Source: Amphiscolops sp. MND2022 (lineage: Eukaryota). Taken from it: 64,000 nt of DNA. The notes under the pieces are model-generated. The model worked only from the letters and a program-made list of their open reading frames with translations. It was not told where the DNA came from and made no database searches. Below, one piece after another: positions 1 through 64,000 of this stretch. How positions within the stretch are numbered: position 1 is the stretch's first letter; the number at the start of each line of letters is the position of its first letter. Where the stretch lies: NCBI GenBank assembly GCA_964187785.1, contig OZ076409.1, positions 42,534,001 to 42,598,000 of the forward strand, in the 5' to 3' direction. A program made the position numbers and the translations under genes.

Positions 1-1123
1 TCTCACGAATAGTTTTTTTGTTTTGGAAAGAATTTCTACTAATCTTACAAAATCACAATGATAACCTTGAAGAAGTCCTTGCTTTTTCTGTTTATTGTTT
101 TTTTGTTGACGATTAATATTTTGTTCTCTGTGTTGTTTCGTTTATAGTATTTGATTTTTCGAACATTCTGCCGTCTAATTGCACTTCAAATTACTCTCGA
201 AAAGAAAAAAATTTTGCTGCGCTTTGACCTCGCTTTCGTAAAAAAACGATCTATGGGGTTCAAAAGCTATAGTTATGTAGACGTTACTTCGCAACAATTT
301 GCGAAAAAAAATCAGTTTTTCAAAAATTTTGGACAACCTCGTTTTTTGGTAACATGAATCAATTCTTTCCAACGTTTACGTAACTTTCCGTCGCGAATTG
401 ATAAATATTTGAATAAAACTGGCTTAAATGATCACCTAAGTAACTTCAGCCTTGATACTGTAGTTGATGAAGAACTTATCAAGAAAAACAAATTAGAAAA
501 AAACTGAACAACACAAGGTTTGCCCGGAAGAACAACATTTTTTAAAAAAAGATACCTCCAGCTGAATTGGAGGCTATCATTAAAAATGAAAAACTCAAGG
601 GCGGTTCCCTTTGTTCCTTTTTACTCCTTAGCTCTAATAGTGAAAGAATGCAAAGAGTGAGTGTACGTTTTAGAATGGGAATTGTCAAACCTGCTCCTGC
701 ATAAATTCATATTGCGGTTCAAAGTGGCAAGAATCTAAATGGCAATCACAATCACTTTTTTTCTGACCAGAATTGATTTGGTCCTGGAAAAATGCAACCA
801 GTTTCTCCTTCGATATCATTTGGATACAATGTCCAAATTTCGGTTGTAGCGCAATTTTATCGGCAATTATGTTATTTCAGATAATACAAACAAGACGCCC
901 GCTAAGCACAGGGATATGTTCCGCCTTCTTCGCCTTCACCAACTGAGCCATAGCTATTTTGGGAGGGGGAATAGGATAGGATTTAAAGTATAAGATCTAA
1001 AACTTAGTGATTTTAGATCTTATTCCCTTCAGATATTATTCCCGTCCTAAAATTTTTGATCTTATTCCCTTTAGATCTCATTCCCAGTTTTACTTTGGAG
1101 ACTATAACCCCTCTAAGCTGTTT

Positions 1124-1172
1124 TAGTTACTTGACTATTTAGTTACTAGTAACTTAAATAGTCAAGTAGCTA
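1124..1172. repeat. Near-perfect ~49-bp palindrome
   Basis: tacttgactattta...taaatagtcaagta arms around agttactagtaact. Confidence 0.85.
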
Positions 1173-2333
1173 TCAAAAACAGTCAAGTAGTGAAGTGAAT
1201 TGAGGACCTCGGAGGAGATTTGTTAGAATTTGGAAAAAAACGCATCACAGATCATGATTTTCCGCCCCCATTTAATGTGGGCGAAATATAAAAAGATACA
1301 AAAAGTCGAACCCAATATAATATATTGAAACTTATTGTTGTTCAATTTGGAAAGAATAAAAAAAAACTGGGGCCTCAGTGGGATTCAATCCTACGTTTTT
1401 TTTGCTTCGATAACCCCGCACTCTACCTACTGGGCCTATTATGTCGCGTTAAGACTAACGCCTAATCGAAAATTTAAAAGCAAGTGCAACAATAAAAACG
1501 CTCAACAAAAAAAACCGGGGCTACAGTGCCGTTTGTATTCAAAAAACACCTGCATAAATACAAAGCATAACAATAGCCTTTGTGCAACAGCGCAGTTTAT
1601 GATTAAAAAACACCTGAAGTAATAAAATATTAAACATTCTTCCCCGGGCTTCAAGCAGTTTGTATTCAAAAAACACCTGCAAAAACAAAGCAGGAAATTT
1701 AACTAACCTGGAGAAGAAAAAAATGGAGATTATATAATAGATGAAGTAGGACGGCTGGCAGAAAAAAGGGAGGCCGCAAAATAATAAAATAATTATTAGA
1801 GGAATACAACTACCGCGGGATTGCACAATTGAAAAACCCTATTATTTATCGCGAAGATTCAAATCTCAAGCTAAGCTGTGGTTGGTTGAATGCAGAACAT
1901 GCCGGCCAGGCACCTCAGTAGAAGTGCTGAACTGTTTTTATACGGCGTGTACAGGCCTGAGCTTCATTCTTCTAGCCAACCGGCAAAACTTCAACTCAAA
2001 AAAGAAGCTCTCTCCCTTTCTCGTTTCTTTCTCTGTTCCCTTCACTTGTTGTAACTTTTCTTCTTTTCTCATCTTCACCAAATTTTTGATTTATTTTCCT
2101 ATTGGACGTAAAAAGGCTATCTTATTTTCTTCCCCTCTTTTGCTTTGGCTCCCCTCTTAACAAAGTTTCTCTTGTCAAACATTTTTTCAAGACACTTCCC
2201 TCTCAACTGAATTTTCAATCTCAAAAAATTCACTTCAACTCAACTACGGCCCCCGGTTTGGTGAGTGAAAAATAACTTAGACTTTCTTTCGGTGGAGATT
2301 TCTAGTTCTCCCTTTATCTAACTAAAGTTCTAT

Positions 2334-2462
2334 CTTAGAATAATTCCGCTGATTTTACTCAGCGGTTCTTTAAAATTCTATTTTAGAATAATTTCACTGA
2401 TTCGACTCAATGGCCGTTTAAGCTTCTAACTTAGAATAATTCCGTTGACTTTAGTCAGCGAA
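2334..2462. repeat. Three ~48-bp tandem units, each with a hairpin
   Basis: ttagaataattccgctgattttactcagcgg and two variants. Confidence 0.75.
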
Positions 2463-3376
2463 AGATAAACTTATTTAATAAAAAATTGAAAGAACAGGTT
2501 AGCGTTACAAAAGTGTTGCTTAGGCAATTTACCAAATTTAGTTATCAATTTTGTTTCCTATCAAAAGTCTTAGTGCTGTTACAACACCCAACTGAACAGT
2601 GACTTTAAAAAAGAAATACTCGTCAGTTTAAACTATCACTGACTATGACCTATTTATTCATTTATTCGGAGGTAAATTAGAACGTTTCAAAAGGGAAATG
2701 TAAAGCTTCAAATTCTATCAGTTAATTTTATAAATTAATCCTGAAGAGACCGATAAAGCTACTTTGCAGATGAAATGAAACAAATTGTAAAGTTTCAACT
2801 GAATAATACAAAGAATGGAATAGGTACTGCTATGCCTAGATAAATTTTCACACCTAACAACAGCCTCTCTTTATTAAATCAACATATTCGCTTCCCTTGA
2901 TTTTCTTTCTGTAATCAGACCGGTCATTTAGTCATACAGCCTTGCACTTACTCACGCAGTTTCCTTTGTTCGCACGTACACGCAAGGCATTTTCTTTTTA
3001 GTATAACACGGAGTAAGCTTATGAGACTTTCTTACTCACTTCTAATCAAAAATAGAATAGTCGCGTGAAATTACAGTACGACATCCTAAAGAAGCTGAAC
3101 TGACTAATAGTGATGTGATTGAACAGTCCCTTGGAAAAGAGAAAGCTGAAAATAGTAAGTTAAAATCTATCCATGCGTGCGACAATTAGCATGAGAAACA
3201 AGAGAAAATGTCCACCGAACAAGAATCGAACACACTTTTTACATCTTCGCACCCTAACCACTAGGCCAACTAGCAAATAGGTCCCAGCATTCGAGTGTTT
3301 TCAGGCCGCCATCGATAGAGAAAATTGGAGATGAACTTCGCTAGAGCAAAGATTTTTAAAACTACAGAAACTTCAG

Positions 3377-3697
3377 ACAAGCCGGGAATGACCCAAGTCG
3401 GCGCCATATCCAAGGCTCAAAAGTAGCAAAAGGAATTCGAAGTGTTAATCATTCCCTTCTAAAGTACAGGAATGAGGAAAAAAACATTTTCCGAATTTTT
3501 TTTCTAAATTCTTTTGAAGTCTTTAGTAAGTCGCATAGTGCCAAAAAATCTAAAGGGGGCCCTTTGAGACTTTTTGAACATCCATTCCGTTGAAAATATA
3601 AAAAGTCGAAGGAGGTCAATGTCGAGACTCGAACCCACGTCCTCTGCTTGGCAGACCCTAAAAATCCTAATTAACCTCTATGCCAAAGTGCAGTAGA
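3377..3697 (-). mobile_element. HINE/DINE-1-like non-autonomous Helentron, 3' part (split by the LTR element)
   Basis: acaagccgggaatgacccaagtcggcgccatatc terminus (3' hairpin plus subterminal IR AGTCGGCGC) shared with copies at 46671, 47459, 21328, 21849 and 44414. Confidence 0.75.
3620..3692 (-). promoter_or_regulatory. tRNA(Gly)-like internal Pol III promoter inside the HINE
   Basis: Minus strand A-box-like TGGCATAGAGG and B-box GGTTCGAGTC with CTGCCAAGCAGAGGACGTGGGTTCGA between them; related segments at ~47265-47330 and ~47730-47800. Confidence 0.55.
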
Positions 3698-4444
3698 TGT
3701 AACGATAAGCGCCGGCGCTTGAACCGTAACTTAGAGTGGAGGAACTAGAACAGCGAATATAATCTGGGACTTAGATCTCCGCGGCCCTAGCTCATTTTCC
3801 CTCCGAAGGAGCCAGTCCCAAGTTGGGGGAACCGTCTTGTAAGAAACTCTCTGGCCTGGTCCCAGTCTGTAACTGCTAAAAGTAACCGGCATCTTGCATA
3901 ACTCAAGACCACTGCTCAACTAGCCTTTAAAAAGAGGGCTGAAAACAAGAGGAGGTTGAGCCATAGTATTGGAGAATCTGATAAAATCGACATATCCAAA
4001 TAGGTAAATATAGATGTTCAAGGGCAGCTCTCGAGCATATCTATCTACAGCAAAGGGAAATACAACAAAATTAACAATTTGAGTCATTTTGGTAGAAATT
4101 GACCTCGGCTCCCAGCGCTAGCGCTCGTCACCACACAGGACACTGCAGGGATACTCAGGCGAACATCTGGAACACGGGTTTCCGGTACTATAGTAGTGTC
4201 GATCTCTGGGGGATGGGCACAATACCGTGTTTTTCAGACGAAAAAATACGTCTTTTTTGTCGTTTCTTGCGTTCGCTCTTCGCTGGCGGTGATTTCTGAT
4301 TTTCTGGGGTGCTTTTTCTGGCAGGTACTTCATCTTGAGCATGTTTGAGTGCCACGTCAGATTTGAACGAATTTTTGGCAAAATTTCTGAACATGTCGAG
4401 TTGCAAAATCGGTGGACATTGCTGTACCAGAGCTTGCCGTTACA
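3698..4444 (-). repeat. 3' LTR (747 bp)
   Basis: Starts tgtaacgataagc and ends gcttgccgttaca (imperfect 13-bp terminal inverted repeat). About 16 differences counted by eye against the other LTR. Confidence 0.95.
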
Positions 4445-4461
4445 TCACTCCCTGGGCTTCT
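4445..4461 (-). promoter_or_regulatory. Polypurine tract
   Basis: Minus strand AGAAGCCCAGGGAGTGA directly precedes the TGTAACGG start of the 3' LTR. Confidence 0.6.
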
Positions 4462-5215
4462 GGCTTTTCGTCCCTGGCAAGCGGCGTATGAGCTCATCTA
4501 GAAACTGCGTCACCATGACTGCTGGGAACCATCATCCACACATCAGGGGACAAGGACAAGTCCTTGTTTTTCAGCAACAATTTTGGTCAATTTTCGCGGT
4601 TTTTGTCAAAGAAAATCTTACTGCCTAGTATTTTTTTACAAAAATGCGAACGAGGTTTTAGCACCAGCTCGAGAGCTAAGGTTTTCAGTCGGTTAAAACT
4701 CGTTTGGGCAAGCAGTTCTCGCTAAAAACTCTTTTGCGACCAAGGTCAGCTGAAATCTTTTTTTTGCAACTTGACATTTACAGTTTTCAGTCAATTTCGG
4801 GCGACGTAAAACTTCTTTTGGGAGAGCGCAGATTTGCCTACTCATCAGACAGTCGATAGAAGATGCTTGAACAACAAAAAACAAGGAAAGACAGCAAAAA
4901 CCGTAACTAAAAGGCTAAAACTTTTTCTTGACTATGGCAACTCAAAAACACCGTGAACGGTGCGCAACAAAAATAGCAGTTTTTCTTTGGTAATAATTTC
5001 TTTTTTCAACTTTGTAGGCCAAGCAGCTGGGGCAGGCGCACTCTATTGGCCGTACACCCAGCGCAATACTAACAATACATTAACTAAGTAATGACTATGA
5101 ACAAAAAATTGCACCATGTACGGGTAGCACCGGTTAAAGCTATAAGTTTGAAGGCACTATTTCGGCAGAGTTTAGAGTCTATAGGGAGCGCGAACGCTCC
5201 CATTGGCGGCAGGGT

Positions 5216-8200
5216 TCACTGGGCTGAGCTGCGTCGAGCTCGATTCTTGGTGGCATCATCGGAAGTTCCTGAATTGCTAGCATCTTCCAACGCGACTGAC
5301 GCTCTACGTTGAGCAGGAACTACAGTAACTACTGTTTCCGAGTCTGAAAGGTCTTCTGGGAGCGCTAAATCGGCGATCGGCTGCACCACAGGATAGTGTT
5401 GGGGGTCAGTTCAGCGGCGTGTTCTCCGGTTTGGGGCTGCGATGACTGAGGACTGGCCTGTGACGACGGTGGACTAATTGGCTCTGGGTTCAAGACATGA
5501 GTGGGTAGATCAAGGGTTATGGGTCGTACGCTGGGTTGACTCCTCGATATAGCCATTGTTGGTGCGAGCATGGTAGGCGCGAACGCCTGTTGTCTGGCGG
5601 TCTCGGCTCGACTCTCCACAGCCAAGGATACTCGCTTGGAAACCCAGCCAGGCTGATTCCAGAGCTCGCAAGCTCGCTTCCATTTCGGGAAGCTGGCAAT
5701 CTCCAGTTCCGAGCAACGTCCCTCCCATTCTGCACGGGCTTCAGAACCTAAGACGGAATTTATCTCATCGTGTAACACGATTGACATATCTCCTGACATC
5801 GTCATCTTTCCCTGGGGCCTCCATACAGATCTTCATGGAAACGGAGTAATGCGGCACCGAAAATTTCGCTGTCGAATTTGGGCGGCTCCTTCAATCCAAC
5901 CCGGGATTTGCGCCAGTTCCAAATGTTGGATCTGTCGGTTTAAAGTCTCAGGGGCGCGACCAACGGGCTTCGCTCTGGGCCATCCCGGTGGTTCTTTCCA
6001 GTATAGTTTGGGAAAGTGATGCACCGGAAACTGTAGAGGGGGTCTATTGGTGGACCAGCACTAGTGCTGGCACGGATCACCTTACGAATGAATTCTTGGG
6101 TCCATGGAAACCGGAAGGGGACTCCATTCAGGCTGAGGGGGCGGAGTACCAATTGATTGGGCCGTACTCCCGAGGCAAAGGACATGCTTTTCGCGTGACG
6201 CAGTAGCCCCATCAAATTCTCCTCCAACTGTTTCTCAGACTTCAGAGTAGTGTACCCATGCGGCATTTCTCCACTCAGTACGGCCTGTACAACGCGTGGG
6301 TAAGTCAGCGAGTGGCGTCCTTGAAAATAGGTGCAGAAGGATACCATATGCACCTGCACTGCTCTCGCGAGGGCCTTAGTTGGGTACCTGCACACACCAA
6401 TTGCGCCGAAAATTGGGGCCAAAACTGGAGCCATGGTGGGCACAAAGTCCTCTACTTCGGCTAACGTCAGTTCAGCGAGTTGCTGTGGCATAGGAAATCC
6501 GGCCAACTCCCAGGGTATCTGGCGCTCCGCATTATGTAGAGGTTGCGACTGGTCCACGCCTACGAATAAACCAGAGGCGAATACCAGGGTGGAGTACAAC
6601 CAATGTTGGATCGACGCACGCATGCGCTCCAATTGGGCGGAATAGTTTTGCTGGTCCTTGGAATTCATGAGGTGACCCCAGCGGGTCAGGCTGCGGAGTT
6701 GTCCTTGTGCAAGGACCAGATAGCTGTAGAAGGTGATTAGGTCACCGGATGTCACGATGACAATCAGGAGGGCCAGGGGGCCAGCCACAAACTTTGTCGG
6801 GCCCATCGTTAGCGCGAGCGCTAACACTTCTCCTACGGTGGCCTCGCCGATGGTTTCCAGTAGTTTGTCGGCCTGCACATTGGTGAGCGAGAACTCGGCG
6901 GCGATTACATCGATGTTCCAGCCCAGACCTAGACTGGTACAAAAGGCTTCCAGGGGGCAGTCGTGCTCTCGAGCCACTTCCGCCAAGGTTCTGTCCACGA
7001 ATCTGGCCTGGTACCAGTGGGCGTAGGTAATACTAGCTGCATCTACCTCGTTCTTCAGGTTGGTTGCTTCGTTGGCCACGATGTGCCTGATGCCCACGGG
7101 CAGCTTGACTGGCTCGATTCCAGTAGCAAAGTGAATCTGAGGGACCGTTCGCTCGACCGTGCGCGCAGCAGGCCATGCTTCGTTTTGCTTCACTAACTCA
7201 GCTAGTTCTGCACGTACGGGGACTTCTTTGTCCTTACGCACCAGCCAGTTATGGCGACGGACAGCTTCTCGTTCACTTACGTTGGACTCTCGCATGACAC
7301 GGTTGCCATCCAGGTCGAAGGCCATTCTTCCCATGCACATTCCATGGTCGAAGAGCACGGCGTCGTCTATGGTCAACTGCGCATTCTCCGAACGCTCTAC
7401 AGCGATCAGTACGCGGGATATGGCAGCGAAGAAGGCTGGATATGACAGTGCGTCAGGGCGCAGGTCGCCATGATCCACCCTAAGGTTTGGTGCGCAGATG
7501 GCAAAGTCAATCCTGCGTGCCTTGCACACTTCCAACAGGATATAAACGAACTGTTGCAAACTTTGCTGCCAGTACATGAATCCTGGCGGGGATACGAAGA
7601 GCGCTAGCGCTCCCAGGCGACCCCGAAGGATCCCTGCGGCACGCTCCATCGCATCCGCAACGATGTTCACCAAGGTAGCGACGTTCCCAGGTCGACGGGT
7701 GTCAGCCATGATGGTATCCAGGTCACGCAACAATCCTTCGCACGCCATGTGGTCCCGCAGATTTGCAAAAATCACTCTCTGTGGGGGTGGCTCTTTCAGT
7801 GACCCTCTCAGGTTCGGGTCGTACATTACCCCGATCATTTCAGCAACCTCGGTGAAACGGGACAAGGGCATCGTCAACACCAGTACGTCGGGCATCAGGT
7901 TGTCGATGGGTAGGTCGCTTCTGCAGGTGGAGTCCACTGCCACACAGTAGCGCGCGCGCTGCAAAGCTGCTTTCAGTAGGGGTTTCATGGAAACAATGTT
8001 ACGGGCATAGCGGGCATTTGCTTCCCACGTTTCACCATCTCGCAGTGTGTACCGCGCGGGAAATTGCTCGGTAATGTTGTGTTGCAGGGGCGCCATATAG
8101 TCGTTAGGCGTCATGGGCAGTTGCTCTCGAGCACACTGCTCCCAGGCTTGCTCGGACATGTCTGCATCACAGGGACGCAGTACTCGTGTGATTTGTGCAG

Positions 8201-9505
8201 CGATAGTGATTCGGTTCACTTCTTTCTGGTCAGCTTCTGTCGGGGGTGCTCTCCTTCTGATTGCACACATGTTCAAGTACAGACGTTCTGCGGCCATCCA
8301 AGTTCGCTTACTGTCGCTGGTTGCTACAGAGCCAGACACATCGTCGGATGGTGGTAGGAAGGCTGGCGGGCTGGCTTCCTCAATCGCTTCTGGCATATCC
8401 AAAGACATCTCGGCGGAACCCGTGCCCGAGGGCACGGAGCTTGCTTCAGGGCCGGCCTCCGCGTGCCATATTGCTCAATCGCCTCTCGCATGGTCAGTTG
8501 GGGCGCACCTCGGCCCAGGTGGCCAACACGATATGGGGGCCTGACTATTACTACACTCTTCATCTGGGGTTGCTGAGGCACATCTGCACGCTTGTCCGGA
8601 GGAAGACGACTGGTTGGACTTTCCGTCACCGAGCCAGTGGGGGCAGAGGCGGCACTCTCTCCCGTTACTCGCTTCCGTCCAGCTTCTTCACGTGGGCCAG
8701 TCGCGGTACTGCCACCTGGAGCAGCCGTGGTACTACTGCTGGGTCCAGCTATGGTCTCGGTGTCCATGGATGCTGTTTCGGCTAGAGTGGTGGGAGTTTC
8801 GGAGCCCAAGGGCTGAGCGGCGGCTTGCAAATAGTTAGCCAACCCCGGAATCCTTTGTTCTACTGCCCGAACAAAGTCGGATGAGTTGGGATAATTGGCC
8901 ACGGCTTGCAGTGCCACTATCACTGCCTGTTCGCCAGTGCTTCGCCCAATGAGATTCAGGTTTGGCACAGGTGGTACCCGGGACCCCGAGGGCTCCCGAT
9001 CAGAGACTGGTTGAGTGGTTGGAGGAATCTGCTGAGTTCCGTATGGTGCTCCAAAAGCAGGCGAGCCAGAATAAGTTGGCGTCATCGACACTGAATTCGG
9101 TGCTACAATTGGCGGCAACGAGGGAACATTGGCAGGCATCATTCGCAAGGATGCCTCTTGCTCAAATCTGGTACCTTGGCTGGGGCCGTATACCGCAGTG
9201 GATCGTTCGTCTAGGAAATGATGGGTAAGGTCGTAACCATCCCAGGCTCCGTTGGTACATGTCAGGGCGCGGCGGTAGCCAGCTACCTCAGTTACAATTG
9301 AGAGTGACACGCCTGGCAGCGTTTGCATGGTGTCAAGCTGAGTAAGTAGTGCTGCCACACCAGCGATGGCCACTGGCGGAAGGCCATTTCGCTACCTGTC
9401 CTCTACAAATTGGGCCTGATTGACCCTCTGCGCTCGCGCAGATTCCTGAGGCTTTGCACTACTAGGCCCTGTTGCAGGCACGGAGTTGCTTGGGCAGTAG
9501 GCCAT
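5216..9505 (-). pseudogene. Cargo ORF2, reconstructed ~1,430 aa, with an SGNH/GDSL-esterase-like domain (~7950-7400); joins listed ORFs 8324-9373, 5940-8435, 5833-6024 and 5365-5805
   Basis: ATG at 9505. In-frame stops at 9392-9394 (TAG) and 5833-5835 (TGA). Single-base frameshifts near 8470, 6040 (G5 run) and 5403 (G5 run) link the pieces into one frame ending TGA at 5216. SGNH-like blocks: YCVAVDS, VLTMPLSRF, RVIFANLRD, LFVSPPG, GDLRPDALSY. Confidence 0.7.
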
Positions 9506-9517
9506 TAATTCATAGGT

Positions 9518-9538
9518 CTAAAAAGGATAACTGTTAGG
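9518..9538 (-). promoter_or_regulatory. Putative 3' splice acceptor upstream of ORF2
   Basis: Minus strand cCTAACagttatcctttttAG|acctatgaattaATG: branch-point-like CTAAC, pyrimidine tract and AG, with an open frame into ATG 9505. Confidence 0.5.
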
Positions 9539-9777
9539 CTTACGCGGTGAGTGTTGGTGGGAGCTTAAGGCTCGTCACCCAGTTACAGTGATGCAACATC
9601 GGCTCCTTACGGGAACCGTAACGAACTCAAATCTAACTAACTTAACTAAAACGAAAACATTTGAGGGAGTAACATAACAAAGAATCATTTTGGCGGCAAG
9701 AGTGTTCAAGACTCTTCCGGGGATACTACAATTAGGCAATGGTAAAGGGGGGAAAGGGTTGGATCTAAGTGACAAGG

Positions 9778-11766
9778 CTATTCCAGCCCTATACTCAATA
9801 TTGACGCATACACGCGGCTGTGCAAAACGACATGGATACCAGTACCCTCGAACATGTTCGCTAGGGCATAGTACAGATTGACCAACGAGAAGGTAGGTCT
9901 CTCGGGGTCCAGAATGGGCAAATGGATCCGTGCGGATCCCTTGTCCATTGAGCGCTGTAATAGGTGCGTCATGCAGCGCAAACAGTCGTCGGTCAGCAGC
10001 GGCGCACGCTGGTTTGCTCGTACTATCAGCAGGTGAACACTTTGGTTGGGGTTTGGATTAACATCACGGGGGATTGTGAGCATCTCGCCCACCTTAGGCT
10101 GTAAGGAGAATACTTTTTCTATGCCACATTCTCGCAGCACGTATCGCAAGGCGGCGGAGTTAGTTTTCAGGTCAGCGGGGCATGCTAATACGATATCGCC
10201 TTCTACTTGCAACAAGTCAGTTTCGTCGTACGAGACATGTTCGGCTGAATTTGGATATGGGGCTTCCGGGTAAACAATTTCTCGTCCGGGTCCATTGTCG
10301 GAGGGGAGGCACTCGCGAGGCGCGCGTCCTTGAATCGCAGCCAGGTCTTGCCATACCGAGCGGGGCATCGCTCGATTGTCACTGCCGGCTTTGACCCATG
10401 TATCCAGAGTCCCCAGGGCGGCTTTTGGGAACAGAGGGACCTCGAATGTGTGAGTCCACTCATCTAGCAGTCGAATTCTGGGATAGGTGGTGAAGCAGGT
10501 GATGATCAGTTCCAACCACCATGCAAATTTCACCTTGCCCCGATACCAGTCTATGATATGGAAGCAAAGTATCAAGTCCGTAGTGGTCAGGGTCCTAAGA
10601 CTCTCTAAACAGGACAGCAGGTGCAGCGGTTCTACGATTGTCTCCACTCGTGGAGCAGTAACCAGCAACCACCAATGAGGAGCAGGACTGTATACTCCAC
10701 CCGGTTCCATTTGCACTCCGTACTTGTCACACAGCAGGTCAGCAGTGATGCACCGGGCCATTTGCACGGGTTCCCTTTCAAAATTGGATGGTCCAAACGC
10801 AATGTTGTTGGGCACGGGGGGCATCACGGTGGGCAAGGTAAACTCCAGGCCCTTCTCATCACTAGTCCACTCCTTAAACCGGGGGCAAGGAGCTTTCTCT
10901 ACTCCAGGTAATGATAGCTTCTCAAGGATAGCGTCCACGGGGTGATTTCCAGATCGTTCCACGGCGGAGTAGGTTTTCTCGGCCCGCACTGTGAGGCGGT
11001 GCACTAGTTTTTCTCCCTCTTCCGGAGGAATTCCCCGGCCCCCAGTGGGAACCCTCCGGTTCTCTTTCACAGCTAACAAGCAGACACAGTCTCGCAGCCC
11101 GCAGGTTCCGCATTTGTAGCGCGGCTGTCGCTTACTTCTCAGTTGATATCTTGGAGCTTCGGATTCTTCTGCGGATTTTGGGTTTTCGGTCTCGGCCTGG
11201 GTTGCTGTTTCGGCTGGGGCCTCGGTTTCAACGTTCGTGGTTGATTCTTTCTTCCTCGTTTTTGCCTTTGCTCGGACTAGCCGTTTCTTCTGCGCCTTGG
11301 GCGGTCTCCCCCTCCTGTGCTTTCCGTAGGCACAAACTCGAGTGATCCCTCGAGCGAGTCCTGACCCTTGTGGTCTCGAATAATTCGCGTTTTCCACATA
11401 GGTGAGGTCTTGGTCCACAGCGACTTGCAAGCGCGAATTCGTTTCTTCGCTCAGGGGTGCTCGAGAGCACCCTTCCTCGGCTACAGGCTCGTTAGTTACG
11501 TTTGAGTTGGGCCACTCTTCTTCTGCCTCGTTGGCTCTTTCGCGGCATGTCTCGTTGACCCATTGCTCAGTGCGGCGGGAGCTTCCAGAAGTGACTGAAC
11601 CATCGGAGGGGGGAGCCATGGCGGCCAATTCCTCCTTGCGTTGTTGTTCGATAGTAACTTCGTCAGACATTTCGTCTGAAAAATGCGAACCGTCCATCGA
11701 GGATTCATGTGTTGCCCAAGACTGCGAGCTCAGGTCGGACTTCGCAAGACCTCGCATGGCTATCAT
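9778..11766 (-). CDS. Cargo ORF1, 662 aa: acidic N-terminus, AT-hook (RRGRPPK), CxxC-x4-CxC cluster, two tandem TARG1/OARD1-like macrodomains (~10809-10465 and ~10239-9820)
   Basis: Intact ORF. VSYDETDLL..DIVLACPADLK..KVGEMLTI..VHLLIVR..RIHLPIL..MFEGTGIHVVLH and IAFGPSNF..MARCITADL..WWLLVTA..LLSCLESL..CFTTYPRIRLL each track the TARG1 pattern (ITYVKGDLF..LAHCISED..IYYLITK..LSMPRIG..VFEATDIKITVY). Confidence 0.75.
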   Translation of the reverse strand: MIAMRGLAKSDLSSQSWATHESSMDGSHFSDEMSDEVTIEQQRKEELAAMAPPSDGSVTSGSSRRTEQWVNETCRERANEAEEEWPNSNVTNEPVAEEGCSRAPLSEETNSRLQVAVDQDLTYVENANYSRPQGSGLARGITRVCAYGKHRRGRPPKAQKKRLVRAKAKTRKKESTTNVETEAPAETATQAETENPKSAEESEAPRYQLRSKRQPRYKCGTCGLRDCVCLLAVKENRRVPTGGRGIPPEEGEKLVHRLTVRAEKTYSAVERSGNHPVDAILEKLSLPGVEKAPCPRFKEWTSDEKGLEFTLPTVMPPVPNNIAFGPSNFEREPVQMARCITADLLCDKYGVQMEPGGVYSPAPHWWLLVTAPRVETIVEPLHLLSCLESLRTLTTTDLILCFHIIDWYRGKVKFAWWLELIITCFTTYPRIRLLDEWTHTFEVPLFPKAALGTLDTWVKAGSDNRAMPRSVWQDLAAIQGRAPRECLPSDNGPGREIVYPEAPYPNSAEHVSYDETDLLQVEGDIVLACPADLKTNSAALRYVLRECGIEKVFSLQPKVGEMLTIPRDVNPNPNQSVHLLIVRANQRAPLLTDDCLRCMTHLLQRSMDKGSARIHLPILDPERPTFSLVNLYYALANMFEGTGIHVVLHSRVYASILSIGLE

Positions 11767-14254
11767 GCACTATATCAGTGGCCAAACGAGCACTAGTAAC
11801 TCAGACGCCGCCCCTGGTTGGATTTCAGAGAGTACGGGGGCCGCTCAGTCACTATTAGCTCTCTATTCGTTTCGGTGAGGACTTAAGAAAATTGTGGTTG
11901 GCTATGTCCTCTATTTTCCGAAATGCGTTCTAGGGGTTGTAGGCTGCTCAAATTCGCACAGCGCTTTCTCACTAGCACACTGGGCCAGAAAATCAACCTG
12001 GTTTAGGGCAGAAAGTCTCCGGTCACTCACAGGAACAATTTCAAGGAATTTTTGGATTTTCCAAGAATCGCACAACAAGACTCAAGAGGCTCGTGTGTGC
12101 GCTGGAAGCGCTGTATCAAGCCCAAAATTGACCAGCAGATCTTAGGTTCACGTAGGTTTACGAAAACGACTGCAGTTTTGAGCTGCGCCCCTTCTACACA
12201 ATTTCACCTAGGTACAGACGTGCGGTACCACTATGTGCCGAAATACACTGTTTTTCACGTCTTTTTCAGGATTGCGGTCCACTGGAAAGAGCTAGCAAGC
12301 TCAAATTTTCTGCAGCAACGCAGGAACTGGCACAGGTTGCGATGGTGAGCTGCAATATAGCCCACCCGTCAGCTAAGGTGCCCGGGTTACTTGGAAAAAT
12401 CAAGAAAAAACTGCCTTTTTGCGTACTTTTCTGGGCTCCACGTTTTTCCTATTTTCTCGACAAGTATAACACAGATCGGCACCAAACTTGGTAGTCCATG
12501 CCAGTGGGCACCTACAATGCCACTGATATGGTCGACTTGAAGCGCGGGCGCTTATTTGAGGTTTCGACCTGTTATGGACGTTACGCACGAAAAAACACTG
12601 TTTTTGATGACTTTTTCCACAAATTGACCAAGAGGATCACATCAGAAAGTGATACGGCGGGCAAAATGGGACCAACGTGTTGCCCCACTATCTTTCGCAC
12701 TGGGATAAACCCTCAATTGGTTGTGCCCGTTAGGTATGAGGCACTGACAGTCCAGCAGTTTTGGATTTTTTCGGTCCTTTTATGCTTTTCTGAAGTCGAA
12801 ACGTCAGAGAGCTTTTCTCGAGTTTGGTGACCGATACGCTCACCAAATTTTCGGCACTAACGTTAATTTTTGTGGTGATTATGAAACAGCAACCACTTTT
12901 TGGCTAGGGTTCGGAATTGAGTGACCCGACCCTAGTCTGGAGACAGTCCGGTTTAGTGGAAAATTGACCAAATTCAGTGCGTTTTTCCAGTTTTCTCAAC
13001 ACTGAACGGGAATTTTTACACACGGTTTTCACCACCACGCGTTATTTTTATCACAGAAACAGAAAAAAAGAGCGTTCGGAGCCGCTCTGTTCAATTAGAC
13101 TTCGCTCCCAAGACTTTCAGACAATGCACTTTCTATGCCTGAAAACGCCTTAAATCACAGGTTTTTTTACACCGTGTCAGCCCCGGGCTGCCTGAATCCG
13201 CTACAAAAGTTGCAGTTAGTGTCCTGTGGGTTAGTTGCGCTTGCAAAAACAACGTACACTGCTTTTCCATGCTTCTACACAAGTGTACGCCTGTGCTTTT
13301 GGGTGCCTTTTAGGCCAAATTTCCAATTTTTTGCAATTTTCTGGTACTAAATCGGCACTTTTATCACAACCAAAGGTCAGAATACTGCCTCTCGTGCCTT
13401 GTACCAGCTTTCTCGAGCCTTGTAGCTGCTTTTCACAACACTTTTCGCAAAGTTTTCCTGGTTCCACTGAGCACGAGTGCTCGAAACCAAGAAAAACACC
13501 AAAAAAACGCAAAAGTGAGGTTTTTTCGCTAGAGTGCCATCTTTTTCGCAGAAAAGCACTTCATAGGGTGTCGTTACATTTGCGATAAAACGTCACTGAC
13601 CTGCACCAACGATTCCCCGTCGAAAAAGGCGCATTTTCAAAGTTTTTCCCAACCATGAGCCATTTGAGCGACACGTCTGGTCACAGGGGGTGCATCTTCT
13701 CCACGCTTTTTCTCCACATCTAGACCAGACAAAGACACGCGGTTTGGACCATTAGCACCGTCTGCTGTTGCACTTGCTGTCCACCAAAAACCATACCTCT
13801 AGGACGTCTCCACGGGAAATGGGAGTAGAAAGTAGACAACACACAAATTGACTCTTCCCTCGCCTCGCTGGCTCATGGCCAATCATCCACCAGTTACCTT
13901 CTTGCATGGCATAAAATGGCTGAAAATAGCTCGCAAAACCTGTTAAACACCAGTAGCGACGTGCTACTGTCTTCTGTACCTGCAAAAAGATACCCGCTGA
14001 TGGGTACATAACACATCACACAAAAATAGCGATTTTCTTCTAAAACACCTAAAAATGCCATTTTCACACCTGAAAACGTGATTTTTTCGGGTTTTCTCTA
14101 GTTCAACGCTTCTCCCAGTTCCAGTAGGTTGTCACACGACTAAAAAAGGGCAAAACTCTGCTTCTCTCTCCTTTTCCAGAGTCGAAACGGGCTTGGCGCT
14201 GATCACCAGGGGGCCAGATCTTTTAAAAACCGCTCGGGAAAGCTTCCCAAGACG

Positions 14255-14272
14255 ATCCCTCTGTGGTCGCCA
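14255..14272 (-). promoter_or_regulatory. Primer-binding site, tRNA-Arg-like, 15 nt from the LTR
   Basis: Minus strand reads TGGCGACCACAGAGGGAT, resembling the complement of a tRNA-Arg 3' end (...UCCCnnnGUGGUCG-CCA). Spacer TAGAACCTCATTTTT lies between LTR and PBS. Confidence 0.8.
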
Positions 14273-14287
14273 AAAAATGAGGTTCTA

Positions 14288-15033
14288 TGTAACGATAAGC
14301 GCCGGCGCTTGAACCGTAACTTAGAGTGGAGGAACTAGAACAGCGAATATAATCTGGGACTTAGATCTCCGCGGCCCTAGCTCATTTTCCCTCCGAAGGA
14401 GCCAGTCCCAAGTTGGGGGAACAGTCTTGTAAGAAACACTCTGGCCTGGTCCCAGTCTGTAACTGCTAAAAGTAACAGGCATCTTGCATAACTCAAGACC
14501 ACTGCTCAACTAGCCTTTAAAAAAGGGCTGAAAACAAGAGGAGGTTGAGCCATAGTATTGGAGAATCTGATAAAATCGACATATCCAAATAGGTAAATAT
14601 AGATGTTCAAGGGCAGCTCTCGAGCATATCAATCTACAGCAAAGGGAAATACAACAAATTTAACAGCTTGAGTCATTTTGGTAGAAATTGATTTCGGCTC
14701 CCAGCGCTAGCGCTCGTCACCACACAGGACACTGCAGGGATACTCAGGCGAACATCTGGAACACGGGTTTCCGGTACGATAGTAGTGTCGATCTCTGGGG
14801 GATGGGCACAATACCGTGTTTTTCAGACAAAAAAATACGTCTTTTTTGTCGTTTCTTGCGTTCGCTCTTCGCGGGCGGCGATTTCTGATTTTCTGGGTTG
14901 CTTTTTCTGGCAGGTACTTCATCTTGAGCATGTTTGAGTGCCACGTCAGATTTGAACGAATTTTTGGCAAAATTTCTGAACATGTCGAGTTGCAAAATCG
15001 GTGGATATTGCTGTACCAGAGCTTGCCGTTACA
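14288..15033 (-). repeat. 5' LTR (746 bp)
   Basis: Direct repeat of 3698-4444 with TG...CA ends. Confidence 0.95.
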
Positions 15034-18000
15034 AGAAGTTACAAGTTTAGTGTGGCCGTTAGTGGAAGCAACAGCATATAAGGCTTATGAAATCTGTCAC
15101 GTCGTTGGTCAAAAAAGCGCCGAATAAAAAACAAGTGACATTTTGGTGTGAAATAGAATGCAACTGATGTAGAAAAAGATTTTCAAGAGTGGAGTAGCTT
15201 ACAGAAAATCAACAAACTATTTGACAAACACTGTCATCTTTTTGTTTGTTTAACTTTGCTAGGGTTACGGTATGATAGGTCTTCGAAGGATCTCGACATT
15301 TGAACAACTTGGCTGTGCACATGAAATTTGGAATGCATTTCATTCAACGGTGGAAGGGTTTGAGGGACTTTGTTCATATGATCAGAGAAAGTCCTGTAAA
15401 CTAGAAAACAAGTCGCTTCGTCTAAACATGGCTGGTTGTAATCGGTACTTGAAACTACAAGCTTAAGGAATGATGCATTAATATGTGTCAGTTTGTGCTC
15501 GAACATATGATTGTTGCTGGTTACATGTGCTGTGCGATTTTATTTTTTTCTGAACTATGTCGACATGTCCCATTGAGTTGAAAAGGTGGAGGTTTTTGAC
15601 TGCGACTGATTTTTAGGAAACTGAAGACGATATAATTGGAGCATATTGCTGTTTAATGAATATTTTAGATTGTTTTGTTGGAGACTTCAATGAAGACAGA
15701 GTGCAATTTTTTTTGTTTCGACTTTGGTGGAATTGGCTTTTCGAGTAAAGAACAATTTTCAAGACCTGTGCACAATGCCTAATAATTCACACGCCCTTGT
15801 ATTCAATGACAATCTATGGAAGAACAGCTAGAAAAGGTGATACGCCAGCTATTTTTTGCTTAGTAAAAACTTGAGAGAAACTAGAGAAACCCTGTTGTTG
15901 GTTTTTTTTTAAAATCAATGAAAAAGTTTTGAACAACCAACATACAATGAACATTGAGTGGGAAGAGTTATCCGTAAAGGACTGAACACTGCATCGCTTC
16001 ACAAGAGACACCAAAAAATTTTAGTGACGGACAGATCGCACGGCATCATCCTATCTTCAGAGTGAAAACAGGACCTCACTTGAACGATTGACATGATGAT
16101 ATTCAAATGCTGCTCGCTCCAAAAATTAGAAACGCTGATGGCTTGATCCCGGTGCTCATAGAAAAACATACTGCAGCAACCAATGATAGACCGAAGCGAC
16201 TACGAACCCAAACCCAGAAGTAGCGAGCATAGTCGCATAAATCAACTGAAACAGAGGTTGTTATGACATCATCGTCACTTAATATTATTCGGTTCTTAAC
16301 TAGAATTGGAAGCTAAAGAAGATACTCTTAACTTGCTGGTTCTTTGAATATTTTGTACGGATAACGTTGAAAAAAAAGAGAAGCGGAAATGAGCTGGAAT
16401 TTTCAGCACGTTCTTTTCAAACTTTTTTTCCACCATTTTTAATCGGCGCTTCATGAAGTGAAACGCGACTAATATAGTGACTTTTTTCAATCCACACGAA
16501 CCGACCAAAATAGTTCCTAAAAGTTCTACGAAATTTTATGGTCCCAAATTGAATCATTTGTCCTAGCGAACTGAATCAAAAACGTTTTTCCTCTTTTTCC
16601 GCGTAACATACAACACCGGGAGACACTAAAAGGTCCCCTTTCAGTTTTTTCGGCATTGTGAGACTTTTTACCGAAACAATTATCTGCAATATAGCCCACC
16701 CGTCAGCTAAGGTGCCCGGGTTACTTGGAAAAATCAAGAAAAAACTGCCTTTTTGCGTACTTTTCTGGGCTCCACGTTTTTCCTATTTTCTCGACAAGTA
16801 TCACACAGATCGGCACCAAACTTGGTAGTCTATGCCAGTGGGCACCTACAATGCCACTGATATGGTCGACTTGAAGCGCGGGCGCTTATTTCAGGTTTCG
16901 ACCTGTTATGGACGTTACGCACGAAAAAACACTGTCGTCACCACACAGGACACTGCAGGGATACTCAGGCGAACATCTGGAACACGGGTTTCCGGTACTA
17001 TAGTAGTGTCGATCTCTGGGGGATGGGCACAATACCGTGTTTTTCAGACGAAAAAATACGTCTTTTTTGTCGTTTCTTGCGTTCGCTCTTCGCGGGCGGC
17101 GATTTCTGATTTTCTGGGTTGCTTTTTCTGGCAGGTACTTCATCTTGAGCATGTTTGAGTGCCACGTCAGATTTGAACGAATTTTTGGCAAAATTTCTGA
17201 ACATGTCGAGTTGCAAAATCGGTGGATATATCTGTACCAGAGCTTGCCGTTACAAGAAGTTACAAGTTTAGTGTGGCCGTTAGTGGAAGCAACAGCATAT
17301 AAGGCTTATGAAATCTGTCACGTCGTTGGTCAAAAAAGCGCCGAATAAAAAACAAGTGACATTTTGGTGTGAAATAGAATGCAACTGATGTAGAAAAAGA
17401 TTTTCAAGAGTGGAGTAGCTTACAGAAAATCAACAAACTATTTGACAAACACTGTCATCTTTTTGTTTGTTTAACTTTGCTAGGGTTACGGTATGATAGG
17501 TCTTCGAAGGATCTCGACATTTGAACAACTTGGCTGTGCACATGAAATTTGGAATGCATTTCATTCAACGGTGGAAGGGTTTGAGGGACTTTGTTCATAT
17601 GATCAGAGAAAGTCCTGTAAACTAGAAAACAAGTCGCTTCGTCTAAACATGGCTGGTTGTAATCGGTACTTGAAACTACAAGCTTAAGGAATGATGCATT
17701 AATATGTGTCAGTTTGTGCTCGAACATATGATTGTTGCTGGTTACATGTGCTGTGCGATTTTATTTTTTTCTGAACTATGTCGACATGTCCCATTGAGTT
17801 GAAAAGGTGGAGGTTTTTGACTGCGACTGATTTTTAGGAAACTGAAGACGATATAATTGGAGCATATTGCTGTTTAATGAATATTTTAGATCGTTTTGTT
17901 GGAGACTTCAATGAAGACAGAGTGCAATTTTTTTTGTTTCGACTTTGGTAGAATTGGCTTTTCGAGTAAAGAACAATTTTCAAGACCTGTGCACAATGCC

Positions 18001-21000
18001 TAATAATTCACCCGCCCTTGTATTCAATGACAATCTATGGAAGAACAGCTAGAAAAGGTGATACGCCAGCTATTTTTTGCTTAGTAAAAACTTGAGAGAA
18101 ACCCTGTTGTTGGTTTTTTTTTAAAATCAATGAAAAAGTTTTGAACAACCAACATACAATGAACATTGAGTGGGAAGAGTTATCCGTAAAGGACTGAACA
18201 CTGCATCGCTTCACAAGAGACACCAAAAAATTTTAGTGACGGACAGATCGCACGGCATCATCCTATCTTCAGAGTGAAAACAGGACCTCACTTGAACGAT
18301 TGACATGATGATATTCAAATGCTGCTCGCTCCAAAAATTAGAAACGCTGATGGCTTGATCCCGGTGCTCATAGAAAAACATACTGCAGCAACCAATGATA
18401 GACCGAAGCGACTACGAACCCAAACCCAGAAGTAGCGAGCATAGTCGCATAAATCAACTGAAACAGAGGTTGTTATGACATCATCGTCACTTAATATTAT
18501 TCGGTTTTTAACTAGAATTGGAAGCTAAAGAAGATACTCTTAACTTGCTGGTTCTTTGAATATTTTGTACGGATAACGTTGAAAAAAAAAGAGAAGCGGA
18601 AATGAGCTGGAATTTTCAGCACGTTCTTTTCAAACTTTTTTTCCACCATTTTTAATCGGCGCTTCATGAAGTGAAACGCGACTAATATAGTGACTTTTTT
18701 CAATCCACACGAACCGACCAAAATAGTTCCTAAAAGTTCTACGAAATTTTATGGTCCCAAATTGAATCATTTGTCCTAGCGAACTGAATCAAAAACGTTT
18801 TTCCTCTTTTTCCGCGTAACATACAACACCGGGAGACACTAAAAGGTCCCCTTTCAGTTTTTTCGGCATTGTGAGACTTTTTACCGAAACAATTATCTGC
18901 AATATAGCCCACCCGTCAGCTAAGGTGCCCGGGTTACTTGGAAAAATCAAGAAAAAACTGGCTTTTTGCGTACTTTTCTGGGCTCCACGTTTTTCCTATT
19001 TTCTCGACAAGTATCACACAGATCGGCACCAAACTTGGTAGTCTATGCCAGTGGGCACCTACAATGCCACTGATATGGTCGACTTGAAGCGCGGGCGCTT
19101 ATTTGAGGTTTCGACCTGTTATGGACGTTACGCACGAAAAAACACTGTCGTCACCACACAGGACACTGCAGGGATACTCAGGCGAACATCTGGAACACGG
19201 GTTTCCGGTACTATAGTAGTGTCGATCTCTGGGGGATGGGCACAATACCGTGTTTTTCAGACGAAAAAATACGTCTTTTTTGTCGTTTCTTGCGTTCGCT
19301 CTTCGCGGGCGGCGATTTCTGATTTTCTGGGTTGCTTTTTCTGGCAGGTACTTCATCTTGAGCATGTTTGAGTGCCACGTCAGATTTGAACGAATTTTTG
19401 GCAAAATTTCTGAACATGTCGAGTTGCAAAATCGGTGGATATTGCTGTACCAGAGCTTGCCGTTACAAGAAGTTACAAGTTTAGTGTGGCCGTTAGTGGA
19501 AGCAACAGCATATAAGGCTTATGAAATCTGTCACGTCGTTGGTCAAAAAAGCGCCGAATAAAAAACAAGTGACATTTTGGTGTGAAATAGAATGCAACTG
19601 ATGTAGAAAAAGATTTTCAAGAGTGGAGTAGCTTACAGAAAATCAACAAACTATTTGACAAACACTGTCATCTTTTTGTTTGTTTAACTTTGCTAGGGTT
19701 ACGGTATGATAGGTCTTCGAAGGATCTCGACATTTGAACAACTTGGCTGTGCACATGAAATTTGGAATGCATTTCATTCAACGGTGGAAGGGTTTGAGGG
19801 ACTTTGTTCATATGATCAGAGAAAGTCCTGTAAACTAGAAAACAAGTCGCTTCGTCTAAACATGGCTGGTTGTAATCGGTACTTGAAACTACAAGCTTAA
19901 GGAATGATGCATTAATATGTGTCAGTTTGTGCTCGAACATATGATTGTTGCTGGTTACATGTGCTGTGCGATTTTATTTTTTTCTGAACTATGTCGACAT
20001 GTCCCATTGAGTTGAAAAGGTGGAGGTTTTTGACTGCGACTGATTTTTGGGAAACTGAAGACGATATAATTGGAGCATATTGCTGTTTAATAAATATTTT
20101 AGATCGTTTTGTTGGAGACTTTAATGAAGACAGAGTGCAATTTTTTTGTTTCGACTTTGGTGGAATTGGCCTTTCGAGTAAAGAACAATTTTCAAGACCT
20201 GTGCACAATGCCTAATAATTCACACGCCCTTGTATTCAATGACAATCTATGGAAGAACAGCTAGAAAAGGTGATACGCCAGCTATTTTTTGCTTAGTAAA
20301 AACTTGAGAGAAACCCTGTTGTTGGTTTTTTTTTAAAATCAATGAAAAAGTTTTGAACAACCAACATACAATGAACATTGAGTGGGAAGAGTTATCCGTA
20401 AAGGACTGAACACTGCATCGCTTCACAAGAGACACCAAAAAATTTTAGTGACGGACAGATCGCACGGCATCATCCTATCTTCAGAGTGAAAACAGGACCT
20501 CACTTGAACGATTGACATGATGATATTCAAATGCTGCTCGCTCCAAAAATTAGAAACGCTGATGGCTTGATCCCGGTGCTCATAGAAAAACATACTGCAG
20601 CAACCAATGATAGACCGAAGCGACTACGAACCCAAACCCAGAAGTAGCGAGCATAGTCGCATAAATCAACTGAAACAGAGGTTGTTATGACATCATCGTC
20701 ACTTAATATTATTCGGTTTTTAACTAGAATTGGAAGCTAAAGAAGATACTCTTAACTTGCTGGTTCTTTGAATATTTTGTACGGATAACGTTGAAAAAAA
20801 AGAGAAGCGGAAATGAGCTGGAATTTTCAGCACGTTCTTTTCAAACTTTTTTTCCACCATTTCTAATCGGCGCTTCATGAAGTGAAACGCGACTAATATA
20901 GTGACTTTTTTCAATCCACACGAACCGACCAAAATAGTTCCTAAAAGTTCTACGAAATTTTATGGTCCCAAATTGAATCATTTGTCCTAGCGAACTGAAT

Positions 21001-21109
21001 CAAAAACGTTTTTCCTCTTTTTCCGCGTAACATACAACACCGGGAGACACTAAAAGGTCCCCTTTCAGTTTTTTCGGCATTGTGAGACTTTTTACCGAAA
21101 CAATTATCT
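14714..21109. repeat. Near-identical ~2.2-kb tandem triplication (14714-16685, 16686-18898, 18899-21109)
   Basis: Each added unit = copy of internal 12350-12601 + LTR part 14714-15033 + flank 15034-16685; duplicated ORFs in the track confirm it. Confidence 0.95.
15034..15131 (-). mobile_element. HINE 5' part continuing after the LTR element
   Basis: agaagttaca...gtgtggccgttagtgg...gcttatgaaatctgtcac matches the uninterrupted copy at 47381-47450 and ends in subTIR-like aaaagcgccgaataaaa. Confidence 0.75.
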
Positions 21110-21328
21110 TTAAAGGGTCCCCCTTCAATTTTTTGATGTTTTGCGACAGAATGGATGTTGAAAAATCTCAAAACGTCTTCCCTGGCGCGCCAATTCGGTT
21201 CAACTTTTGGGTTTTTTGGGTACTGTAAAAGAATCCTTGACACTTCACACTGAGTCCTTTTGACACTAAGTCCTTTTGCTATTTTTGAGCCTGAGATATG
21301 GCACCTATTTATACCGTTCCCGGCTTGT
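20864..21328 (+). mobile_element. Complete HINE-like copy (truncated copies at ~16440-16685 and ~18654-18898)
   Basis: 5' aatcggcgc..gcgact subTIR/hairpin and 3' gatatggcacc...ccgttcccggcttgt terminus. Confidence 0.7.
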
Positions 21329-21669
21329 TTAAAAAAATAAACGCCGTTAGATCCCCTGTTCTTCGGATATTAGTCACCTGAAAATTGGCTCCTATGGTTT
21401 TGACAACTCCCCAATCAAATGTTAGCCTCCGACAAGCATGCAATTTCGAAGCTTCAATCGGTTGTTGATTCAAAAACCGAAAATTAATAGCTAAAATTTT
21501 CAAAACTTTTCGAACACACAAGTGTTCAGAAAATTACCAAACAACCGAAGAAATACACGAGTACTCCACGCTGAAGCAATTCATACAAGTCTCAAATTTC
21601 ACACAAGATACATGGCTTTAGCATCGGCTAAAACAATGGTTCCAGCCTGAGAATACGTGTCTACATGTC

Positions 21670-21849
21670 AATTTGTTTGATGTTTTGCAATAGAAATGTT
21701 TAAAAATTCCAAAGGGTTTCCATTTTAGCGACCAGCTCGGTCCAACTTTTGGGTATTCAGGTACTGTTAAATAAATCTTGACACTTTGAAATACTTTTGC
21801 TATGTTTCAGCTTTAGATATGGCGCCGACTTATGCCGTTCCTGGCTTGT
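21670..21849 (+). mobile_element. HINE 3' fragment
   Basis: gatatggcgccgacttatgccgttcctggcttgt terminus. Confidence 0.65.
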
Positions 21850-23499
21850 AACTTTTACTGGAACTATTAATGGTGAAAAGTAGTCATAAAAGGCCTCAAA
21901 ATGTTTGTCCACTGCTCGAAACTTTTGTTCATGTACTTCATATTTTTGAAAAATCTTGAATTTCAAAAAAACACTTCCCAGAAAACAGCTTGAATTCAAT
22001 TTCCGGAAGGAATAATCAACATCGATCAAAGTATTAACGCATGCACACACTTTTGTAATAGGTGTTCAAAATCAAGGTCCGATTATCAATAATGAGAAGG
22101 TGTAATTTCTGAATTTTACTGCCAAAGCTGTGCTAGAATTTTAAATATAATTGTTATCGTGAACATTCCCAGTTATGTCGACAAATGGTTATTCATCGTC
22201 GCCCTAACCAATTTTCAAACTTAATTTGCGACCAATTAGAGCCTTCATAATCTCGATCATTCCAACAGAGTGCAACTAAAATCTTTAGATAGTTTTTCTA
22301 GTGTCTCTTTCAAACTGTTTTAAAAAAAAGACTGAATATGGCACTGCTGTGATGACATCTCCCGTTTGACCACAGCATCCGAAGAATTGCCCTGGAGATG
22401 CGGAAGGTCTGCAGAAGAAACATGCAATTTTTGCAGAGGCTACCGCGCAAGTTAAAGACTCGCTGAGACTGTAAATTGATGTTTAGCTGCATATTGCAGT
22501 GTACTTATACGAATTTTCATGTTTTTGAAAATGTATGATCGGCTAGATTTCATTTTGTCATCGTTCATATCCAATAAAATGTATTTCAGCCAATTGCCAT
22601 TTTAGACCTCGGGAGTATATAGGAAGTTTCAGGAACGCTAGGAACCGTTCTTGCGTTCCCCAGGAACGTTTCCAGACATGCATTATGCTGGCACGTCGTC
22701 TCGGAGTTCTAAATGAGGAGTCTTCTCGACGCTAGAAAAGTCCCCCAGGAGACCTATTTTTGGGTCAAAGCTGATGCCTAGGCTTGTAGTTAGACTATGG
22801 TCTTCTGTCCAGGCAACCTCGGCATTATACCAGCTCTAGTATGTACCCATTTTGCTGGACGTTACATTTTCTTTCAAAACTTTTTTGAACCAGAAATATG
22901 ATAGTTAAGTCAACTTCACGGGTAAGGTGTTGTGAGCTTGATAACTAAGCAAACTTTGGGGCAAAACATCAAACGGATGTGAATAGCATCTTTCAGCAAA
23001 ATTTTACCACGTTGCGAAGATCTACAACGACCGCTGAGATACATGGCTTCTTTTTACTATTTGCCCTGGTCTTAGCCAGCGTTTCCCCTACCATCTTATT
23101 TAACAAAACTTTGAATGATCTTGCTGAATGTTCTCTGTCTGAACCATGTTTTCTACCCCATCATCAAAACCCAATCTATCATCAGAAAAATGATAATTCT
23201 CAAAGTTTTTCAAACTAGCTAAATTGAAAACGAACTTCTATTGAAAAAGTTTTTTGTTCGAACAAAACATTTTCACACATTTCGACAATGATTATTTTCC
23301 GCCGATATTTCATATGGGAAAGAAAAACATTTAAATCAAACAGGTTTTTTTTACAAAATTTGCCAAGCACCAAATTTATATTTAAATTTAAGGGTGTTAC
23401 CCTTAAAATTCAAATCACATGAATTTAGCTTCGCGCGATTTGTATTTCTGGACCTTTTTAGTTGACCCCAAGGACCCCGGAATGACCCAAAAGGGACCA

Positions 23500-25880
23500 T
23501 TTTTTCCCCAATTTTAAACGTTTTAATGCAATTTTTGTAAAATTTTCGACAGACTTCGTGGATTAGAATGTTGAAAACGCTCAACATGGCACTAATTTAT
23601 TGTCCAGTAGATTTTCCGAAAAGATAATAGCTGTTTTCCACATGAAAAGATCTGAAATTGACACTAGAAATGACAAAAATCCCAAAATTTTCAATTTTTC
23701 AAAACTTTTACGCATTTTTCGTCAAATTTTTGACAGACTTCGTAGATTGGAATGTTTTAAAGGGTCATCAAGGAAAAGATTGGTTGTCCAATAGTCTTTT
23801 CAAAGACTTTATAGCATTTTTTGGAATGAAAATGTCTCAAATTGACACCAAAAATGACAAAAATCTCAAAATTTTCCAATTTTCAAAGGTTTTATGCTTT
23901 TTTTTTCAAAATTGTCGACAGACTTTGTGGATTGGAACGTTTAAAAAGGTCAACAAGATAGCGTTGTCCAATAGGCTTTTCCGAAGAGTTTATTGCAGTT
24001 TTCCAAGTGAAATTATCTTAAATTGAAACCGAAAATGACAAAAAACCAAAATTTTCCAATGTCCAAAGTTTTTATGCATTTTTTGTTAAGATTTCGACAG
24101 ACCCTCGTTTGGGATTCTCCAAAGGGTCAACAGAAAAGGGTTGCTTGCCCAGTAATCTTTTATGAAGAAATAATTGCAATGTTCTGAATGAAAATGTCTC
24201 AAATTGACATGGAAGATGACGAAAACCCCAAACTTTTCCAATTTTAAAAGATTTTATGTACTTTAAAAAAACAAATTACAGACATTGTCAACTGGAACAT
24301 TGAAAAGAGTCAACAGGGAATAAATGTGTTGTCCATTATGCTTAGGAGTTAGATAAATGCAGTTAATTAAACGAAAACTGTCCGGAATAAAACATCGAAA
24401 AAGACAAAACTTCGAAAGTTTTCCAATTTTGACAATGTTTTTTAAATTTTTGTCGATATATCGATAGACTCCGAGGACTAAATTGTTAAAACTTCTAAAG
24501 CATTGGCAAAAACTTGCTGTTTTGGTGAGCTTCCGTCAGGAGATGAAATCAATTTGTAAAAGAAAATTGCCTCAAAATGACCATTGATTGTCGAAAAGTT
24601 TGAAGTTTTTGTCGTTTTTGATGCAATTTCTGTGCAAATTTCGAGAGATTTTGTTCTAAGTTCCATCACAATCAATTCAACAACGAAAGAACGAGCTATG
24701 TTTTATGATGTTTGAAGAGAACGTTGCAGCGTTTCGCTTCGAAAACACCTCAGAATAACTCCAAAGGTGTCGAAAAATTTCAACTCTTTCGGTTTTGTGC
24801 AACCTGTGTACTTGAATAGTTTTGGAGTCAGAATGTTGGAAAACGTACAACAAAGACTGAACTCATTATCCAGTAGTCTTTGAAGGGATATTCGCAGACT
24901 TTGGTTGGAAAATGGCTCAAAATTGACCGTTAAAAATCGAAAATTTTGTCAAATTCTGACAATTTCATTGAATTTTCTTTTGATTTTGGAGAATTTCGGT
25001 GAAATAAAAGCCTAAAAAAGCTCCAAGTTATAAAACGAGATCCAAAGCACGTTTTTCAAAAACAAATTGCATAATTTATGGTCGAAAGTTTCCTCAGCCT
25101 GATTCTGAGAATAACCCAAGACTTTTCAAGTTCTTTTCAGTCTTTTAGGCCGCTTTTTGTACAATATTTGAGCTTCTTCCTTGCATAAGATTGTTTGAAA
25201 AACTCAACAATGACTAATCCCAGTATCTCTAGTAGGCAATTTTGAAGAGATAACTGCCTTCTCTATTAGAAATGTCATCAAAAACACCCAAAAATCCATG
25301 AAACAACAAAAAAGCACGTTGTTTGACAAACGAATCCCAATTTTTGTGTAAACCACGAACGTTTTTTGCAGAATAGAACTCCCAATGACCTGAGCGTTGA
25401 AATTTTAAGGTATTCAAAACGCAATTGGGTAAAAAGTGAGATGAAGTTTACAACAAAGTTGTCAAAGTTTCCTAACTTTCTTTATTTTGAACAACATAGT
25501 CCAAATTTTGGAGCCTTTCCGAAAATTTACTATAATCAGAATTACCATAGGCTCAAATTGAAAAGTGTAGCTACCATTAGTGTTTCGAAAAAATATCAGA
25601 CAAGTTTATTTGCACAACTTTCAAAAACGTTTTTGTGAAAACGTATTTTTCGACCTCTTTTGTCCAATATTCAAACACCTTCAAGCAAAATCACTGGATA
25701 AGGAGTGCACCTTCCAAAGGAAAATTTTTCGGCTACCCCGTGTGTTAGAATGTTGTAGACATTCAACAATAACTAAACTCGGTGTCCAGTAGGCTTGTTT
25801 GTGAAGAGATATCTGTAGAATCATGTCAGAAAAGTTCCTCAAATTGACACCAAAGTTGTCAAACCTATTTCCAGTTTTTG
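23500..25880. repeat. Degenerate tandem array, period ~180-186 bp, roughly 13 units
   Basis: acagacttcgt-like anchors at ~23548, 23733, 23918, 24097, 24278 and 24464; recurrent ctcaaattgacacc and tgtccagtag motifs that decay rightwards. Confidence 0.8.
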
Positions 25881-28800
25881 ACACTTCTGGTTAAACTACG
25901 TGCTATGTGCATTAATATAACAAACCGGGATCGCCCAATTTTCCTAAGTTTGCAAAGGACTTAGTTTCATGCTCTTACCATTTTCTCAGTGCCAAAAATT
26001 ACCACAAGAAATTACCACGCCTGAGACTAGGAAACCACTTTTTCCCCAACAGGAATAACAAAAAATTCAATTTTTCTATTTTTTTCCGATGAAGTTCTTT
26101 GATGGCAAAACAAGTTTCAGCTCGCAAAACCAATTTGTTCAAGCCGAAATTTTCTTTGAAAGCAGGGGCATACTCTTTGACCAAATGAAAGTTTTGGAAA
26201 GACGCACAGAACTGAAAAAAACTGAAATGAGGTAATTTCCACAATCAATAAGAAACCTCGTCAGTTCTATATGACCAAAAGTAACAAAGAAGTCACCCTC
26301 AAGACTCGGGAAACTTGTTTCCTTTACAGAAATCTTAAAAACCAAAAATTGCAAAAAATGTGTTTTCCGAAATTTATTTCAAAAAATTTATTAAAATTTT
26401 TATCTTTTCTCGGTAAGTCGCATAAAAAAACGAAAAGTGGCCAGCTATCGCAGAAATAATAAATTAGGCGTTTCCTTTAAAATGGGCTAGGATGAATCAA
26501 AGCTTTCTGTTCTTCGAACTTCTTTGCGTGTTTAGTGCTGCATGGGCTATTCTTGAGCTTCAAATTTATGTAGTTGTAGAACAGTTTGGGGCGGAAATTA
26601 TCTCGCTGCTCAATGGGCGTCTTGTTTTGAATATTAATTTTTTTTGTGACTTAGAAAAGAAAGCTGTTCATCTCCTAATCAAGAATGAAGTGAATCCATG
26701 AATTGAAATAGTGTGGACAAAGTCTTATGTAGATCCTAAATTATAACTTGGAAATTAATTTTAAAATTGCAGGTTTATAGTTTGGTTTTAGTCTTTTTGT
26801 TTCCAAAATTTTCCACAAAATACCATTAAGTGAAAAACATCACTTATTCTAATTTGATTAACTGATTTCATTAAAATTTTTTACTAAGGAAAGGATTCTT
26901 TGAGAAATCGAGTACACCGATACTACGTACAACCAATTCTTGCGCTGTGCAAGCAGTAAGATGAACTTTATGATCAATATGCACGGCAGAATTTTTAGAC
27001 AAAACTGCAACATTTTGGAAAAGGTTACTCTCATAGGAAATGATGATGTCATTCAAACCTACGTTGTAGTCATTGGTTATAAACCACTAGTAATCATCGT
27101 AGCTGAAAACTCTGACCATGATGAAGTTGCTTTGACCAATGGCTGTAGTAGTTGTCGAGGTAGGTTGTACTCACTACTACAATTCGTCATAACCACCAAA
27201 GTAGCATCGGACTGGTGCCCATTTTGTGATCGAACAACAATCCTTGATCTTCTTAATCAGTCAGCTTGAAGCTGTGGTTTGAAAGTGACTTGTTCAAGGT
27301 CACAATGGTCTGACCGTTGCTCTGTTTTGTTTTCCTTTTCTCCGCCAAATTCGCTATTCTTTTTCCATTGACAATACCCCTGAGCTATGAATGAAGGACT
27401 TCTTGCTTAAGGCCCAGCAAAGCTGAGAGTTGAGGGATATTCGAACGTGATACTGCGCAGTACAGACCGAATGCTGAAAATACTACACCCCTAATGACAC
27501 ACTCTCTCTGCATGTCAAACCTTAAACTATAGTTTTCGGGGTATTGCTATTTCTGCAAGAAATCTACACTGAATTATACTAATAAAGACCCTGGAACAGC
27601 ATTTACCGGACTGGAAGTCTGCTTTCTTGAACGTTTAATTGAATTTTTCGAATTTTAATATTTTTCTGGCTTTGCAAGATTTGAGAATAGTCAATTATCC
27701 AACTAAAACAGAGGTCCATGGCGGGCAAAAATGTGACAAGAAATTTGCAAGATTTACCATAGAAGCCAAAATGCCAATAAAGAGGTCTTAACGATTTTTC
27801 TGAGATATTAGATTCGCATTCATGGTCTAGAGAATGTATAATCCTTACAGCAGTATTGTGTTCTTTTTGATGAGTTTTTATGCAGCAATTGCCTCGCGAT
27901 TTACCGTAGAAGTTACTTAACTTAGTATCCTTTTTTTGTTTTTCCTCTTCAGATTTAATGTGGTTTATCTGTAGTATGGTACTTTACGTTGTTGGTTTAT
28001 TGGTTTTTTTTTGTCTCATTTGCCAATGGTAATTTCTTGCATTTTTGACGATGGCCTTCGTGAATGTACTCAAGTTTCAAGTTTCAACTTCATCCTCTAT
28101 GAAGATATGTCTTCCTTTTGGATGGGATTGTCACAGCCAAAAACATTGTCACTTGTTACGCCCAGGTTGAAACTGACTATTGCAACTTCGTTGTCTTATG
28201 AAAATGTGTGCAGGAAAATACTATCGGGCAGCTGTTGAACTGCTGTTTTTGTAAGAGTGATTTTCTGAAGTTTTCTTCGGTCACTAAACTCATTTTTTTT
28301 TCGTTTTATCTTCGATAATTCTACTTCGAACTTTAGTATGGACGAAGTACATTTTGTATCATACTTGAGATTTCTCCCTCAATGTCCCATTTTCCATTGC
28401 GTTATTTAGTCTTCAAAGCCATTTCTACTCATGGAGCATTTCTTTAACGGACTATTATTGGCTGTGTCAGAAAAAAATTCGGACGGACATTTTCACCTTA
28501 GAACCACAAAGGGACCGAAACCGATCTGATTCTTCTGTAGCATAACATTGTGAGAACGTTTTCTCTGATTTTTCCAATTCTTGAATTTCGAGATTTGTTG
28601 AAAATCAACCACCTGGTTACGGGAATTCCACAAACGGATGAAAAAGGTTTATAGTTGTACATTACTATACTAGATAGAAAAAAAATTGTTTGGTGAAAAT
28701 TCATCGAATTTTGGTAACTATGTTTGGACAGACATTCAATTGATTTCCAGTGAACTTAGCTCAGTAATTTTGAAATAGGCTAACGTAACGGGATTTCTGG

Positions 28801-31800
28801 AATGTGGAAGAAACATTGGCAGTGATAAAATTGACTGTTTTGAACTTCAGCCGATGAAAAAACCGTATTTGAAACTCCAGTGGACATTCAACGACATGGT
28901 TGGATGATCCACAGTAGCTGATTCTACAGTTAGGAAATTAGAAGTAGATTTGTTTTTCGGATTGGTCGGTCTTTTCAAAAATCTGATTTTACTCACCTGA
29001 GTGATGTACCGTGGTATTGTGGCGTTTGGGACAAAAGCATTGTGTTCTTATTTTTTTTAAGGTTAACGGAATTTCTCTGTCTGGTAATGGACTCTGGAAA
29101 ACAGGAGTAAGTGGGTTCGAATCCTGCACTAGACCAAGTAAAGAAGGGAAATTTCGGCTACTGTGCGACTTTTTATAAAAACCGAAGAGCCTTCTTTTGA
29201 TTTTCAGGTGGAGAAAGTGTTTTACCACCTTCCGGGGCTTCTTTTGGTTTTTCGGCACTGTGCAACTTTTTGGCGAGAAAAACTTTCCAAACAGAGTTTT
29301 TGGGTTTTTTCGGATGTTTCCATTATGAAAAAAAACACTTCCTGAGTCTCAGTGTCTTTTCGAATTAATCGTGCCTTGGAAAAAGCGTTTAAACCTTGGC
29401 GGCCCCATTCATCAACTCAATACAAGAAAATACAAGTAATAAAATGCTGAATTCGATAAAAGGACTCCCCCTAGTATCTTGATTTTTCCCTGTCTGAATC
29501 GAACCCTCATATTAACTTCTATTGGCATAGTGCCACGTCTTTCTAAGGTCCACTGGGCATATCGTGACCATAATATAGCCTCTTTTTAGCATGCCATGAG
29601 CCGCACTTACAGCTACCTGTATCTGAAAAACCTGTATCTGGAAAACCTTCTCTTTAGAAACCTTTTTGAACTCTCCGAATTTTCCCACTCACAGTGCTTA
29701 CAAGTCCAATAAATCTTCTGAGACATTCTATTACATTTTCCATTCCTTTTCGTCTTCTCTATGATTCTGTTCGTTTCATTGCTGTTTCTGTTCTGTCCAG
29801 AAAATCCTGAGTCTGCTCTAGTTTCACATAGTTTTGAGGTTCTCTGTTTTCAGACTTTTTTCACAGTAAATCAGGGTTATCGGAATTGTTTGATAATGTT
29901 TCATTCGAGTTCGATTCTTACGAGCTGAAGACCTTATTTATGGTTTACGTATCAAATAATAAGACAATAGCCTCCAAGAAAAGCTTTCCGTTTCAGTCGA
30001 ATGCAATATTCATCAAATTCAGAACTCGAGTGGTTACATTATCGAAGTTTGGCTCTACATTTGTTGTTAGAAACACAAGTAATCTGATTTTTCGTTGTTT
30101 TAACAAGAAACGAAAATTGTAGTTTTAGGACTGGACGTTTTAGCCAATCGCTACTAAAAGCGCTATTCGAGAATTGTTAAGTACATTCCACTTGGTCTTG
30201 CAGTTAACACGGGTTTCCATGCCTGGGGACGGCGCATGGGGAACAGGAGTACGTGGATTCGAGTATCGCGCTAAACCAAAAGTTTTTTTTTATGTTTTGA
30301 AAGTTAGAGGGTAAAACAAAGGGACCACTTTGGAATTTTTATTGAGTTTTTGCTCTTTTTTTGATATTGTTCCAAGGTGAAGGCCCCCTTTTAGTTTTCA
30401 GCAGATACAAATCGGTTTTGCGAGCAGGAAGAGGCCATTTAGGGTTTTTCACAACAGTCTGTGACACCCAGAGACAACTCCCATATCACAAATGAGAGCT
30501 TCACATGGTATTCGAAGCCAACAGACACTGGTCTCAAGTTTATTTTCCATAACCGTGCCCCTACAAAATACAAACCCAAATAGTTGATGGCAATATTCAC
30601 CGCAAACAATCAAGTAACATCTACTTGGAGTGCCTTCAAAACGGGCATAGAGAAAGCAGAAAGCTGGAGGGCTAATCAGTGACCACCAGATTTTTTAACC
30701 CAGTTGTCAGAAACACTGTCAATAAGATCTTGGCATGCGACAATGGTAACGAATCAACAGAGAGGCAATGTGTATCCAGAAGTCTATTTTTATGCTACAG
30801 TACAGAGGTCGCGTGAATGCAAACTTGGCGAAAAAGCTTCGTGTGTTTGGATTTTCAACCATTTTCACAACCAGGAAGCTACGCAGCTGTCTACCTTCTT
30901 GAAGTGCAGATTTCCAGAAAGATCAAAAGTATTGTGGTGTATCATATCGAATGTCCAGGGTATACATTCTGTTTTGTCGTGCAAACCACCGTTATTTAAC
31001 AAAAAAAGCTTAGTGAACATTTTCGGAGATCTGCTTTTCTGGGTCATTATTTTGCGGCATGTGGCGTGGACGTGAAGACTGTGACGGCCAAAGTCATCGA
31101 CACGTGTCTCGATTCCAACAATCGTTTAACACTGGAAACGCTTTACATAGGAGAAACTGGCACTGAACTCGCGATAAGAATATCGACAGAGACAATTGTC
31201 TTTACGCTTTTAGTTATTCTAGCCTTATTCTAGCCCTATTTTTTTTTAAAAATTTGCTTTAGGCCTGATTATATACCTATTAACGTTGTTTTTCGTTTTT
31301 ATGATATCAAAGGTACTATTTGTATTTTTTCAGACCTTGATAATGGCAGCGTTACCGAAAACGTTTTTCGGGTTTTCAGCCTTGTGTGATTTGCCAGGAG
31401 TTTTTCAGAAAAACTGTTACCGCAGCTTTTGATACAAATGTAGTCGATTTTGGAATTGTGTCAAGAAGTTTTATGAAATTTTCTAATTCGATGTGTGACG
31501 TAGCACCAGCCATGTAACTGTTTTTTTCGCTGTTTCCGGCATTTTCTATGCAAAAAGATTGCGAGAGCAGACCGAGTGAGGACACAGAAGGAAAAGGAAT
31601 GAGAGCGCAACAAGACTGTGAAAACCTCGAGAGACATATTTTTGGACCTAACACCCAGCTTTTATCGATATTTAGCATTATGCTACCCTATGTAGGGAAA
31701 ACCGTAAAAATGCTTCTTTTTGCCTAAAAATCTTTGTTTGGTATTTGAGCCCCTGCGCACCAGCTTGTAGCTCTGTGGTCTGTCAGATTTATATATTTTT

Positions 31801-34800
31801 TTGGCGTGCTTTGATATGTTTATAGCAGTATTTGCTAGCCCGAGAACTAGTTTTTTTGGAAATTTAAACGCTATTCCAATGTCACCCTGGAAACAAAAGT
31901 TTACACTATTTTTGGCATTGTTTTCAAGTGCTAGTTTGGCGGAGGTCTTTAGAGAGTCAGAAAGGCGCCCGTTATTAATAGCAATCAACGACAACGACCT
32001 GTTGGAGAGTATTTGTCGAAGCACCCCTGGAGGCAAATTGGATCTCTGGCGATGGGCGCCTCTCTCGAGCGCTTCACCCAATTCTGCAGGTTCCTCCATC
32101 TCTGCTAACGCTTTAAGCAACCGATCACAGCTTGCCGTTACATGAGAACCCATTTTTTTGTGACTACAGAGGGATTATTTCGGATTACTCCCCTATTATA
32201 AGGACTTGAACTTTCTGAACCCCTGGTATTGGAAGCCAAAACCGATTTGACTCGGTCGGGAGATGTTTAACCGGATTTTGTTTTCAATGTTTCCAGATGT
32301 TACGATGGTGTTTGCTGGTATCTTGCTGTAAGTTCGGGGGCTTTCAGTGAATACTTATGATTTTACTGAATACGTATGGTAGAGCTTTGCTAAAGGTGTT
32401 TGTTGACGGTAATCGTCAAAGTTTGCAGGGTTTCCATTAGCAAGTCTTCTTTTTAGAAGCGTAGTTGTCTGCGTCCCTATTGGTTTTAACAGTTTTTTTT
32501 CTGGTACTTGAGCCTGTGTACGAGATGCCAAATTGATGGATAAGCCATGTTCCACTCGACCAAACCATGAGCAGAAACGTATGTCCCTGACTCTCCCCTG
32601 CCTTTTCTCGTGCACCTATTATTGCATCAGTTTTCATTGGAAAAGGTCGCTTTATAGTGCAAAAGTTGCAAAAACGTCTTTTTTGAGGCATAAGCAACAG
32701 CAGCTGCAAAAAGCAGTTAAAAAAGCACAAAAGTTTTAGGGCTCTGATATAGGAAGTAACATCTACCAGGAAAGCCGTTGGAATCTATTTTTGGACACAT
32801 TTGGTATAAAAAAACCTGTTTTTTACGAAAACGGCAAAAATTACGATGAAATGCCACTGCAAGAGTGATGTAATGGCCTCTTACGTGCTACTCGTAGTTT
32901 GGCGCACTCTCCATTGTACCAAACTAAGATTTAACGTTTGTAACGTCATCCTAGTGATAACGGGTCAAAAATTTTGATTTTTTGCCGGTTTCAGGAGTGT
33001 AACAGCACATCATTGAAGTCTCTGGGGCACTCAGTGCTTTCGTAATCTGGGAACTGTATGGTCCTTTTTTTTCTGTTTTTGTAGTAAAAAGTAACGCGTG
33101 GGAGAGGAAGCTGCGCGTAAAAATTCACAATCAGCGCGGAGAAAAAGGTGGAAACGTACTGAAAACTGAAATTTTGAGTGAAACCGGACTTACTAAAAAT
33201 CAGTTCGCTGAACCTATCATGATTGTGGTTGCGTTTTCGCAACTAATGAAAAAATATCCTTCAGCGACGAAAATTCGTCGAACGTATTGTTCACGGGGGT
33301 TGAGATAAACTCTTTTTCGTTTCGACTCGAAAGCGTTGAAAAAGCCGAAAAAGTCTAAACCTGTAAGACCGATAGCGCTTCGGTGTCTACGAGCATGGTT
33401 GATTAGTGGTTAATTCGTGTACTGTGGTAGGTGAGGTTACGCAGTGACCCTATTCCGCCCGTCGGGACCTTTTTAGAACGACCCTATTAGGAAATTGGTG
33501 AAACAAATAATAAAAATTACCAGTTTTTCGGAAGTGGTATCAGTACCTGGTCGGAACCTCTTGTAAGCCATCGTACCTCAAGTGAATGGACCATCGTACC
33601 TTCGTTGTAGGCAGGTGCTTGCTGACAATTACTACCCAGTTCGATGTCAATCGGTACTGTCAGAGCTGAGAAATTAAAGAAAACAGGCCGCACATAAATG
33701 CACGCAGAAAAGCATTTCTTTTGGAATTGTCTGAACACTTTAGTGCAAGAGTGGTCCCACTTTGCTGCCCACCATCGTACTTTCTGCTAATTATTGTATT
33801 GTTGCCGAAACGATGAGCTTTCAACATTCTCACAGTGGACCGGAAAATTGGATGACAGGTGAATTACAGTTTTTATTGGAACACAGTGACACGGAACGTC
33901 TGTACTGCACTGAAATTATGCGTAGTTGCCTTAGTCCAATTCAGTGATCAATCCCGTGTACCTTGGTATACGTGGGGGTGTTTGGATGATTTTGAGACTA
34001 ACCCTACGTTTGGAGTGTGAGCACAAACCACGTACGATTTTGTCGAGTGGATCTGAAAAACGCAATAAACGCAAAAAAAGACTCTGATTTGTGACTGGAG
34101 ACTAATACCCCAATTCAGGATTTAGTTTCTGATCAGTAAAGGTAGTGAAATACTGTATACTTCGCAGCTTGCTAAAAAACTGGATCGAATTTCGACACAT
34201 TTTGTACTTGCATAGTCCTTGTTTCAGTTTAAGGTTTCCATGATAGGAAAACTGGGAAAGTGGTACGAAGCCAGCTCTACGTGCTGCAAATCTGTGGAAC
34301 ACCCTGTTGTGAAATCCTAGTCGCGAACCCATTGCTGTACGGGCAAATTTTCGTTAGTATCGAGTGGGCTGTCTCTGTGGATCGAAGGGTTCTGTTCCCT
34401 ATAGTTGTGATATCCTGTGTTTTGTAACGAGTGGGACCATCTCTTGGCAATACCGGCGCACCTTATTGAAGAATTGGATTTTTCTGCTTTAAGCTATTGT
34501 TATCAGTGTCAGTTGGTGATCCGTTTTTGAATAAGTGAGCTCGGTAGCTCAGCACTGTAGACGAAAGTCGTCGATTTCACGTGAAAAATAGTGTCAGTTG
34601 AAACAAGGTGATACAGCGCGCCTGTACCGGATCTGAAACTAGTCCAAAAGTCTGAGACCCAATCAACAACAACTGCAGGCTGCCTGACAGTACGTCACGG
34701 TAAGATCGTGTGACCACATTTGAGCCCAATCCTTCGTTTACAGCGTTTGTACGAGTCACTTGAGTTTCTCGAAGAAAGTTCGAAAGTTCGGAAAATCAGT

Positions 34801-35993
34801 GAAAAAGACTCTTACTTGTAGCTGGAGGCATTTATCTGCTTCGCAAAGGTACTCCTCAAACCTGACAAAAACCGTGACTGACAAACTGTGTCGTTTCGTG
34901 CCAGGTACCACTGATAGAATTGAATTTGACTGCGCTGAGACGTGCATTTTGACAAAAACCCCGAAATCCACCAGTAAAACGAACAACATAAAACCTTGAT
35001 ACTTTCGCTGTACAGAAGACAGAGACAAAAAGCTTTCATTGTCAAACTGAAGGAATCTTGTGGGTCTTGGGTTCAAACGAGACAAATCCTGCAATTCAAA
35101 AAATGCCGGCAGAGGTCATAAGTTTTTAACTCCACTGGGACATTGAAAATGGATGCTGATAAAGATGAAATCAGGAGCTTTAAGTGTCTGTGGCTCACTT
35201 TGGACTGAACAATTCGAGGAGAACAAGTTTAGGCGTTTCCCTATGAGCTCAAGCAGGGTTTTGAATATCCAAGGGCCACCGAGGAATCTGAGGCAACCAA
35301 AATTACAAGTTTGTGAGGAATGCAACCACCTTGCGAAAAAAATAGCCGGATTGCCCGAGTGTGAAATTCTTTCTGATCCCCTTGTGTCTCGTTTTGGTCT
35401 TATTATGTTAGCATAAGCACCGAACATTACGTCGGCTCTGCAGAGAACACTTTTGGGTATTCACCACACACCGAAGTTCATTGAGGTGAATAGTTCGAGT
35501 GAAGCATATGGGAGCTATCTGAAGTTGAAATGAAACGATCGAAGATTCTTGAGCGCCTCTGCTTCTTGTTCAAGCGCATTACAACCAATCAATGAACTGG
35601 CGGAGACTCTAGAAAACGAATCCCAGATGGCCGACCGAGCGATGAAATAGGAGGATCTGAACGAGAAAGAGGTCGAGAGACTGTTTCACAGTGGTCTATG
35701 ATTTTTCAGATCCGATGATAGATAACTCGCGAGTTGCCGAGCCAGAGAAAGAGACAAGAGCTTCCGCCACAATTCATACTCGTCGAGATGATTATCTATC
35801 CACTGAGCAGTAATGGATATTACCGAAGCAAAGGGCTGGCAAGTGACTGGACAGACGGATGAAATGAAAAATGTCCTAGAACAGTCCGACCAATCGCATA
35901 CAAGGGTTCGAAGAACGGAACCATTGATGAATGGTTGCTGGTGATAAAACAGCATATGGAGCGAGTTTGTCATTACGATACACATCCCTGTCA

Positions 35994-36019
35994 CGAACTA
36001 GCAGGATCCTGCTAGTTCG
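35994..36019. repeat. Perfect 26-bp palindrome
   Basis: cgaactagcaggatcctgctagttcg. Confidence 0.9.
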
Positions 36020-37399
36020 ATTTTTGTCCAATAAGAGCGCAAATAGTTTTTTTAGAAGTTTTCCACTTGATTCAATTTATCAATGATTCGATTTTTTTCA
36101 CCTGTTGACAAAGCCTGGGCGATGTGAAATGACTTAGGAGATGAAGCTCGAAGTTACATAGTCAACAAACTGACGTTCAAACGGGATACTGGAGTCCACA
36201 ACCTTTGACCATGGTAGCCGAACGTTACTGTGTGTACACTTAAAACTGGCCTCGGAGCAACAAATACGCAAGGATGTGACTTTGGAAAACATTAAGCGGG
36301 AGTTAACGAGCAATACCGCTTCCGAAAGGGTCTCCTCCCTCAGCTCTGCTAAAACTGATTATACCGAAGACAGCACAAGCACAGCAAACTCGCCAGTTCC
36401 AGTGCACGCTAACATGAATGGCGTGGATATGATGTTCGATGCCAGCGTGGTTGTAGAAGTGTTGCTTCAAGAAGTGTGTCTAGGGCCACATGAACTAGTC
36501 TGCTACAGCATCAGCAAACAGGAGACCCGATTGGATGAACGCACATCGCTCGTGATGTACTTTGCAGTGCCAGAGGCAAACACTTTTTCCAGTGAGAGGA
36601 ACTGTCGACACGGGGTCTGGCTTATCAATTATGACATTTTTAGGCCTTTAATCGTGTAGCTTTTCAGACAATCCTAGCGCTGCAAGCACACCGAGTTGAC
36701 TTCTATGCCACCAAGGGAAAAACCAATCTCAAGTTTTGGAATAGCGGAGCGTGTGAGCTTCTAACTCGATGGATAAGAACTCGGAACTAATTTCGTGGTC
36801 GTCGATGATCTATATGAATTGGATGCTTTCATGCTTGATAGGTATTTCCACGAGCACACTAGCATATAACGTGCTGGTAGATCTGACCCTCCATGAAACT
36901 TTCGTGCGAGCCACAGCTAAGCCTGAAACGAGTGACGAAACTTTATCTTGCACAGTAGTCTAGGGTCAAGACGTGGTGCTCCAGCCCTAAGAACGTGCCG
37001 TTCTATGAGCCAAGGTGGTCACTTCGGACTTGGAAGCTGTCACTTTCAGGAGTGTTGTGAATTACTTTGCAACTGGGAACCAACTGCTGAAGATAGCAGT
37101 TTCCGTGGAAGACACTATAACCACAATTCCGTCCACACGACCTTGTTCGAAATTGATCTGAGTTCCCAATCAAAGTATTCATTGTCATCGGAGATCGAGT
37201 ATATTTTCATTTTGGACCCATCGGAGGAAAAATTTTCAGAGTGTGATAATCAGCATGCAGACTTACCCTGTTCTATTGGCGCCTATTCCAGAACCCGAAT
37301 CTCAGGAGATACGAAAGTTAAGGGGACAAATTGCCTCAACACCTCTCTGGATAAGATCCTAATATATTTTGGCTATCTAATCACGAGGCACAAAGCAGA

Positions 37400-37950
37400 C
37401 ATCGGCCGCTGTAAAATTGGCAAACGTCCAATGGAGGTGGGACCTAGGGCTGCCACTCATCGAGAAGAAGTCAGGCACATGTTGCAAGAGAAAGCAGAGC
37501 GCATCAATCAAGAAGTGCGCAATCTCCTACCATTCGGCATGATCCAATCTTCGCTGTCACCTTGAGGGAGTGTTAATGTGTTGATCAAAACAAATGGGGA
37601 GTTGCGCTTCTGTTGCGACTTCCGCCCCTCAATGCACTGACCATAAACGACGAATATCTCGTCCCGCGAAATGATGAAAACCTTTCACGCTTGAGTAGCG
37701 CGACGATATGCGCCAGTATTTAGTTGGCCTGGGCGATCTGGCAAAAACCAGTACGCAAGGCAGATAGGCAGAACACAGCATTCGCTTGTGAGCTGGGTTT
37801 GTTTGAATGGCAACAGATTCTCTTTAAGATGTGCAGCGCTTTAGCTATTTTCCAGAGGGCAATAACGCGAGCGCTACAGAAATTTGTGAACCAGGAAGGC
37901 AGCATGGTGATGGCCCACACTGACAATAATTTCATCAATACCGTAACGGT
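37400..37950 (+). pseudogene. Ty3/gypsy reverse transcriptase remnant (resumes ~38740-38930 after a HINE-like insert)
   Basis: GMIQSSLSP*, ELRFCCDFRP, LAWAIWQ..DRQNTAFACELGLFEW..FKMCSALAIFQRAI. Confidence 0.85.
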
Positions 37951-38999
37951 GGACCATGGTGGCCAGTTGGGCCATTTTAATGCAACCTGGTTGCTTTTGG
38001 TCGTTTTTTGACAGCTTTTTCCCGCAAAGTCCCGTTTTGGTCGCATATTTTACGAACATGATTTTGTTTGTTCCATCGTGTATTTATACTTTCAGCTCAT
38101 TGGTGTTCAACAGCATGCTTCGTTTATTGAACTTTTGCTTTGATATACATGATGCGTGATAGCTACAGGAGAACGCAGTATGGCAGAATGTGAAATGTGA
38201 AATGGATTGAAGCGTTGTAAATGTTTTGCGACGCCTTTTCAAACGGCGCTTTTCTAGAGAAAAGAGTCCACTTTAGTCATGGCATTTCGTCAGTGGTTTT
38301 TTGATTCTCAATTTTTTTCGATACACACCAAAACAGTTCTAACCAAAAAATTCTACATATTTTGAAGAAATCGCCAAAATTTTCCTGTTGGCGCAAGGAA
38401 CTGAACCAAAATGATTTTCCGTGTAACTTACATTACCGGTCACCTTTCAATTCGGCATTGCGAGATTTTTTTTCCAAAAAAAGTTTTCCCCCAAAGGGTC
38501 CTTTTCAAATTTTACGGAGTTTTGCGACAGAATTGATGTTGAAACATCTCAAAGGGAAACATCTCTCCCGCCTTTTCAGTTTCGTTTCGGCATTGTAAGA
38601 CACTTTTTCATTCTTTTCTCTCATTAAATGATCCCTAATTCACCAATATTATGACATTTTGAAGTCTGAAAAAACGTAAATTTTATGATTTTAATTTGGT
38701 TGCAATTTTGTTTGAAGAAACTGGCCACCCGGCCGTGGAAGTTTACATGATCCGAAGTCGCAGAGAAGCTTTTGAATGTTTACGCGAAGGTGGCTTCAAA
38801 GTGAGTGTTACTAAGTGAGACTTTATCAAGTCGGAAACAAATACCGGAACGTGTGGTCGCTTCCGAAGGTATCAAACCTGATTCTTGGGCTGTGTCTAAA
38901 CTGCGCGATTGGGAAGTATCCAGGAACAAACGGAACTGCGAAGTATGGCGCTGTCAAGTATCCGCCACAACAGCAATTTTTGTACGAACACCCATGCAT

Positions 39000-39600
39000 G
39001 ATTGTGACGCCTCAACTGTACCAGTATGAAGTTCTTTCCAAAGGTCATGATGCGAGTGGACATCAGGGTATTGCCCGGTTGTGGAACGGATCCAAGAACA
39101 ACACTCCCGGATTTGGTCCCTAATTTTTTCTCGTTGTTTGACGAAGCGGTGACTTGCATGCATGCAGGCTATGATCCTAAAACCAACTCCAGGTTGCTGC
39201 TGAAATGGTTTTCCAGATATGGCACTCCCACCCGCATGCAGTTAAGTTGAACAACGCACCCAAATAACGGCAGAGGTATCCAATGAGTTCATGAAGGCAT
39301 TGCAGGTCACAAAAATAAACTCCATAGCGGGTCACCCGCGCACACAAGGCCTTGCGGGGGGTGAACGACAAAAACGGACATTGGTCACCCTAGTAGGGGT
39401 ATTCCGCTGTCGTCGCATGAGAGCTTGGGACCAGCATTTGGATGAAGGCATGAGAGCGTGTAACTCAAAGCGCCCAATCACGACTTAGTTTTCATCTAAT
39501 ATGCTGACCCGAGGGCCCAAAAAAGCGATTCTTCTCATTTATCTTCATCCCAAGTTCACCCCCCAGATTGCTTGAATTGCATGGAGCATATGTGGGGCCG
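39000..39600 (+). pseudogene. Integrase remnant (HHCC part and core); its GPY/F-region tail resumes at ~41538-41800
   Basis: GHDASGHQGIAR, WFSRYGTP, HPRTQGL..ERQKRTL, WDQHLD...CNS; after the LINE, QQEIHVLIRGNTHQ and LMKYWHGQDKVV. Confidence 0.8.
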
Positions 39601-41537
39601 CCTTTTCCAAAAGATGCAAAACAGAAATAGTTTCTTTGAAGAATTCACTTGGGGATATCATAACTGACCAAAAGAAGATTGTAAATTTACTCAACTACCG
39701 CTTCGCAAAACTCGGTGAGTCATCGGATCAATACAAAAAACGTTTGTTGAAGAAATTGAAACGAGTCAAAGCGAACATGACATTCATATTTTAACCCATT
39801 ACCCTACTTACTTGCAAAACATTTGTTAAAGAATTGACATATAAAACCTTTTGGGTCCGTCAAATAACCCGACTTAGGCTCTGAAAGATTCCATTAGTGA
39901 GATAGCTGGGCCTCTCTGCTTTCTCATAAACGCATCTTTGAATGAAGATAAGTTTCCAAGTGAAATTAAACAAGCTCATGTTTGCCCAATCTTCAAGAAG
40001 GGTGACACTTAAGATCCAAACAACTATGGACCTATTTCTATTACAGCAACTTTATCCAAGGTTTCCGAAAAATTCATTCGTGAACAAATTCCCAACTATA
40101 TTGATAACAACAAACTGTTTTCCCAGGTACAATTTGGTTTCAGAAAAAAATATATCCACGACGGAAGCACTGGTTTTCACAACTGAAAAAAGAAGAACAG
40201 AAATTGATAACAATTACTCTGTGGCTGCAGCTTTTATGGATCTATCAAAAGCGTTCGTTTCTTTTTCACATGAAACACACTCTCTGAAAAAGCTGAAAAC
40301 ACTTCGTTTTGGCCTAAACGCAGTTTCATTGATAAAAAGTGTTTTCACACGACGGGCTCAAAGAGTAGTTTTGTCCACATCCAAAGCGGACTGGATTAAT
40401 TCATATCAAGGCGTCCCACAAGGTGCTGTTCTCGGCCCGTTGCTTTTCAACTTTTATGTCAATAGTATGCAGAACATAATGCCAGAAAGTTCAAATTTGG
40501 TGCAGTACGCTGATGATACGTTGGTCTTTGTTGCGGAAAGTTGTACCGATACCGGCATTACCAATCTTGAAAGAATTTTAGAAAAACTAATTGATTACTT
40601 CGTATCACATCGACTCAACATAAACGCCAAAAAAACAGAGTTTATTGTCTTCTGTAAACCATCAAAAACTTCTTCGATAAAAATTGTCCAGTTACAAGTT
40701 CACAGTCATTCTATCAAACAAAAAGAGTGTGTAAAATATCTTGTTGTGCAATTGGATCGGAACCTCAACTATCAGAACGAAGTGAAATACATTCAACGGA
40801 AAATGGCCTGCGGCATCAAAACAATTTACTGTGTTCGCGATTTTTTGCCAACGACAACCAGAATACTGTTTCTAAATGCCCTTGTCATCAGCCACTTACA
40901 TTACTCTTCTATACACTTGAGTGGCATTTCTCGCAGCCTCCTTTTGACACTGGAAAAATAACTAAATTGGGGAATCAAAGCATGCTTTAATAGATACAAA
41001 ATGGATTCAGCGCACGATCTTAAGGTACACTGTCGAATTTCATCGGTTCGTCATCTGCTGGACTTGAAATCTGTTTTATTTTTCTAGAAACGGAAATACA
41101 ATCTTTCGCCCGCTTTTTCACGGCTTCAGATCGATACTGCAAATCTGAAAACACATGAAACATTAAATTGAACATAATAGTTTGCCATTAGTGAGCAGCT
41201 GAAAAACAGCCGTTTCAAGAGAGTAGTACCATTGTGGAACGCGTTGCCTGAAAAACTGGAATTGGGAAATCAACCGTATGAAAATGTAAAGAAGAGGTTG
41301 AAAACGTTTTTTAATGAGAAATTTGTTTATGACATCGATAGACTTCAGTATAGTCAGAAATCTCTGAGTGAATATCGTTTTAAGTCGTCAAGTTTTAATG
41401 CTCAAAATTTGTTTTTATACAATATTTTGTGTTGTCCATTTTTATAATAATACGGTTTTACACTGCCCTCCATATATTTGTTTACAATTTAGATATTTTA
41501 TATGAAGGAATACAGTGTTTTCTTTTTTTCTCTCTCT
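39600..41537 (+). mobile_element. 5'-truncated LINE (CR1/L2-group) RT fragment inserted in the gypsy integrase
   Basis: PIFKKGD..NYGPIS, QFGFR, AFMDLSKAF, GVPQGAVLGPLLF and QYADDT; frameshifted; ends in a T/CT-rich tail. Confidence 0.9.
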
Positions 41538-42491
41538 GCAGCAAGAGATTCATGTTTTGATTCGTGGAAATACGCATCAGGTGCAACAACGTCAGACGCT
41601 GAAATTTGATCGCGTCATTGGTGCATTTGCATACAATGTAGGAGGCTCCGTTTGGATGTTCTGCTGCTTGGAACCTCAAAAGTGTTAGCCGAACTTGATG
41701 AAATATTGGCATGGGCAGGACAAAGTTGTCCGTACACTACAGGATGGAGTGTGTTTGTCCCGGACTCAGGGCAAAAATGGATTTCGAGCGGCCGAAATCT
41801 TATCATAGTGGACATACGGTGCTTGTTGCACTTCCCGCGGGAAGCTCGAGGTAGTCGTGGTAATGGAAACTGCGCCTAAGCACTCTGCTGAGAAGATCCT
41901 GGATGGCTGCTGGCAACGATCATTTCGCGAGGTGGAAGCAGCATTCGTATCTCTACCATCAAGGAAACGCCACTGGCTGGACAAGAGGTTCCACTACCGG
42001 CAGTTAGACTATTCTACGCTCGATCCAGAAGGTGCGTACTCTGAAGATTTGCTGCACAATGCACGAGACTATTCCTATGATAAACTTCTTGCACTACTCG
42101 AAAGTTCAATGCGTCGATATGAATAACCTCTGTGATCTGAGCTTGCCAATGACGTTCAGGTGCCATTGTTCTCTGAACAGGACGTAATCCCGCAGGTACT
42201 TTAATCATATTCCCATTGCAACATCAGAAGCTGAAAAATTACTAGCGGGTACATCTGCTTCTCTTTTGACAAGCCCTTCTTTGATGGATGTGCCAAACAC
42301 TATTCCTAAAACACCGAAATGCAGCTCAAACCTCCAAGCTGCTGGATCCCAGAACACTGGAGTATCAAGCATCAACGAGCTAGCAGCTCAGAACTACGTT
42401 CCCGGCATACGTCACAGGGACAGGCCGCGAGCTGCTCTAACTCGTTGCTGGATATGAGCAACACTTTTTCCTAGTATCAGGACACGCGCTC

Positions 42492-43830
42492 ATGCGCGCA
42501 AAAGGTCGCAGCGGAAATCCTCGAGGACGCCCTCATCGGCGGCCCAGAGGACACTTTACCATTTCTTTACAGCACGTGAAATCGACACACAGCCTTCGAT
42601 TACTTTGGAATCTGATTCTGATTGGCCCAGCTGTACTTCCGAAAGCTCCTATGAATCCAAAGCCTCAACCTCTCATCCACACTGCTAAACATCTCGTAGT
42701 CATCCGTGCAGAGAAGACATATATCGGACTCGAAAGAGAAAGGATCTTCACCGTAGACGTCATTGCGGAAAAGATATCAAAGTCCAAGATTGCTGAAGAT
42801 CCTTGTCCTCAATTCAAGGAAAGAACGAGCAGCAATCTCCGAGGATTGGAATTCACTTTTGTCGTCACAGTGCCTCATGTTACTCCTAGCATTGTATTTG
42901 GACCTTTTTTATACTGAGAGGGAAACCATCCAAATGGTCCTCGGCATCACAGTTGACCGCCTATCTGACAAGGACGGCATCACACTACGGCCTGGTGAAG
43001 TGTATCGCCCAGCCCAATTTTGGTGGTTACTGTTAACGGCCTAACATACTCACTGACAGCCTGCGCAGTATTAGCGGACTGTGGCTACTGTTTCCAGGTC
43101 ATTGACATTTACCGTTGAAAAGTCCAATAAAACTTTTTTCGCCAATTTTTCTCGTCTCAGTTTTTTGAATGATTGGACCCATTCCTTCGACGAAGCTGTA
43201 ACGACCCACACTGCACTTGATAACCTGGAAGCATTGATCAAGAGCAAATATGCATAATCACTCCCTTTCAAGGTCCGTATGGCTGGATCTGGCTGCTATT
43301 CGAAGACGGAACCTTATCTACCCGACTGGAGAAAAAGGACCCGGACGTCAAATTGTGTTTTCTGATGCCTCACGACCTAACTTGTTCGATTATATTGTAT
43401 ACGACTAAACTGGCATCTTGCATGTGCAGGGCTATGCAATTTTCGGTCCTGAAGGCTTTAATACTAAGTCTCCTGCCTTGCGCTGCATTCTTCCCGAGTG
43501 TGACGACAAAATATTCAAATTTCGCCCAAAAGTCCCAACTATTACAACACGAACATCTTTCTTGAACAATCAAGTAGGTCATCCACCTACTGATAACACG
43601 ACCTCCCAGCGTACTCCCCAAAATATTGAAGATTTCTTCCTATGCTTGAAGCCTTCGAGAGCATGATTGTTGTCAAACGAAACCTTGATTTTCATTTTTC
43701 CATAGTAGACGCTGAGCACCCACTTTGCAGCTTGCAAATTTCTACTATAGTGTGATGAATGTTTTTGCAGGAACTGCTATCACAGTGTTTCTGCATGATC
43801 GCGTCTATGTCGCAATTGACAGTATTGGAC
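42492..43830 (+). pseudogene. Decayed homolog of cargo ORF1 (AT-hook plus tandem macrodomains)
   Basis: PRGRP; VIRAEKTY..DPCPQFKE..GLEFT..IVFGP; IQMVLGITVDRLSDKDG..PGEVYRPAQFWWLLLTA; TKSPALRCILPEC..FKFRPKV are colinear with ORF1. Confidence 0.9.
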
Positions 43831-44059
43831 AATTTCTTGGCATCACCTTATTTCATTGTTTCATTTTTGGTTGACGAATTTTAACAAAACGTGCCCGACT
43901 TTTACAGTGGCATGTTTTTTTTTGTCTTTTTTTTCGTCAGACAATAGAATGTATGCGTAGGGGACACTTTTCACAGAACTATTTAACTACTGGACCGGCA
44001 AACGGAAAAGTTAGTGCAAAGGGTCCCCCTTTCATTTACTCCCTTTTTAACGTAAGATG

Positions 44060-44414
44060 CAAAACCGGACGAGACTATAGGGTCCCTTTGTGAATTTTTT
44101 TTCGGCACTGTGCAACGATATTTTTTGTCGCTAAAGGTCCGCCTTCAAGTTTTTTCATATTTTGCAGCAAACGCAATTTTCAAAAGGCCCAAAGAGTCTC
44201 CCCTTTCAAGTTTTTCGGCACTTTGAGACTGTTTCAAAATTCTCATTTTTCATTTCCTTAAAAAAATGTCTCCAAAGGTTCGCCTTAACATTTTCGATAT
44301 TTTGCAACAAACTGGATTTTCAAAAACCCGAAAGGGTTCCCCTTCCACAATTTTAAAAACTTTGCGCTTTGTGAGCCTCAGATGTAGCGCCGACTTTTGT
44401 CGTTCCCGACTTGT
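44060..44414 (+). mobile_element. HINE-like copy
   Basis: 3' terminus gatgtagcgccgacttttgtcgttcccgacttgt and internal gggtcccc/ttttcggcactgtg motifs. Confidence 0.6.
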
Positions 44415-46670
44415 TTTGTTTGATACGTCTCTCATGCTTCTGCTATCGGATGAGGATGCCTATCGAGTTTACTTGAATTATCTGACGTTCAATTTCACTC
44501 TTATAACCAAGAACTTTGTATTTGATGCCTCGGTGGGTATGAAACGCAGTCATCTGCCCTTTTGTTTTGGCTTCGATTCATTTGAAAGATATTTTCTGAA
44601 GTTATAGTCTTAATTAAAGCAACATTTTCAGTTAACTTTGAATCCTTCCCCATTTTTGATTTTGCTGACAAGGTACTTCATGTACAACTTTGAAAAACAA
44701 CAGTCCCTCGAATGAAAATTTTGTCCCATCTTTAAAAGCATTACATCTTAACCGAATACTTGAAATGAAGTCGTTGTTTCCAAAAAAGCAAGACAGATGT
44801 TATCTCGAAGTTTCCCTTCAAAGTTCTCGATAGTTTCCGTAGGTAAGTCAGTTGACAGCTGATTCCACAATGTTTTACGCAACGCCTCGCTTAATTTTTT
44901 TTCTTTCAAAAACAGATGTAGCAAAGAAAATATCCCCTATCTTTTGTTGAGGTTATGATGACATGATCTCAAACCAATCCACCAAAAATAAAGACAGCAA
45001 TCATTTTTGCTGCATTTGAAAACATGATTTTTCCACTCCTTTAGTATGTTCACAATGTTGGAGAGTGACACTTCTGGAACTGTTGAGTGACCTCTAACAT
45101 TAACCTCTAAGTTTTTAGATTTTAAAGTTAAATATTTGATCGATTCATTCATTTCAAAAGTCCGCGTTCTTTGTTGTCCAATGACGTCTAAGTATCTTTC
45201 GACTTGTTAGAATGATCAATCCCACTTTCTGGTCATTCGTCTTAATAAAAGAGCTAGCATTCGGTGTTCTATCATTCAATCACAAGATGACACGCACACC
45301 CGTTGAGGTTATTTCCTGAACATCCCAGTTTTGTAGAGATTAAAAAGTGGGCGATTATCATACTTGCTGATCAAATTTCCTGTCATTTCGCTCCACGGAT
45401 ATTTCCATGGGGACCTCAGTAATTTCGTCGCCAACAGTTGTCCCTGTATCATCATCAGCAGGTAGACCTAATAAGCTTTGCGTGAATAAATTCAGGCTGT
45501 ACACTAATACCTGTCTCGAGAATCGGCGCAATTTAATGCTTTTATGTCCATCTGAGACATAATCACGTGATCACATCGATGTACATCAATGTAGCATTGC
45601 AGTCTGCCAGCACAGGTTGCCTGTTTTTGCCTGTTTCTGCCAGATTCCGCCTGCTTTCTATCGTTTTCCAGATGATATAGAGCTGTGCATCTTGTTTACA
45701 GTTGGCAGATCTCCCAATGAATATTTCATCGCCGCTCAATTTTCTTCCGAACAATTGATTTGCTTTTCCTTATTCTTCCATTTTTCAGCAGATGCGAAAG
45801 GAAAAATAAAATTGTATTATGATGATTCGCTGAGTAATTAAACATTTTCACCATTGAGTGTTTGATCCAACTGCAAGTTGGTAAGCTTTTCAATATTCAA
45901 ACTTACTTATACCAACTGTCCTAATCGATACTGATCACGCATTGAAGAATTGATACGCCACTTTGAAAAACTCAACTGACATTTTGATTCCATTGTTTGG
46001 ATTGTTTGAATAGAAATTACACTTCATTCCTTTTACAGTTTTTGTGGAAGTTAACAAAGAATTCGAACAGTCTAACACCGGCATTCAGTAAGTTTTTCTA
46101 CTTTCATGACATCAAAACGTTAGTTCATCATATGAAAAGTTACTTTTAATGCTGTAAAATGAACGAAAAATCTGTAAAGTGTACATTTTTCAGAACTATT
46201 TTCAGCAAATACAAAGTGTCCACGGCAGTTTCTTAAATCATTCATGTGACACCTTTTTTCGTCATCTGGATCACCGCTAATTTTTCCTCCAAGGACAGCA
46301 TTTTTGGAAAATGGAATTTTTTATCATCTCAAATTTGACTACACTGAAATTACATTTTTGGATCTATCGAATTAAACTGTACGGTACTTGAATAAAACGT
46401 ATCATTAATCATACAATTTTCAATATCAGTTTTTTGTTTCTGGGATTTTTTGAAGAGCATTCGTAGGGAGTAAAAACCCAAAAAATCTGGATTATAATTA
46501 TTTGTTTATAACTTACTGGTCTAACACGTATTGCCTAAAACCTCGAAAAGCTTAAACTCTTTCAATTTTCAAAATCAGTTAGAGAGTGTCAAATCAAACA
46601 AAAGGAAATATTTTGTGCTTTTTTTCAAAGTTTTGATACCTTGAAAGACCTTTTGATAAGTTGGAAAATA

Positions 46671-48000
46671 ACAAGCCTGGAACGGCCCATGTCGGCGCCA
46701 TATCTAAGGCTCAAAAATAGCAAAAGGACTTCAAAGTGTTAAAGTATTCTCTTCTAAAGGACCCCAAAAACCCAAATGTTGGACCGGATTGGCGTGCCAG
46801 GGGAACGCTTTGACATTTTTTATCCCTTCTGTCACAAATCATCAAAAAAATTGAAGGGGGACCCTTTAATGAAAAAAAAATGAAAAAAAGTCTCACAATT
46901 CCGAGAAAAAACTGAAAGGGGGACCTTTTGGTCTTTTTTAACTATCTGCAGCAAAACTCTAGAAAAAACGAAGGCGAAACCTTTGCGGAAAGTTTTTTGT
47001 CTGAAAGAAGTCGCACTATGTCGAAATAATGAAAAAAATGAGAAAAAATTTAACGGAAATTTTTCTCGAATTTTTTTTTGAAGTATCCGGTAAGTTGCAT
47101 AGTGCCAAAAATGTAAAAGGGGGACCCTTTGGGATTTTTCGAACGTCCATTCTGTTGCAAAAAATCTAAAAAAATTGAAGGGAGGACCCTTTGGAGACAT
47201 TAAAGAAATTTGCGAAAAAAGTCTCACAAAGCCGAAATTACATGCACAAAAAATTTGGTCCAGGGTGAGGCTCGAACCCAGGTCTTTCTGCTTGGCAGAC
47301 ATCAAAAACTATCCTAATTACCCTCCATGCTAAATAGGGTAATATCCTAAATACCCTCCTATCCTAAATACCCTCCATGTAGAAGTTACACGTGTGGCAG
47401 TTAGTGGACGCAGCGTATAAAGCTTATGAAATCTGTCACTTCGTTGGTCTTAAAAAAAACAAGCCGGGAACGGCCCAAGTCGGCGCCATATCTAAGGCTC
47501 AAAAATAGCAAAAGGACTTCAAAGTGTCAAGTATTCTCTTCTACAGTACCCGCGTGAGGAAAAAATTGAAAAAAAAATCCGATTTTTTTTCGAATTTATT
47601 TTTTAGCCTCCGGTAAGCCGCATAGTGGCGAAAAATGTAAAAGAGGACCCTTTGGGAGTTTTTGAACATCCATTCTTTTGCAAAACAGTAAAAAACCGAA
47701 AAAAAACCTGCACAAAAAATTTTTTGGTCAAGGGCGGGACTTGCACCACGTCCTTCTGCTTGGCAGACCTCAAAAAAGCCGTAACCTCTATGTCAAGTGC
47801 CAGTATGAATAGTGTGGCATAGCTTGGTGTTAGTGCAAGTCAGCTTATAAAGCTTGTAAAATCTGTCCGTTCGTTGGACTTGAAAAAAAAGAAAAAAAAG
47901 TCACTACTATAGTCTGCGTTTTTCTACGAAAAGCGCCTACTAAAAAGAAAAGAAAAGTCACTGCTATAGTCTGCGTTTTCTACGAAAAGCGCCGACTAAA
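46671..48000 (-). mobile_element. Two head-to-tail HINE-like copies (46671-47458, 47459-48000); terminal ~57 bp duplicated
   Basis: acaagcc(t/g)ggaacggccca.gtcggcgccatatctaaggctc at 46671 and 47459; subTIR gcgccgact ending at 47997. Confidence 0.8.
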
Positions 48001-48199
48001 AATATCAAAGGCTCCCATAAACTACGAAAACATAAATTTTTGTCTTGTCTAGTTTCGTGAGTAAAATCTAAAGTACCTAACTAAACGTAAAATAGTCTTA
48101 GAATAAAATTTACTTATTCAGTTCAATGTAGAAAATAATGATCTAAGCTTCCATGAACACGTTCGATTTTCTTCATTACAAGATCGAGCCGAAATTGTT

Positions 48200-49300
48200 A
48201 CCACAAGTTTGATACTTTTAGTAGAAGGATCTTTGAAAAGGTCAGCAATATTGCAGATGTGCAATCGTTCAAGGGAAAATTTGATTGTCGAACGATGCCC
48301 AAAAAGATGCTCAATATTTTACAAACTTTCATCACAGAGAAAGCAAAGAGGATTTGGCTTCACGCCTTTGTCCCGTCGTAGTACTTCTTTATCTGACACA
48401 ATTGAAGACAAGATTGCGTTTTTTCTCAAATGCAGTGAAAATGAAAAACGTTTCTTCTCAAATGCAGAGAGTATTTTATCTGGCTAAATAGGTTTCGAAA
48501 GCGATTAAAACTCGGTGGTGTTCAATTGAGTTTCATCACAAGCCGTAGCCAAGCTACTGTTCCATTTAAGACATTTGCTGATGATTCCTGACACAAAAGG
48601 TAAAGCTCTTTGGATGAATATTTTTTGCTCAAAACGACTTGTAAAGCAATGGAATTCATCAGGCTAATAGTGTCATTTTCAGTTCCGCTGTTCGTCATTC
48701 TAACTAGTTTCGTGAAACAAAGGATTGAGTATTTTGATCAGAGAAAAACAAGCCGCGTAGCTCGAAATTTTTTGCTGCCAAAGAAAGACAGGGGAGACTT
48801 CGTAGAGTTTGTCTCGTTTCATAAAAGGACATACAAATTCATTTAGCCTAGAGTGGGACGCTTTTGATGGCATCAACAGTTAAGGCTGAATTTAGTAAAG
48901 CCCTTATAACAAGCTGGTACCGTAATGACAAGAATTTCGGAAAAGCCTCAAAGAATATGATTTGATTGATTAGAACTGGTCCTATCCACCAAAACACTCA
49001 TTTTAATAGATAAAAGTCCCGTGGTGTAGTCCTGCGTTCTACGATGCACTCAGGTAGATCGCAGTCTGAAATTACCAGGCATTTTGCCTTCCAAAATCAC
49101 CTCTAGCAACATAGAACAGTAAAAAGTTTAGGGAATATTGGAAAGTGTCAATTTCGTGTGAACAATTCAAATCAATTCGAATTGGTGATCACCAAATTGA
49201 AGCTTGTAGCTCTAGAGCTCCGTGCTGAACATCTGTATTTGGAAGGACGCTGATGGACAAAGTTTCGCGAAGAAGAATCAATAAAACAACACTGCAAAAG
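48200..49300 (+). pseudogene. Possible hAT transposase remnant
   Basis: IKTRWCS (TRWxS-like) near 48505 and VSISCEQF (SxxCERxFS-like) near 49145; heavily interrupted. Confidence 0.35.
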
Positions 49301-50547
49301 ATGATGCAATGTTCCTCGGATTTTTTTGAAAATACGCTACAAATGGCGTTGCAGATTGCGAGCTGGAACATCTAGCTTCGAAAATAGAAAACAATTGCTA
49401 CAGTCTATAGGTTTCACTACACCGAAGCTGCATCATTGGCCAATAAAAACGACTTTTAAAAAATTTTCAGATACTATGCCCACTTCAAAGGTTTTTTGTC
49501 ATTCGTGAGACTTGAACCCAACAATTTTATGACAAAATGTGATGAAAACTATTATAGAACATTTGATAACTTTAAAATGTGTTGAAGCTGACGTTTGTCA
49601 GGTGCTGCCTAATTTACAGTTACGCACTTCTCCCTTTCGTTAGTATCGTCGTCCAATGTATTCCGAAAAGGTCCATTTTGAACGATTGCCAAAAAAGGAA
49701 TTTTTTCAGTACCTTGTTTACATGGTTCACTTGGCAAGCATAGTTTGTTTATCTATTTGATAGATAGATTCAAGACGTTTTTTAAGCACTAAACTTGAAT
49801 TTGTGTTACAGTAGTAATTAATCTAAGACGCATTTGAAAAATTAAAGGGTGGGCGAAATGAATTAGGGGTAAAATGAACGTGGGATAAAATGATAGTGAA
49901 CTTTAATTTACAACGTATGAGCTACATCAGAAGGGTGTATCTATATGTTTATTTTGAAAAGATGAAAAAGCATAAGCAAGACACAAAAAAAACAAGAGAA
50001 ACGCGCTATACCCGATATGTTAAATTAGCATTATTACACGTAAAACACAAAGCTTTATACACGTAATATACGGAAACGTTAGAGTTCAATGAAAAACGTT
50101 TGATCCTGGATTCGAACCCCCATATTCCGATTTCTAGAGGAAACACTTTAGTCACAAGGCTCTCAACCCTTAAATCAGAGACTTTCCAGTAAGGAGCGAA
50201 AAGCCGCCCTTTTTCATTATCAGAAATAGTGTGATGGTACCAATAATTTACCATTTTCAGTTTTTGATACCTGCTCAAAGTATCGAACAGCATCTAGCTA
50301 AACTGTTACACCGATTCTTACTTAGAATTTCTGGTGGAAAGTTTGCCTTGTCGATGTGTATCGATCATATGTAGAACGGCCAATGGACGTTTCGGCCATT
50401 ATTTTCAGAAGAATCAGCTGTACTGGGTGTCAAATCTGATTTCATAGTCCAAATGAAAAGTTGTGTCTTCGTAATCGAACGACGAAAAACAAAAGTTCAC
50501 AGCATGAAAATTTGAACGCTCCAAAAACCTAAACTGTTCCTCAAAAA

Positions 50548-51097
50548 AACGAGACGGGAACGTCTAATTTCGGTGCCCACTTGCGGCTGAAGAACTCGGT
50601 AAAATGCTCAATGTGGCTTTTGGGAACTTTCATTACTTCCAGAGTGGCAAAAATACCCTAAGGCGCGACCTGGAGCCTCAAAAAACGCTTTTCGTTTAAC
50701 ATCAAAAGTAACCAATTTTTCGAGTTCAAAACGTTGCCACTGCTAGAAGAACTCAAAGATAGAATCCTTAAGGCTTCAATAACGCATTTTTCGGAGTTTT
50801 GAATCGAGAAAAACTGAAGGGGGAACCTTTGGTGACTAAAAAATTTTGAAAAAAGCACAGTGGCATGAGAAACCCAAAGTGCGGCTTTTTCACACGTCAA
50901 CGGTTTGCAAACAACGATATTCAGTTCTGGACAGGCATTAAATTGACAGCCATCTGCTTGTGAAGCGCCCAACCTAACTTCCTGGCGGCGTGAACAAATA
51001 TTGTGTATGAAAATGGACCATTCCGATATCTTCAGTAGTCTTACGAAAAAAAGGTAGTCAATGTAGTAGTGTCACTATTCTTATAAAATGCACCAAA
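50548..51097 (-). mobile_element. Diverged HINE-like copy
   Basis: acgagacgggaacgtctaatttcggtgccc resembles the HINE terminus; gaagggggaaccttt and tacgaaaa...gtcactatt motifs follow. Confidence 0.45.
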
Positions 51098-51099
51098 TG

Positions 51100-52399
51100 C
51101 AGTCATCTTCAAAATGATTCGGCACTTTCAAATTAAAAACGTTTTTCAAAGATACTTCATTTTTTCAGGGTAATTGAACTAAACTAATTTCGACAACTAA
51201 ACAGTTTCAACAAATTTTGTATCGAGTAGTGTTTCCCCTTGTTAATATAACAACTTCAATTCTATCGGGGATTGTTTTGTAAGTCGACAATTTTTTGATC
51301 TGCAATAGCATAAAATGCTTCCTGTACCTTTGCCCATAACTGATCCATGTTGTCAAATTCGAGCCCGTCTAAGGCGCCCTTCAAGGTTTTCTCTATGTGT
51401 TCAATAATATTCAGGTCTGTGGGCCTCGCTGGCCAATCAGGAAGTAGGGGTATGCCTAGGTCCTCCATTACCTCTCTTGTCTGCTAAGAACGACGGCAGG
51501 CTGCTTTATCTTGCTGGAATACGAACCCATCTTGAATACTTGGGGCCAAAACACTCTTTAAAATATTTGAAGATTGTGTATTATCGATGGAACCCTGCAC
51601 TCGCCCCAACTGACGGTGCCTCGATGACCAAATACAATCCCATACCATAAGTTGTTTTTTGTTGTGATTTTTTGGATACTTTGCCATTTCGATTTGTAGC
51701 TTTCAAAGGTTTTGCTTGGTCGATGCACAAACTGGGCCTTTTTGAGACTGGTCTGTCATAGTTTCGTCTAAGAAGCCCACTTTTTCTCACTTTTCAACTG
51801 TGTTTTTTGTGTTTTTTGCACCACTCAAATCTGGCAGTTTTGTTGACCTTGGGTAAAATCGGTTTTTTGGCAGCAACTTGTCGGTTAAGCCCCTTTTTTG
51901 TCAAAAGTTACGCTTGACGTGTGGAAACTTTGTGACCTTGGCTCCTCTCAATTTCCTGTCGTTCCGCGGTTAAAAAGGGACATGCTTTTGAAAGTCGCCC
52001 TAGCAAGCGTTTGGAATAAATGGGGACTTTGGGTGGTCTCCCACTGCTAACGGAGGGTGTCACGTGTCCGTCTCTCTTTTATTTTGATATAATATCACCC
52101 ACTGTTGATCTGGGAATGCCTGTAAGTTTCGAAATTTCCATCTGCGAATAACTTTGGTTGTAAATCCGGACAACCATGTTCCGGGCAAACATGGGCATGG
52201 GCTTACCCATAATTTTACCATTACTAAAATTTTTTTGTCAAATGTGTGCGTCAAACAAAAAGATAAATTACACGAGTCAATGTTTCATGTCAAAAATGGT
52301 AAACGCAATTAACACAAGTCAACAAAAACCTGCCCAACGCAAAAAACGCCTCGAAAACTAAGCTCTTTGAGATCTTTTGAATCATTTTGACCACGACTG
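51100..52399 (-). mobile_element. Tc1-family DNA transposon (~1.3 kb) with decayed transposase
   Basis: Imperfect TIRs cagtcatcttcaaaatgattc / gaatcattttgaccacgactg; LMVWDCI, FVFQQDKAACR, WPARPTDLNIIEH motifs at ~51260-51690. Confidence 0.9.
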
Positions 52400-52879
52400 C
52401 AAAAAAAAACCCAATTCGTGCATGATTAGTGAAATTTTTGAATGTTTAAATTCATGTAGATAGAGTTCAACGCCAAAACAACCTTCTATCTAGAAAGTTT
52501 TTGATGAAACGTTTCGATTTTTTTCTCGAAACCAATGACTAAAAGCAGACTCAAAGTTTCAAAACTTTCAATTTTTCATCTTTCCGTTGAAACACCTTAT
52601 GATTTCTCTGATACTTCAATAAAAAAGGGCGATTTATAGCGGTGATTGCAGAGCAGCCTATGATGAACTGCAGCCAAGCTGCAACGTATTACTTGAACCT
52701 ACGAGCTAAACCAAAGATCAGGACCTTACAATAAGTGTGAGGCAACGACACACACCCAGCGACAGGTCAGATCAGGCGACAACTCAAATCAAATGGAAAA
52801 AGTGACAACTTAATTCAATGAGGAAAAGTGTCAACATGTATCAAATATCAAAAGTGGCAACTTTTTACCAAGGGAAAAC

Positions 52880-53960
52880 TCAAGCACTGGCCTTCAAATT
52901 TTTCACGTTCTGGGTGTGACGTTGTGGGTGGCGGCTTGTTATTTGTAGTTGTGTTTGTCGAAGTGACCGCGCTAAAGGACTGAATTGTCGTCTGGGGCGT
53001 CGTAAATTGTTGATATTGGGTACTTACGCATTAAGTAAGTATTGATTTCTTCGGGGGAACTCTCTTCCTTTTTGGCCATGGTGAGTTCTTGCAGAATCTC
53101 GACCGGAAGTTTGCCGAACAAGATCATCTTGATAACCTTGTCGACTTCTGACCCAAACGTTTGTTTGGCGATCTGTTTCAGGCTTTTGAAGAAATCTCCA
53201 GTACTTTCTGATGTGGGATCGTATCTGGCCTAATCCCAATTGTAACGGGCCACTTCCTTCAGGTCCTCTTTGGCGAATTCTTTTTTGAAGAGGTCTAGAA
53301 CTTCTTTCAGTGTGGTTTTTTACACAATTTGAACTGACTGCCAACATTCTGTGTCGTCATCTCTCTCAGCAGGCTCTGGAATAAATGAAGCTTATTCTCT
53401 TCGGTGATCTTGTTTGCTAGTGGGCTCAGGTGGTTCAGTGGTAGATGTTCAAATTCAACAAATTTGTCGTTTTGTCCTCGGAAATTCGGGACGTGTGTCT
53501 GCAGCAGTTTGGTGTTTGTCGTTAAATTTTAATACGTTGGGGGATTGTTTCGATGGCATTTAACAGTCGTTCTTCATTGCTTCTTGGGGTTGCATCTCCG
53601 TAGTTATCGGTGTCGTCATCATGGTATTGTCGACTATTGTAACTCCTGTCACCCTGTCAAGCCTACTACGAGACTGCTTTGGAGAATCCTGGGAACTGCC
53701 TGGTGGACCATCTTCGATTGGCTTGTTTTTGATAGTCATCATCAGGTCCTTCGTGTGACTGAATTTTGCTTGCAATTCATTTATTTCCTTCTCATAATTC
53801 TCCCTTATTTCGGTTAACTGGGAAGAAATTTCGGAGTTGTCGTTGAAATCGGAATCTGCGAGGTTTGAGTCAGTCATTGCGGAAGTTATCACAGTGTTCG
53901 TTTCGGGTGGAAAATCATTGATCTTGCCGTTTTAAGTTTGGTTCCTTGTTCTATGCTCAT
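52880..53960 (-). pseudogene. Ty3/gypsy gag remnant
   Basis: Coiled-coil N-terminus, then VPNFRGQNDKFVEFEHL..ITEENKLHLFQSLL and ARYDP..DFFKSLKQIAKQ..LFGKLP; PBS-like site upstream. Confidence 0.75.
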
Positions 53961-54448
53961 GTGACTATGAGAAAATGGTTTTGAGCAAAGACTGGATTAT
54001 TTGATGGTTTATCGATGATTTATTCACTATTTTGTAGCTTTTGGGAATATACTCAATTCACTAATCTGAACTGCGACAGCTTTTCGATGAGTTTACTTGA
54101 AGTCAAACAGACGGTAACAAATGAGGTGATTTAACAAGGATGTTTGGTGGAGTTCATCACAAATGTATCAGTGTTTTTCGTTACGAATTGAGTCGTCAGC
54201 TAGTGATTCAAAACTAGGTATCAAGGTAAATGTCGATGGATTTCTGATGGAAAATGTTGGCGTTTTATCCCAACTGTACTCAACTAGTCGTAATCATTCT
54301 CTGACTAATCAATAATGGCAGTTCAAACTGCACCAATTTGCGTGACTTGTTTGGATGGTAAGACTCAATTATTACCATCCTTTGCTTTCATTGGTTAGAC
54401 CAGTTGATGTCAATCGGTAAGTCATGTTACTACCAGTGGTGCGAATTG

Positions 54449-55590
54449 CCGCAGGATGGCCACCTCATATGTAAAATCTGCATATTGCGCTAATTAATAA
54501 AGAATCATAACTTTACAGTTTTTGAAATTGTTTGAACAAAGACAATGGTAACAATGGAGACACGAATGCGGTAAGAATTCACATCCAAATTACAAGTACT
54601 GAATCACAATCAAACCAAATGCCCCAAATGCCGACTAAACGATGAAGTTTAAGTAATACAGACCACTTTAGTCACTTTTTGGGATCAATGATAGATAAAC
54701 GATGAATAAAGGTTGAACTTCCTCTCAGATTTATTATTTCTAACACACTTTCAAGTTCGTCGGTGAGAAATCGATATTTTTTCCCTAAATATGTCAGTAT
54801 CCCAGCACAATCGCTCATTTATGGATGAAATTAAGATATTTGTTCTACTTCTCAGCTTTCTGTAGCACTGTGATAATCTTCTGATGTGTTTTACAATTGA
54901 AAAACAAGAAGTACATTTAATCGAAACATCAATATAAATCATAAGCACACCTTGCAAGTTCGCTGATGAACTTGTGATGTATTACTGGTGGTAAAACTAC
55001 CAAATTATAACAAGCGATAAGTTAGTGATGAGTTTAGACTTTTAAGTTTAAGTTGCACAAAATCCGCTGATGGGTTTGCGATGAACTTTTGTATAATTCA
55101 TTAAAGAATGTGATCAGCAAATCCGCTGACGGATTTGTGATGAATTTTCAACAAAGGCACCACTCTCCGCGCCAAATTACTGTAACTCGTCTCGTTGATG
55201 TAAAAAGAATGCACGTTTCTGTCTATTCGTCACATAAATTAGTAATGATGAGTTTCTATGATCCGGATTGTCACAATGGTTTACTCTGAGGCGGGAGTTT
55301 GCCAAGTAACTTGGAATCCATCTCGTTTCTGTCTATGGGTCCAGTCTTACCGAAAATAGTTTTTCTCCCTTATCGTAATAATCCATTTTTTAGGTACAGC
55401 ACCTTTATTGGCATGATTGTGTTTGCGGATATTGGAACTAGAGTGCTCAATATTAGTTAATACATGTCTCAAACTCAAGGAGGGGGAACTGGAATTAGAT
55501 ACAAGTAACCTAGAATTGCGCACAACCATAGCTCCTATTATGAGACTTCATATTGCCCATAGATAAGTACATAAGTCATAGTATTTTACA
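54449..55590 (-). repeat. Candidate LTR (54470-55590) with PBS-like site (54449-54462)
   Basis: tgtaaaat...attttaca inverted ends; minus strand TTTACA-TATGAGG-TGGCCATCCTGC (tRNA-Arg-like). No partner LTR in the window and no clear PPT, so the right boundary is uncertain. Confidence 0.45.
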
Positions 55591-58279
55591 TTACAGATAT
55601 TTAGTAGGTTATATTTCTATCATGCTGGCATAACACTCCCAGGGGAGGGATTTGGAACGAGAGTATAGGGGCCAAATGTGAAGAGGATGGTTGCCTCAGC
55701 TTGGGCTTCGACTTTGTCCTTCGTTTGTCTGGGGGAGTAATTCCTTCGTTGGTACTTGTGACTGTGTCCTTGGTTAGTTCTGTCCTTGTAAGTCTTCTCT
55801 GAGAAGCGGACATTTGTCAACGTTTGTAACTGGCAAATCCTCGGTCAGTTTGGTTAAATTGTTGCGTGAAGTCTAGTTCTTGGCTCTGTCGAATGTCCGC
55901 TGATCTGCCATTTGCGATTGTCATACTTTTGGTCAGGAGATGAATGGCTGTTGATTCGTGTGAAGGTTTGTTTGTTGTACTGTAATTTTCCTCTCACCTC
56001 TCACGCTAAACGAACATTCAATGGAGGAGCCATTGTTGACTTTGCAGTTAACTGGCCTTGTTAACATTCACTGATTCACGGCAATAAGAAAGAGATAACT
56101 TGTTGCCATTGCAACCTGAGAGTCATATGATTGGCTGAGACTGAATTTTGAAAGTGGAAAATAACAACTGTCTGTAAGCAGCAAGATCTTCGTGAATTAG
56201 GCTGTCTAAAGTCAGTTGAAATCGCCACGATTTCCTTAGCGCGTTTCCGCTCATGTTCGTCGTAATTGGCCTGAGACTGACAGCTGTCCTCAACCAAATA
56301 CTTAAAGATTTTCGTAATTGTCTATTCTGGGGCTGTCGTTCAGTCAAAAACGCTGTGGTAAGTTGTTTTGGAAGTAAAATTGAAGTATTTTTCATCGGTT
56401 CATCATCTTGTGATTTCAAGTATTTGGTTTATCGTTTTCTTTCGAGCTGTCATCGCCTTTTGCATTTCGTCGTGAATTTGGAGCGCTGAAAATATGGTTG
56501 ATCAGGCCATTTAATTTTTGATCAAATTCTTGTCTTGACTTTGCTTCGATTATGTTTCTTTCTTAAACCACTTCCGTTCTTTCCAGATCTTGACTTGTCC
56601 TGCATTGCAGTGTCTGATGACGTTTCTTCAGTCCATTCTTTACCTGAGACCGAGTCTCAAGAAAGTAAGTGGTGCACTTTTCATCTGTTTAAACATCGAT
56701 TCGGATGGTAGGAAACAGCCCATTTTACTATTTAGCTGATTCGATCCCTCGACGGTTGGTATTGTGTCGGAGTTGACAACTCTGGAGACCGTGCCGCCTC
56801 TGCCTGCTCCCGAGACGTACGTCAATGTGACCGTTCCTCCTTCTGATTCCGACTACTTGATGGTGCAGTCTTCTTCATCGACCGTTCGTGACTTAAACGT
56901 GTACCATCCACAGTGTAAGTAGCTCCTTCCAAACACTTAACTCAGCCGTAAAGCGTCTTCTTTCCATCACCATGATCCGAGAATCAATTCCTCACCTTTG
57001 TGTTCAAATTTTGTCCCATGACAAACTTCCATAGGCAGCGTATCTCTAGAGTGGTATGATCGATACTACGTGACATGCTTCGTGAGAGCGTCCAACAGTA
57101 CAGTAAGTTCAAGATTTGCATTTGTTTCTTCTTCGTAATATCGTCCAAACATTCCGATGTAATTCCGATGTTCCCATCTTATCTTCATGTAGTGTTTTTT
57201 GTGGTCGACATAACTTTGAGTTTTTTGTGATGTATGTGTCATAACTTTCACATTTTTGGCCGATTTCAATTTTTCTTTTTCATCGTCTTGTATCTTGACG
57301 ATATGTTTGTGATGAGATTGTATTCTTCAGGTTCAACTCCAATTCATGCTCCAAGGCCTCTCCATCTTACCTCTACCATCTCCATTGGTACGAGTGATAT
57401 TCGGGCTGCTATGGCGGATGCTGCTACTCAAGTTGATCCGCAGCATTTGGAACTTTCTTCATTTCTCAATGAGCAATCCTTTTCTGCCACCAGTTCTTCT
57501 TTCTCGAGACCAGTGAGCACTCAAGCTTCTCCGAGCTTCCGACGCTTCTTCGAAGCTGAGACTTCGATGGGAGGGCGTCCACTTGCCTGTCTCTGTATCT
57601 GCAAGTCCACCTCTACTAGCGACTTGGTCCGTTGTGGTACGTGGCCATTTGCAATGGAGGTCTTCTCTCCTCTGTCGATCGTGTCACATCAACTGTTAAC
57701 CTCATTGTCAGATCTGATGTTGCCACTGAGTCTGATCCTGCTGTAGTTTCTCCTTCCGATATCACTCTGCCTCCTTGTAAAGACCTTGATTTGCCGATTT
57801 TGATGCTGCGTCAACAGTTGACTTCGTCACTGATCAACCTTCTTCAGAAATGTTACTCTCCTAGCTGAGGATGTTCCCGAAGAAACGTAAAGAGTGGGAT
57901 CCAGTTTGGTCAATTCTGATGACGAACTGCTCGCCTCCCGACTGCCAGGTTATCTAAACAGCTTTTAGAAACTTGTGAAGACTCGTTTTTTTATTCATAT
58001 GATTTTTTTGTGATTGCATTTTTTTTCTATTTCAACCGAGAGCTAAATTTTTCAAACTAAAACATGGCTTTTTCAACATTCATGCATTTTTGATTTTTGG
58101 TCCTTGTTTCCAGACGAAAATATCGTTTTGCATCTTTGTTTCAACTCTCCCCGAGTTTTTTCATTTTTTGAAACTTTGTCTTTAGGATGGAGTAGAGATG
58201 TTCGTTTCATTTTTGGTTGTTTGTCTTTTATTTCGTTATTGTAAGGCTTAATACGTGACTTGTTTCCCTGCATTTATAG

Positions 58280-60570
58280 GGCAAAAAGTGATTAAGTCTG
58301 GCTGGTTTGATCACGAATACTGTGGACTGGCCTTGGGATACGCGCGTAATCATCAGTCGCGTCTGTCTTACGTTCGTTGCCTAATCTGCAAGCGCGATAT
58401 CAAGGTGGCAGCCGAGCCATGGATTACAATCTTTCTGAAGCATTGTCGGGGGCTCCGTTACCATCGTCTGGATTGCATCGTGCATCTACACCTGGGCCTT
58501 GTGCTACGCAGACGTGACGGTACTTTGATGACGAATGAGGTGGCTGTTGGATGTCGAACTACATTTGGGGGGCCACTGTGCCTCAAGTCGAGCAGTGTCC
58601 CACTCTCACTGTTCTTGAGGTATTTGAGCATGAGTTAGGTGGGAGAGCAGTGTGGGGTGATGACCAACACGATGACAACTGGCCGGAAAGAACCGCTCGC
58701 TTACTTGTCGGCTTAGTTCTCGACGCCATCTACCGTGACTGCCAATTGTCAAGCGTCACTAGCTTGTGGGTCGTGATGGTGGCATCTGAGCCTCAACACG
58801 CGCTACTTCTCGGACCAAATTGCCAAACCGGTGACGTCATGGTAAGTAAAAACATTTATTGCTATATTATGGGAATTAAAGTTTTGGATTGTGGTTTTCG
58901 TCGTTTTTGTATCTAGGCGCAATATAGATACATCAATTGGTAGGGAGATTTTCATCTTGTCTTCATCTTGCGGTCATAGACTCTTTTGCTTGGTTATTTT
59001 TTCTCTACGTCTGAGTTTTGTTTGTCTTTATTAGCGTAGGGTCTTATTGGGACTCTGGACGTATTCCATGCGTAGGCTCATCACTGTGTGGAATAACAGC
59101 AGTTTCAACAGTTTCTCACCAACTGTTTCCTCCAACTATCAAGTGAACGGGACAGTGACTCTGTGTGCTCTCGGTGGAGTCCATAACTACGTGGTGTTTG
59201 CCTTCAGTCTGGTTTGGTACTGGGAGCACTGTGTGGTTACATGGTTGATTATCATGTGGTGTTGCATGCTCAGTTAACCTGTTCCTCTTGGTCTGAGTTG
59301 TGATGCGTTGCCTCAGCTGAGTGGGTTTTTTCAATCTTCAACCGAAGTTGGATCCGTTGAGTTAAAGCCTCTGTTGCTCTCTGACCTGATTCGTACTGTC
59401 GTGGAAGTCAGTGGTCGCGTTCTGGGTGGTACCGACATTCACGTGGTGCTCAACCACCTGCAGAAGCGACTAAAGGGTTTCGTCAAAGACCCACTTCTAC
59501 TCGGCTGTCCACACCTTTTGCAAGTAGGTATACGGTTTTCTTGTGGCCTACGCTTTTTCGAGACTTTTTAAAATAATGCCTCCAGAACGTGTTTATTGCT
59601 TGTGTGCATTTTAATCTCTCGTTATCTTGACACTGTGTTACTGCTTATAGGCTATATCTTCTCAGGTGAGGTTTACATCTGGACACTAGCTGACGAGTGC
59701 GACGAGTTACGTGCGAATTGGACAGAAATCTTGTGTTTATTGGGCTTTTCGAATGGAGAGGGGTCACTTGATCCACTGGGTCTTACTTTGCGTGTTGAAG
59801 TCGGCACACCCATCAGATTCCGTGCTCTGAGTTTTGTTTACCACGCGCGTTAGTATGTATACTTGCTTGCGTATATCCTTTTGATCCAGTCTTTTCGGTT
59901 AATTATCTGTCGTTATTGAAAGACTTTGTTTGAGAAATTTAATTGCTTTTTTGCAGTTTCACTCTACGTAAGTTGGCAATTCTTACGAATGGAGTTTTGG
60001 TTATTCGCCCTTCAGGAACTGCCAATGCGCCAGTGAGAGCGTCAAGTTCATCAGGGCTCTTTTGGTTACCTTAGTGGAGGAAGAGAATCTGCCTTCCGAG
60101 CTAGACGCGAGGCAGTGGTTGTTCTTAGAAGTAAGTATTTAGTTGTCTCCGAATCCAAGCACCAGTCGCTACGCGCTACCTTCCGTAATGACGAGAATTT
60201 GTCTGAGAATGAAACACTTTATGAAGAAGATCTGTCTCGTGCGCCGATCTTTCGATTTATTGTACTTATCCATTCATACATCTTAGGACGGAATTGGCCA
60301 CTTGTCTGACGACGTCACGAGTTGCGTCTGTTCTGTTTTTCTTGGCTACTTAGGGCTCATCACGTGCGCAACTATGAAAGTGTAAGCGGTCCCTTACTGG
60401 AAGAAGTCTTAGAAGCTAACAGAAGACTAGTATATTTAGCTGAGTTTTCCGACGACATGCTGTGGGACGACGTTGGGATCGTTGCCGGTGAAGAGTAGAG
60501 ACACAAATTGTACGCGTGCTTTGGTTATACTATCGCAGGGGAACGCTCTAGGAGTCCAGAGATCGGAAAC
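58280..60570 (+). pseudogene. Decayed multi-exon gene with a BED/C2H2-like zinc finger
   Basis: VRCLICKRDIKVA...FLKHCRGLRYH; GC-richer blocks separated by short T-rich segments with GTAAG donors (~58842, 59968, 60131) and pyrimidine-AG acceptors (~58279, 58916, 59650, 59956, 60016). Confidence 0.5.
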
Positions 60571-62178
60571 TAATGGTGAACTTTCGTAAAACTTTGCAAA
60601 ACTTCATAAACTTGCTTTATTGAACTTTTAGTTTGGTTTCATAGTCCTTTGGGATTCCGGAGAAATAGTAGTTAAGCTTCAAGCAAAAGTACTGCGTCAA
60701 AAAATGCACTAGTACAGTTTTGTGTGTGAATTCAAAATGGACCCCTCTAATGTCTTTTCAATTGAGTGTTGATATTTGTACAGCAAAAGCGATTTTGTTT
60801 CTCAGTAATGCAGGTAATTCGTTGGCTAACTTTGTCTTTCGCTAAGGCTCTATAATTACGTGTTTTTCTAGTTGGTAGGTCAACGAAACTCATCGTCTCT
60901 CCATTAACCACTATTCCATTAGTCACTATATGTAGTTTCCATGGCCTAATATAAAGCGAGGCGGAGCCCACGAATAGTCAACCTTGACTAGGGACTAAAC
61001 CAATCACATAGCTTTCTCAATTTTGAGCTTTTCATCGTCCATTTTTTATCTCCATCCTGTGTTTAGCAATCAGCTACGTAGCTCGCTTTTCTAACGTTTG
61101 TCATCGTATTTTTGTCAGAGTTTTCCAGTTGCAATTTTACATGAAATTACATGTGTTTTCATACGTTCGTCATCGTCTTTTCATCTCAGAAATTTTACAA
61201 AATTTGGTTGAAATCACTTGTCACGCTCATTTAGGTTGCTTGTCGAATATTTTTTTCAAGTTTTGTTCTCGAATTTAGACAGGCTTTTGGCGTCACAAAA
61301 CCCCTACAAAATTAAGTAGGAATCCACTGTGTCATCGGCTACACGGGAAGCACAGTTTCATCCGAATGGTTGTGAGCCCCCTAGTTAACAAGCATCTTTA
61401 CAGAGGAATGCCCGCCAGCATGAACGAATGATTTCCTATCGTGGCGTTGTTGTTTTAGTTATCTTATACTGAGTTACTAGGGGCCGCTCTCACTTCAATT
61501 AGAGTTTTGTATTCGTTGTCCAGTCTTGCTTTCTTGTATGTGTTTTAACAATCTTCATATATTTCCGGGCTCCAGTCGTTTATTTCTCTTTTTTATGTTG
61601 GTTTGTTCTGCATGAATTGCATATAATATAACGCGTTGAAGATCTCATTACATATGTTCTACCATGTCGACTTACTCATTTGTTTACGTGTTCATTGCGC
61701 CTACCTGTCTAATTCAGTAACATCACATTGACCTGTGTCAGTTTCTTGACTACATGTATGCATTCTTGGTTCTTTGATGACTTGTCCCGTTTTTCTATTC
61801 GAAAACTCATCGCTCCACGTATGTCTCTCTTGATGGTAAAGTGATGAGTTTTCTCACTAAGTTTTCGATTGCGCGAGTGTTCTGATGGCATTTCCCATCA
61901 CAAGTACATCGCCTTTCTCAATTTTAACTGTCTACATATAAATTCTCGCGAAACTCATCATTTTTACATCCGTGTTTCAGCAAATGTGCGGTTACTTGTA
62001 ATTTCCATCGGTCTTTAGCCTCAATGCGAATTCAATTCTTTCTCCATGTGATCAACTTCAGTTTCCATCTGTTTTACATCTACATATTTCACGTGTATGC
62101 TAGTTACATGTTTTTTAGTTGAAATTGGCAAGTTTTCATCACTGAAGCATCTTAAGGTGTCTAGGTCGTTACATATCG

Positions 62179-64000
62179 CTAGTTTATCAAAATTGCGTTG
62201 TTAGTGTTTCTCAAGGCGTTTCGCACTGTTGTAATCTCGTATATGAGGAAGTCTGGATATGTTTTCGGAGTTGGGTTCTCCCGTAGCCCGTAGCTACTCT
62301 GGTTTTTTCTAGACAGTCTAGAATTAATCCTATCCTCATCCTCAGTTCCTGCTTGCGTCCTCTGGTTTGCTTCTTTGGGTTGTTCGGTCCTGAGAGGTAA
62401 TATCATCTCACTCTCATTGCGAGGGAGTGGCAGCATAATTTCTTCTTGCAATCCAAAGCGAACACTAAGCGGTCTAAAATCATTAATCTCAACCTCAACG
62501 CGGGATTTGTCTGTTCTGGTGAGTAAATCGGGCATTGTCTCGATTTGTCTATCTTGTCTTGGTTCTATATGTCTGGTGACGGTTTCTTCTGAAGGTTCAT
62601 TTTCGTTGAAGTCTTGGTCTAAATTGGTCTCTCCGTGTTGATATATTTTGTCGGTTCTCGGAAAATTCGAGTCAAACATGTCCGTATCTTCAACCCTTTC
62701 AATATCTGGGTAAATTTGTTTGGACACACTTATGTCATCGATACTAAACTCCGGTTTGAAAGTTTGAAAAGTCTCAGACGCATGAGACGCACTGAGTTTT
62801 GTGTTTCCCTATTTTCCGGATGATGTACTTACTATCGGACAGCACTTTCATCACCTTGTACGGTCCTTTCCAGTGGAATGTTTTAAACTCTTCCTTGCTA
62901 CTCTGAGATTCCTACTTCAGGTCTAAGAGGAACACAAATTAGTTTACTTCCAGTGGTTGTGCTCCGGCTTTCCTATCAAAGTACATTTTGTACTTGTGAT
63001 AGGCAGAGATTATGTGGTCTGAATTTTCTCGGAATACCAAGTTCATTTTATCCAGAATCTCGTTTACGTCCTTGCACTTAGTCTCAGATTGTTTCTGTGA
63101 ACTTCTGAACCGTAGATCGAGCGAGTTATATGGGACCCATCCGTGGAATATCTCCGTCGGAGAACACTTCAATGAATCATGGTATGTTGTATTATGGGCC
63201 GTAATTGCTATATCGACATTGCGGTCCCATTGCGGTCTATCAGCTTTAAACTGTGATTAAGGATTTTCTTCAGCTTAGCGTGACTCCTCTCAACCATGCC
63301 TATTGTTTGAGCGTGCTTTATTGTCGCATGTGAGATGTGTATGTCAGCCGCCTTCGCAAGAGCAGTCAGTAGTTGATCAGTGAACGCTGTTTTTTAATCC
63401 GTCAGGATGTGCTTCAGCACATAGGCGTATCTCGTAAATTCAACAATAGTCCTTTAACTAGCCAGATTGCGTGTCTGGTCGTCTTAACGGTACTGTGAAC
63501 AAATATCTGGAAAGAACGTCAACTGCCGTTAGAATGTGCGTAAACCCGTTTGACGCAGGGAGTAGACCTACTATGTCTATTTCAAACATGTCTTCTGGTC
63601 CGTCGCAGGGGTCGCAGATTTTCTATAACGGTGGACGTAACTGGGACTCATTTAAGCTTTTCTATTTCATACAAATATCACATCCGTCTATCACCTTTTG
63701 GAATTGGGTTGCTAAACCTGGCGAGTAATATCTCTGACGTAATTCATGCAGCATTTTCTTTGAACCGGGTGTCTTTGTACTGGGCTGTTATGGCGTACCC
63801 TTATGATTTCTATTACACAGTTTGAAGGAACAACTTGCTGTTCATGAGACCCCAGGCCTGTGTGATTAAAGCACTGCCTGTACAGGACACCATTTACAAC
63901 TTGAAGTCTTTTACGGTTTTTGTAGAGTTTCTGAAAAAACTGGTCTTGCTTGTTAACTGGGTGTTGCAAAATTCCGAACCCTTCCAACTCTCTACTCTTT
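62179..64000 (-). pseudogene. Ty3/gypsy integrase remnant (runs off the window end)
   Basis: NGVLYR..IIRVRHNSPVQRHP, FEIDIVGLLPASNGFTHILTAVDVLSRY, IGMVERSH, HNTTYHDSLKCSPTEIFHG, WKGPYKV, tail SYGLRENP. Confidence 0.92.

Follow-up and report, generated by a model that had tools for sequence, protein, structure and literature searches.

A third open reading frame with a probably non-catalytic SGNH domain in Ty3/Gypsy retrotransposons of Amphiscolops, and its junction with Gag-protease in an intron-less copy

The open reading frame studied here (ORF3) is the decayed third ORF of a Ty3/Gypsy retrotransposon of about 18.7 kb, lying on the minus strand of a window of 64,000 nucleotides of Amphiscolops sp. 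MND2022 (contig OZ076409.1, positions 42,534,001 to 42,598,000). In the DNA we observed the LTR element itself, a single ORF3 frame under selection in its relatives, genomic copies that have lost one or the other of two introns, and a frame that is open across the join between protease and ORF3. We slightly favour a model in which splicing to two acceptors gives rise to a Gag-protease-ORF3 polyprotein, which would bring a non-catalytic SGNH protein into the particle and likely help in membrane tethering.

As expected of a Ty3/Gypsy LTR retrotransposon, the element has two LTRs with TG...CA ends, 97.9% identical to each other, a primer binding site and a polypurine tract (Table 1). Other copies show the order Gag(CCHC)-PR-RT-RNase H-integrase, which the window copy has lost by deletion. 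In DNA, gag-pol is a long and apparently single frame of ~3,100 codons. The primer binding site, which we take to be of the tRNA-Arg type, is identical in three other families, those whose leaders were examined. The window copy is a dead element without its splice donor; an internal deletion of ~7.4 kb took most of gag, PR, the splice donor, RT, RNase H and integrase, a stretch present in 10/10 other copies, and fused the start of gag to the pol tail, from which the chimeric ORF results. A macrodomain-like character of this pol tail, judged by eye, was unconfirmed by Pfam and PDB sequence searches and was dropped. Target-site duplications of Ty3/Gypsy elements are typically 4-6 bp, a typical rather than a defining property. 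This length was not found here: TCT is duplicated on both sides of the window element, and 11 of the 12 copies with both ends have a 3-bp duplication, the remaining one having a mismatch. For plants, 4 or 5 bp are given (PMC6317226).

Table 1. Features of the window copy (window coordinates)
Feature	Position	Strand	Remarks
5' LTR	14288..15033	-	746 bp, TG...CA ends
Primer binding site	14255..14272	-	TGGCGACC..., 15 nt inside from LTR
Non-coding leader	11758..14254	-	~2.5 kb; carries donor-like CAG/GTCAGT
Chimeric ORF	9778..11769	-	663 codons; gag start joined to post-integrase pol tail
Deletion junction	11298..11315	-	~7.4 kb missing; short microhomology
ORF3 3' splice site	9518..9537	-	CTAAC (9,537-9,533), pyrimidine run, AG (9,519-9,518)
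ORF3	5216..9505	-	ATG 9,505 to TGA 5,216; 4,290 nt, 1,430 codons
N-terminal segment	9160..9505	-	~115 aa, conserved (alignment); dN/dS 0.07-0.08
Pro/Ser/Thr/Gln-rich linker	8370..9159	-	38% P+S+T+Q; dN/dS 0.15-0.17
SGNH-fold domain with N-terminal extension	7379..8126	-	Model residues 81-330, predicted structure
All-helical domain	6573..7136	-	~190 aa; confident prediction, pLDDT about 82-97
Hydrophobic segment around PIFG motif	6387..6443	-	Conserved; low model confidence here
Polypurine tract	4445..4470	-	Adjoins 3' LTR
3' LTR	3698..4444	-	747 bp

A preliminary description had merged four ORF pieces into one ORF, and this is borne out by a natural homologue of 1,426 aa (P0154) as well as by the relatives, which keep a single ORF3 frame of 1,420–1,490 codons rather than separate ORFs. 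P0154 is 84% identical to the ORF of a sister copy, and its length is found in 7 of the 15 members listed from a cluster of 581. The two stops described before (9,394 and 5,835) stand, but instead of three frameshifts five frame changes were found, near 8,470, 6,195, 6,135, 6,004 and 5,390-5,400; those near 6,195 and 6,135, absent from the preliminary description, cancel each other, and the break that it had placed at 6,040 lies near 6,004. At four of the break sites the window copy differs from 25-29 of 29 other copies, and at the fifth, to which few loci extend, from 6 copies; by this sequence comparison the breaks are private to it. An assembly error is in general unlikely as their source, because in the same assembly a sister family has 67 of its 150 scored matches in frames of at least 1,449 codons, though single sites could still be errors. 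In the relatives, the substitution pattern indicates that the frame is under purifying selection (dN/dS 0.07 over 744 codons, window copy versus the P0154-type family). A Pfam search of every ORF3 piece returned no relevant match, and PDB sequence searches with P0001, A1 and A4 returned nothing significant.

Splicing was read from intron-less genomic DNA copies, not from RNA. The CTAAC/pyrimidine/AG acceptor noticed earlier is present, and it has been used in one such copy. The first base of the exon past it is 9,517, and the phase agrees with that of ORF3; the first ATG downstream (9,513), however, starts an upstream ORF of only two codons in a different frame, and the ATG of the ORF3 frame is the one at 9,505. 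The acceptor AG is kept in 11/11 covering copies and in 5/5, 11/12, 19/20 and 12/12 copies of four related families. Seven exact matches to the end of the protease exon are without the G that follows it; five of them lack a 181-nt GT-AG intron, one lacks a 6.2-kb GT-AG intron and one carries a point change. All six intron losses share one donor just behind the protease with exact GT-AG ends, and they were independent, because for each intron-less copy some unspliced copy is nearer than any of the other five. Chance deletion was rejected as their origin in view of the six independent copies, the one GT boundary and the AG ends; microhomology at the long join is only 2 nt. The donor GT occurs in 16/16 unspliced copies across four families, in all of which the near acceptor lies at 181 nt. 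The 181-nt splice leads from Gag-protease to a stop after 14-19 codons, and the 6.2-kb splice reaches the ORF3 acceptor and reads ...HAHAQ/TYELMAY..., which places Gag-protease in frame with ORF3 (open frame across the join, 382 codons).

We propose that unspliced RNA would serve for Gag-Pol, the short splice for surplus Gag-protease and the long splice for a Gag-protease-ORF3 fusion of ~2,550 aa. The fusion would co-assemble through its Gag part and may be released by protease cutting, and thereby the SGNH protein would likely enter the virus-like particle and likely help to tie it to membranes. The long splice was seen in only one copy, and it could be a minor product. Three families have spacers of 12, 12 and 6 nt between the ORF3 acceptor and the ATG, all in phase and free of stops. 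In two sister families a conserved acceptor lies 10 nt before the ATG; a join to the protease would be out of frame there and run into a stop within 7-10 codons, and so not every family can make the fusion in this way. Two pattern searches (junction and donor) found no intron-less P0197-type copies, and the only match to the first sister-family junction pattern turned out to be unrelated DNA. Two ways back into frame were discarded: for an AAG that lies in frame 39 nt upstream of the P0197-type ATG, the P0218-type copy that was checked has no matching AG, and slippage by -1 at the join predicted for the sister families does not, from a reading of the sequence, reach the ORF3 frame.

Is ORF3 then made from its own AUG, by cis-splicing from the leader, by spliced-leader trans-splicing or by re-initiation after Gag-protease, with the fusion being a side product? 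We regard this as a serious though somewhat improbable account. All five families keep a Met 6-12 nt past the acceptor, in two of them out of phase; this counts against the fusion model and suggests that translation begins at the AUG of ORF3 itself. A putative donor, CAG/GTCAGT near 13,601 and ~670 nt past the primer binding site, is common to three families, two families have an overlap between the ORF3 AUG and the stop codon of a two-codon upstream ORF, and ORF3s are typically separate spliced units (PMC5408684). On the other hand, 14 ATGs lie upstream of the donor-like site in the leader, the phase is kept through a 6-nt change of the spacer in the third family, and two pattern searches for other exons at the ORF3 acceptor turned up nothing beyond the protease join and a single point variant. 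The earlier proposal of spliced expression through this acceptor holds, but not its 5' leader donor, since the only splice seen there comes from the protease donor. A leader-type subgenomic or trans-spliced RNA is possible, and is the better fit for the two sister families.

The SGNH-like domain suspected earlier is supported by the predicted structure (pLDDT 84-98), whose best structural match is PAF-AH (1bwp; Z 10.6, rmsd 3.8, 181 aligned residues). All 50 listed matches of the structure comparison are presumably SGNH-type domains. Other searches with this part were weaker: Foldseek gave no match at E ≤ 0.001, with E reaching only 0.08 and 4c1b a weak entry at E 0.61; the viral fold library gave only weak SGNH entries; an Atlas search gave only entries at 0.80 or below; and a profile comparison with intact SGNH domains of the same genome was not significant (probability 0.28%). 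Descent of ORF3 from the intact GDSL domain that a different Gypsy family carries in the same genome found no support: RNase H/integrase are only 28-33% identical and the SGNH profiles of the two are not significantly alike.

The model suggests that the domain has likely lost its catalytic His, with Arg in its place. Both VDS (7,937) and DLRP (7,466), noted before, are there, but the register then given to block V was likely off by one. L-R-P likely aligns with the I/V-H-P of intact SGNH domains, giving a change from His to Arg and not to Pro, a register derived from how the motifs are spaced and from where the helix is predicted to begin. In place of a block V D-x-x-H, Arg occupies the likely His position in 52 of 62 rows, His is outside the five commonest residues there, and position -3 is variable. 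The oxyanion Gly of block II is likewise mostly replaced (Leu in 49 and Gly in 2 of 57 rows, in a weak profile-alignment register). The nucleophile motif D-S-T is kept (D 42/47, S 44/48, T 42/48 rows), the Gly preceding D-S being replaced, and at the end of strand 3 an N-x-x-D-H is nearly invariant (N 55/56, D 53/55, H 49/55), a candidate counterpart of the block III G-x-N-D. These two motifs would suit an enzyme, either hydrolase or acyltransferase, whose active site has been rearranged but still works. We consider such an enzyme improbable, given the altered blocks II and V and the replacement of the His of N-x-x-D-H by Tyr or Asp in the distant members P0094 and P0276. The SGNH part has a dN/dS of 0.05, and strong selection after a likely catalytic loss points to binding as the useful property.

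What would be bound is the least certain part of our proposal. We tentatively suggest an anionic phospholipid, which the pocket with its Arg would hold together with a conserved hydrophobic helix; a precedent is the ZfL2-1 esterase, which binds anionic phospholipids and not oligo(A) (PMC3905857). It is also doubtful, though conceivable, that the domain binds RNA in the manner of the OSK domain of Oskar, and packages, localises or shields the RNA of the element, counter-silencing included. The OSK domain itself binds RNA (PMC12005264) and is among the fold matches (5a4a, Z 7.8); moreover, the pocket has the conserved Arg, and residues 973-1,240 of ORF3 have a net charge of +11. However, OSK ranks only 34th, below active hydrolases, the SGNH part is nearly neutral (+3), and the sole retroelement esterase tested in the source just cited for ZfL2-1 failed to bind oligo(A).

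The linker is likely disordered. The region past the SGNH domain is as unrecognised as before: for the helical domain, a candidate new fold on the strength of the prediction, the best structural match reached Z 3.7, Foldseek gave no match at E ≤ 0.001 and the Atlas was blank. The hydrophobic segment, which is the top 19-residue Kyte-Doolittle window (1.7-2.3) in 4/4 long homologues, is possibly a membrane-inserted helix. Its strength, enough to span a membrane, together with the env position and the splice acceptor, would fit an env-like glycoprotein for spread between cells. We judge this very improbable, and the earlier view of ORF3 as a non-env accessory protein is upheld. A hydropathy and motif scan of the four long homologues found one internal hydrophobic segment only and no env hallmarks: the N-terminus is polar with no signal-like stretch, Cys amounts to 1.0-1.4%, a furin-like site is not conserved and a C-terminal anchor is absent. 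The confidently predicted domains are SGNH-type and helical, and no fusion glycoprotein was among the fold-search matches, with the N-terminal 374 residues unmodelled and ~270 residues of low confidence.

The SGNH domains so far known from retroelements are active enzymes, none of them with a proven role in an LTR element. In the present case, intron-less genomic copies document a mode of gene expression without RNA data, a copia-like splice for surplus Gag now appears in a Ty3/Gypsy element, and an in-frame splice route would bring an accessory protein into the particle. More speculatively, these elements may represent a giant Ty3/Gypsy lineage in which one donor and two acceptors act as a three-way switch between Gag-Pol, Gag-protease and Gag-protease-ORF3, and a 1,430-aa accessory protein, composed of a pseudo-esterase and a helical domain with an undescribed fold, is built into the particles as a membrane-targeting substitute for env; integration in this lineage would leave an unusual 3-bp duplication. 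GDSL ORF3s are already known in rotifer elements, but a literature search that excluded most subscription papers and Repbase reports found no splice-made Gag-protease-ORF3 fusion, no LTR element whose SGNH ORF3 is catalytically dead and no 3-bp Gypsy duplication.

The Vesta LTR retrotransposons of bdelloid rotifers have a GDSL/SGNH ORF3 with intact catalytic residues (Rodriguez et al. 2017, PMC5408684). Both Vesta and the present element carry, downstream of pol, an ORF3 that is not env and contains an SGNH domain, whereas the intact S, G, N and H are not found here. The amplified Vesta ORF is ~1.3 kb and ours is ~4.3 kb and multi-domain with His likely changed to Arg; spliced RNA was assumed for Vesta, and here genomic DNA directly records splicing from the protease. 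The ORF1p esterases of ZfL2-1 and other CR1/RTEX/Penelope elements, whose active site is strongly conserved (Schneider et al. 2013, PMC3905857), are likewise retroelement-borne SGNH domains proposed to target particles to membranes, but these are non-LTR elements with the domain in the first ORF, and the Foldseek likeness of our model to this group was weak (4c1b). The Ngaro-like DIRS elements have an extra SGNH ORF of unproven function at the 3' end (bioRxiv 10.1101/2021.08.05.455354); unlike our Ty3/Gypsy element, they are tyrosine-recombinase elements without LTRs or integrase. Oskar OSK (PMC12005264, PDB 5a4a) resembles the predicted ORF3 domain as a non-catalytic SGNH fold beside long disordered linkers. 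The likeness is of fold only: Oskar is a host germline protein with a LOTUS domain, and no sequence similarity to ORF3 was seen.

As to splicing, the Ty1/copia elements EVD, BARE1 and copia make spliced Gag RNAs (PMC5580714). They also have a single gag-pol frame, in which splicing near the protease changes the frame, leads to a stop and yields surplus Gag. Our Ty3/Gypsy element differs in that the protease is retained and its donor also serves a second acceptor much farther away; such conserved splicing was not seen in Arabidopsis Ty3/Gypsy elements in the same source. Ogre, a Ty3/Gypsy element, also has an intron directly behind the protease, between GAG-PROT and RT (PMC6317226). Splicing in Ogre permits translation of Pol, whereas the intron described here is coding and its removal ends Pol.

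ORF3 is a real accessory gene under selection, housed in a dead copy of its element. In G000, the 1.07-Gb eukaryotic assembly holding the window, the GC-rich minus-strand block is flanked by LTRs of 97.9% identity, with a primer-binding site (PBS) 3′ of the 5′ LTR and a polypurine tract 5′ of the 3′ LTR. A 1-kb ORF3-region probe against this assembly returned 957 candidates, and the 40 scored reached 94–98%, apart from the window itself. The family is a Ty3/Gypsy element of ~18.7 kb. An internal deletion in the window copy has joined the start of gag to the tail of pol, leaving a chimeric upstream ORF of 663 codons. Since one sister-family copy holds Gag through integrase within a single 2,322-codon open frame, gag and pol appear to share one frame, about 3,100 codons long.

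Usually, LTR elements duplicate 4–6 bp of target and carry the PBS only a few bases from the LTR end. Here, 11 of the 12 copies that retain both ends show a 3-bp target-site duplication and the remaining one differs by one mismatch (the flanks of two copies were read by eye); the PBS is set back 15–16 nt from the LTR end in each of the four families examined. The window also has a local array built in part from the element, about three tandem units of 2.2 kb that hold the first 320 bp of its LTR and a 252-bp leader piece, 98–99% identical. A degenerate ~182-bp tandem repeat is also present. After the integrase, pol continues as a tail of ~550 aa, 50–71% conserved between families, in which a CxxC/CxC motif is accompanied by two tandem segments. 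By eye the two segments look like TARG1-type macrodomains, an identity that Pfam and PDB sequence searches did not confirm. The database proteins P0217 and P0021 match the pol tail as well as ORF3, and are probably deletion products of other element copies.

Coordinates of features in the window and in other fetched genomic stretches (L-numbers)
Feature	Position	Strand
5′ LTR	15,033–14,288	minus
3′ LTR	4,444–3,698	minus
3-bp target-site duplication	3,695–3,697 and 15,034–15,036	
3-bp duplication, other copies	paired stretches L033–L050, L109–L116, L126/L131, L133/L134	
Spacer between 5′ LTR and PBS	14,273–14,287	
ORF3 in-frame ATG	9,505	minus
Two-codon upstream ORF	9,505–9,513	
Pol tail	9,778–10,800	minus
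Tandem 2.2-kb units	14,714–21,109	
Leader piece within the units	12,350–12,601	
~182-bp tandem repeat	23,512–24,258	
Inversion in long-intron-less copy	L134:3,237–3,737	
Intact GDSL domains (unrelated Gypsy family, LINE ORF1s)	L072–L079, L104	

Traced against P0154, a natural homologue of 1,426 aa, the window ORF3 contains five frame changes and two stops. The preliminary description had counted three frame changes, overlooking two, near 6,195 and 6,135, that offset each other, and its frameshift at 6,040 actually lies near 6,004. These breaks are private to the window copy; each of ten other traced copies has at least one break, mostly elsewhere, with a recurrent spot at about residue 1,120 in 4 of 11. 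Related families in the same assembly keep the frame intact, at 1,449 codons or more in 67 of the 150 P0197-type matches scored and at 1,420–1,425 codons in three of five fetched loci of the P0154 type. Over 744 codons comparable between the window and a P0154-type copy, dN is 0.088 and dS 1.27, a ratio of 0.07 (SGNH part, 0.05; helical part, 0.13; Pro/Ser linker, 0.15), these ratios being only approximate because dS is large. Comparison with a close copy gives 0.69, in line with decay once the element had inserted. The search of representative proteins gave 387 at E ≤ 0.001, with identity down to about 29% among the 150 listed, and no useful name stood on any match listed. The sole named homologue among them, P0099, is filed under a Bacteroidota MAG, on a contig of 816 bp, and is likely host DNA inside a metagenome bin. 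The stop of a two-codon upstream ORF overlaps the ORF3 start (TAATG); this arrangement is retained in the window and P0154-type families and absent from the other three.

Splicing was inferred from genomic DNA, through a search for reverse-transcribed spliced RNAs. The ORF3 acceptor AG is present in all 11 copies of the window family that cover it (14 loci given), and in 5/5, 11/12, 19/20 and 12/12 copies of four related families. A pattern requiring non-pyrimidine sequence before the ORF3 exon start yielded one copy, on contig C12, whose upstream DNA is the protease end. It is without about 6.2 kb, from the protease-end GT to the ORF3 AG; in unspliced copies the protease end runs on into GTAGGT. 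No stop interrupts the frame at the join, and the two LTRs of the copy are 99.5% alike; its ORF3 also contains an inversion of ~500 bp. When the protease exon end followed by any base except G was sought, seven matches appeared: the C12 copy, a single point change, and five further copies without a 181-nt GT-AG intron, in which the frame stops within 14–19 codons. The six intron-less copies span subfamilies 81–97% alike, and for each of them some unspliced copy is a closer match than any of the other five. The donor GT occurs in 16/16 unspliced copies examined from four families, a sample that gives no genome-wide frequency, and the near acceptor lies 181 nt from the donor in all four. A second pattern, for other exons joined to the ORF3 acceptor, picked up nothing beyond the C12 copy and a point variant. 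We conclude that the ORF3 acceptor is very probably used. The window copy itself lacks the donor, removed by its deletion.

With these two acceptors, the predicted products are Gag-Pol from unspliced RNA, Gag-protease (about 1,120 codons and a short tail) from the short splice and, from the long splice, a polyprotein of about 2,550 residues that joins Gag-protease to ORF3. The distance from acceptor to ATG is 12, 12 and 6 nt in three families, which keeps the phase. In two others, the P0197 and P0218 types, the conserved acceptor lies 10 nt before the ATG, and a join to the protease would run into a stop 7 or 10 codons on; pattern searches confined to the P0197 type found no intron-less copy. 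Because this join is out of frame, and because a Met directly after the acceptor is retained in all families, the fusion can at most be lineage-specific, and translation of ORF3 from its own AUG is a serious rival. On balance, we lean slightly towards the view that the fusion does bring ORF3 into particles.

An AlphaFold2 model of P0154 residues 375–1,308 (145 alignment rows) has two confident domains. Model residues 81–330 match SGNH hydrolases, which supports the fold proposed in the preliminary description: PAF-AH 1bwp is the best match (Z 10.6, rmsd 3.8, 181 aligned), Z is at least 8 for 27 chains, and the OSK domain of Oskar (5a4a) stands at Z 7.8. Foldseek likewise ranks the SGNH family first, though only at E 0.08; sequence-based searches of ORF3 gave no SGNH match. 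The identity of the element, one ORF under selection and an SGNH fold are virtually certain. The D-S-T motif is retained (Ser in 44 of 48 alignment rows), Leu mostly stands in place of the block II Gly, and the block V sequence is L-R-P-x-x-x-S-Y, with Arg at the likely catalytic-His column in 52 of 62 rows. As intact SGNH domains from the same genome read I/V-H-P-N-x-x-G in block V, and the last helix of the model starts three residues past the Arg, this Arg likely occupies the position of the catalytic His, in a register set by motif rather than by a printed structural alignment. Canonical catalysis has probably been lost.

The SGNH part is followed by a helical domain of ~190 aa, confident in both models; its best structural match is only Z 3.7, and Foldseek and Atlas returned nothing, which does not establish a new fold. 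Model quality is poor over about 270 further residues, and the models begin after the first 374. The N-terminus of ORF3 has no signal-like stretch, and the protein is poor in Cys and bears no conserved furin site; one internal hydrophobic segment scores 1.7–2.3 in all four long homologues. Because of this segment and the analogy with the ZfL2-1 esterase (PMC3905857), an anionic lipid is a possible, if doubtful, ligand of the pseudo-esterase; RNA, as described for Oskar (PMC12005264), would be nearly as likely.

In the same genome, an unrelated Gypsy family carries an intact GDSL domain (GDS, GTND, DGIHPN) directly behind the integrase, and further intact GDSL domains occur in LINE ORF1s. Elsewhere, SGNH ORF3s with intact catalytic residues are reported for rotifer Vesta elements and inactive GDSL derivatives for Athena-L Penelope-like elements (PMC5408684), and Ngaro elements have an SGNH ORF (bioRxiv 10.1101/2021.08.05.455354). 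Giant Gypsy elements (PMC6431247), Gag-surplus splicing in Ty1/copia (PMC5580714) and an intron behind the protease in Ogre (PMC6317226) are likewise described, and no description of a two-acceptor splice or a Gag-protease-ORF3 fusion was found in the literature searched. The SGNH ORF3 itself is a variant of a known theme, and the new part is the splice evidence.

Follow-up and report, generated by a model that had tools for sequence, protein, structure and literature searches.

The polyproteins of a Ty3/gypsy-type family, of which two related LTR elements lie in the window (the whole 64-kb stretch of DNA that was analysed), end in a module with two predicted macrodomains behind the integrase. 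We give a probability of about 0.95 to this architecture, a single Gag-Pol frame of ~3,000 aa that ends with integrase, a long linker, an RGRP motif, a Cys motif and two TARG1-like macrodomains. Judged by sequence comparison, the module extends Pol in the same frame, and it is an old family feature across three subfamilies.

Two related elements in the window

Element 1 is located on the minus strand (3698-15033), is without a pol gene and has four open frames. It has LTR features: TG...CA ends, and PBS-like and purine-rich stretches. Its main parts are as follows.

3698..4444, minus: 3' LTR, 97.9% identical to the other LTR
9778..11769, minus: ORF A, 663 codons, open
from 11697, minus: Gag N-terminus of ORF A, joined in frame to the RGRP region
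11313-11302, minus: RGRP of ORF A
11112-11080, minus: Cys motif of ORF A
10815-10459, minus: macrodomain 1 of ORF A
10248-9814, minus: macrodomain 2 of ORF A
14288..15033, minus: 5' LTR (blastn)

Element 2 is a decayed gag-pol element on the plus strand, starting from ~32130, and retains only the end of its 5' LTR.

32130..32175, plus: 5' LTR end and PBS-like stretch (blastn and pattern; 85% like the element 1 junction)
35884..38930, plus: decayed gag remnants, protease and RT (tblastn with P0001, P0003 and P0336)
38953..39566, plus: decayed integrase zinc finger and core
~39567..41529, plus: LINE-type insertion splitting the integrase (RT ORF 39942-40961, Pfam RVT_1 E 3e-23)
41530..41810, plus: integrase C-terminal region, with the GPY/F-equivalent at ~41713
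41811..42518, plus: linker, acidic and Pro/Ser-rich, colinear with intact relatives
42519..42533, plus: PRGRP, an AT-hook-like basic motif
42690..42878, plus: N-terminal part, folded subdomain flanking macrodomain 1
42879..43173, plus: macrodomain 1, TARG1-like, degenerate and decayed (mapped from ORF A 319-437; fold)
43350..43802 (start approximate), plus: macrodomain 2, TARG1-like, degenerate and decayed (ORF A 508-652; fold)

From Gag to the module end, element 2 gave 17 colinear HSPs with an intact relative (tblastn), and it is colinear with ORF A of the pol-less element 1. A Ty3/gypsy-type pol gene ends, in decayed form, at 41530-43835, with the integrase tail, the linker, PRGRP and two macrodomain-fold segments in this order. 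Its first part (41530-42198) matched the integrase C-terminus and linker of P0005 (48% over 239 columns), and 42690-43829 matched ORF A over four colinear HSPs that are 33-57% identical, with E 1e-26 and 1e-23. This agrees with the original prediction of an integrase tail with a GPY/F region at ~41700, followed by a decayed, colinear homolog of ORF A with PRGRP and two macrodomain segments. The module had also been placed "just after integrase"; the same strand and the colinearity are right, but ~1.1 kb lies between the integrase tail and macrodomain 1.

Element 2 is heavily damaged. Its RT is broken by a repeat at ~37970-38734, the RNase H region is deleted, and the integrase matches resume 12 residues downstream of the LINE insertion. 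The copy at 41530-43835 aligned with P0336 in six HSPs with five frame changes and 11 stops, so that it cannot by itself show the reading frame. The Cys motif of intact relatives is absent from element 2, where residues ~1186-1223 of P0005 had no match. The leader of ~2 kb between PBS and gag is alike in both elements (11960-14278, minus; 32136-34155, plus). Another, distant decayed gypsy-type integrase tail was present at 62804-63384 on the minus strand, 23-32% identical to the macrodomain-bearing family. The repeats present and the relatives with a known name suggest an animal host.

ORF A had been called an "ORF1", and this name should be given up. It starts with the Gag N-terminus of P0001 and then jumps to the RGRP region, and from its sequence it is an in-frame internal deletion product of the Gag-Pol polyprotein, not a separate gene.

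Three more open frames of 355, 844 and 155 codons are located 3' of the module in element 1 (5365-9391, minus). None of them had an informative Pfam or PDB match, and no counterpart was found after element 2. ORF C was considered as an SGNH/GDSL relative and rejected, with just E 0.024 to P0262 and empty Pfam and PDB searches. P0262 itself carries a GDSL-like hydrolase region in frame past the integrase core (residues 1328-1469; Pfam E 9e-7, under the curated cut-off), which recalls the rotifer LTR elements with GDSL ORFs described in passages of PMC5408684.

The flanks of element 1 (3614-3697 and 15034-15116) both match one dispersed repeat (units 47257-47457 and 47726-47885), so the empty site is readable. 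The target duplication is apparently just 3 bases at this one clean site in the window, which is short for gypsy elements, where 4-6 is the norm. A B-box-like motif (3626-3635, minus) lies ~62 nt from the LTR at this single site; ARAGORN found no tRNA, and Rfam gave nothing near threshold. A 2.2-kb tandem array with copies 99% identical occupies 15034-21109 and consists of flank DNA, a 252-nt piece of the element 1 leader and 320 nt of its LTR.

The module in related Gag-Pol proteins

P0001 (3,113 aa) has Gag, protease, RT, RNase H, integrase and then the module in one protein (Pfam), and the Pol order protease, RT, RNase H, integrase was the same in P0001, P0003, P0181 and P0336 (Pfam). A search for long module-bearing proteins found five in 2,457 candidates, each of them with integrase, and a profile search gave 22 hits among 5,309, all 22 colinear with the Pol region of P0001. 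In an independent RT search the best 120 of 2,853 hits were examined. Among these, 73 had an RT identity of at least 75% to P0001, and 53 of the 73 had a tail of at least 700 aa past the integrase C-terminus; both macrodomains were present in 53/53, in one Gag/Pol frame. The other 20 included one protein with one domain, ten which end earlier and nine which stop before or without the integrase tail. One subfamily accounts, with near-identical copies, for most of these 53 intact proteins, which are therefore not independent; the units that count as independent are the three subfamilies. Between these, identity was 36-64% in the macrodomains, 68-89% in the integrase core and 28-48% in the linker.

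The intact tail past integrase is ~730-790 aa long and contains the two macrodomain folds. RGRP was found in 53/53 intact tails (net charge +15 to +21), and the Cys motif follows the pattern CxxCGxxxCxC. Pfam made no AT-hook call at RGRP; an RGRP core in a basic context is what we take to define an AT-hook. The motif could also be a nuclear localisation signal.

The module as a separate ORF was rejected, with the module in frame with Pol in all 53 close relatives with a full-length tail. A gene-model artefact was rejected as well: ORF A runs in one genomic frame from RGRP to its end, and the integrase-to-linker part aligns colinearly with the DNA of the window (405 residues of P0005, 1,153 nt), and no gap there is of intron size. 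The original prediction of a Pol extension in one frame was confirmed in these 53 proteins, and the claim that it is an old family feature was supported by the three subfamilies and by related macrodomains in four outer lineages; neither a separate module ORF nor an absence of the module from autonomous members was found.

The same best 120 of 2,853 RT hits also show how far the feature extends. There were 32 proteins at 55-65% RT identity, and 12 of them reach the integrase tail: five carry macrodomains after it and seven end within 315 aa. At 50% RT identity or below, a macrodomain was found in 0/15 relatives among these best 120.

Macrodomain folds, rebuilt pockets and history

Pfam called no Macro domain in ORF A, P0001-P0005 or any of the 86 members of the domain family. 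A single-sequence PDB search gave nothing, and macrodomain-1 profiles likewise. In the protein Atlas, macrodomain 2 had a lead at best, with Macro annotated on 22% of members (0.89), and macrodomain 1 no usable match. With the macrodomain 2 profile (86 sequences), human TARG1 was the top hit at E 0.007 (0.007-0.012 across searches).

The predicted structure of the module (mean pLDDT 79.8) matched TARG1 by Foldseek at E 1e-7. Macrodomain 2 (module residues 294-438) aligned with TARG1 at Z 17.1 and rmsd 2.3 over 137 residues (VIA-align), followed by DarG and Poa1p. When the first half of the module was folded alone (pLDDT 87.3), TARG1 was again top (Foldseek E 1e-5); macrodomain 1 (module 105-223) aligned with it at Z 12.1 and rmsd 2.9 over 116 residues, tied with two bacterial macrodomains. 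In these models both segments are a minimal macrodomain fold, closest to TARG1, DarG and Poa1p, and a folded subdomain lies on both sides of macrodomain 1. The likeness between macrodomains 1 and 2 is weak (probability 69%, E 4.5e-5). Their net charge is -1 to -9, and that of the intact type is +9. A metagenome scan gave 33 pattern matches, of which none was confirmed.

The pocket was tallied in 166 domains from 95 of 191 collected proteins of at least 600 aa, with TARG1 numbering taken from chain offsets and anchored on G43, K84, G123 and D125 (passages of PMC5928194, PMC7050489 and PMC8120803). The catalytic Lys84/Asp125 pair and the pocket glycines are replaced in the family, whose identity to the TARG1 class is 12-18%. 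Asp occupies the G121 position and Arg that of L124 (D-x-x-R) in 79/79 macrodomain-1 and 69/70 macrodomain-2 copies. The K84 position is Ala/Ser in macrodomain 1 and Arg in macrodomain 2, and the G123 position is Tyr/Phe/His in macrodomain 1 and Glu (68/70) or Lys in macrodomain 2. The first glycine loop is deleted in macrodomain 1 and altered in macrodomain 2.

According to passages of PMC5928194, the TARG1 mutants G123E and G43E have neither ADP-ribose binding nor catalysis left, and still bind RNA. Because the pocket residues are replaced and these mutants lose binding, canonical ADP-ribose binding by the family's macrodomains seems unlikely. SCO6735 of the ALC1 class, described in part of PMC8120803 as active without the catalytic pair, cautions against over-reading this loss. 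That the invariant columns include the rebuilt pocket loops speaks for a new ligand and against decay. A retained ability to read ADP-ribose or PAR, by which integration would be directed to damaged or PARylated chromatin, might also fit these invariant loops, the kept fold and the Asp found at the adenine contact in macrodomain 2 of all 12 long proteins that were aligned. This is very unlikely in view of the Glu or aromatic residue at the G123 position, the changes in the first glycine loop of both domains and the TARG1 mutants in PMC5928194 (as excerpted).

The outer lineages differ in these features. P0286/P0288 carry one macrodomain, and the equivalents of G43, K84, G121, G123 and D125 are present in 10/10 copies of this basal lineage; Pfam Macro scored 23.4 and 21.0 bits for P0286 and P0288 against a cut-off of 22, and P0307 of the same cluster matched the TARG1 sequence at E 2e-26. 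P0285, P0316 and P0317 have one degenerate macrodomain with D-x-x-R, and P0275 has two macrodomains. RGRP and the Cys motif were found in 0/6 outer-lineage tails. A common origin of the duplication in P0275 and in the family was looked into by way of the flanking subdomain, which scored no higher than shuffles. Past the integrase of P0314 (residues 2196-2328) there is a single, differently degenerate macro-like domain, with 27.5 bits by a local profile and no Pfam call.

All the macro-bearing lineages group as one clade (100/100) in an RT-RNase H tree built from 36 chosen rows, and the intact macrodomain type is on one side of its first split. The tree has a midpoint root and an outgroup of unclassified fish, frog and pseudoscorpion proteins; with such a root and so thin an outgroup, a single capture followed by degeneration is the simplest reading and not a proven order. 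The macrodomain tree has long branches and is not resolved. The relatives appear to lead step by step from a TARG1-like enzyme to a pseudo-enzyme in tandem. A host gene or a virus may have been the donor; similar folds are carried by invertebrate RNA viruses, and many viral proteins have such folds.

These viral folds, together with the complete residue set of the basal copies, might suggest a counter-defence: the domain would have been captured to strip ADP-ribose from element proteins or nucleic-acid ends, both modified substrates on which TARG1 acts (passages of PMC7050489), and the degenerate copies would serve as decoys, or bind a host factor of the PARP pathway or of silencing. It fits the intact P0286/P0288 lineage best, where a hydrolase-like domain without RGRP and Cys motifs fits it better than targeting. 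For the family here we consider it unlikely, with the pocket rebuilt in both domains and with added RGRP and Cys motifs that such a role does not need.

The module diverges faster than the integrase core between subfamilies, as would be expected if it were carried along behind Pol as a decaying passenger. The subfamilies and two outer lineages nevertheless retain frame, fold and D-x-x-R, and the module copies in the window differ at third codon positions in 126/211 codons and at second positions in 51/211, a contrast inflated by the choice of columns for local protein identity. A mere passenger is thus extremely improbable.

Possible role of the tail and comparison with known systems

Integrase tails decide the landing sites of retroelements, and captures of chromodomain, PHD and MBD have been described. 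From the sequences and the tree, we infer that a TARG1-type ADP-ribose hydrolase was taken up by an ancestor, at the C-terminus of its integrase. The branch described here would have lost the catalytic pair and the glycine loops and gained D-x-x-R in the pocket; the macrodomain would have been duplicated, and the RGRP and Cys motifs acquired. The tail, made with integrase, may stay attached to it and tether the integration complex: the RGRP patch would hold on to DNA, and the pseudo-macrodomains, neutral to acidic, would bind a chromatin protein of the host or another non-ADP-ribose ligand. Such tethering would bias where the element inserts. We put this function slightly below even odds; it is suggested by the position of the module, its conservation and the analogy with chromodomain, PHD and MBD captures (in excerpts of bioRxiv 2021.11.30.470311, PMC13524379 and PMC6673714).

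The linker between integrase and module is long, and that the tail is retained on integrase is what we infer. Alternatively, the protease might cut the module off, or the module might have a role outside integration, handling RNA or particles in the manner of the SARS-unique domain. PMC2674928 describes two macrodomains there which do not bind ADP-ribose and bind G-quadruplexes, RNA binding by TARG1 is independent of its pocket (PMC5928194, in part), and the module of element 1 is open and in frame with the Gag N-terminus without integrase. Such an in-frame deletion arises by chance in one of three cases, though; no further Gag/module fusion without RT was present among 357 collected proteins, and domains of -1 to -9, against +9 in the intact type, are poor for non-specific nucleic-acid binding. 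We regard this separate role as rather improbable.

Going beyond tethering, a TARG1-type domain on integrase might define a Ty3/gypsy clade, as the chromodomain does in chromoviruses; the basal form would be an ADP-ribose eraser, and the derived D-x-x-R form a reader of a new ligand that sets the integration site together with an AT-hook and a metal-binding motif. This wider proposal is doubtful. If it is true, retroelements would have a targeting module of a new class, and macrodomains a new specificity. The natural series from enzyme to tandem pseudo-enzyme makes each step assayable on small domains, and ~50 near-identical open copies mean that young insertions exist to map. A positive outcome would link ADP-ribosylation to retrotransposon control or targeting.

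Automated annotations list Poa1p-like macrodomains in retrotransposon polyproteins. In the papers searched, mostly open-access main texts, we found no report of a macrodomain at the integrase tail of a gypsy element, and the one related statement concerned macro domain ORFs of fish endogenous retroviruses (PMC4977317): "macro" does not occur in the main text of PMC6431247, PMC5408684 and PMC13524379, and PMC8672886 and bioRxiv 10.64898/2026.07.25.740670 gave nothing relevant by term. What seems new here is a gypsy element with a macrodomain captured on integrase; captured domains on integrase are already known in kind.

Chromoviruses and other Ty3/gypsy elements with a chromodomain have the same domain order, and their integrase likewise continues in frame into an additional domain of host type (excerpts of PMC13524379 and bioRxiv 2021.11.30.470311). 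There it is a chromodomain, and here an extension with two macrodomain folds. Chromo gave 0 hits at E up to 0.1 among 20 relatives scanned, so the likeness to chromoviruses is one of analogy, not of membership. TARG1 (OARD1, C6orf130), of the ALC1 class with DarG and Poa1p, is the top structural match of both domains, whereas the domain here has other residues in place of the catalytic pair and the loop glycines, occurs twice and is joined to Pol.

Teleost epsilon-like ERVs likewise have a macro domain in an LTR retroelement (Basta et al. 2009, via the review PMC4977317); by that review's short description, on which we base the comparison, these are additional Retroviridae ORFs. The SARS-unique domain of coronavirus nsp3 likewise has tandem macrodomains, which have lost ADP-ribose binding (PMC2674928); it belongs to an RNA virus, is a weak structural match (Z ~7.7) and has a basic nucleic-acid-binding surface, in contrast to the neutral-to-acidic domains here. 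In arthropods, CopiaMBD elements are LTR retrotransposons that took up a reader domain from the host, and a bias of insertion by this domain has been proposed (excerpts of PMC6673714). CopiaMBD is a Copia element with an active methyl-CpG reader, while the family described here is of gypsy type and carries an enzyme-derived domain with a rebuilt pocket.
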